Source of the DNA: a virus
Taxonomy: Duplodnaviria > Heunggongvirae > Uroviricota > Caudoviricetes
Direction: 5' to 3' (one strand)
Length of the DNA stretch: 42,580 bases
Virus record (IMG/VR): IMGVR_UViG_2917393062_000002
Coordinates: 1-42,580 of that record
Notes under the pieces: model-generated
Seen by the model: only the letters and a program-made list of their open reading frames with translations
The model's database searches: none
Told to the model about the DNA's origin: nothing
Shown here: piece by piece, positions 1-42,580 of the stretch
Position numbering within the stretch: position 1 is the first letter of the stretch
Layout of the letters: each line of letters starts with the position of its first letter
Position numbers and translations under genes: made by a program

Positions 1-9559: not shown

Positions 9560-9841
9560 ATGTACGCACTGAAAAAAATTACGGTAACTGAAGATGGTCG
9601 CCAGGTTGAGGAAGTGCATGTCCTGGGGGATATGTATCGTCTGGAGTTCTATCCGCGTGACACTCATCTTGCAGCAAAAATTGAGTATTGCCGGGGCGGG
9701 GGTATTCCATGTATTCCGGTAGAAAAAGAGGATGAGGCTTACATTACCACGCTGACTGGAGACACGGTGCGTTGTATCTGTCGCGGTGACAGTAAAGCCA
9801 GGAATGAAATAGCCAGATGCCGAACCCATACCAGTAAATAA
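9560..9841 (+). CDS. Hypothetical Cys-rich protein
   Basis: 93-aa ORF with GGAGG 8 nt upstream of ATG; no TM segment. Confidence 0.35.
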   Translation: MYALKKITVTEDGRQVEEVHVLGDMYRLEFYPRDTHLAAKIEYCRGGGIPCIPVEKEDEAYITTLTGDTVRCICRGDSKARNEIARCRTHTSK

Positions 9842-9846
9842 AAAGT

Positions 9847-9881
9847 AAAACCCCGGCTGCTGGAACAGTCCGGGGTTTTTG
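9847..9881 (+). terminator. Rho-independent terminator
   Basis: AAAACCCCGG-ctgctggaacagt-CCGGGG-TTTTT. Confidence 0.65.
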
Positions 9882-9971
9882 GTTTTCACGTCAAAGAGGA
9901 AATTGTGATCAGTGAGTACGGAGAAAATCCTCGTGGGGAAGTATAAAAGATTCTTTTTGAGGTTGTCCATT

Positions 9972-10085
9972 ATGAAAGGTATAGAAGTGGAAACTCCCGC
10001 GAGCCTTGATTTGACAAGGGCTGCGGCCTTTGCAATTCGCCTTGTGGCGGTCGCTGTTCTGATTTGGGCTGTGCGTTGGTGGTGA
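9972..10085 (+). CDS. Small single-TM peptide (37 aa)
   Basis: ATG 9 nt after GAGG; MKGIEVETPASLDLTRAAAFAIRLVAVAVLIWAVRWW; stop is 1 nt before the next ATG; below the ORF-track size cut-off. Confidence 0.3.
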   Translation: MKGIEVETPASLDLTRAAAFAIRLVAVAVLIWAVRWW

Positions 10086-10086
10086 C

Positions 10087-10284
10087 ATGAGCCGAAAACA
10101 CTGGACACACAGAATGCCGCGAACGGCGGCGAAATGGGCACTGGTAGCGATACTGGTGCCTTTTTTCTTGGTGGGATGCGTCAGTCTGGATAAGGCGCGC
10201 CAGTTTTTGGACGCTGCTTCTCAGGTTTGCCAGTTGATTGATGGTGTTCGACGTTGTTTTGAAATAAATGATCATTATCAATGA
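10087..10284 (+). CDS. Small lipoprotein (lipobox LVGC)
   Basis: 65 aa; signal peptide KWALVAILVPFFLVG|C; tightly coupled to the upstream TM peptide ORF. Confidence 0.5.
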   Translation: MSRKHWTHRMPRTAAKWALVAILVPFFLVGCVSLDKARQFLDAASQVCQLIDGVRRCFEINDHYQ

Positions 10285-10339
10285 GTTAGCATGGTTCTGA
10301 TGATAATTTCTCCATGCGTACGCAACAATTGGAGAAAAT

Positions 10340-10603
10340 ATGAAAAGTATTGCTGACTATCTTAATGATACTCAAGGTACGGGGCCCGCTGTAGGTAAGA
10401 TGTTTGGCCTGTATGGTATGCAGATTGGACGATTCATAGGGGCAGAAGGACGAAAACTTCACCTTGTATTCGTCCATCCTGTAAATGGGCGTATGGATGT
10501 GCCAATTCATATTGAAATGCCGATTCCTATTCGTATTAATGGAGGGAATATTGAAGGACCTATTATGAATCCAGTGCTGAACGATATTATTCAACTTGAT
10601 TAA
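10340..10603 (+). CDS. Hypothetical protein
   Basis: 87-aa ORF with GGAG upstream; followed by a terminator. Confidence 0.4.
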   Translation: MKSIADYLNDTQGTGPAVGKMFGLYGMQIGRFIGAEGRKLHLVFVHPVNGRMDVPIHIEMPIPIRINGGNIEGPIMNPVLNDIIQLD

Positions 10604-10620
10604 ATAATGAATTCAAATCA

Positions 10621-10644
10621 AACCCGCTTCGGCGGGTTTTTTTA
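10621..10644 (+). terminator. Rho-independent terminator
   Basis: CCCGC-ttcg-GCGGG + TTTTTTT. Confidence 0.65.
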
Positions 10645-11037
10645 TTGTCAATAATAAAACTCCTCTTCAGGAGGTTGGAATTTTTGGAGTAATTATGTGG
10701 AAAACTACAGGTGAGAAAGTGATTGTTGCATATGTTAATGGTAATGCGAAATACTCACGTATCGAAATGAGCGGTCAACATGCTCGATTGATTCGTGAGT
10801 AACAGGCATTACAGCAGCCCTTCAGTGAGGGGCTGCGATAATGCAACACAGGAATAAAAACCGGCCAGGGAGAATCCGTTAAAGATCTGCCGGTGGCGAA
10901 AAAGTGCCAGGCGCTCAACCTAAGCTGATTCTCTGTTGAATACAATAATTTTATTTACATCTATGTGAATGCGTAGGGCTTCTGTGATGCACGTCATGTT
11001 AACGATGTATGGATATGCGAATCATTCCCATTTTCAC

Positions 11038-11110
11038 GGGTCCTTCCTGAATTTTGGAACACCGAGGGGATGCGGACACGCAGAAATCGCCAAATTTTTG
11101 CATTTTCATC
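11038..11110 (+). repeat. Copy A of a conserved ~50-90 bp element (GGGTCCTTCCTGAAnnnTGGAACACCGAGGGGATGCGGACnCGCAnAAA...TTTTTGCATTTTCAT)
   Basis: Near-identical to copies at 19365 and 21835; lies about 120-165 bp upstream of helper terS. Confidence 0.6.
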
Positions 11111-11203
11111 GTTCATCACCACCACTGTAATTTATTGATAATGAAAGGTTAAAAAAAAGTTGGTGTCGAAAGTGCTCGTTTTTTGTTCATCACTGGAGGG
11201 TAA

Positions 11204-11704
11204 GTGGATAAGGAACTGAAACACCTTGTTCTTAATGTCAGCCAGTTGGCTGCGCTGTCTGGTGTGCACCGACAGACTGTCGCATCAAGAATCAAAAATG
11301 TCCGAACAGCGGGTGGACATGAAAGTAATCTCAAGCTGTATAAACTTACCGATATTCTGGCAGAGCTAATGAAATTGCCACCGCCTGTCGCTGAAGGGGA
11401 GATGGATCCCCATGACCGAAAAGCCTGGTATCAGTCAGAACGTGAACGCCTGAAATTCGAACAGGAGGTCGGAGAACTGATCCCTGCGTCTGATGTCGCT
11501 CGTGAATTTGCTGAAATGGCAAAGGCTATGGTGCAGGTTCTGGAAACTCTCCCCGATATTCTTGAACGCGATTGTGCTCTTGAGCCTTCGGCTGTCATGC
11601 GGGTGCAAAGCATTATTGATGATCTGCGTGACGAAATTGCACGACGGGTGGCAGATGACAGCAAACAGGAAGATGCAGAGGAGGAAAATCAGGAGGACGA
11701 ATAA
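11204..11704 (+). CDS. terS: Terminase small subunit (helper phage)
   Basis: GTG after GGAGGG; 166 aa; HTH-like N-terminus, acidic C-terminus; stop overlaps terL start; paralogue at 21994..22476. Confidence 0.65.
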   Translation: MDKELKHLVLNVSQLAALSGVHRQTVASRIKNVRTAGGHESNLKLYKLTDILAELMKLPPPVAEGEMDPHDRKAWYQSERERLKFEQEVGELIPASDVAREFAEMAKAMVQVLETLPDILERDCALEPSAVMRVQSIIDDLRDEIARRVADDSKQEDAEEENQEDE

Positions 11705-12699
11705 TGCCTGTGCAGGCGACCGCCAGATCGTTGAAACTGGATACAGGCCAGTTAATTAAAGCGCCGCGCAGAATGCCTGTTGCCGAAGCGGTACAAAAAT
11801 TTATGCGAGTCCCTACATCTGGTGGCAACTCTGTTCCGTGGGATCCGATGGTTGCACCGTATGTGATTGAACCCATGAACTGCCTGTCGTCCCGTGAGTT
11901 TGATGCGGTTGTTTTTGTTGGTCCTGCCCGTACGGGCAAGACTAACGGCCTGATTGATGGCTGGGTGGTTTATAACATTGTCTGCGATCCGTCTGACTTT
12001 TTGCTGGTGCAGATGACGCAGGATAAGGCGCAGGAGCACTCCAAAAAGCGCCTGGCAAGAACATTTCGTTGCAGCCCGGAGGTCAGAAAACGCCTCAGCC
12101 CACGCCGTAACGATAACAACGTTCATGACAAATATTTTCTGTCGGGCAGCTTTCTGAAAATCGGCTGGCCTTCCATCAATGTCATGTCATCCTCTGATTT
12201 TAAATGTGTGGCGCTGACTGATTACGACCGATTTCCTGAAGATATCGATGGCGAAGGTGATGGTTTCTCCCTGGCTTCAAAACGTACCACAACATTTATG
12301 TCAGCTGGTATGACGCTGGTGGAGAGTTCTCCCGGGCGTGAAATCACAAACAGCAAGTGGCGCAGAACGTCACCGCATGAAGCCCCGCCCACCACGGGGA
12401 TCCTTTCTCTGTATAACCGTGGCGATCGTCGTCGCTGGTACTGGCCTTGTCCGGATTGTGGTGATTATTTCCAGCCATCGATGGAGGCTATGACGGGATA
12501 TCGTGACAATCCTGATCCTGTAAAAGCCAGTGAAGCGGCTCATATATTGTGTCCGCATTGTGGCAGTCAAATCACTGCAGATATGAAACGTGAACTGAAT
12601 GGTCGCGGTGTCTGGTTGCGTGAAGGTGAGCAGATTGACAGAGAAGGGAATGTTACCGGAACGCCACGTCATTCAAGGATAGCCAGCTTCTGGATGTAG
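11704..12699 (+). CDS. terL: Terminase large subunit (GpA-like), N-terminal ATPase part, interrupted by island insertion
   Basis: 331 aa with P-loop VGPARTGKT and CPDCG...CPHCG Zn-finger-like motif; ends ...IASFWM then TAG supplied by inserted DNA; continues in frame at 22703 after removing the insertion. Confidence 0.8.
   Translation: MPVQATARSLKLDTGQLIKAPRRMPVAEAVQKFMRVPTSGGNSVPWDPMVAPYVIEPMNCLSSREFDAVVFVGPARTGKTNGLIDGWVVYNIVCDPSDFLLVQMTQDKAQEHSKKRLARTFRCSPEVRKRLSPRRNDNNVHDKYFLSGSFLKIGWPSINVMSSSDFKCVALTDYDRFPEDIDGEGDGFSLASKRTTTFMSAGMTLVESSPGREITNSKWRRTSPHEAPPTTGILSLYNRGDRRRWYWPCPDCGDYFQPSMEAMTGYRDNPDPVKASEAAHILCPHCGSQITADMKRELNGRGVWLREGEQIDREGNVTGTPRHSRIASFWM
12688..12699 (+). other. Left junction (attL-like) with core CTGGATG
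   Basis: TTCTGGATG|TAGGGTACATTTC: terL sequence changes to AT-rich island DNA; same 7-bp core at 22696..22702. Confidence 0.5.
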
Positions 12700-12860
12700 G
12701 GTACATTTCTTACCTGTTTTTATGTTCTGGTGTCGTTTTATAGTCTTTTCAATGAGTTGTGATTTTTTGAGTTTCCTCTCTTTACTTGATAATGAGTTAG
12801 TTTATCGCTTGTTATCGACTTGAATGGACTACATGACGGACTAAAAAATGAGGGCGACAG

Positions 12861-14099
12861 ATGTCGGTAAAGCCATTAACCGTGACTGAAGTTAAGGGGA
12901 TGAAACCACGTGAAAAGGACTATGCTGTTTATGATGGGTTCGGTTTATTGCTGAATGTGAGTAAAGCTGGTGGGAAAGTGTGGCGTTTTCGTTATAGCCA
13001 TCCGATAACGAAGAAACGGCAGACATACACGATAGGGCGTTTTCCTGAATTCTCACTCGCGGAAGCACGGGAAGTACGTGATGAACTTCGGCGAATGATT
13101 GCACGTGGAGTTGATCCAGTGACAGAGAAGAAAAATCGTAAAATTGAGATGGCACTAAAAAATCTACAGACATTTGAATCTGTTGCTAATGCATGGGTTG
13201 CCTTTAAAAAGGGAGCAGAATTGCGGAAGCCTACGTTAAATAACATCGAATATGAAGTATATAAATATCTTGTTCCTTTCTTTGGTAAATATAGTATAGA
13301 TAAGATTACAGCGCCATTAGCAATTAAGATACTGGATGCAGTATCTGATAAAAATGCGTTGCAAAAAAAATTAATATCAAGATTAAATGAAATTATGAAT
13401 TATGCCGTAAATTGTGGTGCGTTAAAAATAAATCCATTGCTTAAAATAAAGACTGCATTCGCTGGAAAGAAAAATAAATCATTGGCTGCGTTACCTATAG
13501 AAAGATTACCTGAATTTCTGAGTTGGTGGGATAGTGTGCCTCATAACTACCAAATAGCGCATAATGCACTTTTATTCCAGGTATTGACCATGGTCAGGCC
13601 GGGAGAGGCGATCCAGGCAGAGTGGTCAGAGATAGATTTTGATGCTGGTCTGTGGGTTATTCCTGAGCATAAAATGAAATGCCATCGTGAACATGTTGTG
13701 CCCCTGTCATCACAGGCCATTAGCATCCTGAGAACAATGCAGGAAATAAAAAGAGGGCGTTATGTATTCTATTCATCCAGAACCAAAGACGCGCCTATGG
13801 GGAGGAAAACTATAAATACTGCGATTACCTCCAGTAAGTTCAAAGGGATTGTAACGTTACATGGTTTTCGTTCGATGTGGAGTACGCTTTTAAATGAGGA
13901 AGGATTTAACCCCGATGTAATTGAGGCTGCATTAGCACATAAAAGTGGTGATAAAATAAGAGATATTTATAATAGAACTACTTATTTAGAACAACGCAAA
14001 ATTATGATGCAATGGGTAGGCGATTTTTTTGATGAGGCGAGAAAAGGGGTAATTAATAGATCCTGTGGTAAGAAAGGTTTGAGAATAGTAAATGGTTGA
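12861..14099 (+). CDS. int: Tyrosine integrase, P4-type
   Basis: 412 aa; P4-type N-terminal arm-binding signature (GGKVWRFRYSHP...FPEFSLAEAREVRDELRRMIARGVDP); C-terminal catalytic region with HGFRS and conserved Tyr; about 160 bp from attL. Confidence 0.85.
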   Translation: MSVKPLTVTEVKGMKPREKDYAVYDGFGLLLNVSKAGGKVWRFRYSHPITKKRQTYTIGRFPEFSLAEAREVRDELRRMIARGVDPVTEKKNRKIEMALKNLQTFESVANAWVAFKKGAELRKPTLNNIEYEVYKYLVPFFGKYSIDKITAPLAIKILDAVSDKNALQKKLISRLNEIMNYAVNCGALKINPLLKIKTAFAGKKNKSLAALPIERLPEFLSWWDSVPHNYQIAHNALLFQVLTMVRPGEAIQAEWSEIDFDAGLWVIPEHKMKCHREHVVPLSSQAISILRTMQEIKRGRYVFYSSRTKDAPMGRKTINTAITSSKFKGIVTLHGFRSMWSTLLNEEGFNPDVIEAALAHKSGDKIRDIYNRTTYLEQRKIMMQWVGDFFDEARKGVINRSCGKKGLRIVNG

Positions 14100-14111
14100 G
14101 GAGTTCAGCAA

Positions 14112-14315
14112 ATGAATACCAATGAAGATATTTTATTTACTAAAGACGTAATGAAAATTTTGCGCTATGGGGCAATGAGCGCATTCATTAATTTCTGGAA
14201 AGATGAAAGCAATGGTTTTCCTCAACCGTTCAGAATTGGGCGGCGGCATACCTGGCACCGTAGAGATGTAGAGGCATGGTTAGATAAACAACGAGAACAG
14301 GCCAATCCCCACTAA
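14112..14315 (+). CDS. AlpA-like small DNA-binding protein (excisionase/regulator candidate)
   Basis: 67 aa; AlpA-like pattern (FPQPFRIGRRHTWHRRDVEAWL); immediately downstream of int. Confidence 0.5.
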   Translation: MNTNEDILFTKDVMKILRYGAMSAFINFWKDESNGFPQPFRIGRRHTWHRRDVEAWLDKQREQANPH

Positions 14316-14374
14316 TAATATCTTTCATACCCCGCACACAATGCGGGGTTTTTTGTATGTGAGGTAAAAAAACG

Positions 14375-14956
14375 ATGAATAAAAATATTGCCGTGACGGG
14401 CAAGGGTGACGCTCGTCCAGTGAAAAATTTCTGCAATATTCGTGATCTAATCGTTCTGCGCTTTGATGGCGTGGATGTTCGCGTGGTGTATCTGAATGGC
14501 GATCCGTGGTTTGTTGCAAAGGATGTTTGTGAAGCTCTGGAAATAAGCAACTCACGCGATGCTCTAAAAGCTCTGGATGTGGATGAGAAGAATACCGTCG
14601 CTTTAAGCTACGGTATTCGCGGAAATCCAAATCATAGCGTCGTTTCTGAATCTGGTTTTTACAAGCTGATCGCCAGAAGTCGCAAAGCTGTTACTCCTGG
14701 CACGTTCGCCCATCGTTTCAGTAATTGGGTATTCAGAAATGTGATACCGGGTATCAGAAAAACGGGGGCTTATGGTATCCCGTGGGGCGCATTACAGGAT
14801 TTTTCCCGCCGTAAAGAGCAATATCAGATAAGTGCCAGCGAGAAGGGGAGGGAGCTACAGGCATGTAAGCGCAAAAAGCGTGAGCTGGAGGAAGAAGAAA
14901 AAAGGCTGATACGTGAATATCAGCCTGAGTTTTACTTTGACAACTGCATTCAGTGA
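14375..14956 (+). CDS. Bro-N domain protein (antirepressor-like)
   Basis: 193 aa; N-terminal Bro-N-like motifs (WFVAKDVCEALEI, SESGFYKLIARSRK, FSNWVFRNVIPGIRKTGAYG). Confidence 0.6.
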   Translation: MNKNIAVTGKGDARPVKNFCNIRDLIVLRFDGVDVRVVYLNGDPWFVAKDVCEALEISNSRDALKALDVDEKNTVALSYGIRGNPNHSVVSESGFYKLIARSRKAVTPGTFAHRFSNWVFRNVIPGIRKTGAYGIPWGALQDFSRRKEQYQISASEKGRELQACKRKKRELEEEEKRLIREYQPEFYFDNCIQ

Positions 14957-15049
14957 CAAAACAAAGGCGACCGGGGGCGGTCGCCAATGGGAAAACACTA
15001 AACATAAGCACGGGGATGATAGCCGCTATCAGGCTGGTGGGCAATGCAA

Positions 15050-15238
15050 TCAGTCTTGTTCAGTTCGTTGCCATACCTGCAATGAGCGCGTTTCCCTGTA
15101 CTCTTTAAGGAATTGCTCAAGGGCAAAAGCACATGGCGCGAATCTTTCTGATTCATGCTCTATCTTTCTGCGCCGTCTTTTCCGTGCCGGTGATAATGTT
15201 TTGGTCAATTCTTTATCGGTCATTGTGTTGTCCTGCAT
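15050..15238 (-). CDS. Hypothetical basic protein, possibly co-transcribed with the RHH-like gene
   Basis: 62-aa minus-strand ORF downstream of the RHH-like gene; weak RBS. Confidence 0.25.
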   Translation of the reverse strand: MQDNTMTDKELTKTLSPARKRRRRKIEHESERFAPCAFALEQFLKEYRETRSLQVWQRTEQD

Positions 15239-15280
15239 AGCAATGCGCCGTAATACCTTACACCACGGCGCTGGTGATGG

Positions 15281-15460
15281 TTATTCCTGCTCTTTGGCCT
15301 TGCGACGCTGGCGGTATTCAACTTCTCGCTTTAATGCTGCTGTTACAAACTGCCCTGTACTTTCACCAGGCATTTTTACCGCCTCAACATTGTTCATAAC
15401 TTCATGCGGAACCCTTGCCGCAACTGTTTGTGATTTTGCGTTTACTGCTTTTGTCGCCAT
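15281..15460 (-). CDS. Small ribbon-helix-helix-like DNA-binding protein (candidate island repressor), 59 aa
   Basis: Minus-strand ATG at 15460 preceded by AAGGGG; MATKAVNAKSQTVAARVPHEVMNNVEAVKMPGESTGQFVTAALKREVEYRQRRKAKEQE (beta-strand then two helices); divergent from operator repeats; below ORF-track cut-off. Confidence 0.4.
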   Translation of the reverse strand: MATKAVNAKSQTVAARVPHEVMNNVEAVKMPGESTGQFVTAALKREVEYRQRRKAKEQE

Positions 15461-15510
15461 GTTGTGTACCCCTTACAAAAAACAAATGCAGTATGCAGGA
15501 AAAAAAATAA

Positions 15511-15562
15511 GTGTTCAACACTTGACGTGTTTAACACCAGGGCTTAAATTGGTGTTCAACAC
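15511..15562 (+). promoter_or_regulatory. Three palindromic operator-like sites GTGTT(C/T)AACAC overlapping a candidate rightward promoter
   Basis: GTGTTCAACAC at 15511 and 15552, GTGTTTAACAC at 15527; TTGACG at 15522 and TTAAAT about 17 bp downstream; between divergent RHH gene and rightward operon. Confidence 0.5.
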
Positions 15563-15658
15563 CTTGTTGATGCAAGGTGCAGAAACGACGAAACCCGGCA
15601 GTGCGCTAACACTAACCGGGCTTCTAACCACCAACGATAGAAAGCGTATCGAGGTAGC

Positions 15659-15866
15659 TATGTTAAATCATACCACACACCCGCAAGGGCGGGACTCGCA
15701 CAACCTGAATAAATACATCTGGCGTTTTATCGCCCTGAGCACGGCACAACCGCGCGTGATTACCATTGAGGCCACCAGCGAACAGGAAGCACGCCAGCAA
15801 TCTCCTGATGGCTGTGTGATGGTATTCGCCGCCCGTATTCGCCAGGGGGTGCACCATGTGCAATAA
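15659..15866 (+). CDS. Hypothetical protein (first gene of rightward island operon)
   Basis: ATG after GAGG; 68 aa C-terminal part of a 317-aa track ORF whose upstream part looks non-coding. Confidence 0.35.
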
Positions 15867-16086
15867 AAACACGCCGGACGCAGCAGGCGAAGCATTGAAA
15901 GTACTGATACATGCGCTTGTGGATATAAATTGCATGGTAGAGATCATGGAGAAGAAATCACAGTCGGAGTACGACAAAAGAAAATTTAAAACAATAAAAA
16001 TAATTACCAAAAACTCACTGACAAAAGCTACAGACATCCTCAATGAGGACACTAAAAGAATCAGGGGGAAACTGTGTGATGCATAA
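15856..16086 (+). CDS. Hypothetical protein
   Basis: 76-aa ORF overlapping upstream stop; AGGGGG upstream. Confidence 0.35.
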   Translation: MCNKNTPDAAGEALKVLIHALVDINCMVEIMEKKSQSEYDKRKFKTIKIITKNSLTKATDILNEDTKRIRGKLCDA

Positions 16087-16306
16087 AATACCTTTTGATG
16101 TTCTTATTCATTCTGAAAACGCATTAATCCGCGCAAAGGAAATGGAGGCATTATTACTTAAGTTAATGGAAGTGCCGGAAAATGGCGATGAATCATATCC
16201 CATGATGTTTTCTGCCGTGCACACATTATTAACGCCAGTAATTAACGAATTAAATACGGTGATGGCAATTCACGAGAATAATAAAACGCATCACACCGGA
16301 GAATAA
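16079..16306 (+). CDS. Hypothetical protein (start 16079, or 16043 per ORF track)
   Basis: In-frame ATG at 16079 preceded by GGGGAAA; overlaps upstream stop. Confidence 0.35.
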   Translation: MHKIPFDVLIHSENALIRAKEMEALLLKLMEVPENGDESYPMMFSAVHTLLTPVINELNTVMAIHENNKTHHTGE

Positions 16307-16311
16307 AAACC

Positions 16312-16611
16312 ATGAAACAGAAAAATTCTGGCTTTACTGCCAGCGGCCTCTCTCGGCCTGAAATCCGCCCCGGCGATATTTTCAAAGATAAATACGGCGG
16401 CACTGTAACGATTAAAAGCGTGGCGGGACGGTGTGTTACTTACCGCCGTGATGGGTACGGCTATGACTGCGTGATGCCTGTTTATCAGTTCCGGCGTGAT
16501 TTTTCTCTGGTACAGAACGCAACACGCGGTAAGCCCACCAGCAGGGAAAAAGCACGGGAAAATATTAAGAAAATAAAAAGCATGCTCAGCGCATCCAGAG
16601 GTAAAAAATGA
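16312..16611 (+). CDS. Hypothetical basic protein
   Basis: 99 aa; GGAG upstream; stop overlaps primase start. Confidence 0.4.
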   Translation: MKQKNSGFTASGLSRPEIRPGDIFKDKYGGTVTIKSVAGRCVTYRRDGYGYDCVMPVYQFRRDFSLVQNATRGKPTSREKARENIKKIKSMLSASRGKK

Positions 16612-18356
16612 AACTGGCACCGAACGTAAAAAAACAGCCTCGCGGAATAAAAAACAAAGACACAGAGGTAATTATTTTCGCGGGTAGTGATGCCTGGTCG
16701 CATGCGCAACAGTGGCAGGAGAAGGACGGTCCCGCATCCGGCGATAATGTGCCGCCTGTGTGGCTTGGGCCAAATCAGCTTGCCGAACTTGATGCGCTGA
16801 AAATTGTTCCGGATGGAAAAAAACGCGTAAGGCTGTACCAGGCCGGAGAACTGGATTTAGTGGAGACCAAAAAGATTGGTCAGAAGCTGGCGGCGGCAGA
16901 TATTCAGGATGCGAATTTTTACCCTGAAGGAATGCACGGTCAGAAGTGTGAAAACTGGCGGCGCTATTTGAATGCTGAGCGTGAAAATATTGCCGCAGGG
17001 CTTACCATGCCGGAGCAGAAAAATACGCAACTGGCACAGATGGCAGACAGTGAGCGCGCACAGATGCTTGCTGGTCGGTTTGATGGCGTATGTGTGCATC
17101 CGGAAAGTGAAATCGTTCACGTCTGGCGCGGCGGGGTATGGTGTCCGGTCAGCACAATGGAACTGAGTCGCGAAATGGTGGCGATTTATTCAGAACATAA
17201 GGCCACTTTCAGCAAGCGCGTAATCAGTAACGCCGTTGAAGCGTTAAAAGTTATTGCCGAACCAATGGGCGAGCCGTCCGGTGATTTGCTGCCGTTCGCC
17301 AATGGTGCGCTTGACCTGAAAACGGGGGAATTTTCCCCGCACTCGCCGGAGAACTGGATCACCACGCACAACGGTATTGAATACACGCCGCCAGTACCAG
17401 GGGAGAATATCCGCGACAACGCGCCAAACTTTCATAAATGGCTTGATCACGCTGCCGGAAAAGATCCGGGCAAGATGATGCGTATATGCGCCGCGCTATA
17501 CATGATTATGGCGAACCGGTACGACTGGCAGATGTTTATTGAGGCCACCGGAGACGGCGGGAGCGGCAAGAGCACTTTCACGCACATAGCCAGCCTTCTG
17601 GCAGGGAAACAGAACACAGTAAGCGCTGAGATGACATCGCTTGATGATGCTGGTGGGCGTGCGCAGGTTGTCGGGAGTCGGCTTATTGTCCTGGCAGACC
17701 AGCCGAAATATACAGGCGAAGGCACGGGCATCAAGAAAATCACGGGCGGCGACCCCGTGGAAATTAACCCGAAATATGAAAAGCGTTTCACAGCGGTAAT
17801 CAGGGCGGTTGTGCTGGCAACCAATAATAACCCGATGATATTCACCGAACGGGCCGGAGGCGTGGCACGTCGTCGCGTGATTTTCCGTTTCGACAATATC
17901 GTCAACGAGGCCGAAAAAGACAGGGAACTACCGGAAAAGATTGCGGCTGAAATCCCCGTCATTATCCGCCGATTACTGGCGAACTTTGCAGACCCTGAAA
18001 AGGCGCGGGCTTTACTACTGGAACAGCGTGACGGTGATGAAGCACTGGCGATAAAGCAGCAAACGGATCCGGTTATTGAGTTTTGCCAGTTCCTGAATTT
18101 TCTGGAGGAAGCACGCGGCCTGATGATGGGCGGCGGTGGCGATTCCGTGAAGTACACGACCAGAAACAGCCTTTACCGCGTCTATCTGGCGTTTATGGCA
18201 TACGCAGGCAGAACCAAACCACTAAACGTAAATGACTTTGGCAAGGCCATGAAGCCAGCCGCAAAAGCTTACGGACATGAATATATTACGCGAAAAATTA
18301 ATGGGGTGACGCAGACTAACGCAATAACAACCGACGATTGCGACGCGTTTTTATAA
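16608..18356 (+). CDS. Primase/helicase-type replication protein (P4 alpha / D5-like NTPase domain)
   Basis: 582 aa; Walker A GDGGSGKST, Walker B-like LIVLAD; immediately followed by an iteron array. Confidence 0.75.
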   Translation: MKLAPNVKKQPRGIKNKDTEVIIFAGSDAWSHAQQWQEKDGPASGDNVPPVWLGPNQLAELDALKIVPDGKKRVRLYQAGELDLVETKKIGQKLAAADIQDANFYPEGMHGQKCENWRRYLNAERENIAAGLTMPEQKNTQLAQMADSERAQMLAGRFDGVCVHPESEIVHVWRGGVWCPVSTMELSREMVAIYSEHKATFSKRVISNAVEALKVIAEPMGEPSGDLLPFANGALDLKTGEFSPHSPENWITTHNGIEYTPPVPGENIRDNAPNFHKWLDHAAGKDPGKMMRICAALYMIMANRYDWQMFIEATGDGGSGKSTFTHIASLLAGKQNTVSAEMTSLDDAGGRAQVVGSRLIVLADQPKYTGEGTGIKKITGGDPVEINPKYEKRFTAVIRAVVLATNNNPMIFTERAGGVARRRVIFRFDNIVNEAEKDRELPEKIAAEIPVIIRRLLANFADPEKARALLLEQRDGDEALAIKQQTDPVIEFCQFLNFLEEARGLMMGGGGDSVKYTTRNSLYRVYLAFMAYAGRTKPLNVNDFGKAMKPAAKAYGHEYITRKINGVTQTNAITTDDCDAFL

Positions 18357-18370
18357 TTTTTGGCAATTGC

Positions 18371-18590
18371 TGTCTACCTTGTCTACCTGATTACATAAAA
18401 GTTGTTTTAATTCAGTGTATTAATTTAGGTAGACAGCTTTTTTTTACTGTCTACAAGCTATCTACACTGTCTACCTGTTTTTGTAGCCAGCCGGAGGGAT
18501 GAGTAGACATCAGGTAGATAGTGGTTTTTTACTGTCTACATCCATTAAACCCGCGTCATTACTGGCCTGAGCATCTATCAGGTAGACAGA
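18371..18590 (+). repeat. Iteron array / candidate island replication origin
   Basis: At least 10 copies of TGTCTAC(C/A) or its complement GGTAGACA in both orientations, interspersed with A/T tracts, directly downstream of the primase/helicase gene. Confidence 0.75.
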
Positions 18591-18645
18591 GTAGACAAGG
18601 TGGGGGTAGGCCTAAAACTTTTTAAACGAGGGGGTAAAAATAAAA

Positions 18646-18903
18646 ATGCACACATCAGAAAAATTTAACAATCAGAAGAAATCACATAACCGCGCCATTG
18701 ACCTTACAGAGCACTGGCTGAGGGTGGCGATAAAAATCATCGACCGCAACGCGGGAGAAGGATACGCGAAAGCGCATCCCGAACTGATAAGCGCATTCAT
18801 GAACACAGCGGCGGCAAACTTTGCCACGCTGACAGAACGGGAGATTGCGGAAGCGGAACAGGTGACAACTATCAACGTTAAAACCGGAGAACAGACAGCA
18901 TGA
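18646..18903 (+). CDS. Hypothetical protein
   Basis: 85 aa; GAGGGGG upstream; stop overlaps SSB start. Confidence 0.4.
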   Translation: MHTSEKFNNQKKSHNRAIDLTEHWLRVAIKIIDRNAGEGYAKAHPELISAFMNTAAANFATLTEREIAEAEQVTTINVKTGEQTA

Positions 18904-19322
18904 CAGCACAGATAGCGGCTTACGGGCGGCTGGTGGCTGACCCGCAGTTAAAGACCACCAGCAAGGGAACACAAATGGCGATGGCGAGTATGGCTGTTCC
19001 CCTGCCGTGCAGCCAGGCCGATGACGGAACGGCGACAATGTGGTTATCCGTCCTGGCGTTTTGCAGACAGGCCGACGCACTGGCAAAACACCGCAAAGGC
19101 GAACTGGTGAGCGTGGCGGGTAACATGCAGGTAAGCCAGTGGACAGGCCAGAACGGCGAAACGCGGCAGGGCTGGCAGGTTATCGCAGACAGCGTAATCA
19201 GTGCGCGAACGGCGCGACCGGGCGGCAAAAAAGGCCAGCAGGGCCAGGCTACTGACGCACTGAACAGGGCAAAACAACAGGCGGGAAATGATGATCCGTA
19301 CGGGGATAACATACCGTTTTAA
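18900..19322 (+). CDS. ssb: Single-stranded DNA-binding protein (SSB-like)
   Basis: 140 aa; OB-fold-like core (LSVLAFCRQADALAKHRKGELVSVAGNMQVSQWTGQNGETRQGWQVIADSV), Gly/Gln linker and acidic tail ending DNIPF like SSB DDDIPF. Confidence 0.7.
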   Translation: MTAQIAAYGRLVADPQLKTTSKGTQMAMASMAVPLPCSQADDGTATMWLSVLAFCRQADALAKHRKGELVSVAGNMQVSQWTGQNGETRQGWQVIADSVISARTARPGGKKGQQGQATDALNRAKQQAGNDDPYGDNIPF

Positions 19323-19338
19323 GCAACGAGTGACAGAA

Positions 19339-19362
19339 GCCGGGATTTTTCCCGGTTTTTTT
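19339..19362 (+). terminator. Rho-independent terminator
   Basis: CCGGG-atttt-CCCGG + TTTTTTT after ssb. Confidence 0.65.
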
Positions 19363-19364
19363 AT

Positions 19365-19450
19365 GGGTCCTTCCTGAAAAATGGAACACCGAGGGGATGC
19401 GGACGCGCAGAAAACGGCTGGTTTTTGCATTTTCATGGTGGCGGCAGCAT
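19365..19450 (+). repeat. Copy B of the conserved element
   Basis: TTTTTTTATGGGTCCTTCCTGAAAAATGGAACACCGAGGGGATGCGGACGCGCAGAAAA...GCAGCAT; identical to copy C over about 55 bp including spacing from the upstream terminator. Confidence 0.6.
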
Positions 19451-19730
19451 GTGTGATAATTAATTGATAATTAAAAATTATTTCTGTTTTCACCTGTACA
19501 ATCTTTTTTCTCCCCCTGTCATCAGACCAGTTTGCAATTAATTGAAATATATAAACAAATTTGTTTTTCACCTGCCAAATGGAGCTGCCTATGTCAAATG
19601 TGATTGGGATTGGTGATGCTTATCACTGGCACACAAAAATGAATATTGCATATTTTGCAATGCAATTGATCATCATTGCATTTTGATCAACACTGCACAC
19701 TTCAAATATCAGTCTGAAACGAGGTGTTAC

Positions 19731-19934
19731 GTGAACGAAAAGAAAGCTGTATCGGTTTATCTCGACAATGAAACGGCGCTTGCCCTGTACCGTTTGCGCG
19801 AAGATATTCGCAAGAAAAATGCAGAAACGGGAATGGATCTTCCCACGCCAACAGTCGGCTGGCTTGCCCGTTCATTGTTGCGTCAAAGCCTGGGAATTAA
19901 GGCAGACAAAAAAGATTTGCCTCATGAGGGGTAA
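19731..19934 (+). CDS. Hypothetical small protein
   Basis: GTG 7 nt after GAGG; 67 aa; immediately upstream of island capsid gene. Confidence 0.35.
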   Translation: MNEKKAVSVYLDNETALALYRLREDIRKKNAETGMDLPTPTVGWLARSLLRQSLGIKADKKDLPHEG

Positions 19935-19936
19935 GG

Positions 19937-21781
19937 TTGATGGAAATTTCATTGTATGAGCCAATCGAAGGCGTAACCGCAAGACAGTTCCGCGATTCAC
20001 TTATGGCTGCAAAAGGCCCGGTTACGGTTGCCATAAACAGCGGTGGCGGAAATGTAACTGACGGCATGGCGATGTTTAACGCCCTGAGAACGTACAAAGG
20101 CCACACGGTCGCAAGAATCGACGGTATCGCCGCATCAATGGCTACCATTGTTGCGCTCGGTGCCCGGCGTGTCGTGATGGCTGATAACGGCTGGTGGATG
20201 ATCCATAACCCGTGGGGCGTTTTTGTTGGTGAATCGGAAGATCTCCGCAAAAAAGCCGACATGATGGAAAAAATCGGCAAGGCAATGCTTGATACCTACG
20301 TTGCCAAAACCGGATTACCGGAATCAGAAATCAAAGCCATGATGGATGCTGAAACATGGCTGACGGCTGAGGAAGCGAAAGAAAAAGGATTTATTGATGA
20401 AATTTATCCGGCAGAGGGACAGGCATTAGCCATGGCCCCTGGTTGCGGATCACTGGTAGAGAAATTTACCAGAACGCCGGAAAGCATCATCGCATCGATG
20501 AAGAAAGGCGACACGGGATCAGCAAACGAAAGAGAGAAGCGAAAAAAAGAAGCCGACGTTTTGTTTGCTTACTGGAAGAATTCTTCGTATGAGTGGTTGC
20601 CAGGAATTGTTGAAGAATTTATCAGCGGTTCCATCACTGCCGAAGAAGCACGTAAAAAACACTTAGAAAAACTGGCGGAAGAGACAACGCCGTGCGCAGG
20701 ACCAGGAGCAATGAACATGTATGCAGGTAACGGTAATATTGTTGGGGATTCAGTAAAAGCGGCGCTTATGGCACGCAGTGGACTGGCGGATGTGGAAAAA
20801 GATAACCGCTATAACGGTTATTCATTGCGGGAACTGGCGCGCGCTTCTCTGGTGGATCGTGGGGTAAGCGGCATTCCAGGTAATCCGCTGGGCATGGTTG
20901 GAATGGCGTTTACTCACAGCAGTAGTGATTTTGGCGGCATTCTTGCGGACGTGGCGCATAAATCATTACTGAAAGGCTGGGAAGATTCGCCGGAGACGTT
21001 CCACGCCTGGACGAAAAAAGGCACTCTGACAGATTTTAAGGTTGCCCATCGTGTTGGTATGGATGGTTTTAAATCTCTGCGAAAAGTTTTGCCAGGCAGC
21101 GAATATAAATACGCGTCCACGTCCGATCGCAGCGAGCCAATTGCACTGGCAACTTATGGCGAACTGTTCAGCATAGATCGCCAGGCAATCATCAATGACG
21201 ACATGAGCGCACTGACTTCAATCCCCCAGCAAATGGGGGCAGCAGCAAGCCGCACAGTCGGGGATCTGGTTTATGCCGTTCTCGTGGCCAATCAGAAGAT
21301 GGGCGATAAAAACCCGCTCTTTGATGCGAAACACAGCAATCTGATTAACAGCGAACTTGATATTCCAGGCCTGAGTGCAGCCCGTAAAGCTATGCGTATG
21401 CAAAAAAATAATGCTGGTGCTGTACTGAATATTCCGCCTCGTTTCCTGTTAGTTCCGGTAGAACTGGAAGACAGAGCAACCCAGCTTATTCGTTCTACGT
21501 CGCTACCAGACGCGCAGAACAGCGGTGTGTTTAACCCATACAATGATGCACTGACAGTAATCACAGAGGCGCGACTTGATGCCGACAGCGTGAAATCCTG
21601 GTATCTGCTTGCGGGTCAGGGAAGTGATACAATTGAAGTCGCTTATCTCGATGGTATTGATACCCCGTACCTGGAACAGCAGCAGGGCTTTACGGTTGAC
21701 GGCGTAACTTTCAAAGTGCGCATTGATGCCGGAGTTTCTCCTCTGGACTGGCGCGGGATGGTTAAGTCATCAGGTGGTTAA
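19937..21781 (+). CDS. Island prohead protease (ClpP-like)-linker-major capsid protein fusion
   Basis: 614 aa; N-terminal ClpP/S14-like domain; C-terminal ~330 aa about 70% identical by eye to the helper capsid domain (GNGNIVGDS...IEVAYLDGIDTPYLEQQQGFTVDG). Confidence 0.8.
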   Translation: MMEISLYEPIEGVTARQFRDSLMAAKGPVTVAINSGGGNVTDGMAMFNALRTYKGHTVARIDGIAASMATIVALGARRVVMADNGWWMIHNPWGVFVGESEDLRKKADMMEKIGKAMLDTYVAKTGLPESEIKAMMDAETWLTAEEAKEKGFIDEIYPAEGQALAMAPGCGSLVEKFTRTPESIIASMKKGDTGSANEREKRKKEADVLFAYWKNSSYEWLPGIVEEFISGSITAEEARKKHLEKLAEETTPCAGPGAMNMYAGNGNIVGDSVKAALMARSGLADVEKDNRYNGYSLRELARASLVDRGVSGIPGNPLGMVGMAFTHSSSDFGGILADVAHKSLLKGWEDSPETFHAWTKKGTLTDFKVAHRVGMDGFKSLRKVLPGSEYKYASTSDRSEPIALATYGELFSIDRQAIINDDMSALTSIPQQMGAAASRTVGDLVYAVLVANQKMGDKNPLFDAKHSNLINSELDIPGLSAARKAMRMQKNNAGAVLNIPPRFLLVPVELEDRATQLIRSTSLPDAQNSGVFNPYNDALTVITEARLDADSVKSWYLLAGQGSDTIEVAYLDGIDTPYLEQQQGFTVDGVTFKVRIDAGVSPLDWRGMVKSSGG

Positions 21782-21807
21782 CAGATAATCAGGCATGTTA
21801 TGTTTTT

Positions 21808-21833
21808 TTGCGGCCTTCGGGCCGCTTTTTTTA
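21808..21833 (+). terminator. Rho-independent terminator
   Basis: GCGGCC-ttcg-GGCCGC flanked by T-runs. Confidence 0.65.
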
Positions 21834-21834
21834 T

Positions 21835-21920
21835 GGGTCCTTCCTGAAAAATGGAACACCGAGGGGATGCGGACGCGCATAAATCGAGAGATTTTTGATA
21901 TTTTATGCGTGCAGCAGCAT
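21835..21920 (+). repeat. Copy C of the conserved element
   Basis: Same core as A and B; about 110-160 bp upstream of island terS. Confidence 0.6.
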
Positions 21921-21993
21921 AAGTTTAATGCTTTGATTTTTAACATTATTGATTTGTTTTGTTGAAAAAGCGACCGTGCAGTGAGGTGGTAAA

Positions 21994-22476
21994 GTGGAAC
22001 TGAGCAAAATGCAGGTTAATGTCTCACAACTGGCAGACCTGGTAGGCATGAATCGAAATCTTGTTTCACGCCGTTTGCGTGAGCTGGAGCTTGTTGGCGG
22101 GAATGGTGAGAATCTTAAACTGTATGAACTCGGTCCGGCACTTCAGGCACTACTGACCCCATCAATGAAAGAAAATGGTGAAATGTCACCACAGGATCGG
22201 AAAGCCTGGTATCAGTCAGAAAATGAAAGGCTGAAATTTGAAGCAGCTTCACGTGAATTACTCCCTGTCGAAGAGGTGGCCCGTGAATATTCATCTCTGG
22301 CTAAAGCCGTAGTCATGGTGCTGGAAACGTTGCCGGATATTCTTGAGCGCGATTGCGCTCTCCAGCCTTCCGCAGTCATACGAGTGCAACGCATTATTGA
22401 TGATCTACGTGATGAAATGGCGAGAAAAATTGCAGAAAGCGATTCAGATAATGGCTGGCCTGCATGTACAAGATGA
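21994..22476 (+). CDS. terS: Island terminase small subunit paralogue
   Basis: 160 aa; C-terminal half almost identical to helper TerS (VLETLPDILERDCAL.PSAV.RVQ.IIDDLRDE), N-terminal HTH region divergent. Confidence 0.65.
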   Translation: MELSKMQVNVSQLADLVGMNRNLVSRRLRELELVGGNGENLKLYELGPALQALLTPSMKENGEMSPQDRKAWYQSENERLKFEAASRELLPVEEVAREYSSLAKAVVMVLETLPDILERDCALQPSAVIRVQRIIDDLRDEMARKIAESDSDNGWPACTR

Positions 22477-22692
22477 GTGAACTGCTGGAAAGAAACGGCT
22501 ACGGGAAAGAACCATTATCGTGATGGTATTGCGATATCAAAATTCATTTATAGCGACATATTTAGCTTTTAATTAGTATTGCCGCCTTTTTTTCTTTTTT
22601 ATCACTTAAACAGGTACTAAATCTTGGACTATGTAGATGGGGCCATAGCAAAATAGTATTTTATAATCATTTAGTTACCTTTTATTTACTTC

Positions 22693-22702
22693 TTCCTGGA
22701 TG
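22693..22702 (+). other. Right junction (attR-like) with core CTGGATG
   Basis: AT-rich island DNA ...TTCTTCCTGGATG|GAAGGGCCGG resumes terL coding sequence. Confidence 0.5.
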
Positions 22703-23827
22703 GAAGGGCCGGCTGCTGCGTATCAGACCTGGGCGCAACTGGTTTACAAACTACTGACTGCTGAGCAGGAATATGAAGCCACAGGCAGTGAGGAAACACT
22801 GAAGGCGGTGATTAACACCGACTGGGGATTACCTTATTTGCCTCGTTCCGCAATGGAGCTGCGTAGTGCGGATGTTCTGATGCAGCGGGCCGAGGACTAC
22901 GGTAAGCGCCTGGTACCGCCGAAAGTACGTTTTCTTATTGCGGCTGTGGACGTGCAGGGCGGGAAGAACCGACGGTTTGTGGTGCAGATTATTGGCTATG
23001 GCGAGGACGGCGAACGCTGGCTGGTGGACCGTTATAACATCCGACAGTCATTGCGCTGCGATGAAAATGGCGAAGCATTACCTGTGCATCCCGGGGCTTA
23101 TCCTGAAGACTGGCAGTTGCTGGTCACCGATGTACTGGAGAAAACGTATCCGCTCCAGTCCGATCCGGCCCGCAGAATGCCTGTACTGGCAATGGCGGTG
23201 GACAGTGGTGGTGAGGACGGGGTGACGGATAACGCCTATAAATTCTGGCGAAAATGTCGTCAGGATGGACTGGGGCGACGGGTTTTTCTGGTAAAGGGAG
23301 ACAGCACGAAACGCCAGAAAATTATCACCATCACACACCCGGATAATACCGGGCGAAGCGATCGTCGTGCTGATGCTCAGGGAAAGGTGCCGGTATATCT
23401 CCTGCAGACAGACCTGCTGAAAGATCAACTAAGCAATAACCTGCAACGTGAAATGCCCGGACCGGGCTACATTCATTTTCCTGACTGGCTCGGGGAGTGG
23501 TTTTATGAAGAGTTGACCTATGAGGAACGCGGTGCTGACGGGAAATGGCGCAAGCCGGGAAAAGGGAATAACGAAGCGTTTGACCTTTTTTGCTATGCCC
23601 ATGCTGTCGCCATTCTGCGTGGCTATGAAAAAATCCGTGACTGGAGCAATCCTCCCCAGTGGGCAAGGGGGCAGGATGCTGATGCGGGGGCTTCAGCAGA
23701 CAGACGTTCTTCCGGCACAGTGGACAAGAAAAACGTTGCCGGAAGAGATGAGCGGCAAAAAGCAGCGTCGCCGGAAGCGTTATCCGGAAACTGGTTATCA
23801 CTACCCCGAAACGGAGGATGGTTGTGA
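22700..23827 (+). CDS. terL: Terminase large subunit, C-terminal (nuclease) part
   Basis: 375 aa GpA-like C-terminal domain; in frame with 11704..12696 once 12697..22702 is removed. Confidence 0.8.
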   Translation: MEGPAAAYQTWAQLVYKLLTAEQEYEATGSEETLKAVINTDWGLPYLPRSAMELRSADVLMQRAEDYGKRLVPPKVRFLIAAVDVQGGKNRRFVVQIIGYGEDGERWLVDRYNIRQSLRCDENGEALPVHPGAYPEDWQLLVTDVLEKTYPLQSDPARRMPVLAMAVDSGGEDGVTDNAYKFWRKCRQDGLGRRVFLVKGDSTKRQKIITITHPDNTGRSDRRADAQGKVPVYLLQTDLLKDQLSNNLQREMPGPGYIHFPDWLGEWFYEELTYEERGADGKWRKPGKGNNEAFDLFCYAHAVAILRGYEKIRDWSNPPQWARGQDADAGASADRRSSGTVDKKNVAGRDERQKAASPEALSGNWLSLPRNGGWL

Positions 23828-24042
23828 AAAAAGATGAGATTTTCCAGATGCTGGTTATCGTGCGTCAGGCATACAGGGATTCCCTGGATGGTAAAAGTGT
23901 GTCTTTTACCGGGGTGAATGGCAGGGCGATCACCAACCATGATCCTGTTGCATTGCGCAGGGAGCTTGAATACTGGGAAAAACGCTGGGCGGCGGCCTGC
24001 CAGCCCACAAGGAAACCGTACAAACTCGCCCGTTTCTCCTGA
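23818..24042 (+). CDS. Head-tail joining protein, lambda gpW-like
   Basis: 74 aa between terL and portal; gpW-like pattern (GKSVSFTGVNGRAIT...RRELEYWEKR). Confidence 0.5.
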   Translation: MVVKKDEIFQMLVIVRQAYRDSLDGKSVSFTGVNGRAITNHDPVALRRELEYWEKRWAAACQPTRKPYKLARFS

Positions 24043-24051
24043 GGTTTTTTT

Positions 24052-25563
24052 ATGGGTTTTTTTGATAAAGCACTTGGCGCAATTGCGCCAGGGTGGGCGG
24101 TTTCGCGCGCCAGAAACAAAATGCTGCTGAGAGCTTATGAGGCGGCGCAGCCTTCACGCCTGAATAAAGCCCGGCGCGAGAGTCGTTCTGCCGAGACTGC
24201 GGTTTTTTCTGCCTGTACCTCGTTAAGGGAGCAGGCCAGGGCGCTGGATGAAGATCACGATATCGTGATTGGTCTGCTGGATAAGCTGGAAGAGCGGGTT
24301 ATTGGCGCGCAGGGGATCCAGGTTGAACCACAACCACTGAGAAGCGATGGCACCCTGCATGAATCGCTGGCAGAGCAGATCTCGGCATTGTGGTCTGAAT
24401 GGTCTGTTCGCCCTGAGGTCACGGGGATGTTCACCCGTCCGGAGGCCGAACGGATGGCATTGCGATCTGCTTTGCGTGATGGCGAGATGTTCGTACAACT
24501 GGTGCGTGGTCCTGTCGCCGGTCTGAATCATTCCACTGTGGTGCCATTATCACTGGAACTTCTCGAAGCAGATTTTGTTCCGGTCAGTCTGAACACGAAC
24601 GCGGGTCAGCAAGTCCGTCAGGGCATTATTCTTAACAACTGGGGGCGGCCTGTAGGGTATCGGGTTTATAAATACCATCCTGCAAATATGCGTGGATTCA
24701 GCGCCGATCTCAAAACTGTTCACGCAGACAGCATGCTTCATCTGGCGATGCGGAAACGGCTTCATCAGGTGAGAGGTGTCAGCCTGTTACATGGTGTGAT
24801 TCGCCGGATTGCTGATCTGAAAGATTACGAAGAATCAGAGCGTGTGGCTGCCCGTATTGCTGCCGCGCTGGGTTTCTACATTAAGCGTGGTGATGCCGCC
24901 AGCTTTCCGACGGATAACGACTGGACACCCACAGAACAAAAACCCCGGTATTTTGATATTTCACCGGGCATGATTTTTGACGAACTGGCCCCCGGTGAAG
25001 ATCTGGGGATGGTGGAGTCGAATCGTCCGAATGTTCATCTTTATGAATTCCGGAACGGGCAGTTGCGTGCTGTGGCTGCCGGAACCCGTGGCAGTTATTC
25101 CAGTATTGCCCGTGACTATAACGGCTCCTACAGTTCGCAGCGTCAGGAGCTGGTGGAAGGTTACGAAGGCTACGGGGTTTTACAGCAGTGGTTTGTCGGT
25201 CAGTACAGCCGCCCGGTGTACCGGGCATGGCTGGAGCAGGCGATACCTTTTCTTGAAATTTCTCCTGATGTGGATATGTCCACACTTTTCAATGCCACTT
25301 ATCTTGGCCCGGTGATGCCGTGGATTGATCCGGTGAAGGAGGCTGCAGCATGGCGGGCCATTCTTCGCGGTGGTGCCGGGACGGAGGCTGAGTGGATACG
25401 TGCCCGTGGGCAGTCACCGCAGGAGGTCAAACGTCAGCGACTGCGTGAAACTGAATTTAACCGGGAAAACGGGCTGGTGTTCGATTCTGACGCCGCTAAC
25501 GATAAAGGAGCGATCCCTGATGCAGCAAATGATAAACCCGCGTCTTCGCGGGACGATGATTAA
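24052..25563 (+). CDS. Portal protein (lambda B-like)
   Basis: 503 aa; size and position between W and protease/capsid; acidic C-terminus. Confidence 0.75.
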   Translation: MGFFDKALGAIAPGWAVSRARNKMLLRAYEAAQPSRLNKARRESRSAETAVFSACTSLREQARALDEDHDIVIGLLDKLEERVIGAQGIQVEPQPLRSDGTLHESLAEQISALWSEWSVRPEVTGMFTRPEAERMALRSALRDGEMFVQLVRGPVAGLNHSTVVPLSLELLEADFVPVSLNTNAGQQVRQGIILNNWGRPVGYRVYKYHPANMRGFSADLKTVHADSMLHLAMRKRLHQVRGVSLLHGVIRRIADLKDYEESERVAARIAAALGFYIKRGDAASFPTDNDWTPTEQKPRYFDISPGMIFDELAPGEDLGMVESNRPNVHLYEFRNGQLRAVAAGTRGSYSSIARDYNGSYSSQRQELVEGYEGYGVLQQWFVGQYSRPVYRAWLEQAIPFLEISPDVDMSTLFNATYLGPVMPWIDPVKEAAAWRAILRGGAGTEAEWIRARGQSPQEVKRQRLRETEFNRENGLVFDSDAANDKGAIPDAANDKPASSRDDD

Positions 25564-27610
25564 TCCCCGCGCCAGCCTTGCGGGGGTGGATGCCGCTAAT
25601 GGTCAGTGCTGGTATGAAATCCGTGCACAGACTGCCGGGCGGGTGGAAATTTACCTCTATGACGTGATTGGCGGATGGGGCATCACCGCGCAGCAGTTTA
25701 TTTCTGACTGTAAAAATGCGGGAGTGTTTGAGGCCAGCGCCATTGATCTGCATATCCACAGCCCGGGCGGTGATGTGATGCAGGGCTTTGCCATCTTTAA
25801 CACGCTGTCACGCCTGAAAGCGAAGGTGGATATCTGGGTGGACGGTGTTGCTGCCAGCATGGCCTCCATGATTGTCTGCCTGCCCGGCGCCACCGTGCAT
25901 ATGCCTGAAAACGCCTGGCTGATGGTGCACAAGCCGTGGGGCGGGATCGCCGGTGATTCTGATGATATGCGTGATTATGCCGACTGGCTGGATCGCAATG
26001 AGGCGCTGATGCTGTCAGCCTACATGAATAAAACCGGACTCGGGCAGGATGAGCTGGAAGCCATGCTGAAAGCAGAAACCTGGCTGAACGGTGCTGAAGC
26101 CGTGGAAAAAGGCTTCGCTGATACGCTTGAACCTGAATTACAGGCTGCGGCCTGTGTGAACCAAAATAAACTGAAGGATTATCATAACATGCCAAAACAG
26201 CTTAACGCGCTTTTTGCTCCACGTGCAGAAACGACGAACGGACAGCCGCAGGAGACGAAAGCAACCCCGCAAAATGCGCAACAGATCGCTGCTCAGCAGA
26301 CACCATCAACCGGAAATGTGGATATCAGCGCAATTGCTTCGCAGGTTCAGCAACAACTGATGGCAGCCAATGCGGAACGTGTGCAGGCGGTAACCGCAGT
26401 TTTTGCCTCTTTCCCGTCTTATGCCGCACTGAAAGCGGAGTGTCTGAACGACATGACCTGTACGGAAGCACAGGCCCGTGAAAAACTGTTGCAGGCGCTG
26501 GCAGCCGGAACGACACCAAGTGCAGGCCCGGGCGCTGTTCATATTCATGCCGGGAACGGTAATCTGGTCGGCGATTCCATTCGTGCGGCTGTGATGGCAC
26601 GCGCCGGATATGCCGAAGCAGAAAAAGATAATGCTTATAACGGTTTTACTCTGCGCGAGCTGGCGCGTGCTTCGCTGGTTGATCGCGGTATCGGTATCTC
26701 CGGTCATTCCGCACCGATGGCGATGGTTGGGCTGGCATTTACTCACAGCAGCAGCGATTTCGGCAATATCCTGATGGATGTGGCTCATAAAGCTGCGTTG
26801 CAGGGATGGGATGATGCCAGCGAAAATTTTGACAAATGGACCCGCAAGGGAACGCTGACTGATTTTAAAACCGCGCATCGTGTCGGGCTGGAAACTTTCC
26901 CTACGCTGCGAAAAGTATTGCCGGGGGCTGAATATAAATATGTGACCCTGAAAGATCGTGGCGAACCGATTGCACTGGCGACTTATGGCGAATTGTTCAG
27001 CATTGATCGCCAGACCATCATCAATGATGACCTGGATATGCTGACCCGTATTCCGATGGCAATGGGGGCGGCAGCGCGTACTACCGTGGGTGATCTGGTC
27101 TGGGCCGTGCTGACCAGCAATCCGAAAATGTCGGATGGTAAACCGCTGTTCCATGCAGATCATGGCAACCTGGTGACTGCCGATTTGTCTATTGAGGGGC
27201 TGGATTCCGGGCGTAAAGCCATGCTGCTCCAGAAATCGGGTGACCGTCGCCTGAACATTCGTCCTGCTTTTATGTTGACGCCTGTTGCCATTGAGTCGCG
27301 TGCCAATCAGTTGATTAAGTCTGCCAGCGTGCCTGGTGCAGATGCGAACAGCGGCATTATTAACCCGATTCAGAATTTTGCCACGGTTCTGTCAGAGGCC
27401 CGTCTTGATGACAGCAGCCCGACGGATTATTACCTGGTGGCAGCGCAGGGGCGTGACACGATTGAAGTGGCTTACCTCGACGGTATTGATACGCCGTATC
27501 TGGAGCAGCAACAGGGCTTTACGGTTGATGGTGCAGCATTCAAGGTGCGCATTGATGCCGGAGTGGCACCGCTTGACTGGCGTGGCATGGTCAAAGTGAA
27601 AAAACAATAA
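25520..27610 (+). CDS. Helper prohead protease (ClpP-like)-scaffold-like linker-major capsid protein fusion
   Basis: ATG at 25520 after AAGGAG (track ORF begins 25370); ClpP-like N-terminal domain, about 130-aa Q/A-rich linker, HK97-fold-like C-terminal capsid domain. Confidence 0.8.
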   Translation: MQQMINPRLRGTMINPRASLAGVDAANGQCWYEIRAQTAGRVEIYLYDVIGGWGITAQQFISDCKNAGVFEASAIDLHIHSPGGDVMQGFAIFNTLSRLKAKVDIWVDGVAASMASMIVCLPGATVHMPENAWLMVHKPWGGIAGDSDDMRDYADWLDRNEALMLSAYMNKTGLGQDELEAMLKAETWLNGAEAVEKGFADTLEPELQAAACVNQNKLKDYHNMPKQLNALFAPRAETTNGQPQETKATPQNAQQIAAQQTPSTGNVDISAIASQVQQQLMAANAERVQAVTAVFASFPSYAALKAECLNDMTCTEAQAREKLLQALAAGTTPSAGPGAVHIHAGNGNLVGDSIRAAVMARAGYAEAEKDNAYNGFTLRELARASLVDRGIGISGHSAPMAMVGLAFTHSSSDFGNILMDVAHKAALQGWDDASENFDKWTRKGTLTDFKTAHRVGLETFPTLRKVLPGAEYKYVTLKDRGEPIALATYGELFSIDRQTIINDDLDMLTRIPMAMGAAARTTVGDLVWAVLTSNPKMSDGKPLFHADHGNLVTADLSIEGLDSGRKAMLLQKSGDRRLNIRPAFMLTPVAIESRANQLIKSASVPGADANSGIINPIQNFATVLSEARLDDSSPTDYYLVAAQGRDTIEVAYLDGIDTPYLEQQQGFTVDGAAFKVRIDAGVAPLDWRGMVKVKKQ

Positions 27611-27682
27611 ATAACCGCCGGACAGGGCGGTTTTTTTATGGCTGAAGCGGCGCACTTTGTGCCGCATTTACCGGAGAAAAAA

Positions 27683-28012
27683 ATGTCAAAAAATTTTGTT
27701 CAGGACGGAAAAAACGTCGACTGGCTGAATGGGACCGGAAAGGCGGTGTCATCTGGCGATCTGGTTGTTCAGGATAATCTTGTTGGTGTTGCTCACGCTG
27801 ATATTCCGGACGGGGATGTGGGTATTCTGCATACGACGGGAGTTTTCTCTTTGCCTAAAGAGGCAGAGGCGCTGACGCAAGGCAAGCTGGTGTATTTCAA
27901 AGCGGATACGGCAACACTGACTGCAACGAAATCAGGTAATACGCTGGTGGGAACAGTATGGGCATCGGCTGAAGCCGGAGATGCCTGTGTTTGTGTGCGT
28001 CTGGGGTACTGA
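27683..28012 (+). CDS. Putative head decoration / small head protein
   Basis: ATG after GGAG; 109 aa; directly downstream of capsid gene. Confidence 0.4.
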   Translation: MSKNFVQDGKNVDWLNGTGKAVSSGDLVVQDNLVGVAHADIPDGDVGILHTTGVFSLPKEAEALTQGKLVYFKADTATLTATKSGNTLVGTVWASAEAGDACVCVRLGY

Positions 28013-28368
28013 TGCATCGATTTTATAAACGGCTGATGCGGGCAGATGCCCGCATTTCCCGGCTTTTTTCCGAGGAGTGTCCGGCGATACTGTCTATTGG
28101 CAGTGAGCGTCGCCCTGTTATGGTGATTTTTGAATCTCCGGATGCGCCGGTTCGTGTTCCGGGGGGTGGAGAAATTAACGATCAGGCTCCGGCATTCAGC
28201 GCACTGACAGAGGATATTAAGGGACTCAGCACAAACTGCGCAGTGGAGCTGAACCACGAATTTTACCGCGTCACGCATATTGGTGCGGATGAAATGGGGC
28301 GCACACGCGTAACGCTCGGGCGTGGACGGGGGACGTCATTACCGACCATCGAATGGAGTAAAAAATAA
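28012..28368 (+). CDS. Head-tail attachment protein, lambda FII-like
   Basis: ATG overlapping upstream TGA; 118 aa; FII-like motifs (SIGSERRPVMVIFESPDAP, RVTLGRGRG). Confidence 0.5.
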   Translation: MHRFYKRLMRADARISRLFSEECPAILSIGSERRPVMVIFESPDAPVRVPGGGEINDQAPAFSALTEDIKGLSTNCAVELNHEFYRVTHIGADEMGRTRVTLGRGRGTSLPTIEWSKK

Positions 28369-28389
28369 ACTTCATAAGGAGATATCGCA

Positions 28390-29073
28390 ATGGCGCGGAC
28401 ATCACGCATCCGGCGAAATCTGTTGTTCGATATCGACGTAGATGAATTGCGGGATATTGCGGCGCAGGCTGGTGCAACGCAGCACCAGTTCCGTATGGCC
28501 TATTCCCGTGCGCTGAAGCGAACAGCATCAAAAATGCGCATGAAGGCGCTTGCGGAACTGAAAACCGGTCTGGCGCCCCGCAAAATGGACATGCTGCGCA
28601 GGCGCCTTTTTTCCACTCGCATTACCCGGGGTAATGCAATGGATGAAGCCCGCTTCTGGTTTGGTCTTAATGCGATCAAGATAAAGGATCTGCGCGGACG
28701 CATTCGTGGGCGACGTGTTCGTCATCATGATCTCCGTGACCCGGTAACCGGGCGGTTTATCAAAGAGAATCGTGTCCGACGGCGTCGCCGCAAAGCCAGC
28801 GATCCGGTTTTTGAACCCAACGGTTCGTTTTTATCTCCCACCGCATATGAAAACGGGCTGGTGATACGTAGTCGCAAAGAGAACCGACGAACAATCATCA
28901 TCAAAAATCCGGAAACCGGGCGTGTCCGGGAGGCTGAAGCCGGTATTTATGCCCGTACGATGGATTATGTTGAAGATGTGGCTTTTGCAGAGTGCCTGGA
29001 AATTTTTATGAAAGAGTTCGAATCAGACATCCGGCGACGTGCGAAGTATGGCATTACCGTGAACCCCCGATAA
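28390..29073 (+). CDS. Hypothetical Arg-rich virion protein (possible neck/tail completion)
   Basis: 227-aa ORF with AGGAG upstream, between head-tail joining and tail genes. Confidence 0.35.
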   Translation: MARTSRIRRNLLFDIDVDELRDIAAQAGATQHQFRMAYSRALKRTASKMRMKALAELKTGLAPRKMDMLRRRLFSTRITRGNAMDEARFWFGLNAIKIKDLRGRIRGRRVRHHDLRDPVTGRFIKENRVRRRRRKASDPVFEPNGSFLSPTAYENGLVIRSRKENRRTIIIKNPETGRVREAEAGIYARTMDYVEDVAFAECLEIFMKEFESDIRRRAKYGITVNPR

Positions 29074-29090
29074 AAAAACGTGAGGATGTA

Positions 29091-29660
29091 ATGGCTGAAC
29101 CCTTATGCATGGCATCCTGGCACACTGCTGTGCTGGATGCCCTGAAAAAACTTAAATGGATCAATGATGCGGACACCTATCCGGAACGGGTCACGCAACT
29201 GGTCACTCCGGCGGTATTTCTGGCGGTGGATGGCTGGGATGCGAAAAGCAATGCAGACGGGCAGATGACGGTGGTGTTGTCTGCCGCGCTGTGGGTGCTG
29301 GTTGACCGTGCCGGTGAGCCGGATAAAGAAAAAAAAGAAGAACGCAAGGCGATAAAGCCGGATATTTTTATCCGTTCGGCGGCCGCCGCGTTGTCGCACT
29401 GGCTCGACGGGCAGACGTTCGGACTGGCAAATGTGGAGCCTGCCATTTTTATTTCGGCGGACGCAGATGAAACCGATCCGCGCCTGGATGATTATCTGGT
29501 CTGGCAGATTTCATTTAACCAGACGGTGACGTTTGGTATGGATCCCTTTGCCACGGATAACCTGCCGCTACAGCGGGCCTGGCTGGGCGTGGCACCGGAG
29601 ATCGGGCGACAGCATGTGGATGATTATCGGCTGATTTTTGAGGGAAAGCCACGTGAATGA
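29091..29660 (+). CDS. Hypothetical virion protein (possible tail completion)
   Basis: ATG after GAGG; 189 aa; stop overlaps the gpV-like gene. Confidence 0.35.
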   Translation: MAEPLCMASWHTAVLDALKKLKWINDADTYPERVTQLVTPAVFLAVDGWDAKSNADGQMTVVLSAALWVLVDRAGEPDKEKKEERKAIKPDIFIRSAAAALSHWLDGQTFGLANVEPAIFISADADETDPRLDDYLVWQISFNQTVTFGMDPFATDNLPLQRAWLGVAPEIGRQHVDDYRLIFEGKPRE

Positions 29661-30273
29661 GGTTCTGGGGGATTTACAGCGCCGTCTGGCAAATATGGTC
29701 CGGCGCGGGGTGATCCACTCGGTGCGGCTGGACGGTGGTTTTCCGGAATGCCGCGTGGATCTGGGGGATATTGTGACCACCTGGCTGCCATTATGTCAGG
29801 GGTTTGCCGGAAAAAACCGGGCAGATTTTGAGCCGTTTGCTGTGGGTGATGCGGTTACGGTGCTGTCAGAGGCCGGGGAGCTGAATAACGGTCGTGTTTT
29901 TCCCGGCTGGAATACCGGTGCGGCACCGGCTCCGCAGGGCAGTGACAGTGAGCACATCACCCGTTACGGAGATGGCACGGAAATTTGCTATAACCGGGAG
30001 ACGCACTCACTGACCATTATTCTGGCGGAAGGGGGCACCTATGCCATTACCGGGAATGGTGTGCTGGACGGAAACGTCATGATCTCAGAAGACCTGATCG
30101 TGAACGGACGCACGATGGTTGAAGGTGAAGTGGTGGTGAAAAGTGATTTTTATGCAAAAGGAGAGGTGACGGATAAATCCGGCAGCATGAGCCGGATCCG
30201 GGAAACGTTTAATGGACACGACCATCCCGGAGACAGTGGGGGAACCACGAAAGTACCGAATCAGAAAATGTGA
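29653..30273 (+). CDS. Baseplate assembly protein V (P2 gpV-like spike)
   Basis: GTG at 29653 (track start 29638); gpV-like N-terminus (LRNMIRTGII pattern) and C-terminal HPGDSGGTT motif. Confidence 0.65.
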   Translation: MNEVLGDLQRRLANMVRRGVIHSVRLDGGFPECRVDLGDIVTTWLPLCQGFAGKNRADFEPFAVGDAVTVLSEAGELNNGRVFPGWNTGAAPAPQGSDSEHITRYGDGTEICYNRETHSLTIILAEGGTYAITGNGVLDGNVMISEDLIVNGRTMVEGEVVVKSDFYAKGEVTDKSGSMSRIRETFNGHDHPGDSGGTTKVPNQKM

Positions 30274-30311
30274 CCTGCTGCGGCAGGTTTTTTTATGTCC
30301 GGAGAATGCAA

Positions 30312-31772
30312 ATGGGGCAATTACATGGTGTGGAAACCATCGAGCTGACAGCAGGCACGGTGGCGGTAACCACAATAGAGACAGCCATTATTGGTGTGGT
30401 GGGAACCGCGCCGCAGGCTGCCGGAGCTGTGGCAGCGACACTGACAGCGGGAACGCCGCTGCTGGATAACGAGCTGACCTTTACGGCAAAAGCGGGGGGA
30501 CGGAGCGGAAATACCATTACCGTTATTGCTGAACAGGCTGTCAAAGAAAAAAGTGCGGGTGCGGTCCCCACGTCAGCAAAATGGGAAAACGGAAGCCTGT
30601 TGATTACGCTGGGTTGCAGTGAAAAGGGGGCAGGTAATGCCACCGTCAGTGATGTTGTGACGGCTGTGAATGGGGTGGCGGGAGCCGGGGTGAGTGCCAC
30701 CGGAAGCGGTGACGGTGTTGTGTCGCCGTTTTCCGGAACACTGAGTGGCGGTGAAGATGAACCGTTTCCGCTGAACACGCCAGTGGCGATGGCGGGAACG
30801 ACGGCGCTTTCACGTCTGGGGGGCAGCGGAACACTGAAGCAGGCGCTGACGGAGGTTAACGACCAGCGTAACGCGCTGTCGGTGATCGTCCGGGTGGAAG
30901 AAAAAACGAAGCCGGAAGAGCAGCGTGCTGCCATTCTTGCGGGGATCAGCGTGCTGTCATCGGCAAAATCCGTCACCACGTATCAGCCACGTATTGTGAT
31001 CGCACCAGGATTCAGTGAAGACGATGCGGTGGGTAAGGCACTGGAAACTGTGGCCGGAAAACTGCGGGCAGTGGCGTACGTGGATTGTGCTGCGGGCGCG
31101 ACATTGCAGGAAGTGGTGCAGCGTCGCCAGTCTTACGGTGCCCGGACTGAATTACTGCGCCCGCGTGTGCAGGTCAGTAATGCAGAGGGGCAGCTGGTGT
31201 ATCGCCCGTATTCGGCGTTTGCAGCCGGACTGCGTGCCCGTATTGACTATGAAAAAGGGTGGTGGTGGAGCAAATCAAACCAGGAGGTTTACAACCTCCT
31301 CGGTGTTGAGCAGGTGGATGAATTTATCCTCGGTGAGCGTAACTGCGATGCCAACTTGCTTAATATGCAGAATGTCTCCACCCTGATTCGCCGCGCCGGA
31401 TTTAAACACTGGGGAAACCGGCTGTGCTCGTCCCATCCCCAGTGGCATTTCGAGTCTGTCCGCCGTACTGCGGATGTGATTGAAGACAGTATTCAGGAGG
31501 CGATGCTGGCGTATGTTGACCGCCCGCTCGATCGTCAGAATGCGGACGACATCATCGGCACCATTAATGCGTATATGCGCCGTCTGGTGGCCGAAGGTGC
31601 CATCTTCGGGGGGCGGGCATGGTTGGATCCGGAACTGAATACCGCCGAAACGCTGGCAGCCGGTGAACTGTACATCAACTATGACTTCGGTCCCAAATCG
31701 CCGACGGAACTTATCAGCATGCGGGTGAGCGTCAACAACGAATACGGCATTAAGGAGATGACGGCAACATGA
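30312..31772 (+). CDS. Contractile tail sheath protein
   Basis: ATG 7 nt after GGAGAA; 486 aa with sheath-like C-terminal domain; followed by tube gene. Confidence 0.75.
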   Translation: MGQLHGVETIELTAGTVAVTTIETAIIGVVGTAPQAAGAVAATLTAGTPLLDNELTFTAKAGGRSGNTITVIAEQAVKEKSAGAVPTSAKWENGSLLITLGCSEKGAGNATVSDVVTAVNGVAGAGVSATGSGDGVVSPFSGTLSGGEDEPFPLNTPVAMAGTTALSRLGGSGTLKQALTEVNDQRNALSVIVRVEEKTKPEEQRAAILAGISVLSSAKSVTTYQPRIVIAPGFSEDDAVGKALETVAGKLRAVAYVDCAAGATLQEVVQRRQSYGARTELLRPRVQVSNAEGQLVYRPYSAFAAGLRARIDYEKGWWWSKSNQEVYNLLGVEQVDEFILGERNCDANLLNMQNVSTLIRRAGFKHWGNRLCSSHPQWHFESVRRTADVIEDSIQEAMLAYVDRPLDRQNADDIIGTINAYMRRLVAEGAIFGGRAWLDPELNTAETLAAGELYINYDFGPKSPTELISMRVSVNNEYGIKEMTAT

Positions 31773-32275
31773 GCAGTAAAAACACATTACGCGCCTGGAC
31801 TTTTTTCCGCCAGGGGATCCGTATTCAGGGAGCGCATGAGTTCACGCCACCCACGCTGTCCATAACCACCACTGATTTACGCACCGGGGCACAGGATGCC
31901 CCCACGCCGGTTGACGACGGCATGGAGGCGCTGACCTGCCAGATTAAATTCTATGGTCTGGATACAGACATGCTGTCCAGTCTCGGATTTGTCAGTGGCA
32001 ACCGCTCCCGCTTCACGGCCTATCAGGGCTATCTGGCGAACGGCACCGCGCTGGGGACCACCGAAGAAATCGAAGGTTTTGTGAAAACGGTGACGCCGGA
32101 TGCGCGCGGAAACAGCGGGCTGTCAGAAAATGCGATGACAGTGGAAATCGCGGTGAATTATTACCGTCAGACGCTGGAGGGGAACGAACTCATTATGATT
32201 GATACTGAGCGTTTTGAACGCCGGATCAACGGTGTGAATGTACTTGCCGGTCTGTCGGCAAAAGTGCGTCTCTGA
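31769..32275 (+). CDS. Tail tube protein
   Basis: 168 aa; start overlaps sheath stop (ATGA). Confidence 0.65.
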   Translation: MSSKNTLRAWTFFRQGIRIQGAHEFTPPTLSITTTDLRTGAQDAPTPVDDGMEALTCQIKFYGLDTDMLSSLGFVSGNRSRFTAYQGYLANGTALGTTEEIEGFVKTVTPDARGNSGLSENAMTVEIAVNYYRQTLEGNELIMIDTERFERRINGVNVLAGLSAKVRL

Positions 32276-32319
32276 TTAACACATAACGGCCTGCGGGCCG
32301 TTTTTTTAAGGAGCAGATT

Positions 32320-32619
32320 ATGAATATTCCGGGTGAAACCCGCACCATCACACTGTACACACCTGTCACTCTGGGGGGCGGGGCTGTGCTGGAACACATC
32401 ACCATGCGCGAACCGCTGGTGCGCGATCGCATTGCCTTCACCAAAGACCGGGGAACAGAGGAGGAAAAAGAGGCGCGTATGATTGCGCAGCTTTGTAATC
32501 TGAGTGAGCAGGATATCTGGCTGCTGACCGCAGCGGATTATGCCCAGCTGACGGATGCCTTTAATGTTTTTATGCTGCCACCCGGGAAGCGACCGAAACC
32601 GAAATCTTCAGAGGGTTAA
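32320..32619 (+). CDS. Tail assembly chaperone (P2 gpE-like)
   Basis: 99-aa ORF between tube and tape measure genes; AGGAG upstream. Confidence 0.5.
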   Translation: MNIPGETRTITLYTPVTLGGGAVLEHITMREPLVRDRIAFTKDRGTEEEKEARMIAQLCNLSEQDIWLLTAADYAQLTDAFNVFMLPPGKRPKPKSSEG

Positions 32620-32721
32620 GGTTTCTCGGGCGGCGGCTGCATTTTCCTCTTTCCGATTATCTGTCCATGCCGTTCAGTGTGTTTACGGCATTTTTACTGG
32701 ATGAAGTGGAGGCAGTAAAAC

Positions 32722-34380
32722 GTGGGAAGCGTAAGCCAGAATCTTAAGGCCACCGTGTCGTTCGGGGGCAAACTGGACAGTTCGTGGCGCCGTTCGGCGA
32801 CGGATCTGCGAAAAAATCTGCAGGATGTGGAGCAGCAGGCTGCGCGTTTACGTAAGGAGCAGGCAGAGCTGGCAGCAGAAATGAAGCGGGCGGCGCTGGC
32901 AGGGAAGCGTTTTAAGTCGATGGAGGATGAATACGCCCGGCTCACTGCTGAAATTAAGAAAGCGGATGCGGCCCAGAAAAAACTGAACCGAAGCCTTGAG
33001 CGTCGCGATCGGCTCGGACGTTTTATGGGGAAGGGAAAAAGTCTGCTTGCCGGAACCGGCAAATTTGCCTGGAATGCCGGTCTGGCGATGGGGGGCGGTG
33101 CCGTGACCACGGCACTTGGTGCGCTGATTGCTCCGGCTGCCATGAATGCGCAGACGGCTGAAACAGCGGGTAAAGCGACTGCGTATGGCGTGGATACCCG
33201 CACGTACATGAACTGGGACGCCCTGGCAAAACAGTACGATATGACCGGCGATAATATCGGGGATTTATTTGAGGAATACCTGCATAAGGCCGGGGAATAT
33301 AAACAAAATGGCAAGCAGAGTTCGCTTTCTGACGCCTTTGAAACGCTGGGATTTAAGGAGGGCGATCTTGCCGGACTGAGTGATAAGGCGCAGTTCGAAA
33401 AAATTATCGACAGGGCGCTGTCTCTGGAAGATGAATCAAAGGCATCTTTTGCGCTGGATGCATTGTTTGGTGGTGAAGCCAGTAAACTGCTGATGCTGAT
33501 CAAACGTTCAGGAAAAAGCTTTCAGGAACTGCTGGCTGAGCAGGATAAATATAACCTGGTGACAAAAGAGGGTGTGGCTGGTGCACTTGCCGGAAACAAG
33601 GCTGTTTCTGATTTGCAGCAGGTTTTTTCTTCTGCGGTTGCAGAAATTTCCGGACAACTGGGCGCAGAGCTGGCCCCCGCTATACAACAGACAGCGGGTG
33701 ACCTGGCAGAGTGGTTTAAAGGCGGGGGCATTAAAAAAGTTGTGTCTTTTCTGAGGGACACGCTGTATCCGGCGGCCCTGAAGTTCGGCGAAGGCGTCAT
33801 TTTTGTCGGAAAAATTATTTTTGCAGTAGCCAAAAAACTCGCCTGGTTATTACCGGATGAACAGGGCGATCAGAAGCAGATTCTGGAGTATATCGGGCGT
33901 GGTGACATGACCGCTGCCCGGACAGTGGCCCGGAACAGCGGGCAGGATGCCTGGCTTGATGAGCAACTGAAAAATAATCCGGATTTTGAAAAGAGTGTCC
34001 GTGAAAAATATAACGCCGCGAAGGGCTTTATGGGCATTGTGGATACGGATGCGTTTCATGAATCGGTGAACAGTTACCTCACGCCGGAAAAAACGTTCGA
34101 TTTTTCGTTGCCGGCAGCGCAGGCAGGATCTGCCGGAAAACAGGATGATCCTTTTGCCAGTGCGGGGGCATGGCAGGCTGCCGTGCAGGCCATTCCTGTT
34201 GAGAGCGGACAGTCCGGCGCACAGCTGAATGACAACAGTGTGAAGAATTATAACTTCAACATTGTTGCGCAGCCCGGACAGAGCGAACAGGGTATTGCGG
34301 ACGCCATTGCCGGAATGACGAAAAACAACCCGGCCTTCAGTGGTAATAATGCGTTGTGGGATGGAGGAAGTGTCTGGTGA
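32722..34380 (+). CDS. Tail tape measure protein
   Basis: GTG after GGAGG; 552 aa with coiled-coil N-terminus and Gly/Ala-rich hydrophobic segments. Confidence 0.75.
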   Translation: MGSVSQNLKATVSFGGKLDSSWRRSATDLRKNLQDVEQQAARLRKEQAELAAEMKRAALAGKRFKSMEDEYARLTAEIKKADAAQKKLNRSLERRDRLGRFMGKGKSLLAGTGKFAWNAGLAMGGGAVTTALGALIAPAAMNAQTAETAGKATAYGVDTRTYMNWDALAKQYDMTGDNIGDLFEEYLHKAGEYKQNGKQSSLSDAFETLGFKEGDLAGLSDKAQFEKIIDRALSLEDESKASFALDALFGGEASKLLMLIKRSGKSFQELLAEQDKYNLVTKEGVAGALAGNKAVSDLQQVFSSAVAEISGQLGAELAPAIQQTAGDLAEWFKGGGIKKVVSFLRDTLYPAALKFGEGVIFVGKIIFAVAKKLAWLLPDEQGDQKQILEYIGRGDMTAARTVARNSGQDAWLDEQLKNNPDFEKSVREKYNAAKGFMGIVDTDAFHESVNSYLTPEKTFDFSLPAAQAGSAGKQDDPFASAGAWQAAVQAIPVESGQSGAQLNDNSVKNYNFNIVAQPGQSEQGIADAIAGMTKNNPAFSGNNALWDGGSVW

Positions 34381-34856
34381 GTGTGGGGTCGGTTATTGCT
34401 CTCGCTGAAGACAGCCTTCAGCGTGACAACAGTTATCTCCGTGGTGCTGCAGATGCCAGAGTCATGCTGATGCTGGGGGATTTCGCCTTTTCCGTGGATA
34501 CCACGGCATATAACCAGCTGACCCGTGAGGCCGGGTGGACCTGGAGCGAGCAGTCGCGTATCGGGCAGCAGAGTCTGCTGCAGTACACCGGGAAAAACGG
34601 GCGAACCGTCCGCCTTGAAGGGGAATCGCACGCCTTTTTGGGGAAGTCGGGGACGGAGGCGGTGAACACGTTGTATGACCTGGCGAATAAGGCTGAGCCG
34701 CAACTGCTGGTCAGCGGAGAAGGTGATGTGCTGGGATGGTGGGTGGTGGAGCGTTTTTCTGATTCCACCGACCGCTTTTTACCTGGTGGCGGGCACCGTA
34801 ACAAAAAGTGGAGTCTGGAGCTGAAACATTATGCCGACGACCTGGATAACCCGTGA
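34377..34856 (+). CDS. Tail protein U (P2 gpU-like)
   Basis: GTG overlapping tape-measure stop, after GGAGGAAG; gpU-like motifs (MLMLGDFAF, GWWVVERF). Confidence 0.6.
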   Translation: MSVGSVIALAEDSLQRDNSYLRGAADARVMLMLGDFAFSVDTTAYNQLTREAGWTWSEQSRIGQQSLLQYTGKNGRTVRLEGESHAFLGKSGTEAVNTLYDLANKAEPQLLVSGEGDVLGWWVVERFSDSTDRFLPGGGHRNKKWSLELKHYADDLDNP

Positions 34857-35046
34857 CGGGGATGTGCTTGATGCGGTTTGCGCCACGCATTACGGCACGG
34901 AAAATCTGTCTGCCGTGCTCACTCTTGTGCTGGAGGCCAATCAGGGGCTGGCAGAGAAGGGCGCGGTTTATCCGGCGGGGATCCGCATTGTGTTGCCTGA
35001 AATCACACAACAGGTGTCTGAGTCGCCATACAGCCTGTGGGATTAG
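34831..35046 (+). CDS. Tail protein X (P2 gpX-like)
   Basis: 71 aa; gpX-like pattern (GDVLDAVCATHYG...LEANQGLAEKGAVYPAG). Confidence 0.6.
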   Translation: MPTTWITRDGDVLDAVCATHYGTENLSAVLTLVLEANQGLAEKGAVYPAGIRIVLPEITQQVSESPYSLWD

Positions 35047-35054
35047 GGGAGAAG

Positions 35055-36230
35055 ATGATAACGTCATTATCAGAACAGCTGCAGGCGATAAATGCTGCGT
35101 ATCAGGCGTCCCTGAACAGTGAGAAGAAACAGGAAACCATTGCCACGACCGTCCGGGAATTCTGCCCGGCGTATCGGGTGACAGCTGAAGGGCGGGATAT
35201 CACGCGGGTGCTGGCCCGTTATCTTGTGGATATCACCCTGACGGATTACGGCGGAGCCACCGCCAAATCTGATGAACTGAAAATCACTTTGCTTTCTGAA
35301 ACACTGCCCCTGCCGACAAAGGGGGCGCGTCTGCGGGTGGCGATGGGGTTTAACGGTAATCTGGTGGATAAGGGCTGGTTTGTGGTGTGCGGCGTGAGCA
35401 GCAGCGGCCCGCCGCGGCGGATCGAGATTTATGCTACCGCTGCCCCCATGAATGCGGAAAAGCAGTCCGGTGATGTGCTGAATCAGAAAACACGCAGCTG
35501 GGATAATCTCACGCTGGGTGATCTGGTGAAAACTGTTGCCACGGAAAACGGACTGAAGGCCCGGGTGGCGGAGAAGCTGGCGGGGATCCGCATTACCCAT
35601 GTGGATCAGGTGGCAGAATCGGATGCCAGCCTGTTGTCCCGCCTTGCCCGGACGTATAACGCCGTCAGTAAACCTGCCGGAGGTTACTGGTTGTTTCTGG
35701 AGCAGGGAGCCGGAACCACCGTATCGGGCGCGCCCCTGAAGACCGTGACGCTGACGCCTTCCGTGGTGTCATCCTGGAATTATCAGGAAGGTGAACGGGG
35801 GAGCTCTACCGGAGAAAAGAAGAAAGAAAAAATCACGGTTCGTTATTTTGACAAGGCTGACGGGCGAACCAAAACGGCAACCGTGGAGCATGACGGCTCG
35901 TCGGTGACCAGCCCGTACACGCAGCCGGAAAAGGAAACGGCTGAACAACAGGCAAAATCAAAAAAAACGCAGGCGCAACGCAACAGCCGGAAAATGACGC
36001 TGACGGGGCCGTGCCGTCCTTCATATGTTGCCATGACCGCCGAATCCGGCGTGGTGACATCCGGATTTGGTAAGCGGGAAGATCGCCGCTGGCTCGTGGA
36101 GTCACTGGCGTTTTCCCTCTCTTCTTCAGGCTTTACCTTCACGTTTAATCTGGTGGCTGAAATCAAAAGCAAAAAATCCGGTGATAAAACAGGGCCGGAT
36201 TATTTTGGTACCGGATCGGGAAAAAAATAA
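35055..36230 (+). CDS. Late control/tail protein D (P2 gpD-like)
   Basis: ATG after GGGGAGAAG; about 391 aa; position after U and X. Confidence 0.65.
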   Translation: MITSLSEQLQAINAAYQASLNSEKKQETIATTVREFCPAYRVTAEGRDITRVLARYLVDITLTDYGGATAKSDELKITLLSETLPLPTKGARLRVAMGFNGNLVDKGWFVVCGVSSSGPPRRIEIYATAAPMNAEKQSGDVLNQKTRSWDNLTLGDLVKTVATENGLKARVAEKLAGIRITHVDQVAESDASLLSRLARTYNAVSKPAGGYWLFLEQGAGTTVSGAPLKTVTLTPSVVSSWNYQEGERGSSTGEKKKEKITVRYFDKADGRTKTATVEHDGSSVTSPYTQPEKETAEQQAKSKKTQAQRNSRKMTLTGPCRPSYVAMTAESGVVTSGFGKREDRRWLVESLAFSLSSSGFTFTFNLVAEIKSKKSGDKTGPDYFGTGSGKK

Positions 36231-36232
36231 TC

Positions 36233-36586
36233 ATGAATGGTGTGAACTGCCGGACAGGGAAGCGTCTGTCCGGTGCGGCGCATCTGCGCCAGTCTGTCAG
36301 CGATATTCTGAACACGCCAGTGGGAAGCCGTGTTCTGGTCAGGGATTACGGCAGCGATCTTTTTGAATTGCTGGACTCTCCCCGGGATGACCTGTTGAGG
36401 CTGCGCATAATAGCTGCCACGGCGACGGCGCTGGCACGCTGGGAGCCCCGGCTGAAAGTGTCAAAAGTGATCGTAACGTTTCCGGAGGATGAGGCCGGAT
36501 GTGTGGTGGATATCATGGGGACGAATACGGAAACCGGTACACAGGTGACAACAGGAGGAATAACCGTTTATGGCAGAAAGTTATGA
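36233..36586 (+). CDS. Baseplate wedge protein W (GPW/gp25-like)
   Basis: 117 aa; gp25-like motif (ILNTPVGSRVLVRDYGS). Confidence 0.65.
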   Translation: MNGVNCRTGKRLSGAAHLRQSVSDILNTPVGSRVLVRDYGSDLFELLDSPRDDLLRLRIIAATATALARWEPRLKVSKVIVTFPEDEAGCVVDIMGTNTETGTQVTTGGITVYGRKL

Positions 36587-37478
36587 TGTGATCAATCTTT
36601 CGGATTTGCCCGTACCGGATGCCATCGTGGTGCCTGATGCGGCGGTGATTTTCGGGGCCTGGCTGGCACGTCTGCGCGAACTGGATCCTGAATTTGATGC
36701 CCTGGTGGAATCCGACCCGGCTTACAAGCAGGGCGAAGTGACAGCCTTTCAGCTTACCCTGGCTTTTCAGCGGGTGAATGATGCTGTGCGGGCCGTTTTT
36801 CTGGCAAGTGCGCAGAATGCCGATCTCGATCAGATTGGCGCGGCGTTCAATGTCGGACGTATGGTGATTGTTCCGGCAAATCCGGATGCCGTGCCTCCGA
36901 CGGATGCGGTTATGGAAGAGGACGACGCTTTTCGCGAACGCATTCAGTTGTCCTGGTCGCAACTGAATACTGCAGGCGCCCGCAATGCTTATCGTTTTCA
37001 TGCCCGTTCTGCTGATGAAGATGTGCTGGATGCTGATGCCTATGGTCCGGAAGAGCACGGGCGTGCGGGGGAGGTGGATGTCTACGTATTGTCCCGTGAA
37101 GGAAATGGCACTGCCAGCGAGGCGTTGCTGGATGCGGTCAGTGCGCGGCTGAATGCTGATGAAATTCGTCCGCTGACGGATTTTGTGACGGTGAAAAGCG
37201 CCATTATTAATGACTATACCGTGACGGCTGAGCTGGAAATACCGGACGGTCCGGATGCCGGTGAAGTGCTGGAAAATGCGAAAAACACGCTGATGTCTTA
37301 TACCCGGCTGGCAAACCGGATTAATGGCATGGTGCCGCTGTCCGCTATTTACGCAGCACTGCAACAGACCGGTGTGGCGCGGGTTATTCTGTCCAGTCCC
37401 CGGGCTGATATTGAACCGGCAACCGGTACGGCTCCCCGTTGTGCCGCCGTTAATGTGACGCGCAGAGAGGTGTGGTGA
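36570..37478 (+). CDS. Baseplate protein J-like
   Basis: 302 aa; follows W in P2-like order; overlapping start/stop coupling. Confidence 0.65.
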   Translation: MAESYDVINLSDLPVPDAIVVPDAAVIFGAWLARLRELDPEFDALVESDPAYKQGEVTAFQLTLAFQRVNDAVRAVFLASAQNADLDQIGAAFNVGRMVIVPANPDAVPPTDAVMEEDDAFRERIQLSWSQLNTAGARNAYRFHARSADEDVLDADAYGPEEHGRAGEVDVYVLSREGNGTASEALLDAVSARLNADEIRPLTDFVTVKSAIINDYTVTAELEIPDGPDAGEVLENAKNTLMSYTRLANRINGMVPLSAIYAALQQTGVARVILSSPRADIEPATGTAPRCAAVNVTRREVW

Positions 37479-38032
37479 TGACAGAGACGTTTCGCTCACT
37501 TCTGCCGCCTTCCGCTGTCAGGCCGGAGCGGTCACAGGAGCAGGCCACAACAGAAAGTATCCTGACGCTTGATGCGGATATGGTCAGAAAGGTGAAAAAT
37601 CCGGATACCTGTCCGTTGCATCTGTTGCCGTGGCTGGCATGGGAGTTTGCTGTGGATTTCTGGCAGGACGACTGGAGCGAAGAGCAGAAGCGGCAGATTT
37701 TACGTGATGCGGCATATGTACATCAGCACCGGGGGACGGCGGGGGCGGTGCTGCGGGCGCTTGGTGCGGTTGGTGTTCCGGCAGCAATCAAAGAGTGGTG
37801 GCAGGATTCACCGCGCAAAAAACCGTACACTTTTCGTGTGGAGCTGTTTTTGCGGGAAGGGGCTGACAGTGTGCTTTACAGTCGGGTCAGGACGCTGGTC
37901 ATTAAGGCCAAGAATTTACGCAGCGGCCTGAGCACCATTGACGTAAATACGGATATCGGAAAGGACAGCCAGTTTTATGTTGGTGGCGCGGTGACCGCGC
38001 ATATTGATGTGGTGATTGAGGCGGGAGAATAA
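37472..38032 (+). CDS. Tail protein I (P2 gpI-like)
   Basis: 186 aa between J and fibre gene. Confidence 0.6.
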   Translation: MVMTETFRSLLPPSAVRPERSQEQATTESILTLDADMVRKVKNPDTCPLHLLPWLAWEFAVDFWQDDWSEEQKRQILRDAAYVHQHRGTAGAVLRALGAVGVPAAIKEWWQDSPRKKPYTFRVELFLREGADSVLYSRVRTLVIKAKNLRSGLSTIDVNTDIGKDSQFYVGGAVTAHIDVVIEAGE

Positions 38033-38033
38033 C

Positions 38034-39289
38034 GTGACCACGAAACATTGCAGTATTCTGACAAACAAGGGAAAGGCGCTGGAGGCAGCGTCTGCGGCGG
38101 GTGGTGCGCCGGTCGTATTAGACAAGTTTGTGGTGGGAGACGGAAACGGAAATGCTGTCACGCCAGAGGCAGGGCAGACGGCTCTGGTCAGGGAAGTTTA
38201 TCGCGGCACCATATCACGTCTGGCGGTCTCGCCTGAGCAGGAAAACCAGTTTATTGCGTATCTTGTGCTGCCGGAGGGCGTGGGGGGATTTACGGTCAGG
38301 GAAGCGGGGCTGCTGACCACCGATGGTGAGCTTTATGCCGTCGGAAGTTGTGCTGCCATTGAGAAACCGAAAAATGGTGTGACAGCCACACTGCAGTTCC
38401 GGCTGGCAGTGGCTGAAAGCGCGCAGGTTACACTGAAGGTGGCAACCGGAGATGGTCTGTTTCTGCGACAGAACAGGAATCTTTCGGATGTGGAAGACAG
38501 GGATGAGGCTGTTGAAAACCTCGGATTAAAACCCACGGTGGACAAGGCAAAAAATGCCGTTCAACGTTCCGGCGATAAAATGTCCGGAGAGCTGAAAATT
38601 GGCACGGTTAATGCGCTCAGGATATTTGATGCAGCATTCGGCCTTATTTTTCGTCGTTCGGAAGAGCACCTGCATCTCATACCTACCGGGAAAATCAGGG
38701 GGAAGAAGGCGATATTGGCCCACTGCGACCGTTCAGCATTAACCTGCGGACGGGTGAAGTTTCCATGTCTCACCCGGTATCTGTTGGCGGCGGTTCGAAA
38801 GTAAACGGTGCATTAGGTATCGGCGTTCAGAACGCACTGGGCGGAAGCTCAATAGCTATCGGCGATAACGACACCGGCCTTAAATATAACAGCGACGGCG
38901 TTCTGGATGTTTATGCAAACAACCAGGCAGTATTTCGTTTTCTTAATAATGAAAATTACAGCCTGAAGTCGTTAAAAGTCATCGGGAACAGTGCTGCAAC
39001 AGGGAAATTGCAGGCTGGCAACGCAGAGCTTGCCACAGACGGTAACGTGTATGGCAGCGCATGGGGCGGCTGGTTATCGGCTTATCTGCAAAATAAAGTG
39101 GGTGTGCAGGACATGCGTCTTGGTGGTTATCAACAGATGGGCAGTACAGGCTCAAACCTGGCCCCTTCTGGTTATGTCAGTGTGGGTGGCTATTGCTACG
39201 GAGACTGGGATAACTCTGCCGACGGGTGGTTTATCCGCCCCCTTCAGAAACTGATTAACGGAACCTGGTATAACGTCGCGAGTATGTAA
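38034..39289 (+). pseudogene. Tail fibre (P2 gpH-like) reading frame broken by a 1-nt frameshift at a G5 tract (38698..38702)
   Basis: Frame 0 (38034..38804) carries the H-like N-terminus; frame -1 is open from 38630 and carries the conserved C-terminus (ALGGSSIAIGDNDTGLKYNSDGVLDVYANNQ...LINGTWYNVASM); one extra G would fuse them as ...KIRGEEGDIGPLRPF... Confidence 0.6.
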
Positions 39290-39291
39290 TT

Positions 39292-39837
39292 ATGCTGCAT
39301 TTAAAAAATATCCGGACAGGGAATCCTAAAACGCCCGAACAATATGAGTTAACTAAAAGATACGGTGTTGAGTGGTTGTATACAGAATCCGGTGAAAACT
39401 GGTATGAAATCCAGAAAAATTTTTCACCTGACACATTAAAAGTTGAATATCTGGATACAGGGAAAGTTACCTGGGTTGGAAAAGATGCCGCGTCAATTAA
39501 TCCCAGGAACAGGAGTGTAATTGAAATTGCAGATAACACAGCTAACCGACAAATTGACATGTCGGGTTACTGGTTTTACCGGGATGGTCAATTCATATTT
39601 GACTACGGTAAAAAGGCAGAAGATGAGCGGGTGAGAAAGCTCAAGGATATAAAGCGGTTAACCGCAGACCGGGAAACAGACCTGCTGCTGGGGTTAATCA
39701 GTGACGAAGACAGGGAGAAGCTGAAAGCGTACCGCATTTATGCGAAATCGCTGCAGGCGCTGGATTTCAGCACTATTACCGATAAAACCTCATACAGAGC
39801 CATTGAATGGCCCGTCTCTCCGGAAGTCTCTTCCTGA
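39292..39837 (+). CDS. Tail fibre assembly protein (gpG/Tfa-like)
   Basis: 181 aa immediately after the fibre gene (TAATTATG junction). Confidence 0.6.
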   Translation: MLHLKNIRTGNPKTPEQYELTKRYGVEWLYTESGENWYEIQKNFSPDTLKVEYLDTGKVTWVGKDAASINPRNRSVIEIADNTANRQIDMSGYWFYRDGQFIFDYGKKAEDERVRKLKDIKRLTADRETDLLLGLISDEDREKLKAYRIYAKSLQALDFSTITDKTSYRAIEWPVSPEVSS

Positions 39838-39860
39838 TTTAATTAATCGCGAGAAAAACT

Positions 39861-41483
39861 ATGTCTGTAGTGATATCAGGTGCGCTGATTGATGGCGCAG
39901 GCATCCCCATGTCCGGATGCCACATAATTCTGAAATCCCGGGTAAACACCTCAGAAGTGGTGATGCGCACAGTTGCTGACGTGGTGACCGGAAATAATGG
40001 GGAATATTCGTTCGAGGCACAGCTCGGGAAATACTGTGTTTATCTCAGGCAATGGATTAAAGATGATTATGAATATTGTGTTGGAGATATTGCTGTATAC
40101 GATGACTCAAAGCCCGGCACGCTGAATGATTTTCTGACCGCTCTTGATGAAGGCGACCTCAAACCCGATGTGGTGAAACGCTTTGAGGAAATGATGGCGC
40201 AGGCGCAGCAGAGCGCGGAAGCGGCAGCGGAAAGCGAGCAGCAGGCAGGGCAACACGCAGCTGATGCGCAGAAGATTAAGGATGATTGCCAGACGCTGGC
40301 GGATAACGTACAGCAGAATGCAGAAGTCGTAGCAGCCAGCAAACAGCAAGTTGAACAGCTGGCCTCAGAAGTTGAGCTGAACGCCGGGCAGGTGCAGCAG
40401 GGCGTGCAGAATGTTACTGATGCGGTAAAAAAGGCGCAGCAGGCAGCAAAGAATTCTGCTGACAGTGCCACTGACTCAAAAAACAGTGCTGACAATGCGG
40501 CACTGAGCGAACAGAACGCACAAAAACACGCGCAGAAAGCAGAACAACACGAGCAGCAGACTCAACAATATGCGCAGGATGCAGCGACAGCCGCAGAATC
40601 CGCAGAGAACGCCAAAGGCGAAATTGACGAAATTCTGGAGGGTGGGTATCTCAAGATAAAAAACAACTTTCAGGAAATTGTTGATGCTGGCCCGTCAGCA
40701 CTGGCTCAGGCCCAATGGAATTTACAGATTTCCGGGGTAAAAAATAAACAGGTAATTACCACCCCTTATACATGGCCAGCCAGAACCGAATATGAACAAA
40801 GGGTGCATCTGCCACTCGCCGGGGCTTACGGATTTGGCTACACATTTGAAGACCAAAGCCAGGGGCGAATAAATTTTCATGAGGGCTATACGGCGTCGTG
40901 GTGGTCACAGTGGGCGAAACCTGGTCGTTATTACGTCAGCGCCAGTGATAAAGAATACCTCGCACCTGAAGGAGACAAGTGGGGGATTGTTGATTTGCTG
41001 TGGCTTAATGGCAGCGGATATAACGATGCTTCGAAGGTTCTGAAAATACTGGCTTTTTACGATAATGACGGATGCTTGCACATCGGCAGGCGTATTGCTC
41101 AGAGCAACTCGACAATAAGCTGGCGCAAGCTGGCATCGCTTACTGATGTCCGGGCCATGCTGTATTCGTTTAACAGTAATTATAACAATGAGTGGCGCGA
41201 CCCGGCGCAGCCAGGAAGTTTAATTCTGGCGTCATACCAGGGAACCGCTGACGGCGACACAAATATTAAAGTATCCCGTGGTCAGACTTACCCCGGCTCA
41301 CGACTTGCACCTGTGGCGATAGAGTGCCCGTTCACCCCGTCTGGTACGTATGCGGCAACACCGCGATTCTATATTACCGGCTGCAAGAGCAAATCACTCC
41401 CCGGAACCTATGTTTCACTGTCTGGAGCACCCACAACATACAGCGACCAGGCTTTTGTTGCGCTATTCATGAGGATTGCATGA
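39861..41483 (+). CDS. Side tail fibre protein (lambda Stf-like), coiled-coil rich
   Basis: 540 aa; conserved Stf-like N-terminus (MSVVISGALIDGAGIPMSGC...), long Q/A-rich coiled-coil, globular C-terminus. Confidence 0.6.
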   Translation: MSVVISGALIDGAGIPMSGCHIILKSRVNTSEVVMRTVADVVTGNNGEYSFEAQLGKYCVYLRQWIKDDYEYCVGDIAVYDDSKPGTLNDFLTALDEGDLKPDVVKRFEEMMAQAQQSAEAAAESEQQAGQHAADAQKIKDDCQTLADNVQQNAEVVAASKQQVEQLASEVELNAGQVQQGVQNVTDAVKKAQQAAKNSADSATDSKNSADNAALSEQNAQKHAQKAEQHEQQTQQYAQDAATAAESAENAKGEIDEILEGGYLKIKNNFQEIVDAGPSALAQAQWNLQISGVKNKQVITTPYTWPARTEYEQRVHLPLAGAYGFGYTFEDQSQGRINFHEGYTASWWSQWAKPGRYYVSASDKEYLAPEGDKWGIVDLLWLNGSGYNDASKVLKILAFYDNDGCLHIGRRIAQSNSTISWRKLASLTDVRAMLYSFNSNYNNEWRDPAQPGSLILASYQGTADGDTNIKVSRGQTYPGSRLAPVAIECPFTPSGTYAATPRFYITGCKSKSLPGTYVSLSGAPTTYSDQAFVALFMRIA

Positions 41484-42088
41484 TGCAAGTGAAAGAAATT
41501 ACGAATCCCCGCTATACCGAATCCGGCGCAATTGACTGCGACGTTTTGTTTGAAGGGATGGATACCCCCATCCCCTACACAGCCACGGCAGAAGATACAG
41601 CAGAGACAGGCCAGCACATCTGGCAGGAACTACAAAGTGGCAAATGGGGCGAAATTGCCCCGTTCAGCGTCACGCCGGAAATGCTGGAAGCAGCAAAAGC
41701 CGCTAAACGCCAGGAAATCGAGGCATGGCGCACAGAACAGGAGGCGCAGCCGTTCACATGCGAATGGAACGGTCGTACCTGGAATGCGGGGCCGGACTCG
41801 ATGGCGCGTATTGCACCCGTGGTAATGGCTGCAAAATCTGATGCGGCACGGGACGTGATGACGTGGGGTGACGCCGATAATCAACAGGTGCAACTGTCGA
41901 TGTCTGAGCTGGAAGAACTGGCGGCAGCAATGGCGCAGGCACAGGCCGATCGCAATGACGAGATTTATCAACGCCAGCGTGAGATGAAGGAAGAACTGAA
42001 TAATCTGGAGGATTTACACTCAATCAGAGAGATGACAATCAACGGTCAGTCAGAGCAGGAAAACCAGCAGGCTTCTGCTAAACAGTAA
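41480..42088 (+). CDS. Tail fibre assembly protein (Tfa-like)
   Basis: ATG overlapping Stf stop; about 202 aa; C-terminal DEIYQRQREMKEELNNLEDL motif. Confidence 0.6.
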   Translation: MMQVKEITNPRYTESGAIDCDVLFEGMDTPIPYTATAEDTAETGQHIWQELQSGKWGEIAPFSVTPEMLEAAKAAKRQEIEAWRTEQEAQPFTCEWNGRTWNAGPDSMARIAPVVMAAKSDAARDVMTWGDADNQQVQLSMSELEELAAAMAQAQADRNDEIYQRQREMKEELNNLEDLHSIREMTINGQSEQENQQASAKQ

Positions 42089-42469
42089 AAAAAAGCCCCG
42101 TCTTCAGCAAGTGATAACGAGGCCTCAGGCATGGCTAACAGGTCGCTACACAAGACGGGGTAACATAATAATTCTGAACAAACATACTGACAAACGGGAT
42201 ATTTCAGCTAAAGGCGCAACAAAAACCGGGCGTTGGGTTGATGCTGCGTCTGACAGGTGAATTTACCGATAGCGCGATAAAATAAATCTCCTGTCACCAT
42301 TTATTGTAGAAATGTTTATCAGTCATGCTTATGAGATAAATACACAAAACGATGTGAAAATTTGACCTAAAACAAGGTCGGGCTGAAAAGAGCCTTGTGC
42401 GGTTTTGCGAACACAAAAATGGATTCACGCTGTATGCAAGGACACGCAGTGGCTGGCTATTGCACAGTT

Positions 42470-42580
42470 CTGTTGAACGATGAAATTTATCAGTGCCAAC
42501 GCGAGATGAAAGATGAACTGAACAACCTGGAGGATTTGCGCTTAATCAGAAAACTGGTCATTAGCTCAGAAAAACTTTGA
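42470..42580 (+). pseudogene. Remnant of a second tfa 3' end
   Basis: ...DEIYQCQREMKDELNNLEDLRLIRKL... about 75% nt identity to the 3' end of 41480..42088, with no matching N-terminal part. Confidence 0.35.

Follow-up and report, generated by a model that had tools for sequence, protein, structure and literature searches.

The element that occurs three times in the 42,580-nt stretch of viral DNA analysed here (the window) appears to be the cosQ–spacer–cosN–I2 segment of a lambda-type cos, the part that is recognised by the large terminase subunit TerL, and we put the probability of this reading at nearly nine in ten. Judged from sequence, the window would contain three complete cos sites, with cos-A belonging to a helper prophage and cos-B and cos-C to a satellite that lies within the helper terL gene. 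The preliminary description of this DNA had named a terminase recognition or cos-like site as one of several possible functions, and it is this suggestion that is now strongly supported, by the identity and spacing of cosQ, the alignment with the ends of four phage genomes, the IHF and R elements that follow, the adjacent GpA-type terminase genes and the co-variation between helper and island.

Results

Three co-oriented copies and their surroundings

A pattern scan with the 49-nt core GGGTCCTTCCTGAAWWWTGGAACACCGAGGGGATGCGGACRCGCAKAAA returned exactly three matches in the window, all on the + strand (copies A, B and C; Table 1), as against none in 100 dinucleotide-preserving shuffles, which bears out the three co-oriented copies first described; the downstream block TTTTTG(C/A)(A/T)ATTTT(C/A)AT is found in all three. 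Each copy indeed lies upstream of packaging or capsid genes: copy A is 166 nt upstream of the helper terS, copy B precedes the island gene that fuses a ClpP-type protease to the major capsid protein, and copy C is 159 nt upstream of the island terS. Copies B and C were also said to begin 2 nt after the T-run of a terminator, and both do so; the hairpin in front of cos-C was recovered by the terminator scan together with the sequence, and the one in front of cos-B by direct reading. The latter closes the SSB/replication module, and the same arrangement of terminator followed by cos-B is seen in E. coli islands. As had been noted, no conserved ORF spans the element: none is common to the copies, and a spurious minus-strand ORF (19044-19571) covers copy B alone.

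Alignment of the three copies with their flanks upheld the shared block and at the same time set its limit, as the similarity between helper and island copies stops about 73 nt into the element. Beyond that point the copies are unrelated: upstream they agree at 54-59% of positions, and downstream, over bp 44-143, at 57-58%, which amounts to alignment noise. A megablast search of complete E. coli genomes with the 73-nt element gave no match because this cosN variant is absent there; a distant-mode search of the complete E. coli genomes found variants of about 80% identity in 933 of them. Exact-pattern scans of IMG/VR and metagenomes located the cos of the window's type (type 1, see below) in only seven further loci, none of which has both helper and island.

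Table 1. Features of the three cos sites, the helper terminase genes and the island (window coordinates; bp values count along each cos site)
Feature	Position	Strand	Details
Core, copy A	11038-11086	+	exact pattern match
Core, copy B	19365-19413	+	exact pattern match
Core, copy C	21835-21883	+	exact pattern match
cos-A, helper prophage cos	11038-11203	+	cosQ GGGTCCT 11038-11044; spacer 11045-11066
cos-A, predicted 12-nt cohesive end	11067-11078	+	GGGATGCGGACA; placed by alignment
cos-A, I2-like A/T tract	11079-11109		
cos-A, R3-like	11111-11120		GTTCATCACC; bp 45
cos-A, IHF consensus	11128-11140	-	
cos-A, inverted R2-like	11161-11170		bp 95
cos-A, direct R1-like	11185-11194		bp 119
Helper TerS	11204-11704	+	DUF1441 / phrog_141
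Helper terL, N-terminal fragment	11704-12699	+	GpA_ATPase domain (E 4.7e-80); 331-aa ORF; split by island
attL core	12690-12696	+	CTGGATG
Helper-embedded PICI-type satellite (island)	12697-22702	+	10,006 bp; all genes co-oriented
Island integrase	12861-14099	+	
Island small HTH	14112-14315	+	weak HTH_17 match
Island Bro-N	14375-14956	+	
Island DUF4222	16312-16611	+	
Island D5-type primase	16608-18356	+	
Island SSB	18900-19322	+	
Terminator-like hairpin before cos-B	19340-19362	+	CCGGGA-TTTT-TCCCGG (19340-19355), seven T (19356-19362); direct sequence reading, absent from terminator scan list
cos-B, first island cos	19365-19578	+	cosQ 19365-19371; predicted cohesive end GGGATGCGGACG 19394-19405; I2-like tract
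cos-B, cosB of cdtI/Tritos type			IHF consensus 19457-19469; direct repeats TTTTCACCTG at bp 94 and 172
Remnant of cdtI/Tritos-type terS 5' end	19579-19686	+	MELPMSNVIGIGDAY..., 35 codons; cdtI TerS N-terminus, MELLMSNVSGIGDAYYW
Island ClpP-like prohead protease/major capsid protein fusion	19937-21781	+	bracketed by cos-B and cos-C
Intrinsic-terminator-like hairpin before cos-C	21810-21832	+	GCGGCC-TTCG-GGCCGC (21810-21825), T-run (21826-21832); scan and sequence; 2 nt before cos-C
cos-C, second island cos	21835-21993	+	cosQ 21835-21841; predicted cohesive end GGGATGCGGACG 21864-21875; I2-like tract
cos-C, island-specific cosB			CGTGCAG at bp 45 and 111; IHF consensus 21926-21938
Island TerS	21994-22476	+	DUF1441
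attR core	22696-22702	+	CTGGATG
Helper terL, C-terminal fragment	22703-23827	+	GpA_nuclease domain (E 1e-85); expected cosN-nicking part

The element aligns with the cohesive ends of known phages

All three copies open with the identical heptamer GGGTCCT, which is the cosQ of lambda and makes up the first 7 nt of the last 30 nt of the lambda genome. According to the Feiss laboratory, cosQ is a highly conserved site of 7 bp (PMC4669245), and the heptamer agrees with that description in both position and length. When the end and the start of the lambda, cdtI and Tritos records were joined and aligned with the three copies, the distance from GGGTCCT to the predicted nick came to 29 nt in the window copies, cdtI and Tritos and 30 nt in lambda. 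With the nick positions placed by this alignment, the predicted 12-nt cohesive end reads GGGATGCGGAC(A/G). The junctions (left side, cohesive end and right side separated by slashes) are ACGGGTCCTTTCCGGTGATCCGACAGGTTACG/GGGCGGCGACCT/CGCGGG in lambda, GGGTCCTTCCGGTGGGGTGGCCTGCCACG/GGGCGGGAGCGT/CGCGG in cdtI and GGGTCCTTCCTGAAAAATGGAACACCGAG/GGGATGCGGACG/CGCAG in the window, and the lambda, cdtI and Tritos records all begin at the position aligned to 11067, 19394 and 21864, the left edge of the 12-mer. The linear record of Hafnia phage yong2, with the near-identical spacer TTTCTGAGTTTTGAAACACCGAG, ends in ...GAAACACCGAGGGGGCAGCGACA and restarts with CGCGGGAAACGG; its break falls at the right edge of the predicted 12-mer, aligned to 11078/11079. 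Both edges of the 12-mer are therefore marked by the termini of deposited phage genomes; a literature search found no paper on the yong2 termini.

When 19 diverse cos sequences are compared, the columns that never vary are cosQ, the GG that starts the cohesive end, the CGC that follows it and the T-tract, and this pattern matches the conservation reported for lambda-like cos sites (PMC4669245). The likeness to lambda extends from the identical cosQ and nearly identical spacing to the GGG at the start of the predicted cohesive end, the CGC after the predicted right nick, the A/T-rich I2-like tract, the IHF site and R-type repeats before terS, and the GpA-family TerL. The predicted cohesive end itself is not that of lambda (GGGATGCGGAC(A/G) as against GGGCGGCGACCT), its left half differing too. 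Positions 4-5, which differ from the lambda group, belong to the half of the cohesive end reported to be under selection (PMC4669245), and the left flank of the predicted nick is AG instead of the conserved CG found in lambda. The predicted cosN shows only weak two-fold symmetry, 6 of its 16 positions being symmetric compared with 10 of 16 in lambda and four expected by chance. Scanning for symmetry in another cosN register brought up no better centre within the GC-rich core, and the most symmetric places were the A/T tracts.

This base-for-base alignment with the cos of lambda and other phages, genome termini included, also speaks against a shared late promoter or Q-antitermination (qut-like) site, through which the island could use helper late transcription. 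Such a site had been proposed in the preliminary description and has its attractions, as every copy stands in front of late-type genes, the island points the same way as the late operon of the helper, and copies B and C come after terminators, so that co-transcription needs some read-through mechanism. Yet the interval 18800-22800 holds no sigma-70-like promoter, while 5.4 were expected from shuffles, and the sole promoter-like site near copy A is on the opposite strand, upstream of A. The modification of RNA polymerase by Q takes place a single time in lambda-like phages, at the late promoter. Here the Q-like gene occupies 6216-6596, which puts it 4.4 kb before copy A, and the Q-loading site is accordingly expected at about the same distance from that copy. 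A promoter or antitermination function is consequently very improbable.

A structured RNA, either a put-like antiterminator or a processing site, built from the GTCC/GGAC and TTCC/GGAA pairs that had been pointed out in the core, seems to us scarcely credible. It is possible to draw these pairs in the type-1 sequence, and the MFE folds of copies A and C do contain the outer GTCC/GGAC helix, without the TTCC/GGAA helix. However, 58.6% of cells were paired across the 19 cos variants, compared with 61.8% and 65.1% in slid controls, so that pairing is no better than in the controls, and fold z-scores of -1.45 to +0.71 are not those of unusually stable folds. The conservation, moreover, sits on cosQ and the nick-flanking bases, away from the paired columns. 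Rfam gave no match to the element, neither when the entire window was searched at the gathering threshold nor when the regions of the copies were searched at E<=1; the adjacent terminators were the only weak hits.

The three sites differ in cosB

Downstream of the common block each site continues into its own cosB. A minus-strand IHF consensus, WATCAANNNNTTR, occupies bp 62-76 of each site, and in cos-A the R-like repeats, by their sequence, follow the R3-I1-R2-R1 layout of the lambda cosB; the repeats of cos-B and of cos-C are direct ones, with a different sequence at each site. A terS gene follows cos-A and cos-C, and a terS stump follows cos-B. It has been established that the TerS–cosB interaction sets initiation specificity (PMC4669245), and across the loci the DNA-binding class of TerS co-varies with the sequence at the R3 position: CATCA(C/T)CA(C/T)CA goes with the LNxSQLAAxxGxxRQT class, GGCGGCAGCATG with the cdtI/Tritos class and GTGCAGCAGCAT with the TerS of this island. 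The island and helper TerS proteins are 42% identical over the N-terminal 65 aa, the DNA-binding region, and 63% over the C-terminal 60 aa, presumably, by analogy with lambda, the TerL-binding part. The DUF1441 TerS is only about 26-28% identical to lambda Nu1 over the N-terminus.

The island interrupts the helper terL gene

The division into helper and island made in the preliminary description is correct, but the location of the island inside the helper terL was missed. Fragments with the GpA_ATPase and GpA_nuclease domains flank the island and rejoin as one ORF: excision in silico at CTGGATG yields a 705-aa TerL, which matches the TerL of the E. coli P393-F10 prophage at 705 of 706 translated positions, stop included. 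That prophage is uninterrupted and 98% identical to the window over 11037-12696 and 22692-25702. The same terL–island junction is present in 95 of 5,426 complete E. coli genomes. The island carries a PICI-type gene set, unidirectional on the + strand, within 10,006 bp, the published size range for helper-embedded PICIs (HE-PICIs) being 10-20 kb; where the published set has an AlpA-like HTH protein, the island encodes a small HTH protein with a weak HTH_17 match; CTGGATG stands at both ends and the TerL ORF is restored on joining, in keeping with the att and restoration pattern of that class. A scan of genome contigs for the integrase listed only matches of about 40% identity, from marine bacteria.

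Homology with related helpers starts or stops at the element: that with the island-free P393-F10 prophage begins exactly at 11037/11038, and that with the helper of another locus (L056) extends up to I2 only. One could argue from this that the element is mainly a recombination junction, a conserved linker for the exchange of modules between phages and satellites with no role in packaging of the island. Module boundaries at cos are, however, just what would be expected of a functional cos, and a linker leaves unexplained the cosQ spacing, the match with phage termini, the IHF and R elements and the tracking of the TerL nuclease type described below. We regard this alternative as highly improbable.

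cosN type follows the TerL nuclease

We compared 14 helper/island composites, namely the window and 13 E. coli loci, a small sample whose members are related by descent. Three types of cosN occur among them: T1, GGGATGCGGAC(A/G), in the window; T2, GGGCGGGCGGCG; and T3, GGGCGGGAGCG(T/G). The island has the cosN type of its helper in 11 of the 14 composites, compared with 5.9 expected (permutation p ~0.003, uncorrected for kinship). In the three mismatched composites (W24, 2014C-3655 and FWSEC0006), the island is of type T2 and lacks a TerS, while the prophage around it is Qin-like and of type T3; the 93-aa ORF that comes after cos in TerS-less islands received no function from Pfam or PHROGs. 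The nuclease fragment of TerL clusters strictly by helper cosN type, with identities of 97-100% within T3 and 100% within T2, as against 72-73% when T2 is compared with T3 and 62-64% when T1 is compared with these two. Clustering of the ATPase fragment is different, apparently following the TerS type.

Two cos copies in one island

Of the two island sites, cos-C adjoins the island's own TerS gene, whereas cos-B, with a cosB of the cdtI/Tritos type and a terS stump, looks like a captured helper cos as far as its sequence goes. Compared with the B copies of E. coli islands, cos-B is 91-96% identical upstream and 90-94% over bp 13-143, but its spacer reaches only 43-50% and its cohesive end 50-75%. 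Its spacer and cohesive-end cassette is instead 86-92% identical to the helper copy of the window. With flanks like those of E. coli islands and a cassette like that of the helper, a cassette of about 34 bp has evidently been exchanged and now matches the resident helper, whether through selection, through gene conversion or through the two together. Copies B and C within each island also have private substitutions in common, a sign of concerted evolution, and gene conversion between direct repeats could account for the identity of the two copies in place of selection acting on each.

These features bear on whether cos-B works at all. It is conceivable that only cos-A and one island copy are functional and that cos-B is an inert relic of a captured cos–terS module, kept similar to cos-C by gene conversion; we consider this doubtful, though it deserves serious weight. 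A cdtI-type terS stump of 35 codons lies directly downstream of cos-B, the class of its cosB fits neither of the TerS proteins encoded in the window, and the shared private substitutions point the same way. Among the related islands there are also some with just one cos (L007, L046-L048, L050), and cos2 of the PICI EcCICFT073 is dispensable, its deletion even raising transfer. Against this, cosQ, spacer, cosN, I2 tract and IHF consensus are all intact in cos-B, its cosN cassette has been replaced by the helper type while the flanks stayed E. coli island-like, and the order B–capsid–C has been retained in six independent composites and several metagenomic islands. Relatives without this order have one cos and no TerS. 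Furthermore, termination in lambda requires only cosQ, cosN and I2 (PMC4669245), all of which cos-B has.

More speculatively, the satellite cos may be a modular, exchangeable device, in which a cosN cassette of about 34 bp is swapped to follow the nuclease clade of the particular GpA terminase on which the island relies, and two cosB specificities are offered, one for the island's own TerS and one for helper TerS of the cdtI/Tritos type. We consider this less likely than not. Were it true, one 10-kb island could be packaged by several helper lineages, and insertion at the boundary between the ATPase and nuclease parts of terL would tie production of the cos-cutting enzyme to excision of the island. 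On the excised circle of 10,006 bp, 2,470 bp separate cos-B and cos-C in one direction and 7,536 bp in the other, and such a device would permit termination at two phases of the concatemer, giving units of n x 10.0 kb, plus 2.5 kb or 7.5 kb.

Discussion

Overall, the likely mechanism is that the helper TerL cuts the shared cosQ/cosN, while the TerS and cosB of the island redirect initiation; what goes beyond the sequence-level steps we infer. Induction would lead to excision of the island at CTGGATG and to rejoining of the ATPase and nuclease halves of the helper terL, a restoration that was reproduced in silico and whose timing follows published work on HE-PICIs. The helper TerL, as the only large terminase available, would then nick cosN to give 12-nt 5' ends GGGATGCGGAC(A/G), and it would also require cosQ and I2 for termination of packaging. 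Having no terL, the island would have to present the helper's version of cosQ–spacer–cosN–I2, and since it is the helper TerL that would read cosQ, cosN and I2, the conservation of a block of about 73 nt would be accounted for. Specificity of initiation would reside in cosB and act through TerS. Next to cos-C the island supplies a TerS and a cosB of its own, which would allow its DNA to be chosen for packaging in competition with that of the helper. cos-B could still serve the helper TerL as a termination site, and it could support initiation with helpers that have a TerS of the cdtI/Tritos type.

The repeat is thus explained by known biology, in which a satellite carries the cleavage and termination signals of the terminase that it borrows and keeps its own initiation signal, and no new principle is called for. 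The cos sites of PICIs have cosQ, cosN and their spacing in common with those of helpers (Fillol-Salom 2018, PMC6092414; Fillol-Salom 2019, PMC6739421; Murialdo & Feiss 2022, PMC9026076). EcCICFT073 has two functional cos sites, with cosN identical to that of the inducing phage and a different cosB; its two sites also differ from each other in cosB, and only cos1 is needed, deletion of cos2 raising transfer (PMC6092414, PMC6739421, PMC9026076). Our island resembles EcCICFT073 and Gram-negative cos-type PICIs in its two cos sites, its helper-matching cosQ/cosN and spacing, and its divergent cosB. It differs in that packaging of EcCICFT073 is redirected by Rpp, a small TerS-binding protein, whereas a full-length DUF1441 TerS is encoded here, and in that EcCICFT073 is chromosomal while this island resides inside the helper's terL. 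With the SaPI type of redirection it shares the principle that the satellite supplies the specificity subunit and the recognition site and borrows the catalytic subunit of the helper (PMC6092414). SaPIs of that type, however, use headful (pac) packaging; with the cos-type packaging predicted here, the match to the helper enzyme has to extend to the cleavage site as well.

Among the HE-PICIs (Tommasini, Mageeney & Williams 2023, PMC10111431) the parallels include a PICI-type gene content (integrase, small HTH, Bro-N, primase) with a capsid gene in the late zone, co-orientation within a helper late gene, a short block of att identity, restoration of the interrupted gene on excision and a cos region in common with the helper, which in the HE-PICI 11capE covers 258 bp (PMC10111431). 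In the accessible portions of that paper's text and supplementary files, the gene A sites all have the Terminase_1 profile and the term 'GpA' finds no match (PMC10111431), unlike the boundary between GpA_ATPase and GpA_nuclease that is occupied here. The same accessible portions list a different HE-PICI (199942-215384) on the contig from which the window derives, PDHZ01000026.1 of Escherichia sp005843885, and the present island matches no entry in them (PMC10111431). The sharing of cosQ/cosN between a Gram-negative PICI and its helper, with divergent cosB and two cos sites, is already published, as is the sharing of cos by a helper-embedded PICI. New in detail are the divergent cosN variant with its altered left half and AG flank, a satellite TerS of full length in the role that Rpp has in EcCICFT073, the cassette-level mosaic, and an att site at the boundary of the GpA ATPase and nuclease parts, which is not among the HE-PICI site names in the accessible published material.

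The mosaic boundary is a sharp one, separating the subsites read by TerL (cosQ, spacer, cosN and I2) from the cosB read by TerS, and the composites constitute natural chimeras for probing the cosN specificity of lambda-like terminases. About 2% of complete E. coli genomes carry the family of helper-embedded islands at the GpA terL, and its helpers include a Stx2-encoding prophage in E. coli O145:H28, which has a bearing on satellite mobilisation in Shiga-toxin phage backgrounds.

Context and exchange of the cos modules

In all cos (lambda-type packaging sites with the order cosQ, spacer, cosN, I2 and cosB) examined, a T-rich tract and a further 2-3 nt directly precede the cosQ motif GGGTCCT, as at the helper site cos-A and the island sites cos-B and cos-C (see the table). 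Tract and extra nucleotides together read CACTTTAC in lambda, and CATTTTCAC and CATTTTTGC in helpers. In the islands, it is the T-run of a terminator hairpin that occupies this place, so that the spacing of 2 nt after a terminator, pointed out in the preliminary description, may partly reflect a conserved cosQ-flanking context.

The IMG/VR locus L056 (from 2148) is 98-99% identical to the window helper (at 11038) upstream of and across cosQ-cosN-I2, but a different cosB and TerS begin immediately after I2. This close relative is, judging from its sequence, a natural cosB swap within the helper lineage. The terS stump that follows cos-B looks like a relic of a helper cos-terS module captured by the island. 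Within TerL, the GpA_ATPase domain meets the GpA_nuclease domain precisely where the island has its att core; on clustering, the C fragment of TerL goes with the cosN type, and the N fragment apparently with the TerS type.

Mismatched islands and a putative redirector

Three of the composites compared, L046 (E. coli W24), L047 (2014C-3655) and L061 (O121:H19 FWSEC0006), are mismatched: a TerS-less island of cosN type 2 is hosted by a Qin-like prophage whose own cos is of type 3. These islands are candidates for being stranded, with a helper that is non-cognate or defective. A conserved 93-aa ORF lies just 3' of the island cos (13447-13728 in L007), with homologues in L046-L050, L058, L059 and L061; its carriers comprise TerS-less islands as well as some TerS-bearing ones. 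It had no match in Pfam, and its PHROGs match, phrog_1561, is of unknown function. Its product could be a packaging redirector similar to Rpp, the small TerS-binding protein of EcCICFT073.

Helper architecture and other locations of the satellites

The adjacent isrK and C4 antisense RNA matches lie in the early region of the helper, and this Rfam pair suggests a prophage with a P1/P7-type antisense immunity module. The late promoter region is expected in the stretch formed by the Q-like gene and the two tRNA genes.

Features of the window
Feature	Position	Remark
isrK (Hfq-binding sRNA)	2695-2772	Rfam match at gathering level
C4 antisense RNA	2796-2880	Rfam match at gathering level
Q-like antiterminator gene (phrog_79)	6216-6596	
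tRNA-Thr(TGT) gene	7373-7448	downstream of Q-like gene
tRNA-Gly(TCC) gene	7452-7526	downstream of Q-like gene
T-rich tract plus 2-3 nt	11029-11037	before cos-A
T-rich tract plus 2-3 nt	19356-19364	before cos-B
T-rich tract plus 2-3 nt	21826-21834	before cos-C
Island att core	12690-12696 / 22696-22702	
terS stump, cdtI/Tritos-type, 35 codons	19579-19686	3' of cos-B

An island of the same type is located off-target in E. coli RM10410 (L051, 11174-21834), between chromosomal pgrR and mppA and without a flanking terL. In E. coli O145:H28 strain 16003 (L058), the helper with the island embedded in terL is an Stx2-encoding prophage, stxA2 and stxB2 being situated ~6 kb upstream of the helper cos. 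The source contig of the window, PDHZ01000026.1, carries in a different prophage a second, published helper-embedded PICI (HE-PICI), Ese18.15.A_Terminase_1_246 (199942-215384); this genome thus has at least two helper-embedded satellites.

Follow-up and report, generated by a model that had tools for sequence, protein, structure and literature searches.

Satellites embedded in the late genes of prophages, large-terminase genes included, were published in 2023 by Tommasini, Mageeney and Williams in NAR Genom Bioinform (PMC10111431) as helper-embedded PICIs (HE-PICIs), such as Eco567.11capE (11capE) of E. coli NRG857c. The late excision of 11capE from a helper late gene provides an experimental precedent, and a doubled tgTGTATTGCa motif was placed about –81 and +132 from the attP centre of these elements (PMC10111431). 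The helper-embedded layout is already known from that work, and the novelty that a preliminary description of the present locus had attached to a late-gene/terminase site does not hold. What appears new relative to the 2023 HE-PICIs is an integrase of an unrelated lineage, as judged from protein comparisons, and a target site absent among the entries listed in that study's site lists. In the window analyzed here, the whole stretch of 42,580 nucleotides, a GpA-type terL gene is split between its ATPase and nuclease domains by an element of 10,006 bp (Table 1).

Site-specific interruption of terL

The preliminary description had placed an island of about 10 kb inside the helper terL, with CTGGATG at both junctions, and its junctions and ORF coordinates proved exact to the base when checked against the sequence. 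The TAG that stops the N-terminal fragment (12697-12699) is made of island DNA, and the C-terminal ORF starts at the ATG within CTGGATG, a repeat limited to 7 bp by flanking mismatches on both sides. Joining 11704-12696 to 22703-23827 in silico yielded a single ORF of 705 aa, in which Pfam recognized GpA_ATPase (residues 42-304, E=3e-79) and GpA_nuclease (residues 326-642, E=1e-88). The claimed restoration in frame was borne out by natural genes: the joined protein is identical to the intact E. coli TerL L002 at 704/705 positions, gap-free, uninterrupted genes 100% identical to it occur on at least eight contigs from other assemblies, and at a naturally empty site (L085) the 40 nt spanning the junction equal the in silico join exactly. 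Moreover, it is colinear over its full length with the TerL of L002, Gifsy-2 TerL (70% identity) and lambda gpA (29%), and carries both domains on one chain, as GpA-family terminases do. Both of the checkable objections that had been raised against this reading fell away, the homologues being full-length and the closest terL relatives lacking the 10-kb segment.

Insertion was cleanly site-specific, the 7-bp overlap (YTGGATG) being situated at the ATPase/nuclease domain boundary. The first core base covaries between attL and attR among copies (C/C in the window, T/T in L022). The core had been considered unusual, but an overlap of 7 bp is the norm for tyrosine recombinases. Since the island carries no replacement terL sequence, terL stays broken for as long as the island is in place, and both halves are labelled as pseudogenes in RefSeq.

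The identical junction was found in 88 of 5,426 complete E. coli genomes (89 carry the island left end), in 30 of 31 IMG/VR contigs and also in Salmonella and Rahnella, a recurrence far beyond chance, and the terL genes bearing it span at least four lineages. The island ends are 95-98% conserved versus 72-87% for the flanking terL. One off-target copy, at TTTTTGGATG beside a LysR gene, shows that the island is mobile.

Island genes, integrase and helper prophage

The island encodes, in order, an integrase, an excisionase-like HTH protein, a Bro-N antirepressor, an Icd-like protein, DUF4222, a D5 primase, an SSB, a protease-capsid fusion and a TerS homologue (TerS'). These genes lie on the plus strand, as do terS, terL and portal, the exceptions in the island being two small minus-strand genes (15050-15460). 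Pfam, NCBIfam and PHROGs were searched, at least one of them for every island ORF of 50 aa or more, and these searches together with gene calls revealed no tail, portal, lysis or terL gene among the island ORFs. The features of gram-negative PICIs, namely a size of about 10-15 kb, a terminal int, an alpA-like regulator, a primase module and no lysis or tail genes, are all present. The evidence supports an integrative element of foreign origin that has a P4-family integrase and the gene content of a satellite, in agreement with the parasite originally proposed; the helper late region is colinear with that of an island-free prophage (97.7% identical across 14.6 kb) and shows no further disruption.

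Table 1. Features of the interrupted terL region, in order of position in the window.
Feature	Coordinates	Strand	Basis and remarks
Helper Q antiterminator gene	6216-6596	+	Pfam Phage_antitermQ E=8.5e-54
Helper putative cos region	11031-11146	+	core 11038-11077; homologous to two island segments
Helper small terminase subunit, DUF1441 family	11204-11704	+	Pfam DUF1441 E=4e-46; PHROG 141 E=8e-70
terL N-terminal fragment	11704-12699	+	331 aa; complete GpA ATPase domain; ORF and Pfam
attL core CTGGATG	12690-12696	.	7-bp overlap region; direct repeat
Island	12697-22702	+	10,006 bp; 46.5% GC; AT-rich arms, 32-35% GC
Putative arm-type integrase site, attP left arm	12826-12843	+	GGACTA-N6-GGACTA; +133 from core centre
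Tyrosine integrase, P4/CP4-57 family	12861-14099	+	Pfam Arm-DNA-bind_3, Phage_int_M, Phage_integrase
AlpA-position excisionase/regulator-like HTH protein	14112-14315	+	67 aa; PHROG 66, E=1e-6
Strong intrinsic-terminator-like hairpin after int and HTH gene	14329-14349	+	8-bp stem, 6 GC pairs, then T6
Bro-N antirepressor-family protein	14375-14956	+	Pfam Bro-N E=2e-18; PHROG 2593 anti-repressor E=5e-82
Second small gene beside YlcI/YnfO gene	15050-15238	-	PHROGs
YlcI/YnfO-family small protein	15281-15460	-	NCBIfam NF041551 E=2e-16; PHROGs
Promoter-like site before Icd-like gene	15522-15550		promoter scan (crude consensus)
Icd-like protein, first gene of replication operon	15660-15866	+	NCBIfam phage_ICD_like E=1e-19; gene call in L067
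DUF4222 protein	16312-16611	+	Pfam
D5-type primase/helicase	16608-18356	+	Pfam
Single-strand DNA-binding protein	18900-19322	+	Pfam SSB
cos-like copy 1	19358-19475	+	core 19365-19404; 80% identity to helper 11031-11146
ClpP-type prohead protease fused to major capsid protein	19940-21781	+	Pfam CLP_protease and Phage_capsid_4; gene call
Terminator-like hairpin before cos-like copy 2	21810-21825		terminator-like
cos-like copy 2	21828-21937	+	core 21835-21874; homologous to helper putative cos
Island small terminase subunit TerS'	21994-22476	+	60% identical to helper TerS
Putative arm-type site, attP right arm	22614-22631	+	GTACTA-N6-GGACTA; -68 from core centre
attR core CTGGATG	22696-22702	.	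direct repeat
terL C-terminal fragment	22700-23827	+	375 aa; nuclease domain; ORF and Pfam

The integrase starts 164 bp from the left junction, where a P4-type enzyme had been reported at about 160 bp, and its ORF is intact and 93-98% conserved over about 90 E. coli genomes. It is nearer to tmRNA/tRNA-type integrases (38-40% identity) and P4 Int (33%) than to 11capE Int (26%, 86.7 bits), from which it is also separate in a rough NJ tree. The expectation that integrases of this type usually target tRNA genes held for its more distant relatives (35-44% identity), which adjoin tmRNA, tRNA-Ser or tRNA-Met genes. Of the closer ones (44-93%), all 11 whose context was examined follow immediately after late genes of a prophage: terL (two positions), a gene for a major capsid protein, and genes of the head and of the tail. 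These contexts suggest a second integrase clade with late-gene tropism. The doubled GGACTA motif has two matches only in the window, the left-arm and right-arm copies, and relatives whose Int is as little as 51% identical retain it just 5′ of int; the spacing of these putative arm sites resembles that of the annotated P4 arm repeats. The HTH protein that follows is a weak candidate for an excisionase/AlpA function: PHROG 66 is annotated as 'excisionase and transcriptional regulator', Pfam HTH_17 scored below cut-off, and the identity to the 11capE HTH protein is 39% over 31 aa. No sigma-70-like promoter was detected between attL and int by a crude consensus promoter scan.

The helper, viewed within the window, which stops short of its ends, is a prophage with a lambdoid head and a contractile tail. 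Its Q gene is upstream of and co-oriented with the lysis genes, terS and terL, the lysis genes preceding terL, and its TerS matches the PHROG defined as 'terminase small subunit'. The region with its core about 130-165 bp upstream of terS is a putative cos, by position and by analogy with lambda. The 40-nt core has 3 matches in the window versus 0 expected, and the cos-like copies match the resident helper there and likewise in L001; two copies 2.5 kb apart in the island are awkward for simple cos packaging. TerS' is closer to helper TerS in its C-terminal part (72% identity) than in its N-terminal part (42%), and the island protease-capsid fusion is 52% identical to the helper's fusion protein.

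Proposed cycle and competing explanations

We consider it likely that the element is a PICI-type satellite whose own tyrosine integrase placed it in the helper terL, co-oriented with the late operon, that is, a helper-embedded satellite. This is supported by the exact terL restoration and the natural empty sites; by the recurrence of the junction across genomes and terL lineages, the off-target copy and the core-base covariation; by satellite genes that agree, in kind and in order, with 11capE and with the four-zone layout of gram-negative PICIs; by the helper Q gene and co-oriented late operon, the lack of a detected attL-int promoter and the terminators at 14329 and 21810; and by the helper-matched cos-like copies and the doubled arm motifs at P4-like core distances.

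In the cycle that we propose, helper induction would lead to Q-antiterminated late transcription through terS and terL-N and on into the island, where it would override both internal terminators and express int and the excisionase-like gene, neither of which has a recognizable promoter of its own. The two proteins would recombine attL with attR, freeing a 10-kb circle and rebuilding terL exactly. Helper packaging would have to wait for this excision, because terL is split and the island has no terL. The island would replicate by its own primase and SSB. Helper TerL, probably in partnership with TerS', would then package it from a cos-like site, while its protease-capsid fusion might influence the capsids receiving it. 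Both its induction and its packaging would depend on the helper, since terL, portal and tail genes are missing from the island and its cos-like DNA is helper-matched. In a new cell, the integrase would seek the conserved coding site ...SFWM/EGPAAA..., present only where a suitable helper resides, with rare secondary sites as a fallback.

The strongest alternative, which we regard as unlikely, is that the island entered site-specifically and later lost excision, the split terL marking a dead, domesticated prophage with no working cycle in this strain. The pseudogene labels fit this possibility, as does the absence of the attP junction, the excision product, from the public assemblies scanned (IMG/VR viral sequences and JGI metagenome contigs). 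Tommasini et al. recovered no virions from their system and many of their helpers look truncated (PMC10111431), so some island copies may be stranded. Against a loss of excision stand the intact and conserved int ORF, the intact att sites and arm motifs, the otherwise undisrupted helper late region and the spread of the element, which has entered four or more terL lineages as well as one off-target site. A switch serving the host or the prophage, as in regulated gene integrity, whose main role would be to block lytic completion with transfer of the element as a secondary matter, is clearly less probable still. Bacterial genes do have comparable switches, as PMC10111431 discusses, and terL is indeed inactivated with no replacement sequence, but the island is fully equipped as a satellite (with primase, SSB, cos-like sites, TerS' and capsid homologue), which a mere switch would not require, and a block at terL, downstream of the lysis genes, would not save the induced cell.

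It is hardly credible that the two halves work as cooperating ATPase and nuclease proteins without excision, even though the break lies exactly between the two Pfam domains and an in-frame ATG is available in the core: no Shine-Dalgarno motif precedes the ATG at 22700 in ttatttacttcttcctggATG, translational coupling is unlikely at 220 bp from the end of the nearest upstream ORF, and all uninterrupted homologues examined are single chains. Finally, an assembly artefact or ancestral phage DNA lost by relatives, in favour of which nothing was found, is refuted by the junctions in more than 100 independent assemblies, complete genomes included, by the closest terL relatives without the segment and by island ends that are far more conserved than the flanking terL.

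Comparison with known satellites and gene switches

The helper-embedded satellite proposed here resembles HE-PICIs in its size of about 10-11 kb within a co-oriented prophage late gene, in an attP without replacement sequence, the gene being broken until precise deletion restores it, and in its four zones, integration (int and AlpA/HTH_17, the AlpA assignment being weak), Bro, replication and late. It also shares with them a captured capsid gene, helper-shared cos-like DNA and occasional off-target copies, and with 11capE the DUF4222-primase-SSB modules, in which the primase proteins are 42% identical and the ssb regions have 85% nucleotide identity. In contrast, its Int falls outside the single HE-PICI clade, its score to 11capE Int being far below the 400-bit entry threshold. 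The doubled tgTGTATTGCa arm motif (TGTATTGC), located at –81.5 and +133.5 in 11capE, had 0 matches in the window with up to 3 mismatches allowed, and in its place the island has the analogous doubled GGACTA. The site at the GpA-terL domain boundary is outside the 14-15 mapped HE-PICI late-gene sites, as far as these are listed; among the entries listed in the supplementary files the string 'GpA' does not occur and all terminase site labels are of the Terminase_1 family. None of six junction 10-12-mers was found in the HE-PICI attL/attR files. The island further differs in carrying its own terS, a protease-capsid fusion and two cos-like copies.

Among chromosomal gram-negative PICIs, EcCICFT073 reportedly uses Rpp to redirect packaging. 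The island shares with PICIs of this type (Fillol-Salom et al. 2018, 2019) the int/alpA-like/primase layout and the size, and would share the reliance on a lambdoid cos helper and the interference with packaging specificity. These PICIs, however, occupy chromosomal sites and contact the helper in trans only, and EcCICFT073 lacks terS (PMC10111431), whereas the island has a TerS homologue. Similarly, satellite phage P4 has an integrase of the same family, an Icd-like gene, a D5/alpha-type primase and a similarly arranged attP, in which the tandem 12-bp arm repeats lie about 64-87 bp from the core on one side and about 122-146 bp from it on the other (NC_001609 annotation), but it targets a tRNA-Leu gene and exploits P2 rather than a lambdoid head module. 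The P4 psu, sid, delta and epsilon families had no match among the island proteins in Pfam, NCBIfam and PHROGs, which places the island outside the P4-like satellites.

A satellite-encoded capsid homologue and small terminase are also found in cf-PICIs and in SaPIbov5-type cos satellites (capsid homologue Ccm), and by this analogy the island proteins suggest capsid remodelling and packaging redirection. Unlike cf-PICIs, which have a complete head module (capsid, protease, portal, head-tail connectors, terS and terL), the island offers no more of such a module than the protease-capsid fusion and TerS'; portal and TerL must be borrowed. A gene split with no replacement sequence is likewise typical of regulated gene integrity or active lysogeny, as with phi10403S in Listeria comK and skin in Bacillus sigK, where precise and timed excision restores the frame, as would be expected of the island. 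In this case, unlike in those, what is interrupted is a gene of a second mobile element, the helper phage, and the beneficiary is likely the satellite and not the cell.

Interruption of terL and its restoration in frame

The helper terL gene was found as two open reading frames separated by the 10,006-bp island, with a copy of CTGGATG at each junction and immediate flanking bases mismatched on either side (see table). The in silico joining of 11704-12696 to 22703-23827 produced a single 705-aa ORF with the Pfam domains GpA_ATPase (residues 42-304, E=3e-79) and GpA_nuclease (326-642, E=1e-88), so that the break lies at the boundary between the ATPase and nuclease domains. The joined protein was identical at 704 of 705 positions, ungapped, to the intact TerL of the island-free prophage of E. 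coli P393-F10 (98.1% at the nucleotide level), and aligned along its full length with Gifsy-2 TerL (70%) and lambda gpA (29%). Moreover, exact matches to the uninterrupted 705-aa protein were present on at least eight contigs from other assemblies, also in a terS-terL-portal-capsid context, and the 40 nt spanning the junction in an uninterrupted terL (L085) were identical to the in silico join. The region 3′ of the island preserved 97.7% identity with the P393-F10 prophage across 14.6 kb.

The preliminary description of an island located in terL, flanked by core repeats and removable in frame, was thus confirmed in every detail by the ORFs, the repeats, the join and the Pfam domains, as were its expectations of colinear full-length matches to GpA-type terminases and of an uninterrupted allele in related genomes. 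Its reading of a satellite embedded in the terL gene of its helper was also correct, in view of the satellite gene content and the exact terL repair. An intron, intein or homing endonuclease as the origin of the split gene was ruled out by the tyrosine integrase, the att repeats and the 10 kb of satellite genes.

In the copy of the island carried by E. coli EC42405 (L001), each terL half is labeled as a pseudogene in the RefSeq annotation, and, due to such labels, these prophages may be scored as defective though possibly conditionally competent. Positions 9940-31781 of the window were 100% identical to positions 9991-31832 of contig PDHZ01000026.1 (GCA_004745115.1), and neither terL half is among the gene calls of that contig.

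Features of the island and of the surrounding helper prophage
Feature	Position	Strand	Remarks
isrK and C4 antisense RNA (Rfam), with ORF6N-domain gene	2695-2880 / 2935-3474		77.7 and 75.6 bits; helper early region, just 5′ of ORF6N-domain gene
Q antiterminator gene	6216-6596	+	helper; followed by holins, endolysin, terS and terL, all + strand
tRNA-Thr(TGT) and tRNA-Gly(TCC) genes	7373-7526		between helper Q antiterminator and lysis genes
Putative cos region	11031-11146		116 bp directly 5′ of helper terS
terL, N-terminal ORF	11704-12699	+	331 aa, ending ...RIASFWM, then TAG at 12697
Core CTGGATG, left	12690-12696
Arm motif GGACTA-N6-GGACTA	12826-12843		+133 from core centre
Tyrosine integrase	12861-14099	+	Arm-DNA-bind_3, Phage_int_M and Phage_integrase domains
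67-aa HTH protein	14112-14315	+	PHROG 66 "excisionase and transcriptional regulator", E=1e-6; under Pfam HTH_17 cut-off
Terminator-like hairpin	14329-14349		strong; 3′ of HTH gene
Bro-N antirepressor-family protein	14375-14956	+
317-aa ORF	14913-15866		GTG start, longest ORF there; probably spurious
Two small genes	15050-15460	-	one of YlcI/YnfO family
SymR-antitoxin-like Rfam match	15587-15659	-	32.8 bits (gathering score 61), E=0.004; probably chance
Icd-like protein	15660-15866	+
DUF4222 protein and D5-type primase	16312-18356	+
SSB	18900-19322	+
Cos-like repeat, first	19358-19475
ClpP-protease::major-capsid fusion	19940-21781	+	annotated start, ATG at 19940
Terminator-like hairpin	21810-21825		strong; 3′ of capsid gene
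Cos-like repeat, second	21828-21937
DUF1441 small terminase subunit (TerS′)	21994-22476	+
Arm motif GTACTA-N6-GGACTA	22614-22631		-68 from core centre
Core CTGGATG, right	22696-22702
terL, C-terminal ORF	22700-23827	+	375 aa, beginning MEGPAAAYQTW

Attachment site, arm motifs and distribution

The left end of the island was found with 95-98% identity in 89 complete E. coli genomes and the terL-island junction in 88, and the terL flanking the island in these genomes was just 72-87% identical. The carrier strains include serotypes O157:H7, O121:H19, O145:H28, O111:H8 and O45:H2, and the composites occur in ~1.6% of complete E. coli genomes. The attL 24-mer was recovered in 31 IMG/VR contigs, 29 of them presenting an in-frame terL fragment upstream that ends in ...SRIASFWM; these 29 fragments represent three sequence lineages, and the window terL a fourth. 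The terL fragment was frameshifted in one further contig, and in the other (L008, 1-1330) the island copy was intergenic at TTTTTGGATG, 3′ of a LysR-type regulator gene, as an off-target insertion. The search of this 24-mer in GTDB species-representative genomes gave no match, because the element is sporadic within species.

Island copies with attR in range measured 10.0-10.7 kb, and the first base of the core covaried between attL and attR within a copy (C/C in the window, T/T in locus L022), as expected if strand exchange covers exactly these 7 bp. The 7-bp core, considered unusual in the preliminary description, has the standard overlap length of tyrosine recombinases. On each attP arm a hexamer is present twice in the same orientation, spaced at 12 bp, and these doubled motifs were the sole two matches in 42.6 kb. 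The annotated attP of P4 likewise contains 12-bp arm repeats in tandem and at similar distances, while 11capE, the founder helper-embedded PICI (HE-PICI) from E. coli NRG857c, has its own doubled arm motif at -81.5 and +133.5. Excision is predicted to generate the island attP junction ...CTTCTTCCTGGATG joined to TAGGGTACATT... and the repaired terL junction ...TTCTGGATG joined to GAAGGGCC...; the attP junction (CTTCTTCYTGGATGTAGGGTACA) had no match in IMG/VR or JGI metagenome contigs, a result that carries no weight against excision.

Gene content, relation to the helper and proposed working

The layout of the island is that of a four-zone gram-negative PICI, with no portal, terL, tail or lysis genes among its genes. 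An Rfam search of the island for immunity RNAs of the P4 CI/seqA type (C4, isrK) was negative up to E = 1, the sole C4/isrK pair being that of the helper's early region, a locus that looks like the P1/P7-type c4-ant immunity cassette and belongs to the helper. The weak SymR-antitoxin-like match is placed in the island's divergent regulatory region. Two gene models were discarded: an exact-match search with the capsid fusion read from a TTG start had no match, and the 317-aa ORF had no family match and overlaps the better-supported YlcI/YnfO and Icd-like genes on both strands. In the related islands of Rahnella (L074, 5512-6178) and Citrobacter (L083, 5876-6470), a toxin-antitoxin pair, BrnT/BrnA, is encoded on the opposite strand in the zone that holds the Bro-N gene in the window island.

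The helper itself is a module mosaic (23827-42580, and annotation of the P393-F10 prophage) in which a GpA terminase of the lambda type, a Phage_portal_2 portal and a head with a ClpP::capsid fusion are combined with a contractile tail that has sheath, tube and V/W/J-like baseplate proteins.

The capsid fusions of island and helper were 52% identical and their small terminase subunits 60%, the latter with an uneven distribution, identity being 42% in the first 62 columns of the alignment, at the N-terminus, and 72% in the C-terminal 87. Lambda Nu1 contacts cosB through its N-terminus and gpA through its C-terminus. By analogy, the pattern in TerS′ would fit the maintenance of TerL binding together with a changed DNA recognition. 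The 116 bp preceding helper terS, read by position as the putative cos region, are repeated twice in the island, co-oriented and 2.47 kb apart, each copy with a terminator-like hairpin on its 5′ side; the window contains three occurrences of the 40-nt core of the repeat, against none in shuffled sequence. The EC42405 island likewise carries two cos-like copies (L001, 24114-24348 and 26654-26718), which match the helper of that strain. Therefore, the late zone is matched to the resident helper, in agreement with the "late gene capture" idea proposed for HE-PICIs (PMC10111431). This late module is a rare mosaic variant, since no complete E. coli genome record covered at least 80% of 19300-22702.

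No promoter was detected by consensus scan between attL and int. The most economical model for the observed anatomy is the cis-regulatory one put forward for HE-PICIs, whose founder 11capE was demonstrated by qPCR and sequencing to excise late, after replication of the composite (PMC10111431). From it we infer that Q-modified late transcription would run from the N-terminal part of terL into the island, so that int and the gene for the excisionase-like protein would be expressed at a late stage of the helper cycle. The island would then be excised and terL repaired, after which the island would be replicated by its own primase and SSB and packaged from a cos-like site by the helper TerL, possibly with TerS′. 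A block in terL would gate the packaging of helper and satellite alike, and not merely the capsid supply.

A probable second integrase lineage and comparison with helper-embedded PICIs

The contexts of Int relatives were sampled rather than surveyed, and several targets were deduced from the upstream fragment alone, with attR out of range; in all 11 relatives whose context was examined (44-93% identity), int was placed directly 3′ of late genes and co-oriented with them. The targets comprise two positions in terL, one at the GpA domain boundary (in terminases of the DUF1441 type as well as of the Nu1 type) and one within the ATPase domain, together with a major capsid gene (PF09950) and a tail-module gene. 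For example, in E. coli PapRG-04-4 (Int 58%) an island of 11.15 kb with the same layout and with core TCTCTTTTG interrupts a tail-module gene that belongs to a different contractile-tail prophage (L071, 6377-8188, and L072; NZ_CP049201.1, ~2858180-2869900), and the in silico joining of its flanks restored a 189-aa ORF homologous to window positions 29091-29660. Among loci where the upstream side alone was visible (L073-L084, from Salmonella, Rahnella, Lelliottia, Klebsiella, Raoultella, E. coli, Citrobacter and Providencia; Int 44-75%), the junction sequence was that of the window in Salmonella (Int 75%), 3′ of a 333-aa terL fragment with the ATPase domain alone, and in Rahnella (66%), with a DUF1441 terS upstream. 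In Klebsiella quasipneumoniae (56%), int follows a 334-aa Nu1-type terL fragment with a complete ATPase profile; in Lelliottia (61%), a 195-aa terL fragment ending at profile position 127 of 247; and in Raoultella (51%), a 153-aa piece of a major capsid protein that spans positions 4-65 of the 251 in the profile. Four more relatives (44-62%) lie just 3′ of an S78 protease gene, a DUF2213 head gene, a Terminase_2 gene and tail-tip genes, which are candidate targets.

The window Int shared only 26% identity with that of 11capE (87 bits, below the HE-PICI entry threshold of 400 bits), and was nearer to integrases adjoining tmRNA, tRNA-Ser and tRNA-Met genes in Vibrio, Colwellia and others (35-44%), as well as to CP4-57-type IntA. 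In a rough NJ tree without bootstrap, the integrases of the relatives clustered together within the tmRNA/tRNA-type enzymes, widely separated from 11capE Int. Five of six relatives checked, with Int identities as low as 51%, carried the doubled GGACTA-type motif 5′ of int, and the HE-PICI arm motif TGTATTGC was absent from the window. It is rather likely that the element belongs to a second, unreported clade of the CP4-57/P4 family, characterized by ~26% identity to the founder Int and by the doubled GGACTA, in which late-gene insertion evolved independently.

The 2023 survey, seeded with one integrase, concluded that late-gene tropism was held by a single clade (PMC10111431). This restriction would be lifted by an Int at 26% identity and by relatives of it, down to 44%, that show the same tropism. 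The main added value of these data is the hint that embedding in late genes arose on more than one occasion; if true, it would be a convergent satellite strategy and not the peculiarity of one integrase lineage, and its presence in both lineages would point to selection on satellite lifestyle as the cause, rather than to the mechanism of a single integrase.

The concept of a satellite parked in a helper late gene, where it keeps the helper from completing its cycle before the satellite departs, new according to the preliminary description, had already been published by Tommasini, Mageeney and Williams in 2023: 491 HE-PICIs are known from 14-15 sites in nine late genes, including large-terminase genes of the Terminase_1 family (PMC10111431). 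The accessible part of the supplementary site lists of that work contains no GpA site and none of the junction words of the window, and a literature search found no other paper describing a GpA-terL integration site. The GpA-type terminase is thus added as a target, at a site conserved in E. coli, Salmonella and Rahnella, and in Nu1-type genes of Klebsiella. The island preserves the gene order of 11capE, the archetypal HE-PICI, with primases 42% identical and Icd and ssb regions 85-89% identical at the nucleotide level. It is a variant of the helper-embedded satellite and not a new category, differing in its integrase lineage, arm motif and unreported target, and further distinguished by its own terS and duplicated cos-like DNA.

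Follow-up and report, generated by a model that had tools for sequence, protein, structure and literature searches.

A satellite island embedded in the terminase gene of a lambdoid prophage carries, between its integrase side and its replication side, a small leftward gene of the YlcI/YnfO family, three 11-bp palindromes that overlap a pair of divergent promoters, and a predicted antisense RNA opposite the first gene of the rightward operon. The arrangement is best explained as a module in which a dimeric RHH repressor, its operators and the antisense RNA would silence the rightward operon. This explanation as a whole, which makes the module an RHH repressor-operator immunity cassette, is probable. 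The class to which it would belong, that of RHH repressor-operator switches, is known, and the comparisons below support its placement there as an uncharacterised member.

The island and its divergent genes

The island occupies about 10 kb (roughly 12.7-22.7 kb) of the window, the whole stretch of 42,580 nucleotides that was analysed, and interrupts the large-terminase gene of the prophage, with which it shares its orientation. TerL is thereby split into two parts on the same strand (Table 1), and an identical split is present in RefSeq relatives. Comparison of the island ends gave no exact repeat of at least 9 bp as an att core, so that the split TerL reading frame was used to set the junction. 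The split is that of the "helper-embedded PICI" configuration (PMC10111431), and the order int, alpA-like, primase/replicase and captured phage late genes is that of EcCICFT073-type Gram-negative PICIs. From left to right, int, the AlpA-like gene and a Bro-N gene are read rightward, orf62 and the RHH gene leftward, and the Icd-like gene, orf76, orf87, the DUF4222 gene and the D5 primase-helicase gene rightward again. The first-pass annotation had named the AlpA-like and Bro-N proteins as plausible partners in excision and derepression; the Bro-N gene is missing from EcCICFT073, though the same module is present there.

Table 1. Features of the island and of the divergent module (positions in the window; arrows give the reading direction on the minus strand)
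Feature	Position	Strand	Basis or remark
TerL, N-terminal part	11704-12699		ends ..SFWM*
int	12861-14099	+	island gene
AlpA-like gene	14112-14315	+	
Intrinsic terminator of leftward unit	14966-14985	-	GGCGACCGCCCCCGGTCGCC then TTTGTTTTGT; terminator scan
orf62, 62-aa basic ORF	15050-15238	-	downstream of RHH gene in leftward unit; PHROG 21027
59-aa RHH-type protein gene (YlcI/YnfO family)	15281-15460	-	proposed repressor
Shine-Dalgarno AAGGGG of RHH gene	15469-15474	-	8 nt from ATG; read from sequence
P_L (predicted)	15490-15518	-	-35 TTGAAC 15518->15513, 17-nt spacer, -10 CATACT 15495->15490; read from sequence
O1 (candidate operator)	15511-15521		GTGTTCAACAC; over P_L -35, abutting P_R -35
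P_R	15522-15550	+	-35 TTGACG 15522-15527, 17-nt spacer, -10 TAAATT 15545-15550; promoter scan
O2 (candidate operator)	15527-15537		GTGTTTAACAC; within P_R spacer, one base common with -35
O3 (candidate operator)	15552-15562		GTGTTCAACAC; 2 bp past P_R -10, covers predicted start site
SymR-like cis-antisense RNA, ~80 nt (predicted)	15580-15661	-	two hairpins, U-rich tail
Shine-Dalgarno GAGG of Icd-like gene	15651-15654	+	
Icd-like gene, 68 aa	15660-15866	+	NCBIfam NF033153, E 1e-19; RefSeq annotation in relatives
Extended -10 of antisense RNA	15667-15675 (15675->15667)	-	TGGTATGAT; in codons 3-6 of Icd-like gene
Remaining rightward operon (orf76, orf87, DUF4222, primase-helicase)	15856-18356	+	
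DUF4222 gene	16312-16611	+	
D5-type primase-helicase	16608-18356	+	
Protease-capsid fusion	19937-21781		captured phage late gene of island
TerL, C-terminal part	resumes at 22700	same as N-terminal part	as MEGPAAAYQTW..

The first-pass annotation had proposed a 59-aa minus-strand ORF with a strong ribosome-binding site, missed as a gene, and both the frame and its AAGGGG are present in the sequence. The ORF is indeed a real coding gene, but not an overlooked one, as RefSeq already lists a "YlcI/YnfO family protein" at the corresponding place in islands of E. coli. The protein belongs to NCBIfam NF041551 (YlcI/YnfO), which its residues 9-50 match with 59.7 bits against a curated cutoff of 30 (E 2.1e-16), and it also matches PHROG 949, a family of unknown function. 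At least 74 close homologues occur across Enterobacterales. In comparisons with 12 relatives, 25-33 differences fall at third codon positions and 5-13 at second positions, and this concentration identifies the frame as coding sequence. A tblastn search of 50,697 phage GenBank records gave no match to the protein at that sensitivity, and neither a function for YlcI/YnfO nor an RHH repressor in a Gram-negative PICI was found described in the literature.

The same annotation had dismissed the long plus-strand ORF at 14913-15866 as non-coding. This is correct upstream of the ATG at 15660, where the ORF is a shadow frame that is closed in several relatives, but the last 68 codons are the real Icd-like gene, the first gene of the rightward operon under the proposed repression. 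The leftward unit, in turn, ends at a terminator rated strong in the scan.

That the 59-aa protein has an RHH fold is likely but not proven. The AlphaFold2 model (pLDDT 80.6) places helices at residues 19-28 and 35-58 and has a low-confidence N-terminus, which is expected for an RHH monomer because the strand forms only in the dimer. With hhalign, residues 9-31 align in RHH register with residues 6-28 of Arc (P 0.008). Residues 12, 14 and 16 thus face Gln9, Asn11 and Arg13, the base-contacting residues of Arc. Among 32 sequences, R16-V-P-H-E and G32-E-S-T show little or no variation, R16, P18 and H19 included, and the protein carries the RHH sequence signature, in which an alternating strand with Arg at its end is followed by helix A, a G-x-S/T turn and helix B.

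A profile search of 1.84 billion representatives collected 79 relatives, and the distant ones among them weakly match Pfam families of the RHH clan (3e-4 to 5e-3): PSK_trans_fac in five (3e-4), RHH_1 in two (4.5e-4), and further CopG_antitoxin and RHH_5. DUF3950 is also weakly matched by some relatives. The Pfam search with the 59-aa protein itself returned no RHH family, and its match to Med10 was rejected as spurious. Foldseek of the model against the PDB gave no match below E 5, and HMM searches of the PDB with two profiles gave nothing significant, the best being the RHH antitoxin CcdA (E 0.46). CopG-family structures are the top structural matches of the protein, and the matches are dominated by RHH antitoxins (Rv0298, CopASO, ParD2, TacA2 and RelB), with omega also among them. 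The model, the alignment to Arc, the clan matches of relatives and the structural matches all support the earlier reading of the ORF as an RHH-like repressor.

Candidate operator sites and the protein that would read them

The three GTGTTnAACAC palindromes noted beforehand are exact (GTGTTCAACAC, GTGTTTAACAC and again GTGTTCAACAC, starting at 15511, 15527 and 15552) and are the only exact matches in the 42.6 kb. All lie within 52 bp, where about 0.04 would be expected in the entire window. When one mismatch is allowed, five matches are found against 1.36 expected, a number that none of 100 shuffles reaches. A rightward promoter across the palindromes had been proposed from TTGACG and TTAAAT. 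Its -35 element is confirmed; the scan pairs it with TAAATT at a 17-nt spacing, which leaves TTAAAT at 15544 as a 16-nt alternative. The leftward promoter P_L matches the consensus at 8 of 12 positions, which falls below the threshold of the promoter scan and explains why the scan does not list it; its -10 aligns with a TATACT that is conserved in relatives.

Comparison of 31 loci from one-per-species genomes, with further loci added for chosen proteins, shows a conserved layout. Counted from the ATG of the RHH gene, it consists of a site at about -100, a -10-like hexamer, a site at -77, a T-rich stretch, TATACT and, usually, a site at -32. The site at about -100 is O3 in the window. That at -77, a position invariant across loci and occupied by O2 in the window, abuts GTCAA, which is the TTGAC of the rightward -35, and that at -32, present in most relatives, sits just downstream of TATACT, the P_L -10. 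The window and L002, a locus from Edwardsiella, have no site at -32 and instead have one at -61 over the leftward -35 (O1 in the window), while L004 has both. TTGAC and the -10-like hexamer occupy the same position in almost every related locus, and about 25 loci combine TTGAC(G), a 17-18 nt spacer and a -10 with sites in the spacer, after the -10 and on the gene's own promoter. The claim of a divergent layout, with operators overlapping the promoter of the operon that leads to the primase, therefore holds, given this conserved geometry together with the covariation and mosaic boundaries described below.

Occupancy of such sites need not mean repression. The protein could instead activate transcription, have an architectural or partition role like that of omega or ParG, or regulate copy number only after induction. 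RHH proteins of the omega and ParG type bind arrays of short repeats, omega is itself among the structural matches, and an RHH protein together with an antisense RNA is the established copy-control logic of CopG and RNAII in pMV158. However, positions in a promoter spacer and over a start site are repressive ones, and no partition ATPase is encoded nearby, so that a role other than repression is unlikely.

Across about 30 related islands from at least 15 enterobacterial genera, the sites keep their position and change their sequence. At least 10 site types are found, and all copies in one locus change together. The site type follows residues 11-15 of the RHH protein (Table 2). Two predictions set beforehand held: an E. 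coli protein with KKLEA was found with GTGTCAGCCAC, the Xenorhabdus site, and a Salmonella protein with KRFDV was found with GTGTCGGACAC, the Pectobacterium site. In the Salmonella locus the divergent gene encodes a KilA-N protein and not an Icd-like one.

Table 2. Residues 11-15 of the RHH protein and the accompanying site
Residues 11-15	Site	Remark
QT[VLI]AA	GTGTTGAACAC	window type
QSLKS / QALKA	GTGTGGCCCAC	EcCICFT073 type
[KR]KLEA	GTGTCAGCCAC	
KRFDV	GTGTCGGACAC	
QK[LV]Q[AT]	GTGGACTCCAC	
QALRA	GTGTAGACCAC	two copies inverted
QKMSA	CTGGCACCCAG	N-terminal arm also changed
QKIQA	CTGGATTCCAG	N-terminal arm also changed

Residue 14 is identical in 88% of protein pairs with the same operator and in 4% of pairs with different operators. 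The arm residues 4 and 5 likewise show 88% identity in same-operator pairs, against 17% and 13% in different-operator pairs. Variable positions of helices A and B, in contrast, show no association with operator type. Part of the association is co-inheritance, because gene and operators are tightly linked, but the contrast between strand and arm on one side and helices on the other indicates that co-inheritance is not its sole source. The same tracking of site sequence by strand and arm gives indirect support to an RHH dimer that would place a two-stranded sheet in the major groove. In a graded Mantel test the arm (residues 1-8) reached r 0.73 (p<=0.0005), whereas residues 9-17 (r 0.16, p 0.06) and residues 11-15 were not significant. 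Distances saturate in these segments, which accounts for the null result and makes the per-position contrast the more informative measure.

The mosaic boundaries are cassette-like. Relative to the window, L002 has an identical protein and identical operators, while its Icd-like protein is 53%, its primase 50%, its AlpA 41% and its integrase 38% identical and orf62 is absent; only the stretch from -250 to +200 around the RHH ATG is 86-96% identical. EcCICFT073 shows the reverse pattern, with flanks 92-100% identical to the window and only 56-78% identity from -150 to +150, which covers the operators and codons 1-50. The loci L033-L035 have one common module with three different replicases. Given these mosaic patterns, the partner that sets specificity can be neither AlpA nor the Icd-like protein, nor orf62 or the replicase. 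On this comparative evidence, the operators and about 50 first codons behave as an exchangeable cassette, like the immunity regions of phages.

The repeats might nevertheless be bound by a protein other than the product of the small ORF, which would then be a bystander. Candidates are AlpA, a known regulator of PICIs (PMC6092414), the Icd-like protein, whose PHROG family is labelled "transcriptional repressor", the replicase, for which the repeats would be iterons, and a host or helper protein. Against this stand the identical operators in L002 despite its diverged proteins, and the occurrence of the same operators with different replicases and with no Icd-like gene. Site types also differ among islands within one host species. 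Since the variation moreover falls on those residues with which the RHH protein is predicted to read DNA, binding by another factor is very improbable.

An equally small probability attaches to a type II toxin-antitoxin pair, in which the RHH protein would be the antitoxin, orf62 the toxin, and the sites would only autoregulate the pair. The prevalence of RHH antitoxins among the structural matches and the small ORF that follows in the same transcription unit would fit such a pair. However, orf62, present in EcCICFT073, is missing from L002 and most other loci and hence not conserved across the family; the ORFs found in other loci, 57-248 aa long, are unrelated. Of the three sites, only one is on the gene's own promoter and the other two are on the divergent one, and the 59-aa protein is without a C-terminal toxin-binding extension. 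Lacking a conserved cognate toxin downstream, the toxin-antitoxin role was rejected. Finally, a chance origin of ORF and palindromes in a non-coding spacer has a negligible probability and is already refuted: despite the shortness of the ORF and the lack of a Pfam match for its product, the spacing of three exact 11-mers, the NCBIfam match (E 2e-16) and the homologues with their coding signature speak against it.

A predicted antisense RNA opposite the Icd-like gene

The repressor reading gains a second layer from a predicted cis-antisense RNA that is complementary to the leader, the Shine-Dalgarno sequence and the AUG of the Icd-like gene. This layer was absent from the first-pass annotation. 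A permissive Rfam scan placed SymR (RF01809) at 15587-15659 on the minus strand with 32.8 bits (E 1.9e-4), a score that does not reach the gathering threshold of 61 bits. The extended -10 of the putative RNA lies inside the Icd-like gene; related loci keep a TGnTAnnnT motif at this position. Past hairpin 2 comes a T-rich tail.

An alignment of 26 loci supports two hairpins, and compensatory changes are seen in 16 of their 26 pairs. Paired cells amount to 95.1%; shuffles reach 84.7%, none of the 500 doing as well, and slid controls about 40%. The same pairs are valid in 95.1% of cells when read on the minus strand and in 79.2% on the opposite strand, with 110 G-U cells and 3 A-C cells. This asymmetry indicates that the RNA is antisense to the Icd-like leader, Shine-Dalgarno sequence and AUG. 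A covariance model built from these loci matches the annotated symR of K-12 (35.3 bits, E 4e-7). Its second match in the window, at 9837-9914 on the minus strand, was rejected as a terminator hairpin of the prophage and not a homologue.

SymR of E. coli, 77 nt long, is transcribed against the 5' end of symE from a promoter that lies inside this ORF (PMC1891008). The island RNA appears to share this architecture, as a cis-antisense RNA to the 5' end of an ORF in which its predicted promoter is embedded, and detection is reciprocal between the Rfam SymR model and the window on one side and the model built here and K-12 symR on the other. Unlike in the K-12 pair, the target ORF is Icd-like and not SymE, and the transcriptional partner would be an RHH protein and not LexA. 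A link between SymR and PICIs was not found described in the literature. An Icd-like ORF as the first gene of a temperate element's early operon controlled by a small RNA recalls the c4 RNA-icd-ant region of P1 immI and the CI RNA of P4, and relatives of C4 or isrK are present in some Gram-negative PICIs (PMC10111431). In contrast to those systems, the RNA here would be cis-antisense and not processed from a sense leader. No C4 or isrK match of Rfam occurs within the island; such matches occur only at 2695-2880, in the helper prophage.

The proposed switch and its known relatives

In the proposed mechanism, the strand of the dimer (residues ~11-17, residue 14 being the central one) would read the 11-bp GTGnnnnnCAC sites together with the N-terminal arm. 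Dimers on O2, in the P_R spacer, and on O3, at the start site, would block RNA polymerase and shut off the whole operon, Icd-like gene through primase-helicase, for as long as the island is integrated, and O1, on the gene's own -35, would provide negative autoregulation. Transcripts that escape from P_R may be met by the antisense RNA, which would start inside the Icd-like gene, pair with the rightward transcript and block translation of the Icd-like protein.

How the switch would be released is speculative. On the most economical idea, AlpA-dependent rightward transcription could run against the repressor gene and on into the operon, and late transcription of the helper, entering via terL, could read through likewise. 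Such read-through would bypass P_R and might silence the repressor by interference. AlpA of Pseudomonas is a processive antiterminator (PMC7969949). In EcCICFT073, AlpA is an activator, and overexpression of alpA alone induces excision and replication (PMC6092414). Because alpA overexpression suffices, the repressor would not be the sole control, and repression would be overridden without a known anti-repressor.

Several characterised systems share parts of this logic. One is immI of P22 (Mnt, Arc, P_ant), where a small divergent RHH repressor has its operator over the promoter and also affects its own promoter. Here, however, three separate 11-bp GTGn5CAC sites take the place of one 21-bp operator, membership in a common sequence family is not detectable, and the controlled operon is the replication operon of a satellite and not an antirepressor gene. 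A conserved 10-residue N-terminal arm, unlike in Mnt and Arc, appears to add specificity. In plasmid pMV158, the RHH repressor CopG, acting at the promoter, and the antisense RNAII, directed against the leader and ribosome-binding site, control repB. The island would share this dual RHH and countertranscript control of an operon leading to a replication protein, but CopG is co-transcribed with repB whereas the RHH gene here is divergent, the predicted RNA targets the first gene (Icd-like) and not the replicase, and the host element is an integrated satellite and not a plasmid.

Within the PICIs, the position of the regulator between the int and replication sides, divergent from the replication operon, is that of the Stl/Rpr master repressors in Gram-positive PICIs (SaPIs; PMC6092414). 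Stl is a larger HTH protein and is lifted by helper-phage proteins, unlike the case of EcCICFT073, which is induced by AlpA expression alone (PMC6092414). The founding paper on Gram-negative PICIs describes the islands as transcribed unidirectionally and their global repressor as "unclear" (PMC6092414), and a survey from 2026 gives YlcI/YnfO no more than the label "prophage-associated protein" in capsid-forming PICIs (PMC13612085). EcCICFT073 does carry the module: its YlcI/YnfO gene is leftward at L041 18474-18653 (-) and the Icd-like gene begins at 18853 (+), and the locus tags of these genes indicate that they were added at re-annotation. The K-12 proteins YlcI (DLP12) and YnfO (Qin) are likewise small NF041551 members with an R-x-P-x-[EQ] strand-helix start. 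K-12 YlcI differs in having 22% identity to the window protein, and ylcI, which lies beside cos/nohD of a lambdoid prophage, lacks the layout of three sites on divergent promoters.

As a tentative possibility, RHH proteins of the YlcI/YnfO type may be the master repressors of Gram-negative PICIs at large, EcCICFT073 and the capsid-forming and helper-embedded islands included, with a recognition code of arm and strand that would define at least 10 interchangeable immunity types, a SymR-family RNA in tandem, and the chromosomal symER locus of E. coli as a domesticated remnant of the switch. The interest of the module lies in its natural series of swappable specificities, its pairing with a SymR-family RNA and its presence in model islands that lack a known repressor. 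If it is a repressor, it would offer a handle on how widespread islands stay silent, suggest how several islands with distinct immunities could coexist in a cell, and show a way in which AlpA, or late transcription from the helper, might throw the switch. The protein-operator pairs, at least 10 of them and only a few residues apart, would serve as a system for the study of RHH recognition and as a source of orthogonal repressors, while the link to SymR suggests an origin for a chromosomal type I toxin-antitoxin RNA. The 1.8 kb of the window around the module (14900-16700) was matched in 1888 of 5426 complete E. coli genomes.

A predicted SymR-like antisense RNA opposite the Icd-like gene

The candidate antisense RNA of the island is located opposite the start of the Icd-like gene, the first gene of the rightward operon, and its own extended -10 sits within the Icd-like ORF. 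Among the related loci, the element is backed by covariation, with G-U pairs assigning it to the minus strand. Detection between this RNA and Escherichia coli K-12 symR is reciprocal, and a covariance model made solely from satellite-island loci matches the chromosomal symR at an E value of 4e-7. This match suggests that the symER locus may have originated from an island switch of the kind seen here, a derivation for which we found no mention in the literature.

Features of the window and of the comparison loci
Feature	Position	Strand	Remarks
isrK and C4 antisense RNA	window 2695-2772 and 2796-2880	+	Rfam, above gathering score; helper prophage
Two tRNA genes	window 7373-7445 and 7452-7523	+	prophage part of window
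Split large-terminase gene of surrounding lambdoid prophage	window 11704-12699 and 22700-23827		interrupted by roughly 10-kb island
orf62, very basic 62-aa ORF	window 15050-15238	-	KRRRRK motif; PHROG 21027; downstream of RHH gene
Candidate SymR-like cis-antisense RNA	window 15580-15675	-	faces Icd-like leader, Shine-Dalgarno and AUG
614-aa ClpP-like prohead protease-major capsid protein fusion	window 19937-21781	+	island-encoded
EcCICFT073 module	L041 (CFT073) 18200-18900; NC_004431.1 about 1380200-1380900		leftward YlcI/YnfO gene as in window
E. coli K-12 symR	L042 (K-12) 9825-9919; NC_000913.3 about 4579835-4579911		covariance model match

Variation of the repressor-operator module

In the prototype Gram-negative PICI, EcCICFT073, the leftward YlcI/YnfO gene is likewise present, together with the antisense element and a 57-aa homologue of orf62; the operators there are of a type (GTGTGGCCCAC) that differs from the one in the window. 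This island has been called unidirectionally transcribed in publications (PMC6092414), despite the leftward gene. orf62 is near-identical in EcCICFT073 and PA45B, and is missing from most other islands.

Two site types found among the related loci have K12, Q14, and a central GGAyTCC in common, and what sets them apart is the outermost base pair (GTGG..CCAC vs. CTGG..CCAG). This difference goes with the N-terminal arm of the RHH protein (residues 1-8, MATGTKN.. vs. MTRDHIN..), which suggests, from two classes only, that the arm may read the outer operator bases.

In one E. coli island (L033, 3538-3864), the antisense-RNA element is present in a second, tandem copy, followed by an Arc-like 59-aa RHH ORF of a different kind (..FQFRLDPDLREKMEKA..) with a perfect 16-bp palindrome upstream (ATGTGTATATACACAT). 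From this arrangement, the regulatory slot of the RHH gene seems to be occupied here by another RHH family. Two Salmonella contigs (L036 and L037, 1967-3177) feature a KRFDV-type RHH-operator module divergent from a KilA-N gene, within an element that differs from the islands and encodes a dATP/dGTP pyrophosphohydrolase. Neither an Icd-like gene nor the antisense hairpin is present there, so the RHH cassette is mobile independently of the RNA layer.

Island insertion and the helper prophage

The island is a helper-embedded PICI, co-oriented with the large-terminase gene that it splits. Its ends share no exact att repeat of 9 bp or longer, and their position was instead deduced from the terminase reading frame (..SFWM* / MEGPAAAYQTW..). 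The island-encoded protease-capsid fusion is a captured late gene.

The helper prophage has what is predicted to be a P1/P7/P4-type RNA immunity element of its own, the isrK/C4 region, separate from the island. In its lysis-terminase interval, the RNA covariance model gave a weak match (23.7 bits; window 9837-9914, minus strand) to a GC-rich hairpin flanked by T runs on both sides, which is most likely a bidirectional terminator.

Follow-up and report, generated by a model that had tools for sequence, protein, structure and literature searches.

A compact cluster of short repeats occupies the gap behind a helicase gene in a 42,580-bp viral sequence (the window, by which we mean the whole stretch of DNA analysed), raising the question of whether it serves as a replication origin and for which element. 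The initial annotation described an iteron-type origin recognised by the adjacent initiator, a description supported by orthology of the region to the origin of the satellite EcCICFT073, by a match of the initiator to PDB structure 1KA8 and by co-variation of repeats and initiator. In our view the array is very probably the origin of vegetative replication of a PICI-type phage satellite of the Gram-negative group, the functional evidence coming by orthology from the origin of EcCICFT073.

Architecture and conservation of the repeat array

The intergenic region downstream of the 582-aa initiator gene (pri-rep, 16608–18356, plus strand) spans 18357–18645 and contains 12 iteron sites at 18371–18597 (taken as ori, no strand assigned), the first beginning 14 nt past the stop codon (18354–18356). 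The sites share the core TCTAC and the extended consensus CTGTCTACCT, the iteron word of the window being TGTCTACC. The array had been placed at 18371–18590; its start is correct, but its last site reaches 18597. At least ten copies of the 8-mer TGTCTAC(C/A) had also been claimed, a figure that holds for the 7-mer, for the 5-mer core or with one mismatch allowed, but not for the exact 8-mer, found at seven sites.

With both strands counted, nine of the ten exact copies of TGTCTAC in the window fall within the array, whereas dinucleotide-preserving shuffles of the whole window contain 2.2 copies on average and seven at most. Allowing up to one mismatch, 12 sites lie in one 230-bp segment, compared with a mean of 0.43 per 230-bp segment and a maximum of three elsewhere. 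These shuffle and sliding-window counts rule out chance clustering. No second iteron cluster was found in the window, its other 250-bp segments holding at most two TCTAC cores and at most one longer word.

Repeats occur in both orientations, as annotated, following the order >><>>> < <<><< with start-to-start spacings of 9-49-19-11-9 / 15-20 / 11-19-49-9 bp. The result is a near-perfect dyad centred near 18484 and composed of two six-iteron modules. The left module (18371–18474, plus strand) has sites starting at 18371 (+), 18380 (+), 18429 (−), 18448 (+), 18459 (+, reading TATCTAC) and 18468 (+), and their order and spacing are those of the module in the phage P4 ori. The right module (18503–18597, minus strand) is its mirror image, with sites at 18503 (−), 18514 (−, reading TATCTAC), 18533 (+), 18582 (−) and 18591 (−). 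Midway in the dyad lies a weak iteron, TGGCTAC (18483–18489, minus strand), whose counterpart in the relative E166 is exact and which is missing in the CFT073 or IHE3034 type.

The A/T tracts previously noted between repeats are present as T8 (18438–18446), T6 (18524–18529) and an AT-rich spacer between iterons 2 and 3 (18387–18428, no strand assigned; 77–83% A+T), which is the presumed DNA-unwinding element. The two arms differ in their 49-bp spacer, which is AT-rich in the left one only; in the right one it harbours a non-iteron conserved block, AAACCCGCGTCATTACTGG (18547–18564, no strand assigned), also written CCGCG(Y)CATTACTGG. This block is invariant or near-invariant in an alignment of nine PICIs and in 50 unique relatives, although the spacers around it have drifted. 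A long-range stem pairing the end of pri-rep (18342–18353) with the conserved block (18546–18557) was rejected as a conserved structure because relatives change one side without compensation.

Neither a DnaA box, an IHF consensus nor a GATC site occurs at 18300–18700, and the array has no Rfam match. An origin of the iteron-plasmid oriV type (Rep/pi/TrfA), built of tandem direct 17–22-bp iterons with a Rep_3-type dimer/monomer initiator and DnaA boxes, does not fit, the iterons of the window being 8–10 bp long, placed in both orientations, devoid of an accompanying DnaA box and served by an SF3 helicase initiator.

The intergenic regions of nine E. coli PICIs match that of the window at only 67–97% identity (76–79% in most copies), and over the full 3.5-kb replication module the best-matching genomes reach ~90%. 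While the spacers of these nine elements drift, the core TCTAC/GTAGA is kept unchanged at 11 sites. In the 50 unique relatives, the majority base reaches a frequency of 0.886 in core columns versus 0.692 in other array columns (Mann–Whitney p = 9e-12); since relatives share descent, this statistic and the co-variation reported below are descriptive and not a formal test. The repeats thus exist, are non-random, and have selectively conserved cores.

The six-iteron layout recurs with other iteron words in Serratia, Morganella and viral contigs. In the IMG/VR contigs L072–L075 (at ~3250–3560) the modules stand in reverse relative order (<<<><< … >><>>>), ~92 bp apart, which shows that the origin contains the six-iteron module as a unit that can move.

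The initiator and its iteron words

The gene upstream had been annotated as a primase/helicase with the NTPase motif GDGGSGKST. This Walker A motif is indeed present in the product of 16608–18356, and the helicase part of the label stands, as the protein is P4-alpha-like and of the SF3 type; the primase part is doubtful. Pri-Rep comprises a Toprim-like N-terminal module (residues 1–~135), a D5_N domain, an SF3 helicase and a C-terminal winged helix (~486–574). Its Pfam domains are D5_N, DUF5906 and Pox_D5, and its match to TIGR01613 ("phage/plasmid primase, P4 family") falls just under the model cutoff. A search of solved structures matched residues 486–574 to the origin-binding winged-helix domain of P4 alpha (PDB 1KA8, E=4.9e-6) and residues 194–441 to the self-loading helicase of a staphylococcal PICI (7OLA, 3e-14). 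The protein is 41% identical to residues 326–756 of P4 alpha, covering the helicase and origin-binding parts, with no match to the P4 alpha primase region.

No family could be assigned to the N-terminal ~135 residues, in which neither a Toprim nor an AEP sequence signature was found. A profile of this domain gives no significant match to the P4 alpha primase region, and no catalytic DxD motif is evident in it; its predicted fold is Toprim-like, and Toprim-like is all that we would call it. The module is conserved, with the invariant motif TEVIIFAGSDAW, and homologue searches, which returned mostly fragments, find it fused to RepA/AAA_25-type helicases in other E. coli elements. Because the N-domain has no assigned family, no significant profile match and no evident DxD, we regard the name "primase" as one given by association, and PICI proteins so named may lack primase activity.

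The SaPI and Gram-positive PICI systems, whose Pri, Rep and ori are reportedly the subject of work by Ubeda et al. from 2007, share with Pri-Rep a self-loading SF3-type helicase initiator, as the match to 7OLA indicates, whereas their origins have no DNA sequence similarity to that of the window. Gram-positive PICIs have a primase domain of the AEP type or else a distinct pri gene, and their transcription is divergent, not unidirectional.

When viral contigs were scanned with five aligned initiators as the query, 80 loci with 53–97% protein identity came up; these and other loci, where enough downstream sequence was available, gave a set of 90. The array lies directly 3′ of the initiator gene in all 90, and at least six copies of one 6-mer are found within 330 bp past the stop codon in every case, compared with at most three over the 330 bp that end the coding sequence. 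The 6-mer is not the same throughout: across the 90 loci, the iteron word varies together with the C-terminal winged-helix domain of the initiator.

Proteins with C-terminal …NVNDFGK… are accompanied by CTGTCTACC, and those with …NVA(E/D)FSK… by (G)CCnTCTACC (also given as CCCTCTACC), a rule to which L041 is the one exception. The C-terminal sequence …REYGAEYLTRGFKGRTQT goes with ATCTACCC, and the Serratia-type sequence …KTN(V/T)G(M/W)RYN with CTGTTCAC, which is the P4 word. Initiators ending in …ERK(N/A)RGMVTN use TGTATACC, while those ending in …ERKTRGVVTN, and those of Morganella, use GTGTTCAT / TGTTCAT. In a natural chimera, L091, FAEGM, the upstream segment seen in the TGTATACC group, is joined to KTRGVVTN, and the iterons are GTGTTCAT, so that its iteron word tracks the KxRGxVTN segment. 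In short, the origin-binding domain of the initiator is of the P4 alpha type, and changes in this domain are accompanied by changes in the iteron word.

The satellite that carries the array

Nearly all genes of the window lie on the plus strand. The array belongs to a satellite island of ~10 kb (~12.7–22.7 kb, about 12699–22699) inserted in the terL gene of a prophage, which accounts for positions 1–12699 and 22700–42580. The prophage encodes a lambda-P-like replication protein, RusA, a holin, an endolysin and a DUF1441 small terminase, followed by a portal protein, a ClpP–capsid fusion, a tail sheath, a baseplate and tail fibres. Its terL gene is split into an ATPase half that stops at 12699 (…AGCTTCTGGATG, followed by TAG) and a nuclease half from 22700 (…CTTCCTGGATG, followed by GAAGGG).

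At its left end the satellite carries an integrase gene (12861–14099, plus strand; Pfam matches), followed by a gene for an AlpA/excisionase-like small HTH regulator (14112–14315, plus strand; phrog_66 at 1e-6 and a weak HTH_17 match). Genes for a Bro-N protein, an Icd-like domain protein, a DUF4222 protein and Pri-Rep come next. Behind the array lie a conserved 85-aa ORF (ORF85; 18646–18903, plus strand; phrog_1231), found in the same place in all relatives examined, and the island SSB gene (18900–19322, plus strand; Pfam SSB, 5e-15). An SSB gene had been said to follow the array; it is there, with ORF85 intervening. Further downstream are two cos-like repeats, a ClpP–capsid fusion gene and a gene for a DUF1441 TerS-like protein, all on the plus strand.

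With int, alpA, pri-rep, unidirectional transcription, cos/packaging genes and a length of about 10 kb, the island has the gene set of a PICI. The "island" of the initial annotation is thus a satellite with PICI gene order, although it is embedded in a prophage terminase gene and not in the chromosome; in other words, it is a Gram-negative PICI of the helper-embedded kind. Helper-embedded satellites sit inside prophage late genes, as described by Tommasini, Mageeney & Williams (bioRxiv 10.1101/2022.07.18.500453), and the window element shares their zone order of integration, Bro, replication and late genes. That study mapped integration sites and gene content and placed the ori downstream of pri, with no finer dissection.

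Several features of the composite are worth recording. The terL halves occupy 11704–12699 and 22700–23827, with junctions at ~12689–12701 and ~22692–22705. A short direct repeat, TTC(C)TGGATG, is present at both junctions, and excision would restore the reading frame (…SFWM joined to EGPAA…). Of 5,426 complete E. coli genomes, 87 have the same junction of terL with int. A ~99-nt cos-like element is found in three copies: one in the prophage, upstream of the small terminase gene (11025–11123), and two in the satellite, before the capsid-fusion gene (19352–19450) and before the gene for the DUF1441 TerS-like protein (21822–21920). For positions 19407–19500, matches were found to the left end of the phages cdtI, Tritos and HannyBb. 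The satellite ClpP-protease/major-capsid fusion (19937–21781, 614 aa) has a paralogue in the prophage (25370–27610, 746 aa), and DUF1441 small-terminase homologues are encoded by both satellite (21994–22476) and prophage (11204–11704). The satellite capsid fusion and TerS-like protein are candidates for capsid or packaging redirection. In the early region of the prophage, Rfam matches to isrK (77.7 bits) and C4 antisense RNA (75.6 bits) at 2695–2772 and 2796–2880, respectively, lie just upstream of an ORF6N-domain gene (2935–3474), which suggests an antisense-RNA immunity module of the P1/P4 type. The prophage also carries tRNA-Thr(TGT) (7373–7448) and tRNA-Gly(TCC) (7452–7526) between the RusA/late-regulator region and the lysis genes.

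Origin function, rival readings and meaning

A search of the phage database with the replication region gave no close DNA match, only a weak match to P4 alpha and matches to the cos region. The closest characterised counterpart is the PICI EcCICFT073 (sequence taken from NC_004431.1), in which the region 3′ of pri-rep was defined as the ori by Fillol-Salom et al. 2018 (ISME J, PMC6092414). In that work a thermosensitive plasmid with the cloned rep–ori segment gave colonies at 44 °C, its delta-rep derivative gave none, and the delta-ori derivative gave significantly fewer, growth not being abolished. An AT-rich region with iterons on either side was stated to be a hallmark of PICI origins (PMC6092414); in the window, iterons 1–2 and iterons 3–12 flank the AT-rich segment 18387–18428.

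The Pri-Rep of EcCICFT073 and the window protein share 89% identity and differ by four substitutions over their final 100 residues, and all 11 iteron positions of the EcCICFT073 intergenic region align with those of the array, at ~76% identical columns. The array can consequently be regarded as an allele of a published and tested origin. The published deletion primer EcoCFT073-pri-4c (PMC6092414) carries CTGTCTACCCTGTCTACC right after the pri stop codon, and its reverse complement includes CGTTTTTATAATTTGTTGCAATGGCTGTCTACCCTGTCTACCTGAG, in which the 3′ end of pri runs into iterons 1 and 2. EcCIIHE3034 (at cspD–clpS) and EcCIATCC25922, two PICIs named in the supplement of the same study (PMC6092414), have a replication module 90% identical to that of the window. 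In all three elements the ori likewise lies directly 3′ of pri-rep and before ORF85 and ssb, and is built of the same iteron.

EcCICFT073 further shares with the window the AT-rich spacer, the conserved block, the RBS block, the island gene order and two cos sites, the last also reported for it. The two differ in ~24% of intergenic nucleotides, mostly in spacers; the window adds the weak central site and has T-runs at places where the CFT073 sequence is different. The island of the window encodes a ClpP–capsid fusion and a DUF1441 TerS-like protein, whereas elements of the EcCICFT073 type carry capsid and decoration genes instead and are integrated at a chromosomal site, not in prophage terL.

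A second point of comparison is phage P4. Its alpha protein is homologous to Pri-Rep in the helicase and origin-binding domains, Pri-Rep possessing both the alpha-type winged helix and the SF3 helicase. The two systems also have in common a related 8-bp iteron (TGT-NNN-CC), pairs of iterons 9 bp apart, an iteron cluster directly downstream of the initiator gene, and the order and spacing of the six-iteron module; Serratia relatives even use the P4 word. Differences concern the type-1 iteron of P4, TGTTCACC, from which the window word departs at two positions (P4/Serratia: TGTTCAC(C)), and the N-terminal zinc-ribbon and Toprim primase region of alpha, which has no detectable sequence counterpart in Pri-Rep. 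In addition, P4 has a separate ori and crr, both required in cis, as opposed to the one cluster of two inverted modules in the window.

This last difference bears on the strongest of the rival readings, namely that the array is a crr-like cis-acting replication enhancer, bound by the initiator and needed in cis while synthesis starts elsewhere. In P4 (NC_001609) the cluster immediately 3′ of alpha is crr (4291–4590), while ori (9086–9809) lies 4.5 kb away, so that position alone, even behind the gene of an alpha homologue, does not prove that synthesis starts there. We nevertheless consider such an enhancer quite unlikely, because neither the island nor the rest of the window contains a second cluster of the iteron word and because a minimal EcCICFT073 fragment, rep plus the adjacent ori, is by itself enough for plasmid maintenance (PMC6092414). 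Moreover, each arm of the array is laid out as the P4 ori module (9300–9420; <<<><<, spacings 10-11-21-44-10), which the left arm reproduces when read in reverse, and not as the crr units (>><<>, spacings 9-44-18-13).

The location of the island inside prophage terL raises another alternative: the array may have the form of an origin but go unused in this copy, the satellite being copied passively within the composite with its helper. Passive replication of helper-embedded satellites has been considered possible, though the same authors also noted a possible contribution of the primase and ori that the satellite itself carries (bioRxiv 10.1101/2022.07.18.500453). We find disuse still less probable than an enhancer role, as Pri-Rep is full length and intact, neither the SSB gene nor any of the 11 conserved iteron positions is damaged, and the conservation of the cores in many copies, both helper-embedded and chromosomal, speaks for selection that is still acting.

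Finally, the array separates two co-oriented genes and its last two iterons lie ~50 nt upstream of the ORF85 start codon, as might be expected of transcriptional operators through which Pri-Rep or another island protein controls ORF85, ssb and the late genes, the array then not serving as an origin. Autoregulation is common among the initiators of iteron replicons. This reading is the least probable of the three, given that no plus-strand sigma-70-type promoter or intrinsic terminator was found at 18200–18800, that twelve sites across 227 bp with an AT-rich core are origin-like and not operator-like, and that the orthologous EcCICFT073 region acts as an ori in the plasmid test (PMC6092414); a regulatory side-role beside origin function is possible.

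Taking the array as the satellite origin, we propose the following course of events. Upon induction, the unidirectional island operon would produce Pri-Rep, whose C-terminal winged-helix domains are expected to bind the 11–12 CTGTCTACC iterons in the two inverted six-iteron modules. The SF3 helicase domains would then come together on the DNA, plausibly in two rings that face opposite ways and form a double hexamer, and the helicase would open the putative melting site, the AT-rich spacer of about 40 bp at 18387–18428. The island SSB would coat the single strands and host enzymes would carry out synthesis. Primers would probably be supplied by host DnaG, because Pri-Rep is without an active primase signature. 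We infer that this particular copy of the array is active in the same way.

As a member of a published class and an orthologue of a tested origin, the feature is already known: for EcCICFT073, it has been published what type of origin this is, where it lies, which word it repeats and that it depends on Pri-Rep. The array marks the satellite replication module and helps to delimit the island, and it brings no new principle. What the present analysis adds is a site-by-site map, in which the origin is a dyad built from modules like that of the P4 ori, a series of naturally co-varying loci predicting which winged-helix residues read which iteron positions, and doubt concerning the activity of the PICI "primase".

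We tentatively speculate, while holding this joint reading to be somewhat less than an even bet, that a PICI ori is more than iterons placed on both sides of an AT-rich segment and combines a dyad of the P4-ori module, an iteron word set by a few winged-helix residues, and host-dependent priming. If so, the module dyad would suit the head-to-head loading of two SF3 helicase rings, whereas the P4 ori uses the module once, and a Toprim-like fold without the catalytic DxD would point to host-dependent priming at the origin. Specificity residues would include those distinguishing NDFGK from AEFSK and KNRGM from KTRGV, and PICIs and helper-embedded satellites would split into replicon-specificity groups able to coexist in one cell.

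Follow-up and report, generated by a model that had tools for sequence, protein, structure and literature searches.

A protease-capsid fusion gene in a putative PICI-type satellite inserted in the large terminase gene of a lambdoid prophage

Results

Organisation of the helper prophage and the island

The window, which is the whole stretch of 42,580 nucleotides analysed here, contained a co-oriented lambdoid prophage with a contractile tail, as indicated by Pfam matches to sheath and tube proteins. The left part of the prophage encoded replication protein P, a DUF968/NinG-like protein, RusA, two tRNAs, a holin and a GH108 endolysin. The head module comprised a DUF1441 small terminase (terS), a GpA-type large terminase (terL), a lambda-family portal, a ClpP-capsid fusion, a cement protein and an FII-like attachment protein. 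The terL gene was interrupted by an island of 10,006 bp, located between two copies of the core CTGGATG, which was the sole 7-bp block common to both junctions. The helper features around the island were:

11204..11704, + strand: small terminase (DUF1441; PF07278, E 4e-46)
11704..12699, + strand: 5' part of terL with the GpA ATPase domain (PF05876, E 5e-80), interrupted by the island
12690..12696: attL core CTGGATG
22696..22702: attR core CTGGATG
22700..23827, + strand: 3' part of terL with the GpA nuclease domain (PF20454, E 4e-86)
24052..25563, + strand: lambda-family portal (PF05136, E 3e-88)
25520..27610, + strand: protease-scaffold-capsid fusion; the ATG at 25520 gives 696 aa, and the reading frame is open from 25370 onwards
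27638..28012, + strand: cement/decoration protein (PF09956, E 4e-27)

The 5' ORF of terL terminated at a stop codon that arises at the insertion point. Joining the two halves in silico at CTGGATG resulted in an intact TerL of 705 aa, and the junction of this rejoined protein, SRIASFWMEGPAAAYQT, was identical to the intact TerL of another genome. Excision of the island would restore the helper terL. The same terL-embedded layout was found in E. coli B1-56, where PGAP labels the two halves as terL pseudogenes. A contiguous junction between terL and integrase was detected in 87 of 5,426 complete E. coli genomes, including O157:H7, O121 and O45:H2 strains.

The genes between the att cores were:

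12861..14099, + strand: tyrosine integrase (Arm-DNA-bind_3 and Phage_integrase; NF007246)
14112..14315, + strand: candidate for a small HTH regulator or excisionase in the AlpA position (67 aa; phrog_66, 'excisionase and transcriptional regulator', E 1e-6)
14375..15866, + strand: Bro zone with a Bro-N protein (PF02498, E 2e-18) and a protein of 317 aa, repressor-like at its C-terminus
16312..19322, + strand: replication zone with DUF4222, a D5_N/DUF5906 primase, an 85-aa ORF and SSB (Pfam and phrog_1231)
16608..18356, + strand: primase of this zone (D5_N, DUF5906 and Pox_D5)
18900..19322, + strand: SSB
19683..19934, + strand: small ORF (67-83 aa), adjoining the lineage-A satellite fusions on their upstream side
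19937-21781, + strand: island fusion gene, 613 aa
21994..22476, + strand: small terminase (DUF1441; PF07278, E 3e-39; phrog_141)

The integrase was situated at one end of the island, pointing inwards, and was followed by the small regulator candidate. The AlpA assignment of this candidate is weak, because the ORF gave no Pfam match, the Phage_AlpA model included; its homologue in locus L001 is annotated as an HTH regulator. The 317-aa protein of the Bro zone matched phrog_6196, a transcriptional repressor (E 6e-53), and the primase provided the island with a replicase of its own. Relatives of the small ORF at 19683..19934 were detected by tblastn in loci L002-L005, and at the corresponding place L002, L003, L004 and L085 had called genes that encode 67-73 aa. 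We considered whether this ORF could be a remnant of TerS or gpW and rejected both, as there was no similarity to TerS and only a weak match to phrog_3255, a PHROG of unknown function. The island TerS was 60% identical to the helper TerS (BLASTP); the divergence concerned the N-terminal part, and conservation was high in the C-terminal part. The helper cement/decoration protein had no counterpart in the island.

Pfam and PHROG searches detected no portal, terL, connector, tail or lysis genes between the att cores. This upholds the view, already taken in a first sequence-only reading of this DNA, that the island is a satellite in need of a helper; portal, TerL, cement protein, connectors and tail would have to come from the prophage. 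The gene inventory of that reading was right as to the missing portal, terL and tail genes, but it had omitted that the island carries its own terS and two cos-like sites. The island combined a capsid-morphogenesis fusion and terS in about 10 kb, and all its genes were on the + strand like those of the helper, which is the co-orientation known from HE-PICIs. Judged by its sequence, we concluded that the element is a PICI-type satellite of the Gram-negative type inside the GpA-type terL of its helper, at the boundary between the ATPase and nuclease domains.

The island and helper fusion proteins

The island fusion was divided into three parts:

19940..20398, + strand: ClpP-like protease domain, aa 1-153 (PF00574, E 2e-30)
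20399..20683, + strand: linker/scaffold-like segment, 95 aa, five short predicted helices
20684..21781, + strand: HK97-type major capsid domain, 365 aa and stop (PF25209, E 4e-55)

PF00574 (CLP_protease) and PF25209 (Phage_capsid_4) were common to the island and the helper fusion, and the two proteins aligned with 52% identity over 660 columns (BLASTP, E = 0). Both matched the NCBIfam profile NF045540 (scaf_prot_MCP1, 'ClpP-like prohead protease/major capsid protein fusion'; curated cut-off 475 bits) with 744.5 bits for the island and 938.6 bits for the helper, the island protein in two separate stretches. Pfam, NF045540 and BLASTP hence agreed with the earlier description of both ORFs as ClpP-like protease, linker and HK97-like capsid domain. 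The identity between the two proteins differed by domain, being 45% in the protease, 23% in the linker and 67% in the capsid domain, the latter of about equal length in the island (365 aa) and the helper (366 aa). Over the last 50 residues 43 were identical. The near-identical C-terminus that had been pointed out from the sequence was thus found, but it is not special to this pair, as it is conserved across the family. For the same reason gene conversion was rejected as its origin.

The linker measured 95 aa in the island and 129 aa in the helper, a difference of approx. 34 aa instead of the 80-100 aa that had been estimated in the sequence-only reading. Of the total length difference between the two proteins (83 aa), 41 aa correspond to an N-terminal leader, a figure which depends on the start codon chosen for the helper protein. 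The leader is found in the phage copies and is absent from the island protein, which begins directly at MEISLYE. The linkers had also been regarded as unrelated in sequence. This did not hold, as the last ~55 aa of the linkers could be aligned in all copies examined, with three predicted helices at this place in both the island and the helper model.

The AlphaFold (AF2) models had a pLDDT of 78 (island) and 73 (helper). In the island model the linker helices comprised residues 169-174, 181-189, 194-208, 220-229 and 234-246, followed by disorder at 247-264. The helper linker was modelled as two short helices and, at 234-267, a P/Q/A-rich stretch without order; helices at 269-294, 299-310 and 316-328 came next, and 331-347 was again disordered. 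According to these models, the island linker is devoid of the flexible P/Q/A-rich insert, and its first long helix is shortened by about half. The N-terminal domain of the island model superposed on solved ClpP structures with a TM of ~0.8, and the catalytic residues Ser66 and His89 were invariant in an alignment of 64 sequences. For the capsid domain and the linker, the search for solved structures gave only weak matches, to Mu GpT-type capsid proteins (E 0.003), and the Foldseek results were dominated by ClpP.

Lambda C/Nu3 and the HK97 delta domain are scaffold segments. By analogy we infer that the helical linker between the protease and the N-arm of the capsid domain acts as a covalently attached scaffold like that of lambda C/Nu3 or HK97 delta. 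The predicted helicity of both linkers in the AF2 models also supported the earlier notion of a variable, scaffold-like segment.

Linker length in satellite and phage copies

We sorted 88 gene copies, from the window, loci L001-L004 and 78 genome loci, by their neighbouring genes. In the phage copies with a portal directly upstream (n=69) the linker was 103-136 aa long, with a median of 119 aa. Five copies, from helpers or at contig edges, were not classified by their neighbours and were assigned to phages by hand; their linkers were 114-119 aa. The copies that were classified as satellite by their neighbours (n=12) had linkers of 86-96 aa, with a median of 91 aa, except for L004 with 124 aa. 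Two further copies from Halomonas and Halopseudomonas, which were probable satellite copies and treated as provisional, had linkers of 79 and 91 aa. Taken together, a short linker of 79-96 aa was present in 13 of 14 satellite copies (two of them provisional), while 74 of 74 phage copies had 103-136 aa. A short linker is a systematic property of the satellite copies.

The weight of this contrast is limited because the copies are related to each other. In a neighbour-joining tree of the capsid domain nearly all satellite copies were grouped, whereas in the protease tree they were not. The grouping by capsid domain means that the shortening may have happened once, rather than by repeated selection.

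Origin of the island fusion and selection on it

A database search revealed a clade of proteins of 602-616 aa that were 57-98% identical to the island fusion. The members that could be placed belonged to fis-integrated PICIs (loci L002 and L003; from Serratia and from a metagenome contig) or to a chromosomal E. coli PICI (locus L086), whose integrase and replicase differ from those of the island. The part of the window from 18696 to 22478, comprising the 85-aa ORF, SSB, a cos site, the small ORF, the fusion, a further cos site and terS, showed 97.3% DNA identity to the chromosomal E. coli PICI. The integration and Bro part (11231-15926) was 86.6% identical to an E. coli terL-embedded island, which carries a fusion of a different lineage. 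The integrase was 96% identical to that of the same terL-embedded island and 22-28% identical to those of the fis PICIs and of HE-PICIs at CLP_protease sites (L035, L050) and at the portal site (L004). From the 97.3% match to one PICI and the 86.6% match to another we concluded that the island is a mosaic and that the late module moves between PICIs. The small ORF, the fusion, cos and terS formed a module that was conserved among satellites, and the PICI gene order of int, HTH, Bro-N, primase, SSB, fusion and terS was conserved from Serratia to Escherichia. When the island gene was searched by megablast against complete E. coli genomes there was no match; a 98% identical protein was present in draft E. 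coli assemblies.

The satellite fusion copies formed three lineages, each closest to other satellite copies, and the fusion of this island belonged to lineage A. The protease domain of lineage A was 43-47% identical to the phage copies sampled. To call the island gene a paralogue of the helper gene, as was done in the first reading, is hence misleading, since the island copy is part of a long-standing satellite lineage with a protease that is at most 47% identical to any sampled phage copy. A recent duplication or capture from this helper was ruled out, because the late module is 97% identical to the chromosomal E. coli PICI while the fusion gene has a DNA identity of only ~67% to the helper gene.

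Across genera, the protease had a dN/dS of 0.08-0.10 and the capsid domain one of 0.05-0.18. The linker was the fastest-evolving part (dN 0.43-0.88). These ratios show purifying selection on the island fusion gene, whose reading frame is intact; a degenerate copy, which the sequence-only reading had named as evidence against its proposal, was not encountered. The selection on both the protease and the capsid domain suggests that a complete capsid-building function has been kept.

One alternative is that the island represents a decaying prophage fragment or a recent, functionless duplication of the helper head gene. The two genes are indeed homologous, lie 3.7 kb apart and have the same orientation. 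This alternative is already contradicted by the intact ORF with its low dN/dS, by nearest relatives that were all found in satellites and not in this helper, and by the conserved PICI gene order, and we regard it as extremely improbable.

The selection data also bear on the idea that the fusion is mainly an interference factor, which would poison the head assembly of the helper by co-assembly with its capsid protein or by wrong processing of helper proteins. PICIs commonly interfere with their helpers via capsid assembly (PMC6092414, PMC6893505), and the strong divergence of the lineage-A protease from all phage copies would fit such a role. Against it speak the purifying selection on both domains across genera and the constant pairing of the fusion gene with cos and terS, i.e. 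with a packaging function. Furthermore, deletion of the capsid gene of EcCICFT073 did not relieve interference (PMC6092414). We therefore consider interference as the main role to be quite unlikely.

cos-like sites and terminator

Three copies of a conserved cos core of ~60 bp were found in the window, one in the helper and two in the island, and a strong terminator-like hairpin lay next to one of the island copies:

11025..11123, + strand: helper cos core, upstream of the helper terS
19352..19450, + strand: island cos-like copy 1, with a hairpin and T-run just before it
21810..21832, + strand: intrinsic-terminator-like hairpin GCGGCC-TTCG-GGCCGC with T7, directly after the island fusion gene
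21822..21920, + strand: island cos-like copy 2, directly upstream of the island terS

The junction between end and start of the phage cdtI genome record aligned to ...CACCGAG|GGGATGCGGAC at the helper cos core. The downstream side of island copy 1 resembled the cosB region of cdtI, and megablast matched it to the starts of the Tritos and cdtI genome records. Copy 2 adjoins terS on its upstream side, which is the usual place for cos in satellites and was likewise found in loci L002, L005 and L038. The location of the terminator-like hairpin directly after the fusion gene suggests that antitermination is needed for late read-through.

Discussion

Comparison with known satellites and phages

In their survey of HE-PICIs, Tommasini, Mageeney & Williams (2023, PMC10111431) described 491 islands at 14 sites in cognates of lambda late genes. 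The helper-embedded layout and a model of its cis-regulation were published there. According to that survey, these islands consist of integration, Bro, replication and late zones, and capsid genes are the commonest late gene in Gram-negative PICIs. Like Eco567.11capE and other HE-PICIs, the island described here is a PICI of ~10-11 kb in a late gene of a lambdoid prophage, co-oriented with it. It has the same four zones, one of its genes is homologous to a helper head gene, and it disrupts its target without a replacement sequence, so that excision would restore the gene. It differs in its target, which is a GpA-type terL cut at the ATPase/nuclease boundary, whereas the published gene-A sites, in the material available from PMC10111431, lie in Terminase_1. 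An insertion site in a GpA-type terL was not found in the available text and supplements of that paper. The integrase also differs, as mentioned above, from those at the portal and CLP_protease sites. The doubled attP motif of HE-PICIs, tgTGTATTGCantgTGTATTGCa (clade motif TGTATTGC), was absent from the whole window even when 3 mismatches were allowed. By eye we noticed another doubled motif, TTATCGC ttg TTATCGA, at about 12812-12832, ~125 bp inside attL. The window thus shows helper-embedding in a GpA-type terL with an integrase unlike those of the few embedded and fis islands that were compared. This site and integrase type, which we did not find in the published survey, and the difference in linker length between satellites and phages are what this work adds.

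With the Gram-negative PICIs of Fillol-Salom 2018 (PMC6092414; see also PMC10085698) the island shares the core of integrase, regulator, primase, capsid gene and terS and the size of ~10 kb. Its late module is the same as in the fis PICIs and the chromosomal E. coli PICI, but here it resides in a presumed helper and not in a chromosomal gene. In SatelliteFinder, terS and a 'capsid morphogenesis' gene count among the core components of a PICI, and the capsid gene 'is thought to' alter the hijacked capsids (PMC10085698). As far as that source goes, small capsids are the default assumption of the field for PICI capsid genes. Published results on other islands are divided. Ccm of SaPIbov5 is reported to steer assembly towards small capsids (cited in PMC6092414 and 10.1101/2022.09.08.507074), and PmCI172 forms small capsids for which its capsid homologue may be required (PMC6092414). 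EcCICFT073, whose capsid gene belongs to a different family, packages phage-sized DNA, and this gene was dispensable for interference (PMC6092414). Our literature searches retrieved no experiments on ClpP-capsid fusions in PICIs.

The island fusion resembles Ccm in being a satellite-encoded homologue of an HK97-type capsid protein in a cos-packaged element; SaPIbov5 belongs to Gram-positive hosts, and the protein described here consists of three parts. In the papers cited above Ccm is described only as a capsid-protein homologue, and it is not known to carry a protease or scaffold part. Like the cf-PICI EcCIEDL933, the island has capsid protein, protease and TerS genes of its own, and in both cases the satellite capsid clades are separate from the phage genes. 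However, cf-PICIs possess further genes for portal, TerL, HNH and head-tail connectors, so that tails are all they need from a helper, and the island has none of these further genes. The three-part architecture itself is shared with the NF045540 fusions of lambdoid phages (mEp460, cdtI, Tritos, Stx2 phages and Chris1). These phage copies have the portal upstream and a linker of 103-136 aa with a P/Q/A-rich insert, in contrast to the island copy with the small ORF upstream, a 95-aa linker and no leader.

Proposed function and capsid size

The fusion is the typical capsid-morphogenesis gene of a PICI. We propose that it would be expressed by late read-through from the helper, act together with retargeting by the island TerS and form shells, most likely smaller than those of the helper. 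We give this reading about an even chance. Upon induction of the composite element, Q-antiterminated late transcription of the helper would read into the island. Excision at CTGGATG would then restore terL, and the island TerS, with its diverged DNA-binding end and conserved TerL-binding end, would direct the helper TerL to the island cos. The island fusion protein would assemble on the helper portal, either alone or mixed with the helper capsid protein, and the shells would take up island DNA before joining helper connectors and tails. The helical segment would work in the manner of lambda Nu3 or HK97 delta, and the maturation cleavage by the protease is predicted in the disordered stretch behind the helices, at residues 247-264 of the island protein. 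A disordered tether of ~30 aa and half of the first helix of the scaffold, which phage copies have, are consistently missing from the satellite copies, so their shells would most likely be smaller than those of the helper. Against smaller shells stand the facts that the difference between the linkers is mostly low-complexity tether, that the capsid domains are of equal length and that L004 has a linker of 124 aa. All in all, the smaller-capsid idea is plausible and is a standing hypothesis for a known class of satellite genes.

The fusion might instead leave the capsid size unchanged, in which case helper-sized shells would be filled with cos-to-cos multimers of the island and the gene would persist because it raises the supply of capsid protein or makes the satellite compatible with several helpers. 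EcCICFT073 offers a precedent, as it packages only phage-sized DNA despite its capsid gene, although of a different family (PMC6092414). The equal length of the capsid domains and their 67% identity would fit this alternative, and so would the finding that the module is common to PICIs at different sites, presumably with different helpers. Calculated from record lengths, four units of 10.0 kb correspond to 40 kb, or ~87% of the 44-47-kb genomes of phages with this head module. On the other hand, the systematic shortening of the linker in satellites would then lack an explanation, and all PICIs with the module that we found were ~10 kb, as would be expected if packaging capacity limits their size. 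An unchanged capsid size is therefore possible, but on the unlikely side.

Assuming equal packing density and a helper head of ~46 kb, one 10-kb unit would occupy ~78% of a T=3 shell and two units would fill a T=4 shell. By the same arithmetic the four units would take up ~87% of the helper head, so the sizes do not discriminate between the models. A small 'phage' record (ON470618, 14.9 kb) was considered as a packaged satellite and ruled out, as it is a partial phage genome.

A more specific form of the small-shell proposal, in which one fusion gene would be enough for a satellite-specific small shell on the helper portal, its size would be set by the loss of the tether and the half helix, and the second cos with its cdtI-type cosB side would serve more than one type of terminase, is put forward here only tentatively, and we regard it as rather improbable.

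The capsid genes of Gram-negative PICIs are listed as core components while their function is an assumption, and here protease, scaffold and capsid are united in one gene. If one fusion gene is indeed enough for such a small shell, the fusion module would represent an intermediate between the classical PICIs, which remodel helper capsids, and the cf-PICIs with a whole head module. The presence of a long-linker phage version and a short-linker satellite version in the same cell would also make a compact test of scaffold length against capsid size.

Mosaic island embedded in the helper terL

Judged by its sequence matches, the island is a mosaic. The left part (window 11231-15926) was 86.6% identical to the terL-embedded island of E. 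coli, and over the right 3.8 kb (18696-22478) identity reached 97.3% with a chromosomal PICI of E. coli, whose integrase and replicase differ from those of the window island. The island lies at the ATPase/nuclease boundary of a GpA-type terL, between the CTGGATG cores at 12690-12696 and 22696-22702. This terL site was not found in the accessible text of the published survey of helper-embedded PICIs (HE-PICIs; PMC10111431), and the integrases of the few other HE-PICI and fis-PICI elements compared are unlike that of the island. Of 5,426 complete genomes of E. coli, 87 contained the embedding junction; STEC serotypes are among these 87, in which the terL halves carry a pseudogene annotation.

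About 125 bp inward of attL a doubled motif, TTATCGC-ttg-TTATCGA, was observed at 12812-12832. In the published HE-PICI clade another doubled motif, differing from this one, occupies about the same position (PMC10111431). The doublet may be an arm-type site for the island integrase.

Surroundings of the island fusion gene

The following features were located in the window.

11025-11123, helper cos-like copy
19352-19450, island cos-like copy 1, on one side of the island fusion gene
19683-19934, small ORF (67-83 aa), directly upstream of the fusion
21822-21920, island cos-like copy 2, on the other side of the fusion gene

The two island copies are spaced 2,470 bp apart with the protease-capsid fusion gene between them, and both are preceded by a hairpin and a T-run. 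Other satellites contain a single copy, in the interval between fusion and terS; two were found in the E. coli terL-embedded island locus L001, as in the window. The downstream side of copy 1 is close in sequence to the cosB region of phage cdtI; thus the helper copy and the two island copies share a common core, with unlike presumed TerS-binding sides. Such differing sides may broaden the helper range.

The small ORF is kept immediately 5' of every satellite fusion of lineage A, to which the island copy belongs, with a length of 67-83 aa and 2-12 nt between its end and the fusion start. No similarity was detected when the ORF at 19683-19934 was compared with TerS.

Helper features and similar layouts

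In the helper, window 27638-42088 joins a contractile tail to a lambda-type head module, whereas the tail of the E. coli helper in which this type of island is embedded is of the lambda-like siphovirus kind.

30270-31772, tail sheath
31769-32275, tail tube
2695-2772 and 2796-2880, matches to isrK and C4 antisense RNA, each above the gathering score

The RNA matches lie just 5' of an ORF6N-domain gene in the helper early region and are not part of the island; this arrangement resembles the RNA immunity unit of the P1/P4 type.

Three other genomes, from Kluyvera, Rahnella and Citrobacter, each contain a satellite whose fusion has a short linker, approx. 4 kb upstream of the helper fusion gene, which in these loci is truncated within the protease domain (L050, approx. 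14443; L035, approx. 14082; L059, approx. 13613). Their layout is apparently the HE-PICI configuration already published as C:CLP_protease:110.

Follow-up and report, generated by a model that had tools for sequence, protein, structure and literature searches.

A satellite-clade small terminase gene with its own predicted cos site in an island that splits the terL gene of a helper prophage

Why does an island inside a prophage that already has a small terminase gene carry a second one, terS', with no terL after it? TerS encoded by PICIs is established for the SaPIs, and satellites move virulence and defence genes and decide the release of helper phage from a lysogen. The question arose in the window studied here, that is, the whole stretch of 42,580 nucleotides of viral DNA that was analysed (IMGVR_UViG_2917393062_000002:1-42580). 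The sequence-only reading of this window proposed that the island TerS retargets the large terminase (TerL) of the helper onto island DNA in the manner of SaPI TerS proteins. We followed this proposal through the gene and its family, the insertion, the anatomy of the cos sites, the distribution of the clade and the selection acting on it, all of which can be read from sequence. Our results suggest that terS' is, with reasonable probability, a working satellite small terminase that would retarget helper TerL to satellite DNA.

The helper prophage is a lambda-headed myovirus with a gpA-type terL, and this gene is split by the island exactly between its ATPase and nuclease domains. All features described here lie on the + strand. 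The 5' fragment of terL (11704..12699, 331 aa, GpA_ATPase PF05876, E 4.7e-80) ends at a TAG supplied by the island, and the 3' fragment (22700..23827, 375 aa) carries the nuclease domain (GpA_nuclease PF20454, E 3.8e-86). The island is 10,006 bp long (12697-22696), and its main genes are all on the + strand and co-oriented with the helper late gene. The junctions read AGCTTCTGGATG/TAGGG and TTCTTCCTGGATG/GAAGGG, and the sole duplication is an exact 7-bp core, CTGGATG (attL, 12690..12696; attR, 22696..22702); the ATG of the attR core is the Met codon of S-F-W-M-E-G-P in the restored terL. An IMG/VR relative (L008, 40,190 bp, 97% identical) has an uninterrupted terL that reads ...AGCTTCTGGATGGAAGGC... 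(S-F-W-M-E-G-P) and is collinear with the window up to 12696 and from 22692. Because the island splits helper terL, any retargeting would require excision of the island first.

The island genes begin with a tyrosine integrase (12861..14099, 412 aa, Arm-DNA-bind_3 and Phage_integrase) and an AlpA-like excisionase/regulator (14112..14315, 67 aa; PHROG 66, a weak HTH_17 match, and a gene call in locus L003). They are followed by a Bro-N protein in the Bro zone (14375..14956), a small Icd-like protein (15660..15866, 68 aa, PHROG 6196, with an Icd-like annotation in E. coli relatives), a replication zone with a DUF4222 protein and a D5-type primase/helicase (16312..18356), and an SSB (18900..19322). 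The region 19731..21781 holds a 67-aa ORF and then a ClpP-protease/major-capsid fusion (613-614 aa), whose helper paralogue lies at 25370-27610; the 67-aa ORF (19731-19934) gave no informative family match. A hairpin resembling an intrinsic terminator (GCGGCCTTCGGGCCGC and then a T run, 21810..21832) stands just upstream of the cos site of terS', and no sigma-70-like promoter was found by a scan of 19200-22750. With a strong terminator and no promoter found ahead of it, terS' would need antiterminated read-through or an unrecognised promoter for its expression.

Satellites in helper late genes are known as HE-PICIs, the founder being Eco567.11capE of E. coli NRG857c (Tommasini, Mageeney & Williams 2023, PMC10111431). 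A different HE-PICI catalogued by Tommasini et al. 2023 (PMC10111431) lies in another prophage on the same contig as our window (PDHZ01000026.1, GCA_004745115.1; 199942-215384), and the island studied here does not figure in that catalogue. The island shares several features with HE-PICIs. It lies inside a late gene of a helper prophage and is co-oriented with it; its attP has no replacement sequence, so that the target gene stays broken until excision; it has four ordered zones (Int/AlpA, Bro, Replication with primase and SSB, and Late); its Late zone contains a capsid gene; and its cos site is common with the helper. Its integrase, however, has 26% identity and 86.7 bits to that of 11capE (WP_000896726.1), far below the cut-off of at least 400 bits to 11capE Int by which the HE-PICI survey was defined (Supplementary Table 1, PMC10111431). 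The doubled arm motif of the HE-PICIs (TGTATTGC; tgTGTATTGCantgTGTATTGCa) was absent from the island at -81 and +132 of the attP centre. Only single copies with one mismatch were found (-175, -125 and +251), together with a different doubled motif, TTATCG, at +109/+119. Neither a GpA-type site name nor TTCTGGATGGAAGG was found in the accessible part of the Tommasini supplement, and the site is probably absent from the 14 late-gene sites catalogued there. 11capE has no terS, and the main text of PMC10111431 never mentions an island-encoded terS gene or DUF1441. The island is best explained as a helper-embedded satellite of HE-PICI type that belongs to a separate integrase lineage.

The two terS ORFs lie exactly where the sequence-only reading had put them. 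The island gene terS' (21994..22476) encodes 160 aa and begins with GTG behind a GAGGTG ribosome-binding site, and helper terS (11204..11704) encodes 166 aa and overlaps the start of terL with its stop codon. Both products match Pfam DUF1441 (E 3e-39 and 4e-46) and PHROG 141 'terminase small subunit', and they share 60% identity over 149 aa (BLASTP, E=1e-60). TerS' has a satellite-type 'MNRN' DNA-binding domain and a tail of the form E-S-D-x-x-x-G-W-P, and helper TerS has the 'MDKELK/HRQT' DNA-binding type and an acidic tail.

The pairwise alignment confirmed that the two proteins have diverged unevenly, not equally along their whole length. Identity was 41% in the winged HTH (residues 1-55), 40% in the linker (56-65), 71% in the central helices (66-124; 73% across clades) and 72% in the last helix (125-149), and it fell to 7% in the tail (150-end), where the last 11-16 residues are unrelated between the paralogues (acidic in the helper, DDSKQEDAEEENQEDE; ESDSDNGWPACTR in the island). 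The C-terminal stretch that had been quoted as shared, VLETLPDILERDCAL.PSAV.RVQ.IIDDLRDE, is correct, and the core is indeed conserved. The description of the C-terminal half as nearly identical was nevertheless overstated, since the core reaches only about 72% and the extreme tail has nothing in common.

At the codon level, dN between terS' and helper terS was 0.73 in the N-terminal part versus 0.22 in the rest, and dS was saturated in both (1.5 and 1.2; 1.4 against the resident helper gene). Since synonymous sites are saturated, the conserved core reflects purifying selection on an old pair of paralogues and not recent copying, and the dS of 1.4 indicates that terS' was not captured from the resident helper. 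Recent duplication of, or gene conversion from, the resident helper gene was therefore rejected as the source of the C-terminus (dS 1.2-1.5 throughout). A C-terminus co-adapted to the resident helper was also considered and rejected as unsupported, because the same core occurs in Proteus, Rahnella, Klebsiella and Tritos-type proteins. The motif VLET.PD.LERDCAL is common to the DUF1441 proteins of Proteus, Rahnella and the Tritos type, and in E. coli 2A the core of the island TerS is not close to that of its own helper. Phage and satellite members of the family all keep the core, and the earlier use of it as a sign of fit to the helper TerL has to be given up.

The AlphaFold2 model of TerS' (mean pLDDT 83, from a 46-sequence alignment) shows a strand-helix-turn-helix-wing-helix unit spanning 7-54, then three long helices (66-88, 92-121 and 125-149) and finally a disordered tail. 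By hhalign, residues 7-51 fall on residues 2-48 of the lambda Nu1 DNA-binding domain, a marginal match (E 0.002) that is confined to that domain. Most differences between TerS' and helper TerS lie in the recognition helix and wing of this Nu1-like winged HTH, and here the earlier statement that the N-terminal HTH-like region differs substantially was borne out. Chimeras of lambda and 21 establish that cosB specificity resides in the N-terminal half of TerS and TerL specificity in the C-terminal half (PMC9026076). The R elements of cosB, which keep a constant spacing to cosN, are bound by the winged HTH of lambda gpNu1 across an IHF bend, and gpA is bound by the C-terminal part of the protein. 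The modules of lambda and 21 are exchangeable, and chimeric DUF1441 proteins (P0106/P0107) likewise exist; gpNu1 belongs to a different Pfam family from the DUF1441 protein TerS'.

All phage TerS proteins seen carry acidic C-terminal runs, opposite a basic TerL N-terminus, and the satellite TerS tail has a conserved E-S-[DE]-x-x-x-G-W-P. Lambda TerS binds TerL with its final 30-40 residues (PMC9026076). By analogy with lambda, the extreme C-terminal tail would be the best candidate for the TerL contact, and it is satellite-specific, unlike that of the helper. Because the tail of TerS' is wholly unlike the acidic tails of phages, this contact is uncertain.

A repeat search of the window detected a 99-nt family at 11025-11123, 19352-19450 and 21822-21920. 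The repeat upstream of both terS genes is, judged by its alignments, a lambda-like cos site. The linear record of phage Tritos starts at the junction GGGCGGGAGCGT/CGCGGAAAAAGG, 196 nt upstream of a DUF1441-type terS, and its joined ends form a gap-free alignment of 54 nt with the window repeats; they also align to the left end of lambda (GGGCGGCGACCT/CGCGGG). A shared late promoter or antitermination RNA was rejected as the nature of the repeat, since the Tritos record start and lambda cos align to it; the 99-nt repeat had no Rfam match at either the gathering threshold or E<=10, and its folding z-scores were weak. The predicted 12-nt cosN, placed by homology to the deposited record start and not by DNA-end sequencing, falls at 11067-11078 (GGGATGCGGACA) in the helper and at 19394-19405 and 21864-21875 (both GGGATGCGGACG) in the island, and no cosN copies beyond these three were found in the window.

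Counted from cosN, all three sites have a conserved block at -29, an R3-equivalent at +45 and an exact IHF consensus at +62 to +75, and the lambda layout is likewise R3-IHF-R at a fixed distance from cosN (PMC9026076). The sites are identical up to cosN, with the upstream block and cosN in common, and they differ at the R3 position and in the proximal repeat. The helper site (11038..11193) consists of the conserved block GGGTCCTTCCTG (11038-11049), cosN, the R3-equivalent GTTCATCAC(CACCAC) (11111-11125), the IHF site (11128-11140) and the proximal repeat GTTCATCAC (11185-11193). Island cos2 (21835..21983), directly upstream of terS', has its conserved block at 21835-21846, then cosN, the R3-equivalent CGTGCAGCAGCAT at 21908-21920 (CGTGCAGCAGC at 21908), the IHF site at 21926-21938 and the proximal repeat CGTGCAGTG at 21975-21983. 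In both, a second copy of the R motif stands just before the terS start, and the R3-equivalent cosB element is GTTCATCACCACCAC in the helper (again at 11185) versus CGTGCAGCAGCAT in cos2.

The proximal CGTGCAG repeat of cos2 lies 11-19 nt upstream of the start codon of terS', and the Pfam name of DUF1441 still reads 'unknown function'. One could read the protein from this as a transcription regulator, with an HTH that acts on repeats overlapping its own ribosome-binding region and has no part in packaging. We regard this as very improbable. Phage DUF1441 members are always found between cos and gpA terL, directly before the latter (in Tritos and 80 IMG/VR loci), PHROG 141 and 57 are both terminase small subunit families, and lambda cosB has the same R3-IHF-R order and likewise a fixed spacing to cosN.

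The second island site, cos1 (19365..19686), is co-oriented with cos2 at a distance of 2,470 bp. It joins the helper-type conserved block and cosN to a cosB of Tritos type, in which GTGGCGGCAGCATG takes the R3 position, the IHF consensus lies at 19457-19469 and TTTTCACCTG occurs at both 19487 and 19565. This cosB is near-identical to those of Tritos and the E. coli 2A helper, and cos1 also includes a 31-codon remnant of a Tritos-type terS (19591-19686). EcCICFT073 also has two cosN sequences, and deletion of either reduces its transfer (PMC6092414). This raises the alternative that the island is packaged here by helper TerS or by a second helper, and that terS' and cos2 matter only with other helpers, as a means of widening the helper range and not of acting against the resident helper. 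The TerS of a Tritos-like phage would package the island through the Tritos-type cosB of cos1, and the contig does hold another prophage with another HE-PICI. Nevertheless, both island cosN sequences match the resident helper and not Tritos (GGGCGGGAGCGT), and no Tritos-type terS is present in the window, which leaves this alternative a slim chance.

The agreement between island and resident cosN was found in three independent composites (the window, GGGATGCGGAC; E. coli 2A, GGGCGGGAGCG; E. coli ERL03-1416, GGGCGG(G/A)...). Nicking by helper TerL would fit this match. The sister island of ERL03-1416 lacks terS, and its cosB matches that of its own helper; an island apparently needs either the cosB of the helper or a TerS of its own. 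The pattern GGAACACCGAGGGGATGCGGAC was absent from loci L001 and L002, whose islands have a different cosN.

Homologues of terS' with 69-98% identity are common in Salmonella, E. coli, Citrobacter, Enterobacter, Klebsiella and Rahnella. Seven members of this clade were located in about 22 places in at least 6 genera; all are in satellites, and none adjoins terL. The gene always stands at the end of the satellite, after the primase/helicase, a 64-70-aa ORF and the ClpP-capsid fusion, at integration sites that include terL, portal, the ClpP/capsid gene, a position next to the cement gene, fis and a chromosomal site near rpoD. The 80 IMG/VR loci obtained by a family alignment search were all of helper type and adjoined terL, and none was more than 62% identical to terS'; among them the relatives of helper TerS, beside terL, were 72-99% identical to it. 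Within the satellite clade dN/dS was 0.04-0.10, in N- and C-terminal parts alike and with saturated synonymous sites, and the clade is under strong purifying selection. Its DNA-binding domain is about as conserved as the rest (76% vs 83%), which argues that the N-terminal difference from the phage proteins is a discrete switch between clades and not relaxed constraint.

The DNA upstream of the gene follows the same division. Across Escherichia, Citrobacter, Enterobacter, Klebsiella and Rahnella, no stretch ahead of terS' stays unchanged over a greater length than TATGCGTGCAGCAGC, which occupies the R3 position; in these five genera GTGCAG recurs at the proximal position, the spacer varies, and cosN varies with the local helpers. 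Two or more copies of GTGCAG within 150 nt upstream were present in 14/14 satellite-type loci (8/8 distinct sequences) versus 0/70 distinct phage-type sequences. TCATCAC was found upstream in the phage type only, and phage subtypes with other variants of the DNA-binding domain had other repeats. The association of cosB with the DNA-binding domain could be plain linkage, the two being adjacent. A megablast of complete E. coli genomes with the type-C cos2-terS' module matched only its attR/terL part. These results partly uphold the retargeting first proposed: the island cosB is distinct, the gene has its own cos site directly upstream, and clade and cosB travel together, while the argument from the C-terminus has fallen away.

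They also bear on whether terS' has a specialised role at all. It might be a leftover or 'backup' helper late gene that was passively captured into the Late zone. PICIs do capture helper late genes (Tommasini et al., PMC10111431), cos1 with its terS remnant shows that cos-terS modules are acquired and then decay, and there are sister islands without terS. A passenger gene would sit poorly with a satellite-only clade in at least 6 genera, with its low dN/dS at saturated synonymous sites, with the dS of 1.4 to the resident helper gene and with a cosB conserved together with terS', and we consider this origin improbable.

For a satellite terminase that retargets helper TerL, we infer the DNA-binding specificity, the TerL contact, the order of events and the role of the capsid gene as follows. 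After induction the satellite would be excised by Int/AlpA, and helper terL would be rebuilt. The winged-HTH N-terminus of TerS' would then bind its own cosB, made up of CGTGCAGCAGCAT 45 bp from cosN, the IHF site and the proximal CGTGCAG repeat. Helper TerL would be recruited by TerS' through the helical core conserved in the family, through its own tail, or through both. TerL would nick the satellite cosN, which has the helper sequence (GGGATGCGGACG), and satellite concatemers would then be packaged; the capsids would probably be made with the ClpP-capsid fusion that the satellite itself encodes. Helper TerS, with the cosB motif GTTCATCACCACCAC, should not recognise the satellite cos, nor should TerS' recognise that of the helper. 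Counting against this reading, besides possible linkage and the uncertain tail and expression, are the presence of two co-oriented cos sites, the E. coli sister islands that do without terS, the unlike TerS cores of island and helper in E. coli 2A, and the lack of a megablast match to the type-C module in complete E. coli genomes.

Instead of or besides this, TerS' might co-assemble with helper TerS and poison the recognition of the helper cos. The central region with the putative oligomerisation helices (66-124) is 71% identical to that of the helper and 73% across clades, and Rpp, a TerS-like winged-HTH protein, heterodimerises with phage TerS (PMC9026076). The helper is already handicapped by its split terL, and the outcome would resemble that of SaPI Ppi or PICI Rpp. 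A pure poison, however, would have no need of a full-length TerS' with its own conserved cosB, and we think interference unlikely as the explanation of the gene. The two activities are not mutually exclusive.

Retargeting of TerL by a satellite TerS has its closest precedent in TerS_S of SaPI1/SaPIbov1 (with 80alpha-type TerL), which is likewise a satellite homologue of helper TerS and is thought to pair with helper TerL and redirect it to satellite DNA. The likeness is functional only, and the SaPI-like mechanism of the sequence-only reading does not hold beyond this. SaPIs package by the pac/headful route, have a TerS of a different fold family and encode a separate inhibitor of phage TerS, Ppi, whereas the island has cosN/cosB/IHF and a TerL of the gpA family; no Ppi-like gene was identified in the island. 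The Rpp-bearing PICIs (EcCICFT073 type; PMC6739421, PMC9026076) are enterobacterial and cos-type, keep the cosQ/cosN of the helper next to a cosB of their own, and obtain their new specificity from a satellite winged-HTH protein, as is proposed here for TerS'. Rpp is short and has no TerL-binding C-terminus, so it must heterodimerise with helper TerS, whereas TerS' is full length (160 aa) and, having the whole helical core of the family, could in principle replace helper TerS. The logic of the island's DNA thus resembles that of the Rpp-bearing PICIs, and the logic of its protein that of SaPI TerS. According to the abstract of the cf-PICI report (Alqurainy et al., bioRxiv 10.1101/2022.09.08.507074), cf-PICIs also have their own capsid protein and TerS, as the island does, but encode all small-capsid and DNA-packaging proteins and take only tails from the helper. 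The island has only the ClpP-capsid fusion and TerS, and would have to borrow TerL, portal, connectors and tail.

Fillol-Salom et al. 2018 mention in passing that some Gram-negative PICIs have terS homologues. In the literature on DUF1441, HE-PICI and PICI with TerS and cosB, we found no description of a cos-type satellite TerS with its own cosB, of a satellite-only DUF1441 clade, or of a gpA-terL integration site with a separate integrase lineage. The kind of element and the packaging trick are already known, and it is their cos-type combination that is apparently undescribed. Three packaging hijacks have been characterised, namely the TerS of SaPIs for pac packaging, Rpp as an adaptor for cos, and the cf-PICI set with a TerS and TerL of its own; a full-length satellite TerS of cos type, paired with a cognate cosB, would add a fourth. 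With three matched cos/TerS types within one 42-kb window, the locus also provides a clean natural setting in which to work out what residues of TerS recognise cosB and what part of it contacts a gpA-type TerL.

More tentatively, widespread enterobacterial satellites may follow a common 'lock and redirect' course, which we put forward as a possibility and hold to be rather less probable than the retargeting itself. Such a satellite would sit in the terL, portal or capsid gene of the helper, so that no helper packaging is possible until it excises, and would then capture the restored TerL with a full-length TerS of its own. The redirecting parts would be a TerS of the satellite-only clade, its own cosB and the G-W-P tail, with a cosN kept re-matched to the local helper. 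If this is true, these would be the first cos-type satellites to replace helper TerS outright and not adapt it via Rpp, and embedding in late genes would have arisen in a second integrase lineage.

The terL-embedded arrangement is not confined to our window. O157 'SpLE2' was considered as a match to the element and rejected, because it lies between cobU and yeeB. The island integrase was found in 95 of 5,426 complete E. coli genomes, and in 84 of the 95 attL lies inside terL (O157:H7 and O111 strains included), which is about 1.5% of complete E. coli; sister islands in E. coli, those of O157:H7 included, are without terS. In the E. coli carriers the split terminase is annotated as two pseudogenes, and prophages with a terL-embedded element may be wrongly scored as defective.

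The island of 10,006 bp divides the gpA-type terL of the helper prophage precisely at the boundary between the ATPase and nuclease domains. The ATPase part (11704-12699) and the nuclease part (22700-23827) both lie on the plus strand, and the island is flanked by att cores at 12690-12696 and 22696-22702 (plus strand). Excision of the island would restore the residues S-F-W-M-E-G-P in TerL. The split of terL was absent from the sequence-only reading. The island integrase (12861-14099, plus strand) shares only 26% identity with that of Eco567.11capE, the founder of the helper-embedded PICIs (HE-PICIs), and the terL site is probably none of the 14 sites published for HE-PICIs. In a survey of 5,426 complete genomes of E. 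coli, this integrase gene together with attL within terL was found in 84, O157:H7 and O111 included. In the annotation of E. coli genomes with the terL-embedded integrase (loci L001, L002 and L108), the two halves of terL are carried as two pseudogenes.

The island contains two cos sites, cos1 and cos2, which have the same orientation and are separated by 2,470 bp. The site cos1 occupies 19365-19686 (plus strand) together with a terS remnant. Its cosN is that of the helper and its cosB resembles that of phage Tritos. On the 3' side of this cosB lies a 31-codon leftover of a Tritos-type terS (MSNVIGIGDAYHW...). This region appears to be what is left of an older module of cos and terS that has decayed.

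Satellite-type TerS proteins share the C-terminal tail motif E-S-[DE]-x-x-x-G-W-P, which in the island TerS is encoded at 22441-22476 (residues 150-160). The motif is missing in phage TerS, whose C-termini are acidic runs (…EEE); the comparison covered proteins P0001-P0095. In some DUF1441 proteins (P0106 and P0107), the N-terminal domain is of the satellite type but the C-terminal end is unrelated. They are natural chimeras, which fits an exchange of the DNA-binding part and the C-terminal part as modules.

A late module composed of the capsid fusion and TerS is common to satellites located at fis, in a helper ClpP/capsid gene and in a helper portal gene (L101-L103 from Klebsiella, L104 from Rahnella and L091-L094 from Citrobacter). 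Because these satellites have different integration modules, the late module moves between satellites. A satellite TerS was always accompanied by the ClpP-protease/major-capsid fusion. In the island, the fusion (19937-21781) is a paralogue of the helper gene at 25370-27610, and it is shorter, with 614 aa versus a 746-aa ORF in the helper, for which the gene call in L003 gives 696 aa. The island fusion may direct the formation of capsids of satellite size. The contig of L008, a close helper relative with uninterrupted terL, measures 40,190 bp, nearly exactly 4 times the island; this 4:1 ratio may be relevant if the capsids used are full-size.

Outside the window, contig PDHZ01000026.1 also carries the catalogued HE-PICI Ese18.15.A_Terminase_1_246 (199942-215384) in another prophage, Ese18.59.potB. 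The helper-embedded satellites of this genome thus number at least two, and the terminases in which they sit belong to different families.

In the early region of the helper, Rfam matches to isrK (2695-2772) and C4 antisense RNA (2796-2880) mark a P1/P4-type RNA immunity region, and two tRNA genes (7373-7445 and 7452-7523) lie downstream. A 317-aa ORF at 14913-15866 is probably not a gene, since its family matches are confined to the last ~90 residues. The genes called here were a 59-aa YlcI/YnfO-like ORF (15281-15460, minus strand) and a 68-aa Icd-like ORF (15660-15866, plus strand).

What the first reader, a model, noticed from the sequence alone, without database searches (positions are those of the whole stretch)
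38620..38770. Tail fibre gene is interrupted by a single-base frameshift at a G5 homopolymer
The gpH-like fibre N-terminus (frame 0, from 38034) and conserved C-terminus (frame -1, open from 38630, ending 39289) overlap across GGGGG at 38698..38702. One extra G, or a -1 ribosomal slip after AGG, would give a continuous protein ...KIRGEEGDIGPLRPFSINLRTGEV... This could be a homopolymer sequencing error, a true inactivating mutation in a decaying prophage, or a slipped-strand phase-variable fibre.
Basis: seen in the sequence. Interest (0 to 1): 0.5.

Follow-up and report, generated by a model that had tools for sequence, protein, structure and literature searches.

The report
Tail fibre gene broken by deletion

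Summary
The gpH-like fibre gene (GTG 38034 to stop 39289) changes frame once. Homology in frame 0 ends at Thr (ACC, 38685-38687). Homology in the -1 frame starts at Glu (GAA, 38690-38692). Only GG is left of the codon between them. Four intact genes from independent assemblies are identical to the window around the break, except that they read ACCCGGGAAAATCAGGGGGAAG where the window reads ACC-GGGAAAATCAGGGGGAAG. So the lesion is C3->C2 at 38686-38687. The G5 run at 38698-38702 is the normal in-frame state (CAG GGG GAA). Of 100 family copies surveyed, 97 are in frame. The overlap has no slippery heptamer in the incoming frame, no stable downstream RNA structure and no inversion architecture. 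The window comes from NCBI assembly GCA_004745115.1, a non-coli Escherichia. An independent Logan assembly of run SRR6148342 gives the same C2 allele, and the allele is seen nowhere else. All other late genes are intact apart from terL. The closest precedent is lambda PaPa's stf frameshift. Verdict: an ordinary, private pseudogenising deletion, of low interest. Side observation: terL is interrupted by a ~10-kb helper-embedded PICI-type satellite, which is a described class.

The parts
38034..38687 (+). 5' part of the gpH-like tail-fibre gene, frame 0, codons 1-218 (GTG start ... HLHLIPT); holds the PF12571 tail-collar fibre N-terminal domain
   Evidence: PF12571, E 9e-37, residues 1-136; alignment with intact homologues up to Thr218; tblastn 1-226 at 88% identity.
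38686..38687 (+). The lesion: a CC run where the four closest intact relatives have CCC (ACC CGG GAA -> ACC GG GAA). This is a one-base deletion that shifts the rest of the gene into the -1 frame.
   Evidence: L101, L102, L103 and L104 all read CCTACCCGGGAAAATCAGGGGGAAGAAGG, against CCTACC-GGGAAAATCAGGGGGAAGAAGG in the window; spacer of 41 nt in the window, 42 nt in relatives.
38688..38804 (+). Out-of-frame tail of the frame-0 ORF (GKIRGKKAILAHCDRSALTCGRVKFPCLTRYLLAAVRK, 38 codons, then the stop at 38802-38804); not genuine fibre sequence
   Evidence: It does not correspond to the sequence of the intact homologues at these positions.
38698..38702 (+). It is the wild-type length, read CAG GGG GAA (Q G E) in the -1 frame, and is not the lesion.
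   Evidence: identical G5 in 4 intact genes; 20 other in-frame family members with CAGGGGGAA.
38690..39289 (+). 3' part of the same fibre gene in the -1 frame: ENQGEEGDIGPLRPFSINLRTGEV...NGTWYNVASM, 199 codons plus stop. It covers the distal shaft and the presumed receptor-binding tip. ORF callers see only ATG 38765..39289 (174 aa).
   Evidence: (C-terminus nearly identical to E. coli PEC422 fibre).
39292..39837 (+). Tail fibre assembly chaperone (Tfa), intact; partner of the broken fibre's C-terminal domain
   Evidence: PF02413 Caudo_TAP, E 1.6e-19; the exact protein is present in GCA_004745115.1 and in the Logan contig.
37472..38032 (+). Baseplate wedge protein (P2 gpI-like), intact, immediately upstream of the fibre gene
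   Evidence: 96.7% aa identity over the full length. (PF09684 Tail_P2_I).
39861..42088 (+). Second, intact fibre set: a phage_tail_N-type fibre (39861-41483) and a DUF4376 protein (41480-42088). It could keep the phage adsorption-competent.
   Evidence: PF08400, E 8e-57; PF14301, E 3.5e-18; same gene order in phiP27 (L54-L57).

Best explanation
The gpH/phiP27-L54-type tail-fibre gene of this prophage carries a genuine one-base deletion: one C lost from the run in ACCCGGG, at window 38686-38687.

Shown: translation from GTG 38034 yields the authentic first 218 residues (baseplate-attachment domain and proximal shaft). It then continues for 38 nonsense residues to a stop at 38802-38804. The remaining 199 codons, which encode the distal shaft and the tip, lie stranded in the -1 frame.

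Inferred: the gene is a pseudogene and this fibre is not assembled. The prophage, if still active, would depend on its second intact fibre set (39861-42088). The deletion is recent and private to this isolate. The G5 run is not involved.
For: 1. Position of the lesion. Four intact genes from independent samples (GCA_029516115.1, GCA_036601765.1, Logan SRR25477841, ENA ERZ24773434) match the window at every aligned base from 38600 to 38721 (about 88 nt 5' and 34 nt 3' of the break) apart from the one missing C. They have CCC where the window has CC, and they carry the same G5.
2. Their proteins read EEHLHLIPTRENQGEEGDIGPLRPFSINLRTGEVSMSH across the junction.
3. Family survey between invariant anchors: the spacer is 42 nt in 97 of 100 copies. 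It is 41 nt only in the window, its Logan twin and one noisy assembly.
4. The repaired 418-aa protein aligns over 100% of its length with single-gene homologues at up to 92% identity.
5. An independent assembler working from raw reads of SRR6148342 gives a 1399-bp contig that is 100% identical to the window, including the C2 allele.
6. The window is 100% identical over the 7289 bases compared to GCA_004745115.1 contig PDHZ01000026.1, whose NCBI gene list holds no protein between gpI and Tfa.
7. There are no frameshift signals.
8. Precedent: lambda PaPa's stf frameshift, and the ease of obtaining stf frameshifts under selection (PMC12617516, PMC2762979).
Against: - The read pile-up was not seen. 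The Logan contig and the NCBI assembly very probably derive from the same isolate and read set, so a systematic read error is not formally excluded.
- The allele is documented in one isolate only. Neither the truncated product nor the repaired protein is found elsewhere among about 15 billion proteins.
- Every other late gene is intact. That fits a very recent mutation and a base-calling error equally well.
Confidence: 0.8

Rival explanations
1. Sequencing or consensus error: the real genome has CCC and an intact 418-aa fibre gene, and the C2 is an artefact of base calling or assembly.
For: It is a single-base change in a short homopolymer. All other late genes are intact. The allele is seen in one isolate only. 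Another family member (L022) shows that noisy assemblies do create such frameshifts in this gene.
Against: Two different assemblies, NCBI GCA_004745115.1 and the Logan contig from SRR6148342 reads, agree base for base over 1399 nt. A 3-nt run is a poor substrate for homopolymer miscalls. Inference: the Logan contig breaks exactly at repeat boundaries, as expected for accurate short reads. Unlike L022, the window gene has exactly one frame change.
Confidence: 0.12
2. Programmed or adventitious -1 ribosomal frameshift at A GGG GGA (the G5 run, after rare AGG), giving a full-length fibre with ...GKIRGEEGD... in place of ...RENQGEEGD...
For: A P-site tRNA-Gly on GGG could re-pair perfectly one base back within G5. 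Both frames are open across 38630-38804. AGG is a rare codon in enterobacteria (general knowledge).
Against: The two-frame arrangement is not conserved: 97/100 family copies and 4/4 closest relatives are in frame with the same G5. No X XXY YYZ heptamer lies in frame 0; the only heptamer, GGGAAAA at 38688, is in the wrong phase. Downstream RNA is no more stable than shuffled sequence (z +0.47 and +1.08). Homology changes frame upstream of G5.
Confidence: 0.03
3. Slipped-strand phase variation: a homopolymer tract whose length toggles the fibre ON and OFF in the population.
For: The lesion is in a homopolymer context (CCCGGG / G5). One other family member (L022) has G5->G4 at the equivalent G run.
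Against: The tracts are only 3 and 5 nt, well below the lengths of known contingency loci (general knowledge; typically 7 or more). G5 length is constant in 24 intact copies. L022 changes frame several times within the same gene, so its G4 is best read as sequencing noise. The C tract is CCC in all four close relatives.
Confidence: 0.02
4. Two genuinely separate genes, or a constant/variable junction of an invertible (Gin/Cin/Pin-type) fibre segment, rather than one broken gene.
For: A motif resembling Din-family crossover sites (GAAAACCTCGGATTAAAACC) lies at 38514-38533. Fibre genes of Mu, P1 and e14 are organised this way (general knowledge).
Against: The motif occurs once in the window, even allowing 3 mismatches. 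No inverted repeats frame the region. No invertase ORF was noticed downstream in the ORF list; this was not specifically searched. The window is colinear with intact single genes apart from one base. Relatives are annotated as single CDSs.
Confidence: 0.01

Closest known systems
Lambda PaPa stf (orf401 / orf314) versus Ur-lambda
   Same: An accessory tail-fibre gene is split into two ORFs by a frameshift mutation, upstream of an intact tfa chaperone gene, in a phage that has another adsorption device. Frameshifts in stf arise readily (PMC12617516 and PMC2762979).
   Different: Stf is a side fibre of a siphovirus. Here the gene is the gpH/L54-type fibre of a contractile-tail prophage. Whether this phage remains viable without it is untested. 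The lambda lesion is fixed in a laboratory lineage, whereas this one is private to one natural isolate.
phiP27 L54 / P2 gpH-type tail-collar fibre proteins (PF12571) with a Caudo_TAP chaperone
   Same: The N-terminal PF12571 domain, the position after the gpJ-gpI baseplate genes and before tfa, the conserved central linker, and a mosaic C-terminus shared with other E. coli prophages.
   Different: Members are single continuous ORFs of about 330-450 aa. The window copy is frameshifted after codon 218.
Programmed -1 frameshift of tail assembly chaperones (lambda G/GT type)
   Same: Two overlapping frames in a tail-module gene that a -1 shift would join.
   Different: G/GT frameshifts are conserved across homologues and use a slippery heptamer. 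Here the arrangement is unique to one isolate and has no slippery site in phase. The window has its own separate tail assembly gene at 32320-32619.
Helper-embedded PICIs (HE-PICI; PMC10111431), relevant only to the side observation in terL
   Same: int, a small ORF in the AlpA position, Bro-N, primase and captured late genes; about 10 kb; embedded in and co-oriented with a helper late gene; short att direct repeat.
   Different: Not part of the fibre finding. Membership of the HE-PICI integrase clade and the exact site type were not tested here.

Membership tests
Tail-collar fibre protein family (PF12571; P2 gpH / phiP27 L54 type) | N-terminal Phage_tail_fib domain | tested here: met
   PF12571, E 9.1e-37, residues 1-136 of the frame-0 product.
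Tail-collar fibre protein family (PF12571; P2 gpH / phiP27 L54 type) | Gene order: baseplate J, then gpI, then fibre, then Caudo_TAP chaperone | tested here: met
   The order is the same in E. coli relatives and phiP27.
Tail-collar fibre protein family (PF12571; P2 gpH / phiP27 L54 type) | One continuous ORF encoding both the N-terminal attachment part and the C-terminal tip | tested here: not met
   the frame changes after codon 218, so the window copy is a pseudogene of this family.
Programmed -1 ribosomal frameshift site | The two-frame arrangement is conserved among homologues | tested here: not met
   97/100 copies are in frame; 4/4 closest relatives are in frame.
Programmed -1 ribosomal frameshift site | Slippery heptamer X XXY YYZ in the incoming frame within the overlap | tested here: not met
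   the only heptamer (GGGAAAA at 38688) is in the wrong phase.
Programmed -1 ribosomal frameshift site | Stimulatory RNA structure downstream | tested here: not met
   MFE z-scores of +0.47 and +1.08 against shuffles. Pseudoknots were not modelled.
Phase-variable homopolymer (contingency locus) | Tract-length polymorphism among close relatives or within reads | tested here: not met
   G5 is constant in 24 intact copies, and CCC in all 4 close relatives. The only G4 copy (L022) lies in a gene with multiple frame errors. Within-sample read heterogeneity could not be tested.
Invertible fibre segment (Gin/Cin/Pin type) | Inverted crossover sites flanking alternative fibre ends, plus an invertase | tested here: not met
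   a single copy of the motif and no flanking inverted repeats; no invertase ORF was noticed downstream in the ORF list (not specifically searched).
Helper-embedded PICI (side observation, 12.7-22.7 kb) | PICI gene layout (int, alpA, Bro-N, pri, late genes), embedded in and co-oriented with a prophage late gene, with an att direct repeat | tested here: met
   The junction recurs in 87/5426 E. coli genomes. The layout matches the description in PMC10111431. The AlpA assignment rests on ORF position and size only.
Helper-embedded PICI (side observation, 12.7-22.7 kb) | Integrase belongs to the single HE-PICI integrase clade; the satellite excises and restores the late gene | not tested
   No reference integrase sequences were compared. 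Excision needs induction experiments or read evidence.

The most novel reading that the evidence does not exclude
The deletion is genuine and not neutral. One reading is that loss of the gpH-type fibre was selected, as lambda stf frameshifts are under high-density growth, in a phage that keeps a second fibre set. Another is that rare -1 slippage on the nearby A GGG GGA run restores the frame often enough to give a few full-length fibres per burst. Either would be an unprogrammed route to host-range or adsorption-rate heterogeneity.
Probability: 0.05. Interest if true: 0.3.

Novelty: already known. Interest (0 to 1): 0.1.

Why it matters
It matters little beyond correct annotation. The locus should be recorded as a single frameshifted tail-fibre pseudogene, with the lesion at 38686-38687, rather than as two genes or a recoding site. 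If the prophage is ever induced, its virions are predicted to lack this fibre and to depend on the second fibre set, which would narrow or change host range. There is also a methodological lesson. When two frames overlap, the nearest conspicuous homopolymer need not be the lesion. Alignment to intact relatives moved it by about 12 nt and showed that the G5 run is wild-type.

Tried and rejected
1. G5 as the lesion. Rejected: intact relatives carry the same G5.
2. A first alignment with more distant E. coli genes left the ancestral codon ambiguous (CAG, AGT, AGG or TGG). This was resolved only after a protein search found near-identical intact alleles with CGG.
3. DNA pattern scans for window-type alleles found nothing: IMG/VR with GGGTGAAGTTTCCATGTCTCACCCGG and JGI metagenomes with an anchored variable-gap pattern.
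4. L022 (G5->G4) was considered as independent evidence for a G-run hot spot. Rejected because that gene changes frame several times, which indicates a noisy assembly.
5. A second run (SRR5626392, L111) carries the same baseplate genes, but its contig ends 501 nt into the fibre gene, short of the lesion. It is uninformative.
6. Exact look-ups of the truncated (256 and 262 aa) and repaired (418 aa) proteins found nothing.
7. The programmed-frameshift, phase-variation and invertible-segment readings were tested and rejected.
8. The split terL was first taken as a sign of prophage decay. Rejected after the insert proved to be a satellite of the described HE-PICI type.

Full report
**Observation.**
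- GGGGG lies at 38698-38702.
- An ORF in frame 0 runs from GTG 38034 to a stop at 38802-38804 (256 codons).
- The -1 frame is open from 38630 to the stop at 39287-39289.
- The two frames therefore overlap over 175 nt.
- The frame-0 product carries the tail-collar fibre N-terminal domain PF12571 (E 9e-37).
- The gene sits after baseplate genes gpW, gpJ and gpI and before a Caudo_TAP chaperone.

**It is one gene with one frame change.** Megablast against 5426 complete E. coli genomes aligned query bases 1-909 to 910 subject bases, all annotated as single "phage tail protein" CDSs. tblastn of an intact E. coli orthologue hits the window as residues 1-226 in one frame and 219-407 in another (joint E 3e-163). 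A repaired 418-aa protein finds 3061 homologues at E<=1e-20. Nearly all of the 120 best listed cover 100% of the query, at up to 92% identity, as single proteins.

**Where the lesion is.**
- In frame 0, homology ends with ...HLHLIPT (ACC, 38685-38687).
- In the -1 frame, homology begins with ENQGEEGDIGPL (GAA, 38690-38692).
- Only GG (38688-38689) remains of the codon between them.
- Three database proteins (P0009, P0010, P0024) read EEHLHLIPTRENQGEEGDIGPLRPFSINLRTGEVSMSH. This is identical to the window on both sides, with Arg at the broken codon.
- Their DNA comes from four independent samples: GCA_029516115.1, GCA_036601765.1, Logan SRR25477841 and ENA ERZ24773434.
- All four read ...CATCTCATACCTACCCGGGAAAATCAGGGGGAAGAAGGCGATATTGG.... 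The window reads ...CCTACC-GGGAAAATCAGGGGGAAGAAGG....
- The lesion is therefore loss of one C from a C3 run, at window 38686-38687.
- The G5 run is present in all four intact genes, read in frame as CAG GGG GAA. It is not the site.

**Is the arrangement conserved?** Two anchors invariant in the family (TTTTTCGTCGTTCGGAAGAG ... GGCGATATTGG) were scanned in GTDB representative genomes and IMG/VR. Three had 41 nt: the window, its Logan twin, and L022. Twenty in-frame copies carry the same CAGGGGGAA. L022 has G5->G4, but that gene changes frame several times, so I read it as sequencing noise rather than a biological hot spot.

**Recoding, phase variation and inversion.**
- No X XXY YYZ heptamer lies in frame 0 in the overlap. 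GGGAAAA at 38688 is out of phase.
- The RNA downstream of the G run folds no better than shuffled sequence (z +0.47 and +1.08).
- The tracts involved are 3 and 5 nt, too short for known contingency loci (general knowledge).
- The motif GAAAACCTCGGATTAAAACC at 38514-38533 resembles Din-invertase crossover sites. It occurs once only, and no inverted repeats frame the region.

**Real mutation or error?**
- The 174-aa product of ATG 38765-39289 exists once in the 15-billion-protein collection, on a 1399-bp Logan contig from run SRR6148342. That contig is 100% identical to window 38510-39908, including the CC allele.
- The window is identical over the 7289 bases compared to NCBI assembly GCA_004745115.1, contig PDHZ01000026.1. 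That record's gene list holds no protein between gpI and Tfa, which is consistent with a pseudogene call.
- Two assemblers therefore agree, but probably on one read set. I could not inspect reads.
- The truncated product and the repaired protein are found nowhere else, so the allele is private to this isolate.
- I put a genuine deletion at about 0.8, a read or consensus error at about 0.12, and everything else below 0.05.

**Context.**
- All other late genes from portal to gpI are intact at 95-100% aa identity to E. coli P393-F10.
- Tfa is intact, as is a second fibre set (phage_tail_N fibre 39861-41483 and DUF4376 protein 41480-42088), arranged as in phiP27 L54-L57.
- So the prophage is not generally decaying.
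- Predicted consequence (inference): a 218-residue authentic stub with a 38-residue nonsense tail and no distal fibre or tip, leaving adsorption to the second fibre set.
- The chromosomal flank (tRNA-Ser, hyaA) is at most 94.1% identical to any complete E. coli genome, so the host is a non-coli Escherichia.

**Comparison with what is known.** The closest precedent is lambda PaPa. Its stf gene is split (orf401 and orf314) by a frameshift relative to Ur-lambda, without loss of plaque formation. New stf frameshifts are readily selected: 15 of 19 mutants in one study (PMC12617516, PMC2762979). The window gene is a frameshifted member of the PF12571 fibre family. It fails every test for a programmed frameshift, a contingency locus or an invertible segment.

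**Side observation.**
- terL is split. Residues 1-333 lie at 11704-12702 and residues 326-705 at 22685-23824.
- The ~10.0-kb insert is bounded by imperfect direct repeats: TTCTGGATGTAGGG at 12688-12701 and TTCCTGGATGGAAGGG at 22693-22708. Intact terL reads TTCTGGATGGAAGG.
- The insert encodes a tyrosine integrase, a 67-aa ORF in the AlpA position (no domain search run), Bro-N, DUF4222, a D5-type primase, SSB, its own ClpP-capsid fusion and a DUF1441 terS-like protein.
- The same terL-integrase junction occurs in 87 of 5426 complete E. coli genomes.
- The insert is thus a member of a known class and not a sign of decay.

**Verdict.** It is an ordinary, private, single-base pseudogenising deletion in a tail-fibre gene. 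Novelty: already known kind. Interest: 0.1.

Noticed in passing
window 11704-23824 (insert about 12700-22700): The prophage terL gene is interrupted between its ATPase and nuclease domains by a ~10-kb co-oriented element. The element carries int, a 67-aa ORF in the AlpA position, Bro-N, DUF4222, a D5-type primase, SSB, its own ClpP-capsid fusion and a DUF1441 terS-like gene. It is bounded by imperfect direct repeats at 12688-12701 and 22693-22708. The same junction is present in 87/5426 complete E. coli genomes. It matches the described helper-embedded PICI class (PMC10111431).
   Followed up: partly
window 19352-19450 and 21822-21920: A 99-nt direct repeat (85% identity) flanks the satellite's ClpP-capsid gene. 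Each copy starts with a T-rich, terminator-like stretch (CCGGTTTTTTTATGGG). Its function is unknown; it could be a duplicated regulatory or late-promoter region.
   Followed up: no
window 38034-39289 versus L100-L104: The fibre gene is mosaic. Bases 38034 to about 38900 are closest to the L101/L102 allele type (91-98% across the three segments compared). Bases 38901-39289 are closest to a different allele (L100/P0002, 382/389 identical) and to the C-terminus of a P2-like fibre in E. coli PEC422. The junction lies about 200 nt downstream of the deletion and is unrelated to it.
   Followed up: partly
window 38514-38533: GAAAACCTCGGATTAAAACC resembles the crossover sites of Din-family (Gin/Cin/Pin) invertases (resemblance recalled from memory, not tested). 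It marks the start of a segment conserved across otherwise different fibre genes. The Logan contig L005 starts about 4 nt upstream of it and L111 ends at it, so it is a repeat or recombination boundary. It occurs once in the window, and no invertase was noticed.
   Followed up: partly
L022 (IMGVR_UViG_2681813161_000013) about 460-2060: This homologous fibre gene shows G5->G4 at the equivalent G run but also several further frame changes within the same gene. The assembly looks error-prone, so it is not evidence for a biological hot spot.
   Followed up: partly
window 38684-38691: In intact relatives the lesion site is the 6-bp palindrome CCCGGG (ACCCGGGA). The deletion converts it to CCGGG. 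Whether the palindromic context favoured the deletion is unknown.
   Followed up: no
window 7373-7526: Two adjacent tRNA genes, tRNA-Thr (TGT) and tRNA-Gly (TCC), lie inside the early/regulatory half of the prophage.
   Followed up: no
window 42395-42580: An ORF running to the window end encodes a 60%-identical copy of the C-terminal 40 residues of the DUF4376 protein (41480-42088). It is probably a remnant of a second DUF4376 gene next to attR. About 200 nt past the window end, the source contig carries a tRNA-Ser gene followed by hyaA.
   Followed up: no
L107 7420-8546 (chromosomal flank of the source contig): The tRNA-Ser-hyaA flank is at most 94.1% identical to any of 5426 complete E. coli genomes. 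The host of this prophage (GCA_004745115.1) therefore appears to be an Escherichia outside E. coli sensu stricto. The window starts about 50 nt from the contig end, so the prophage's left end may lie on another contig.
   Followed up: partly
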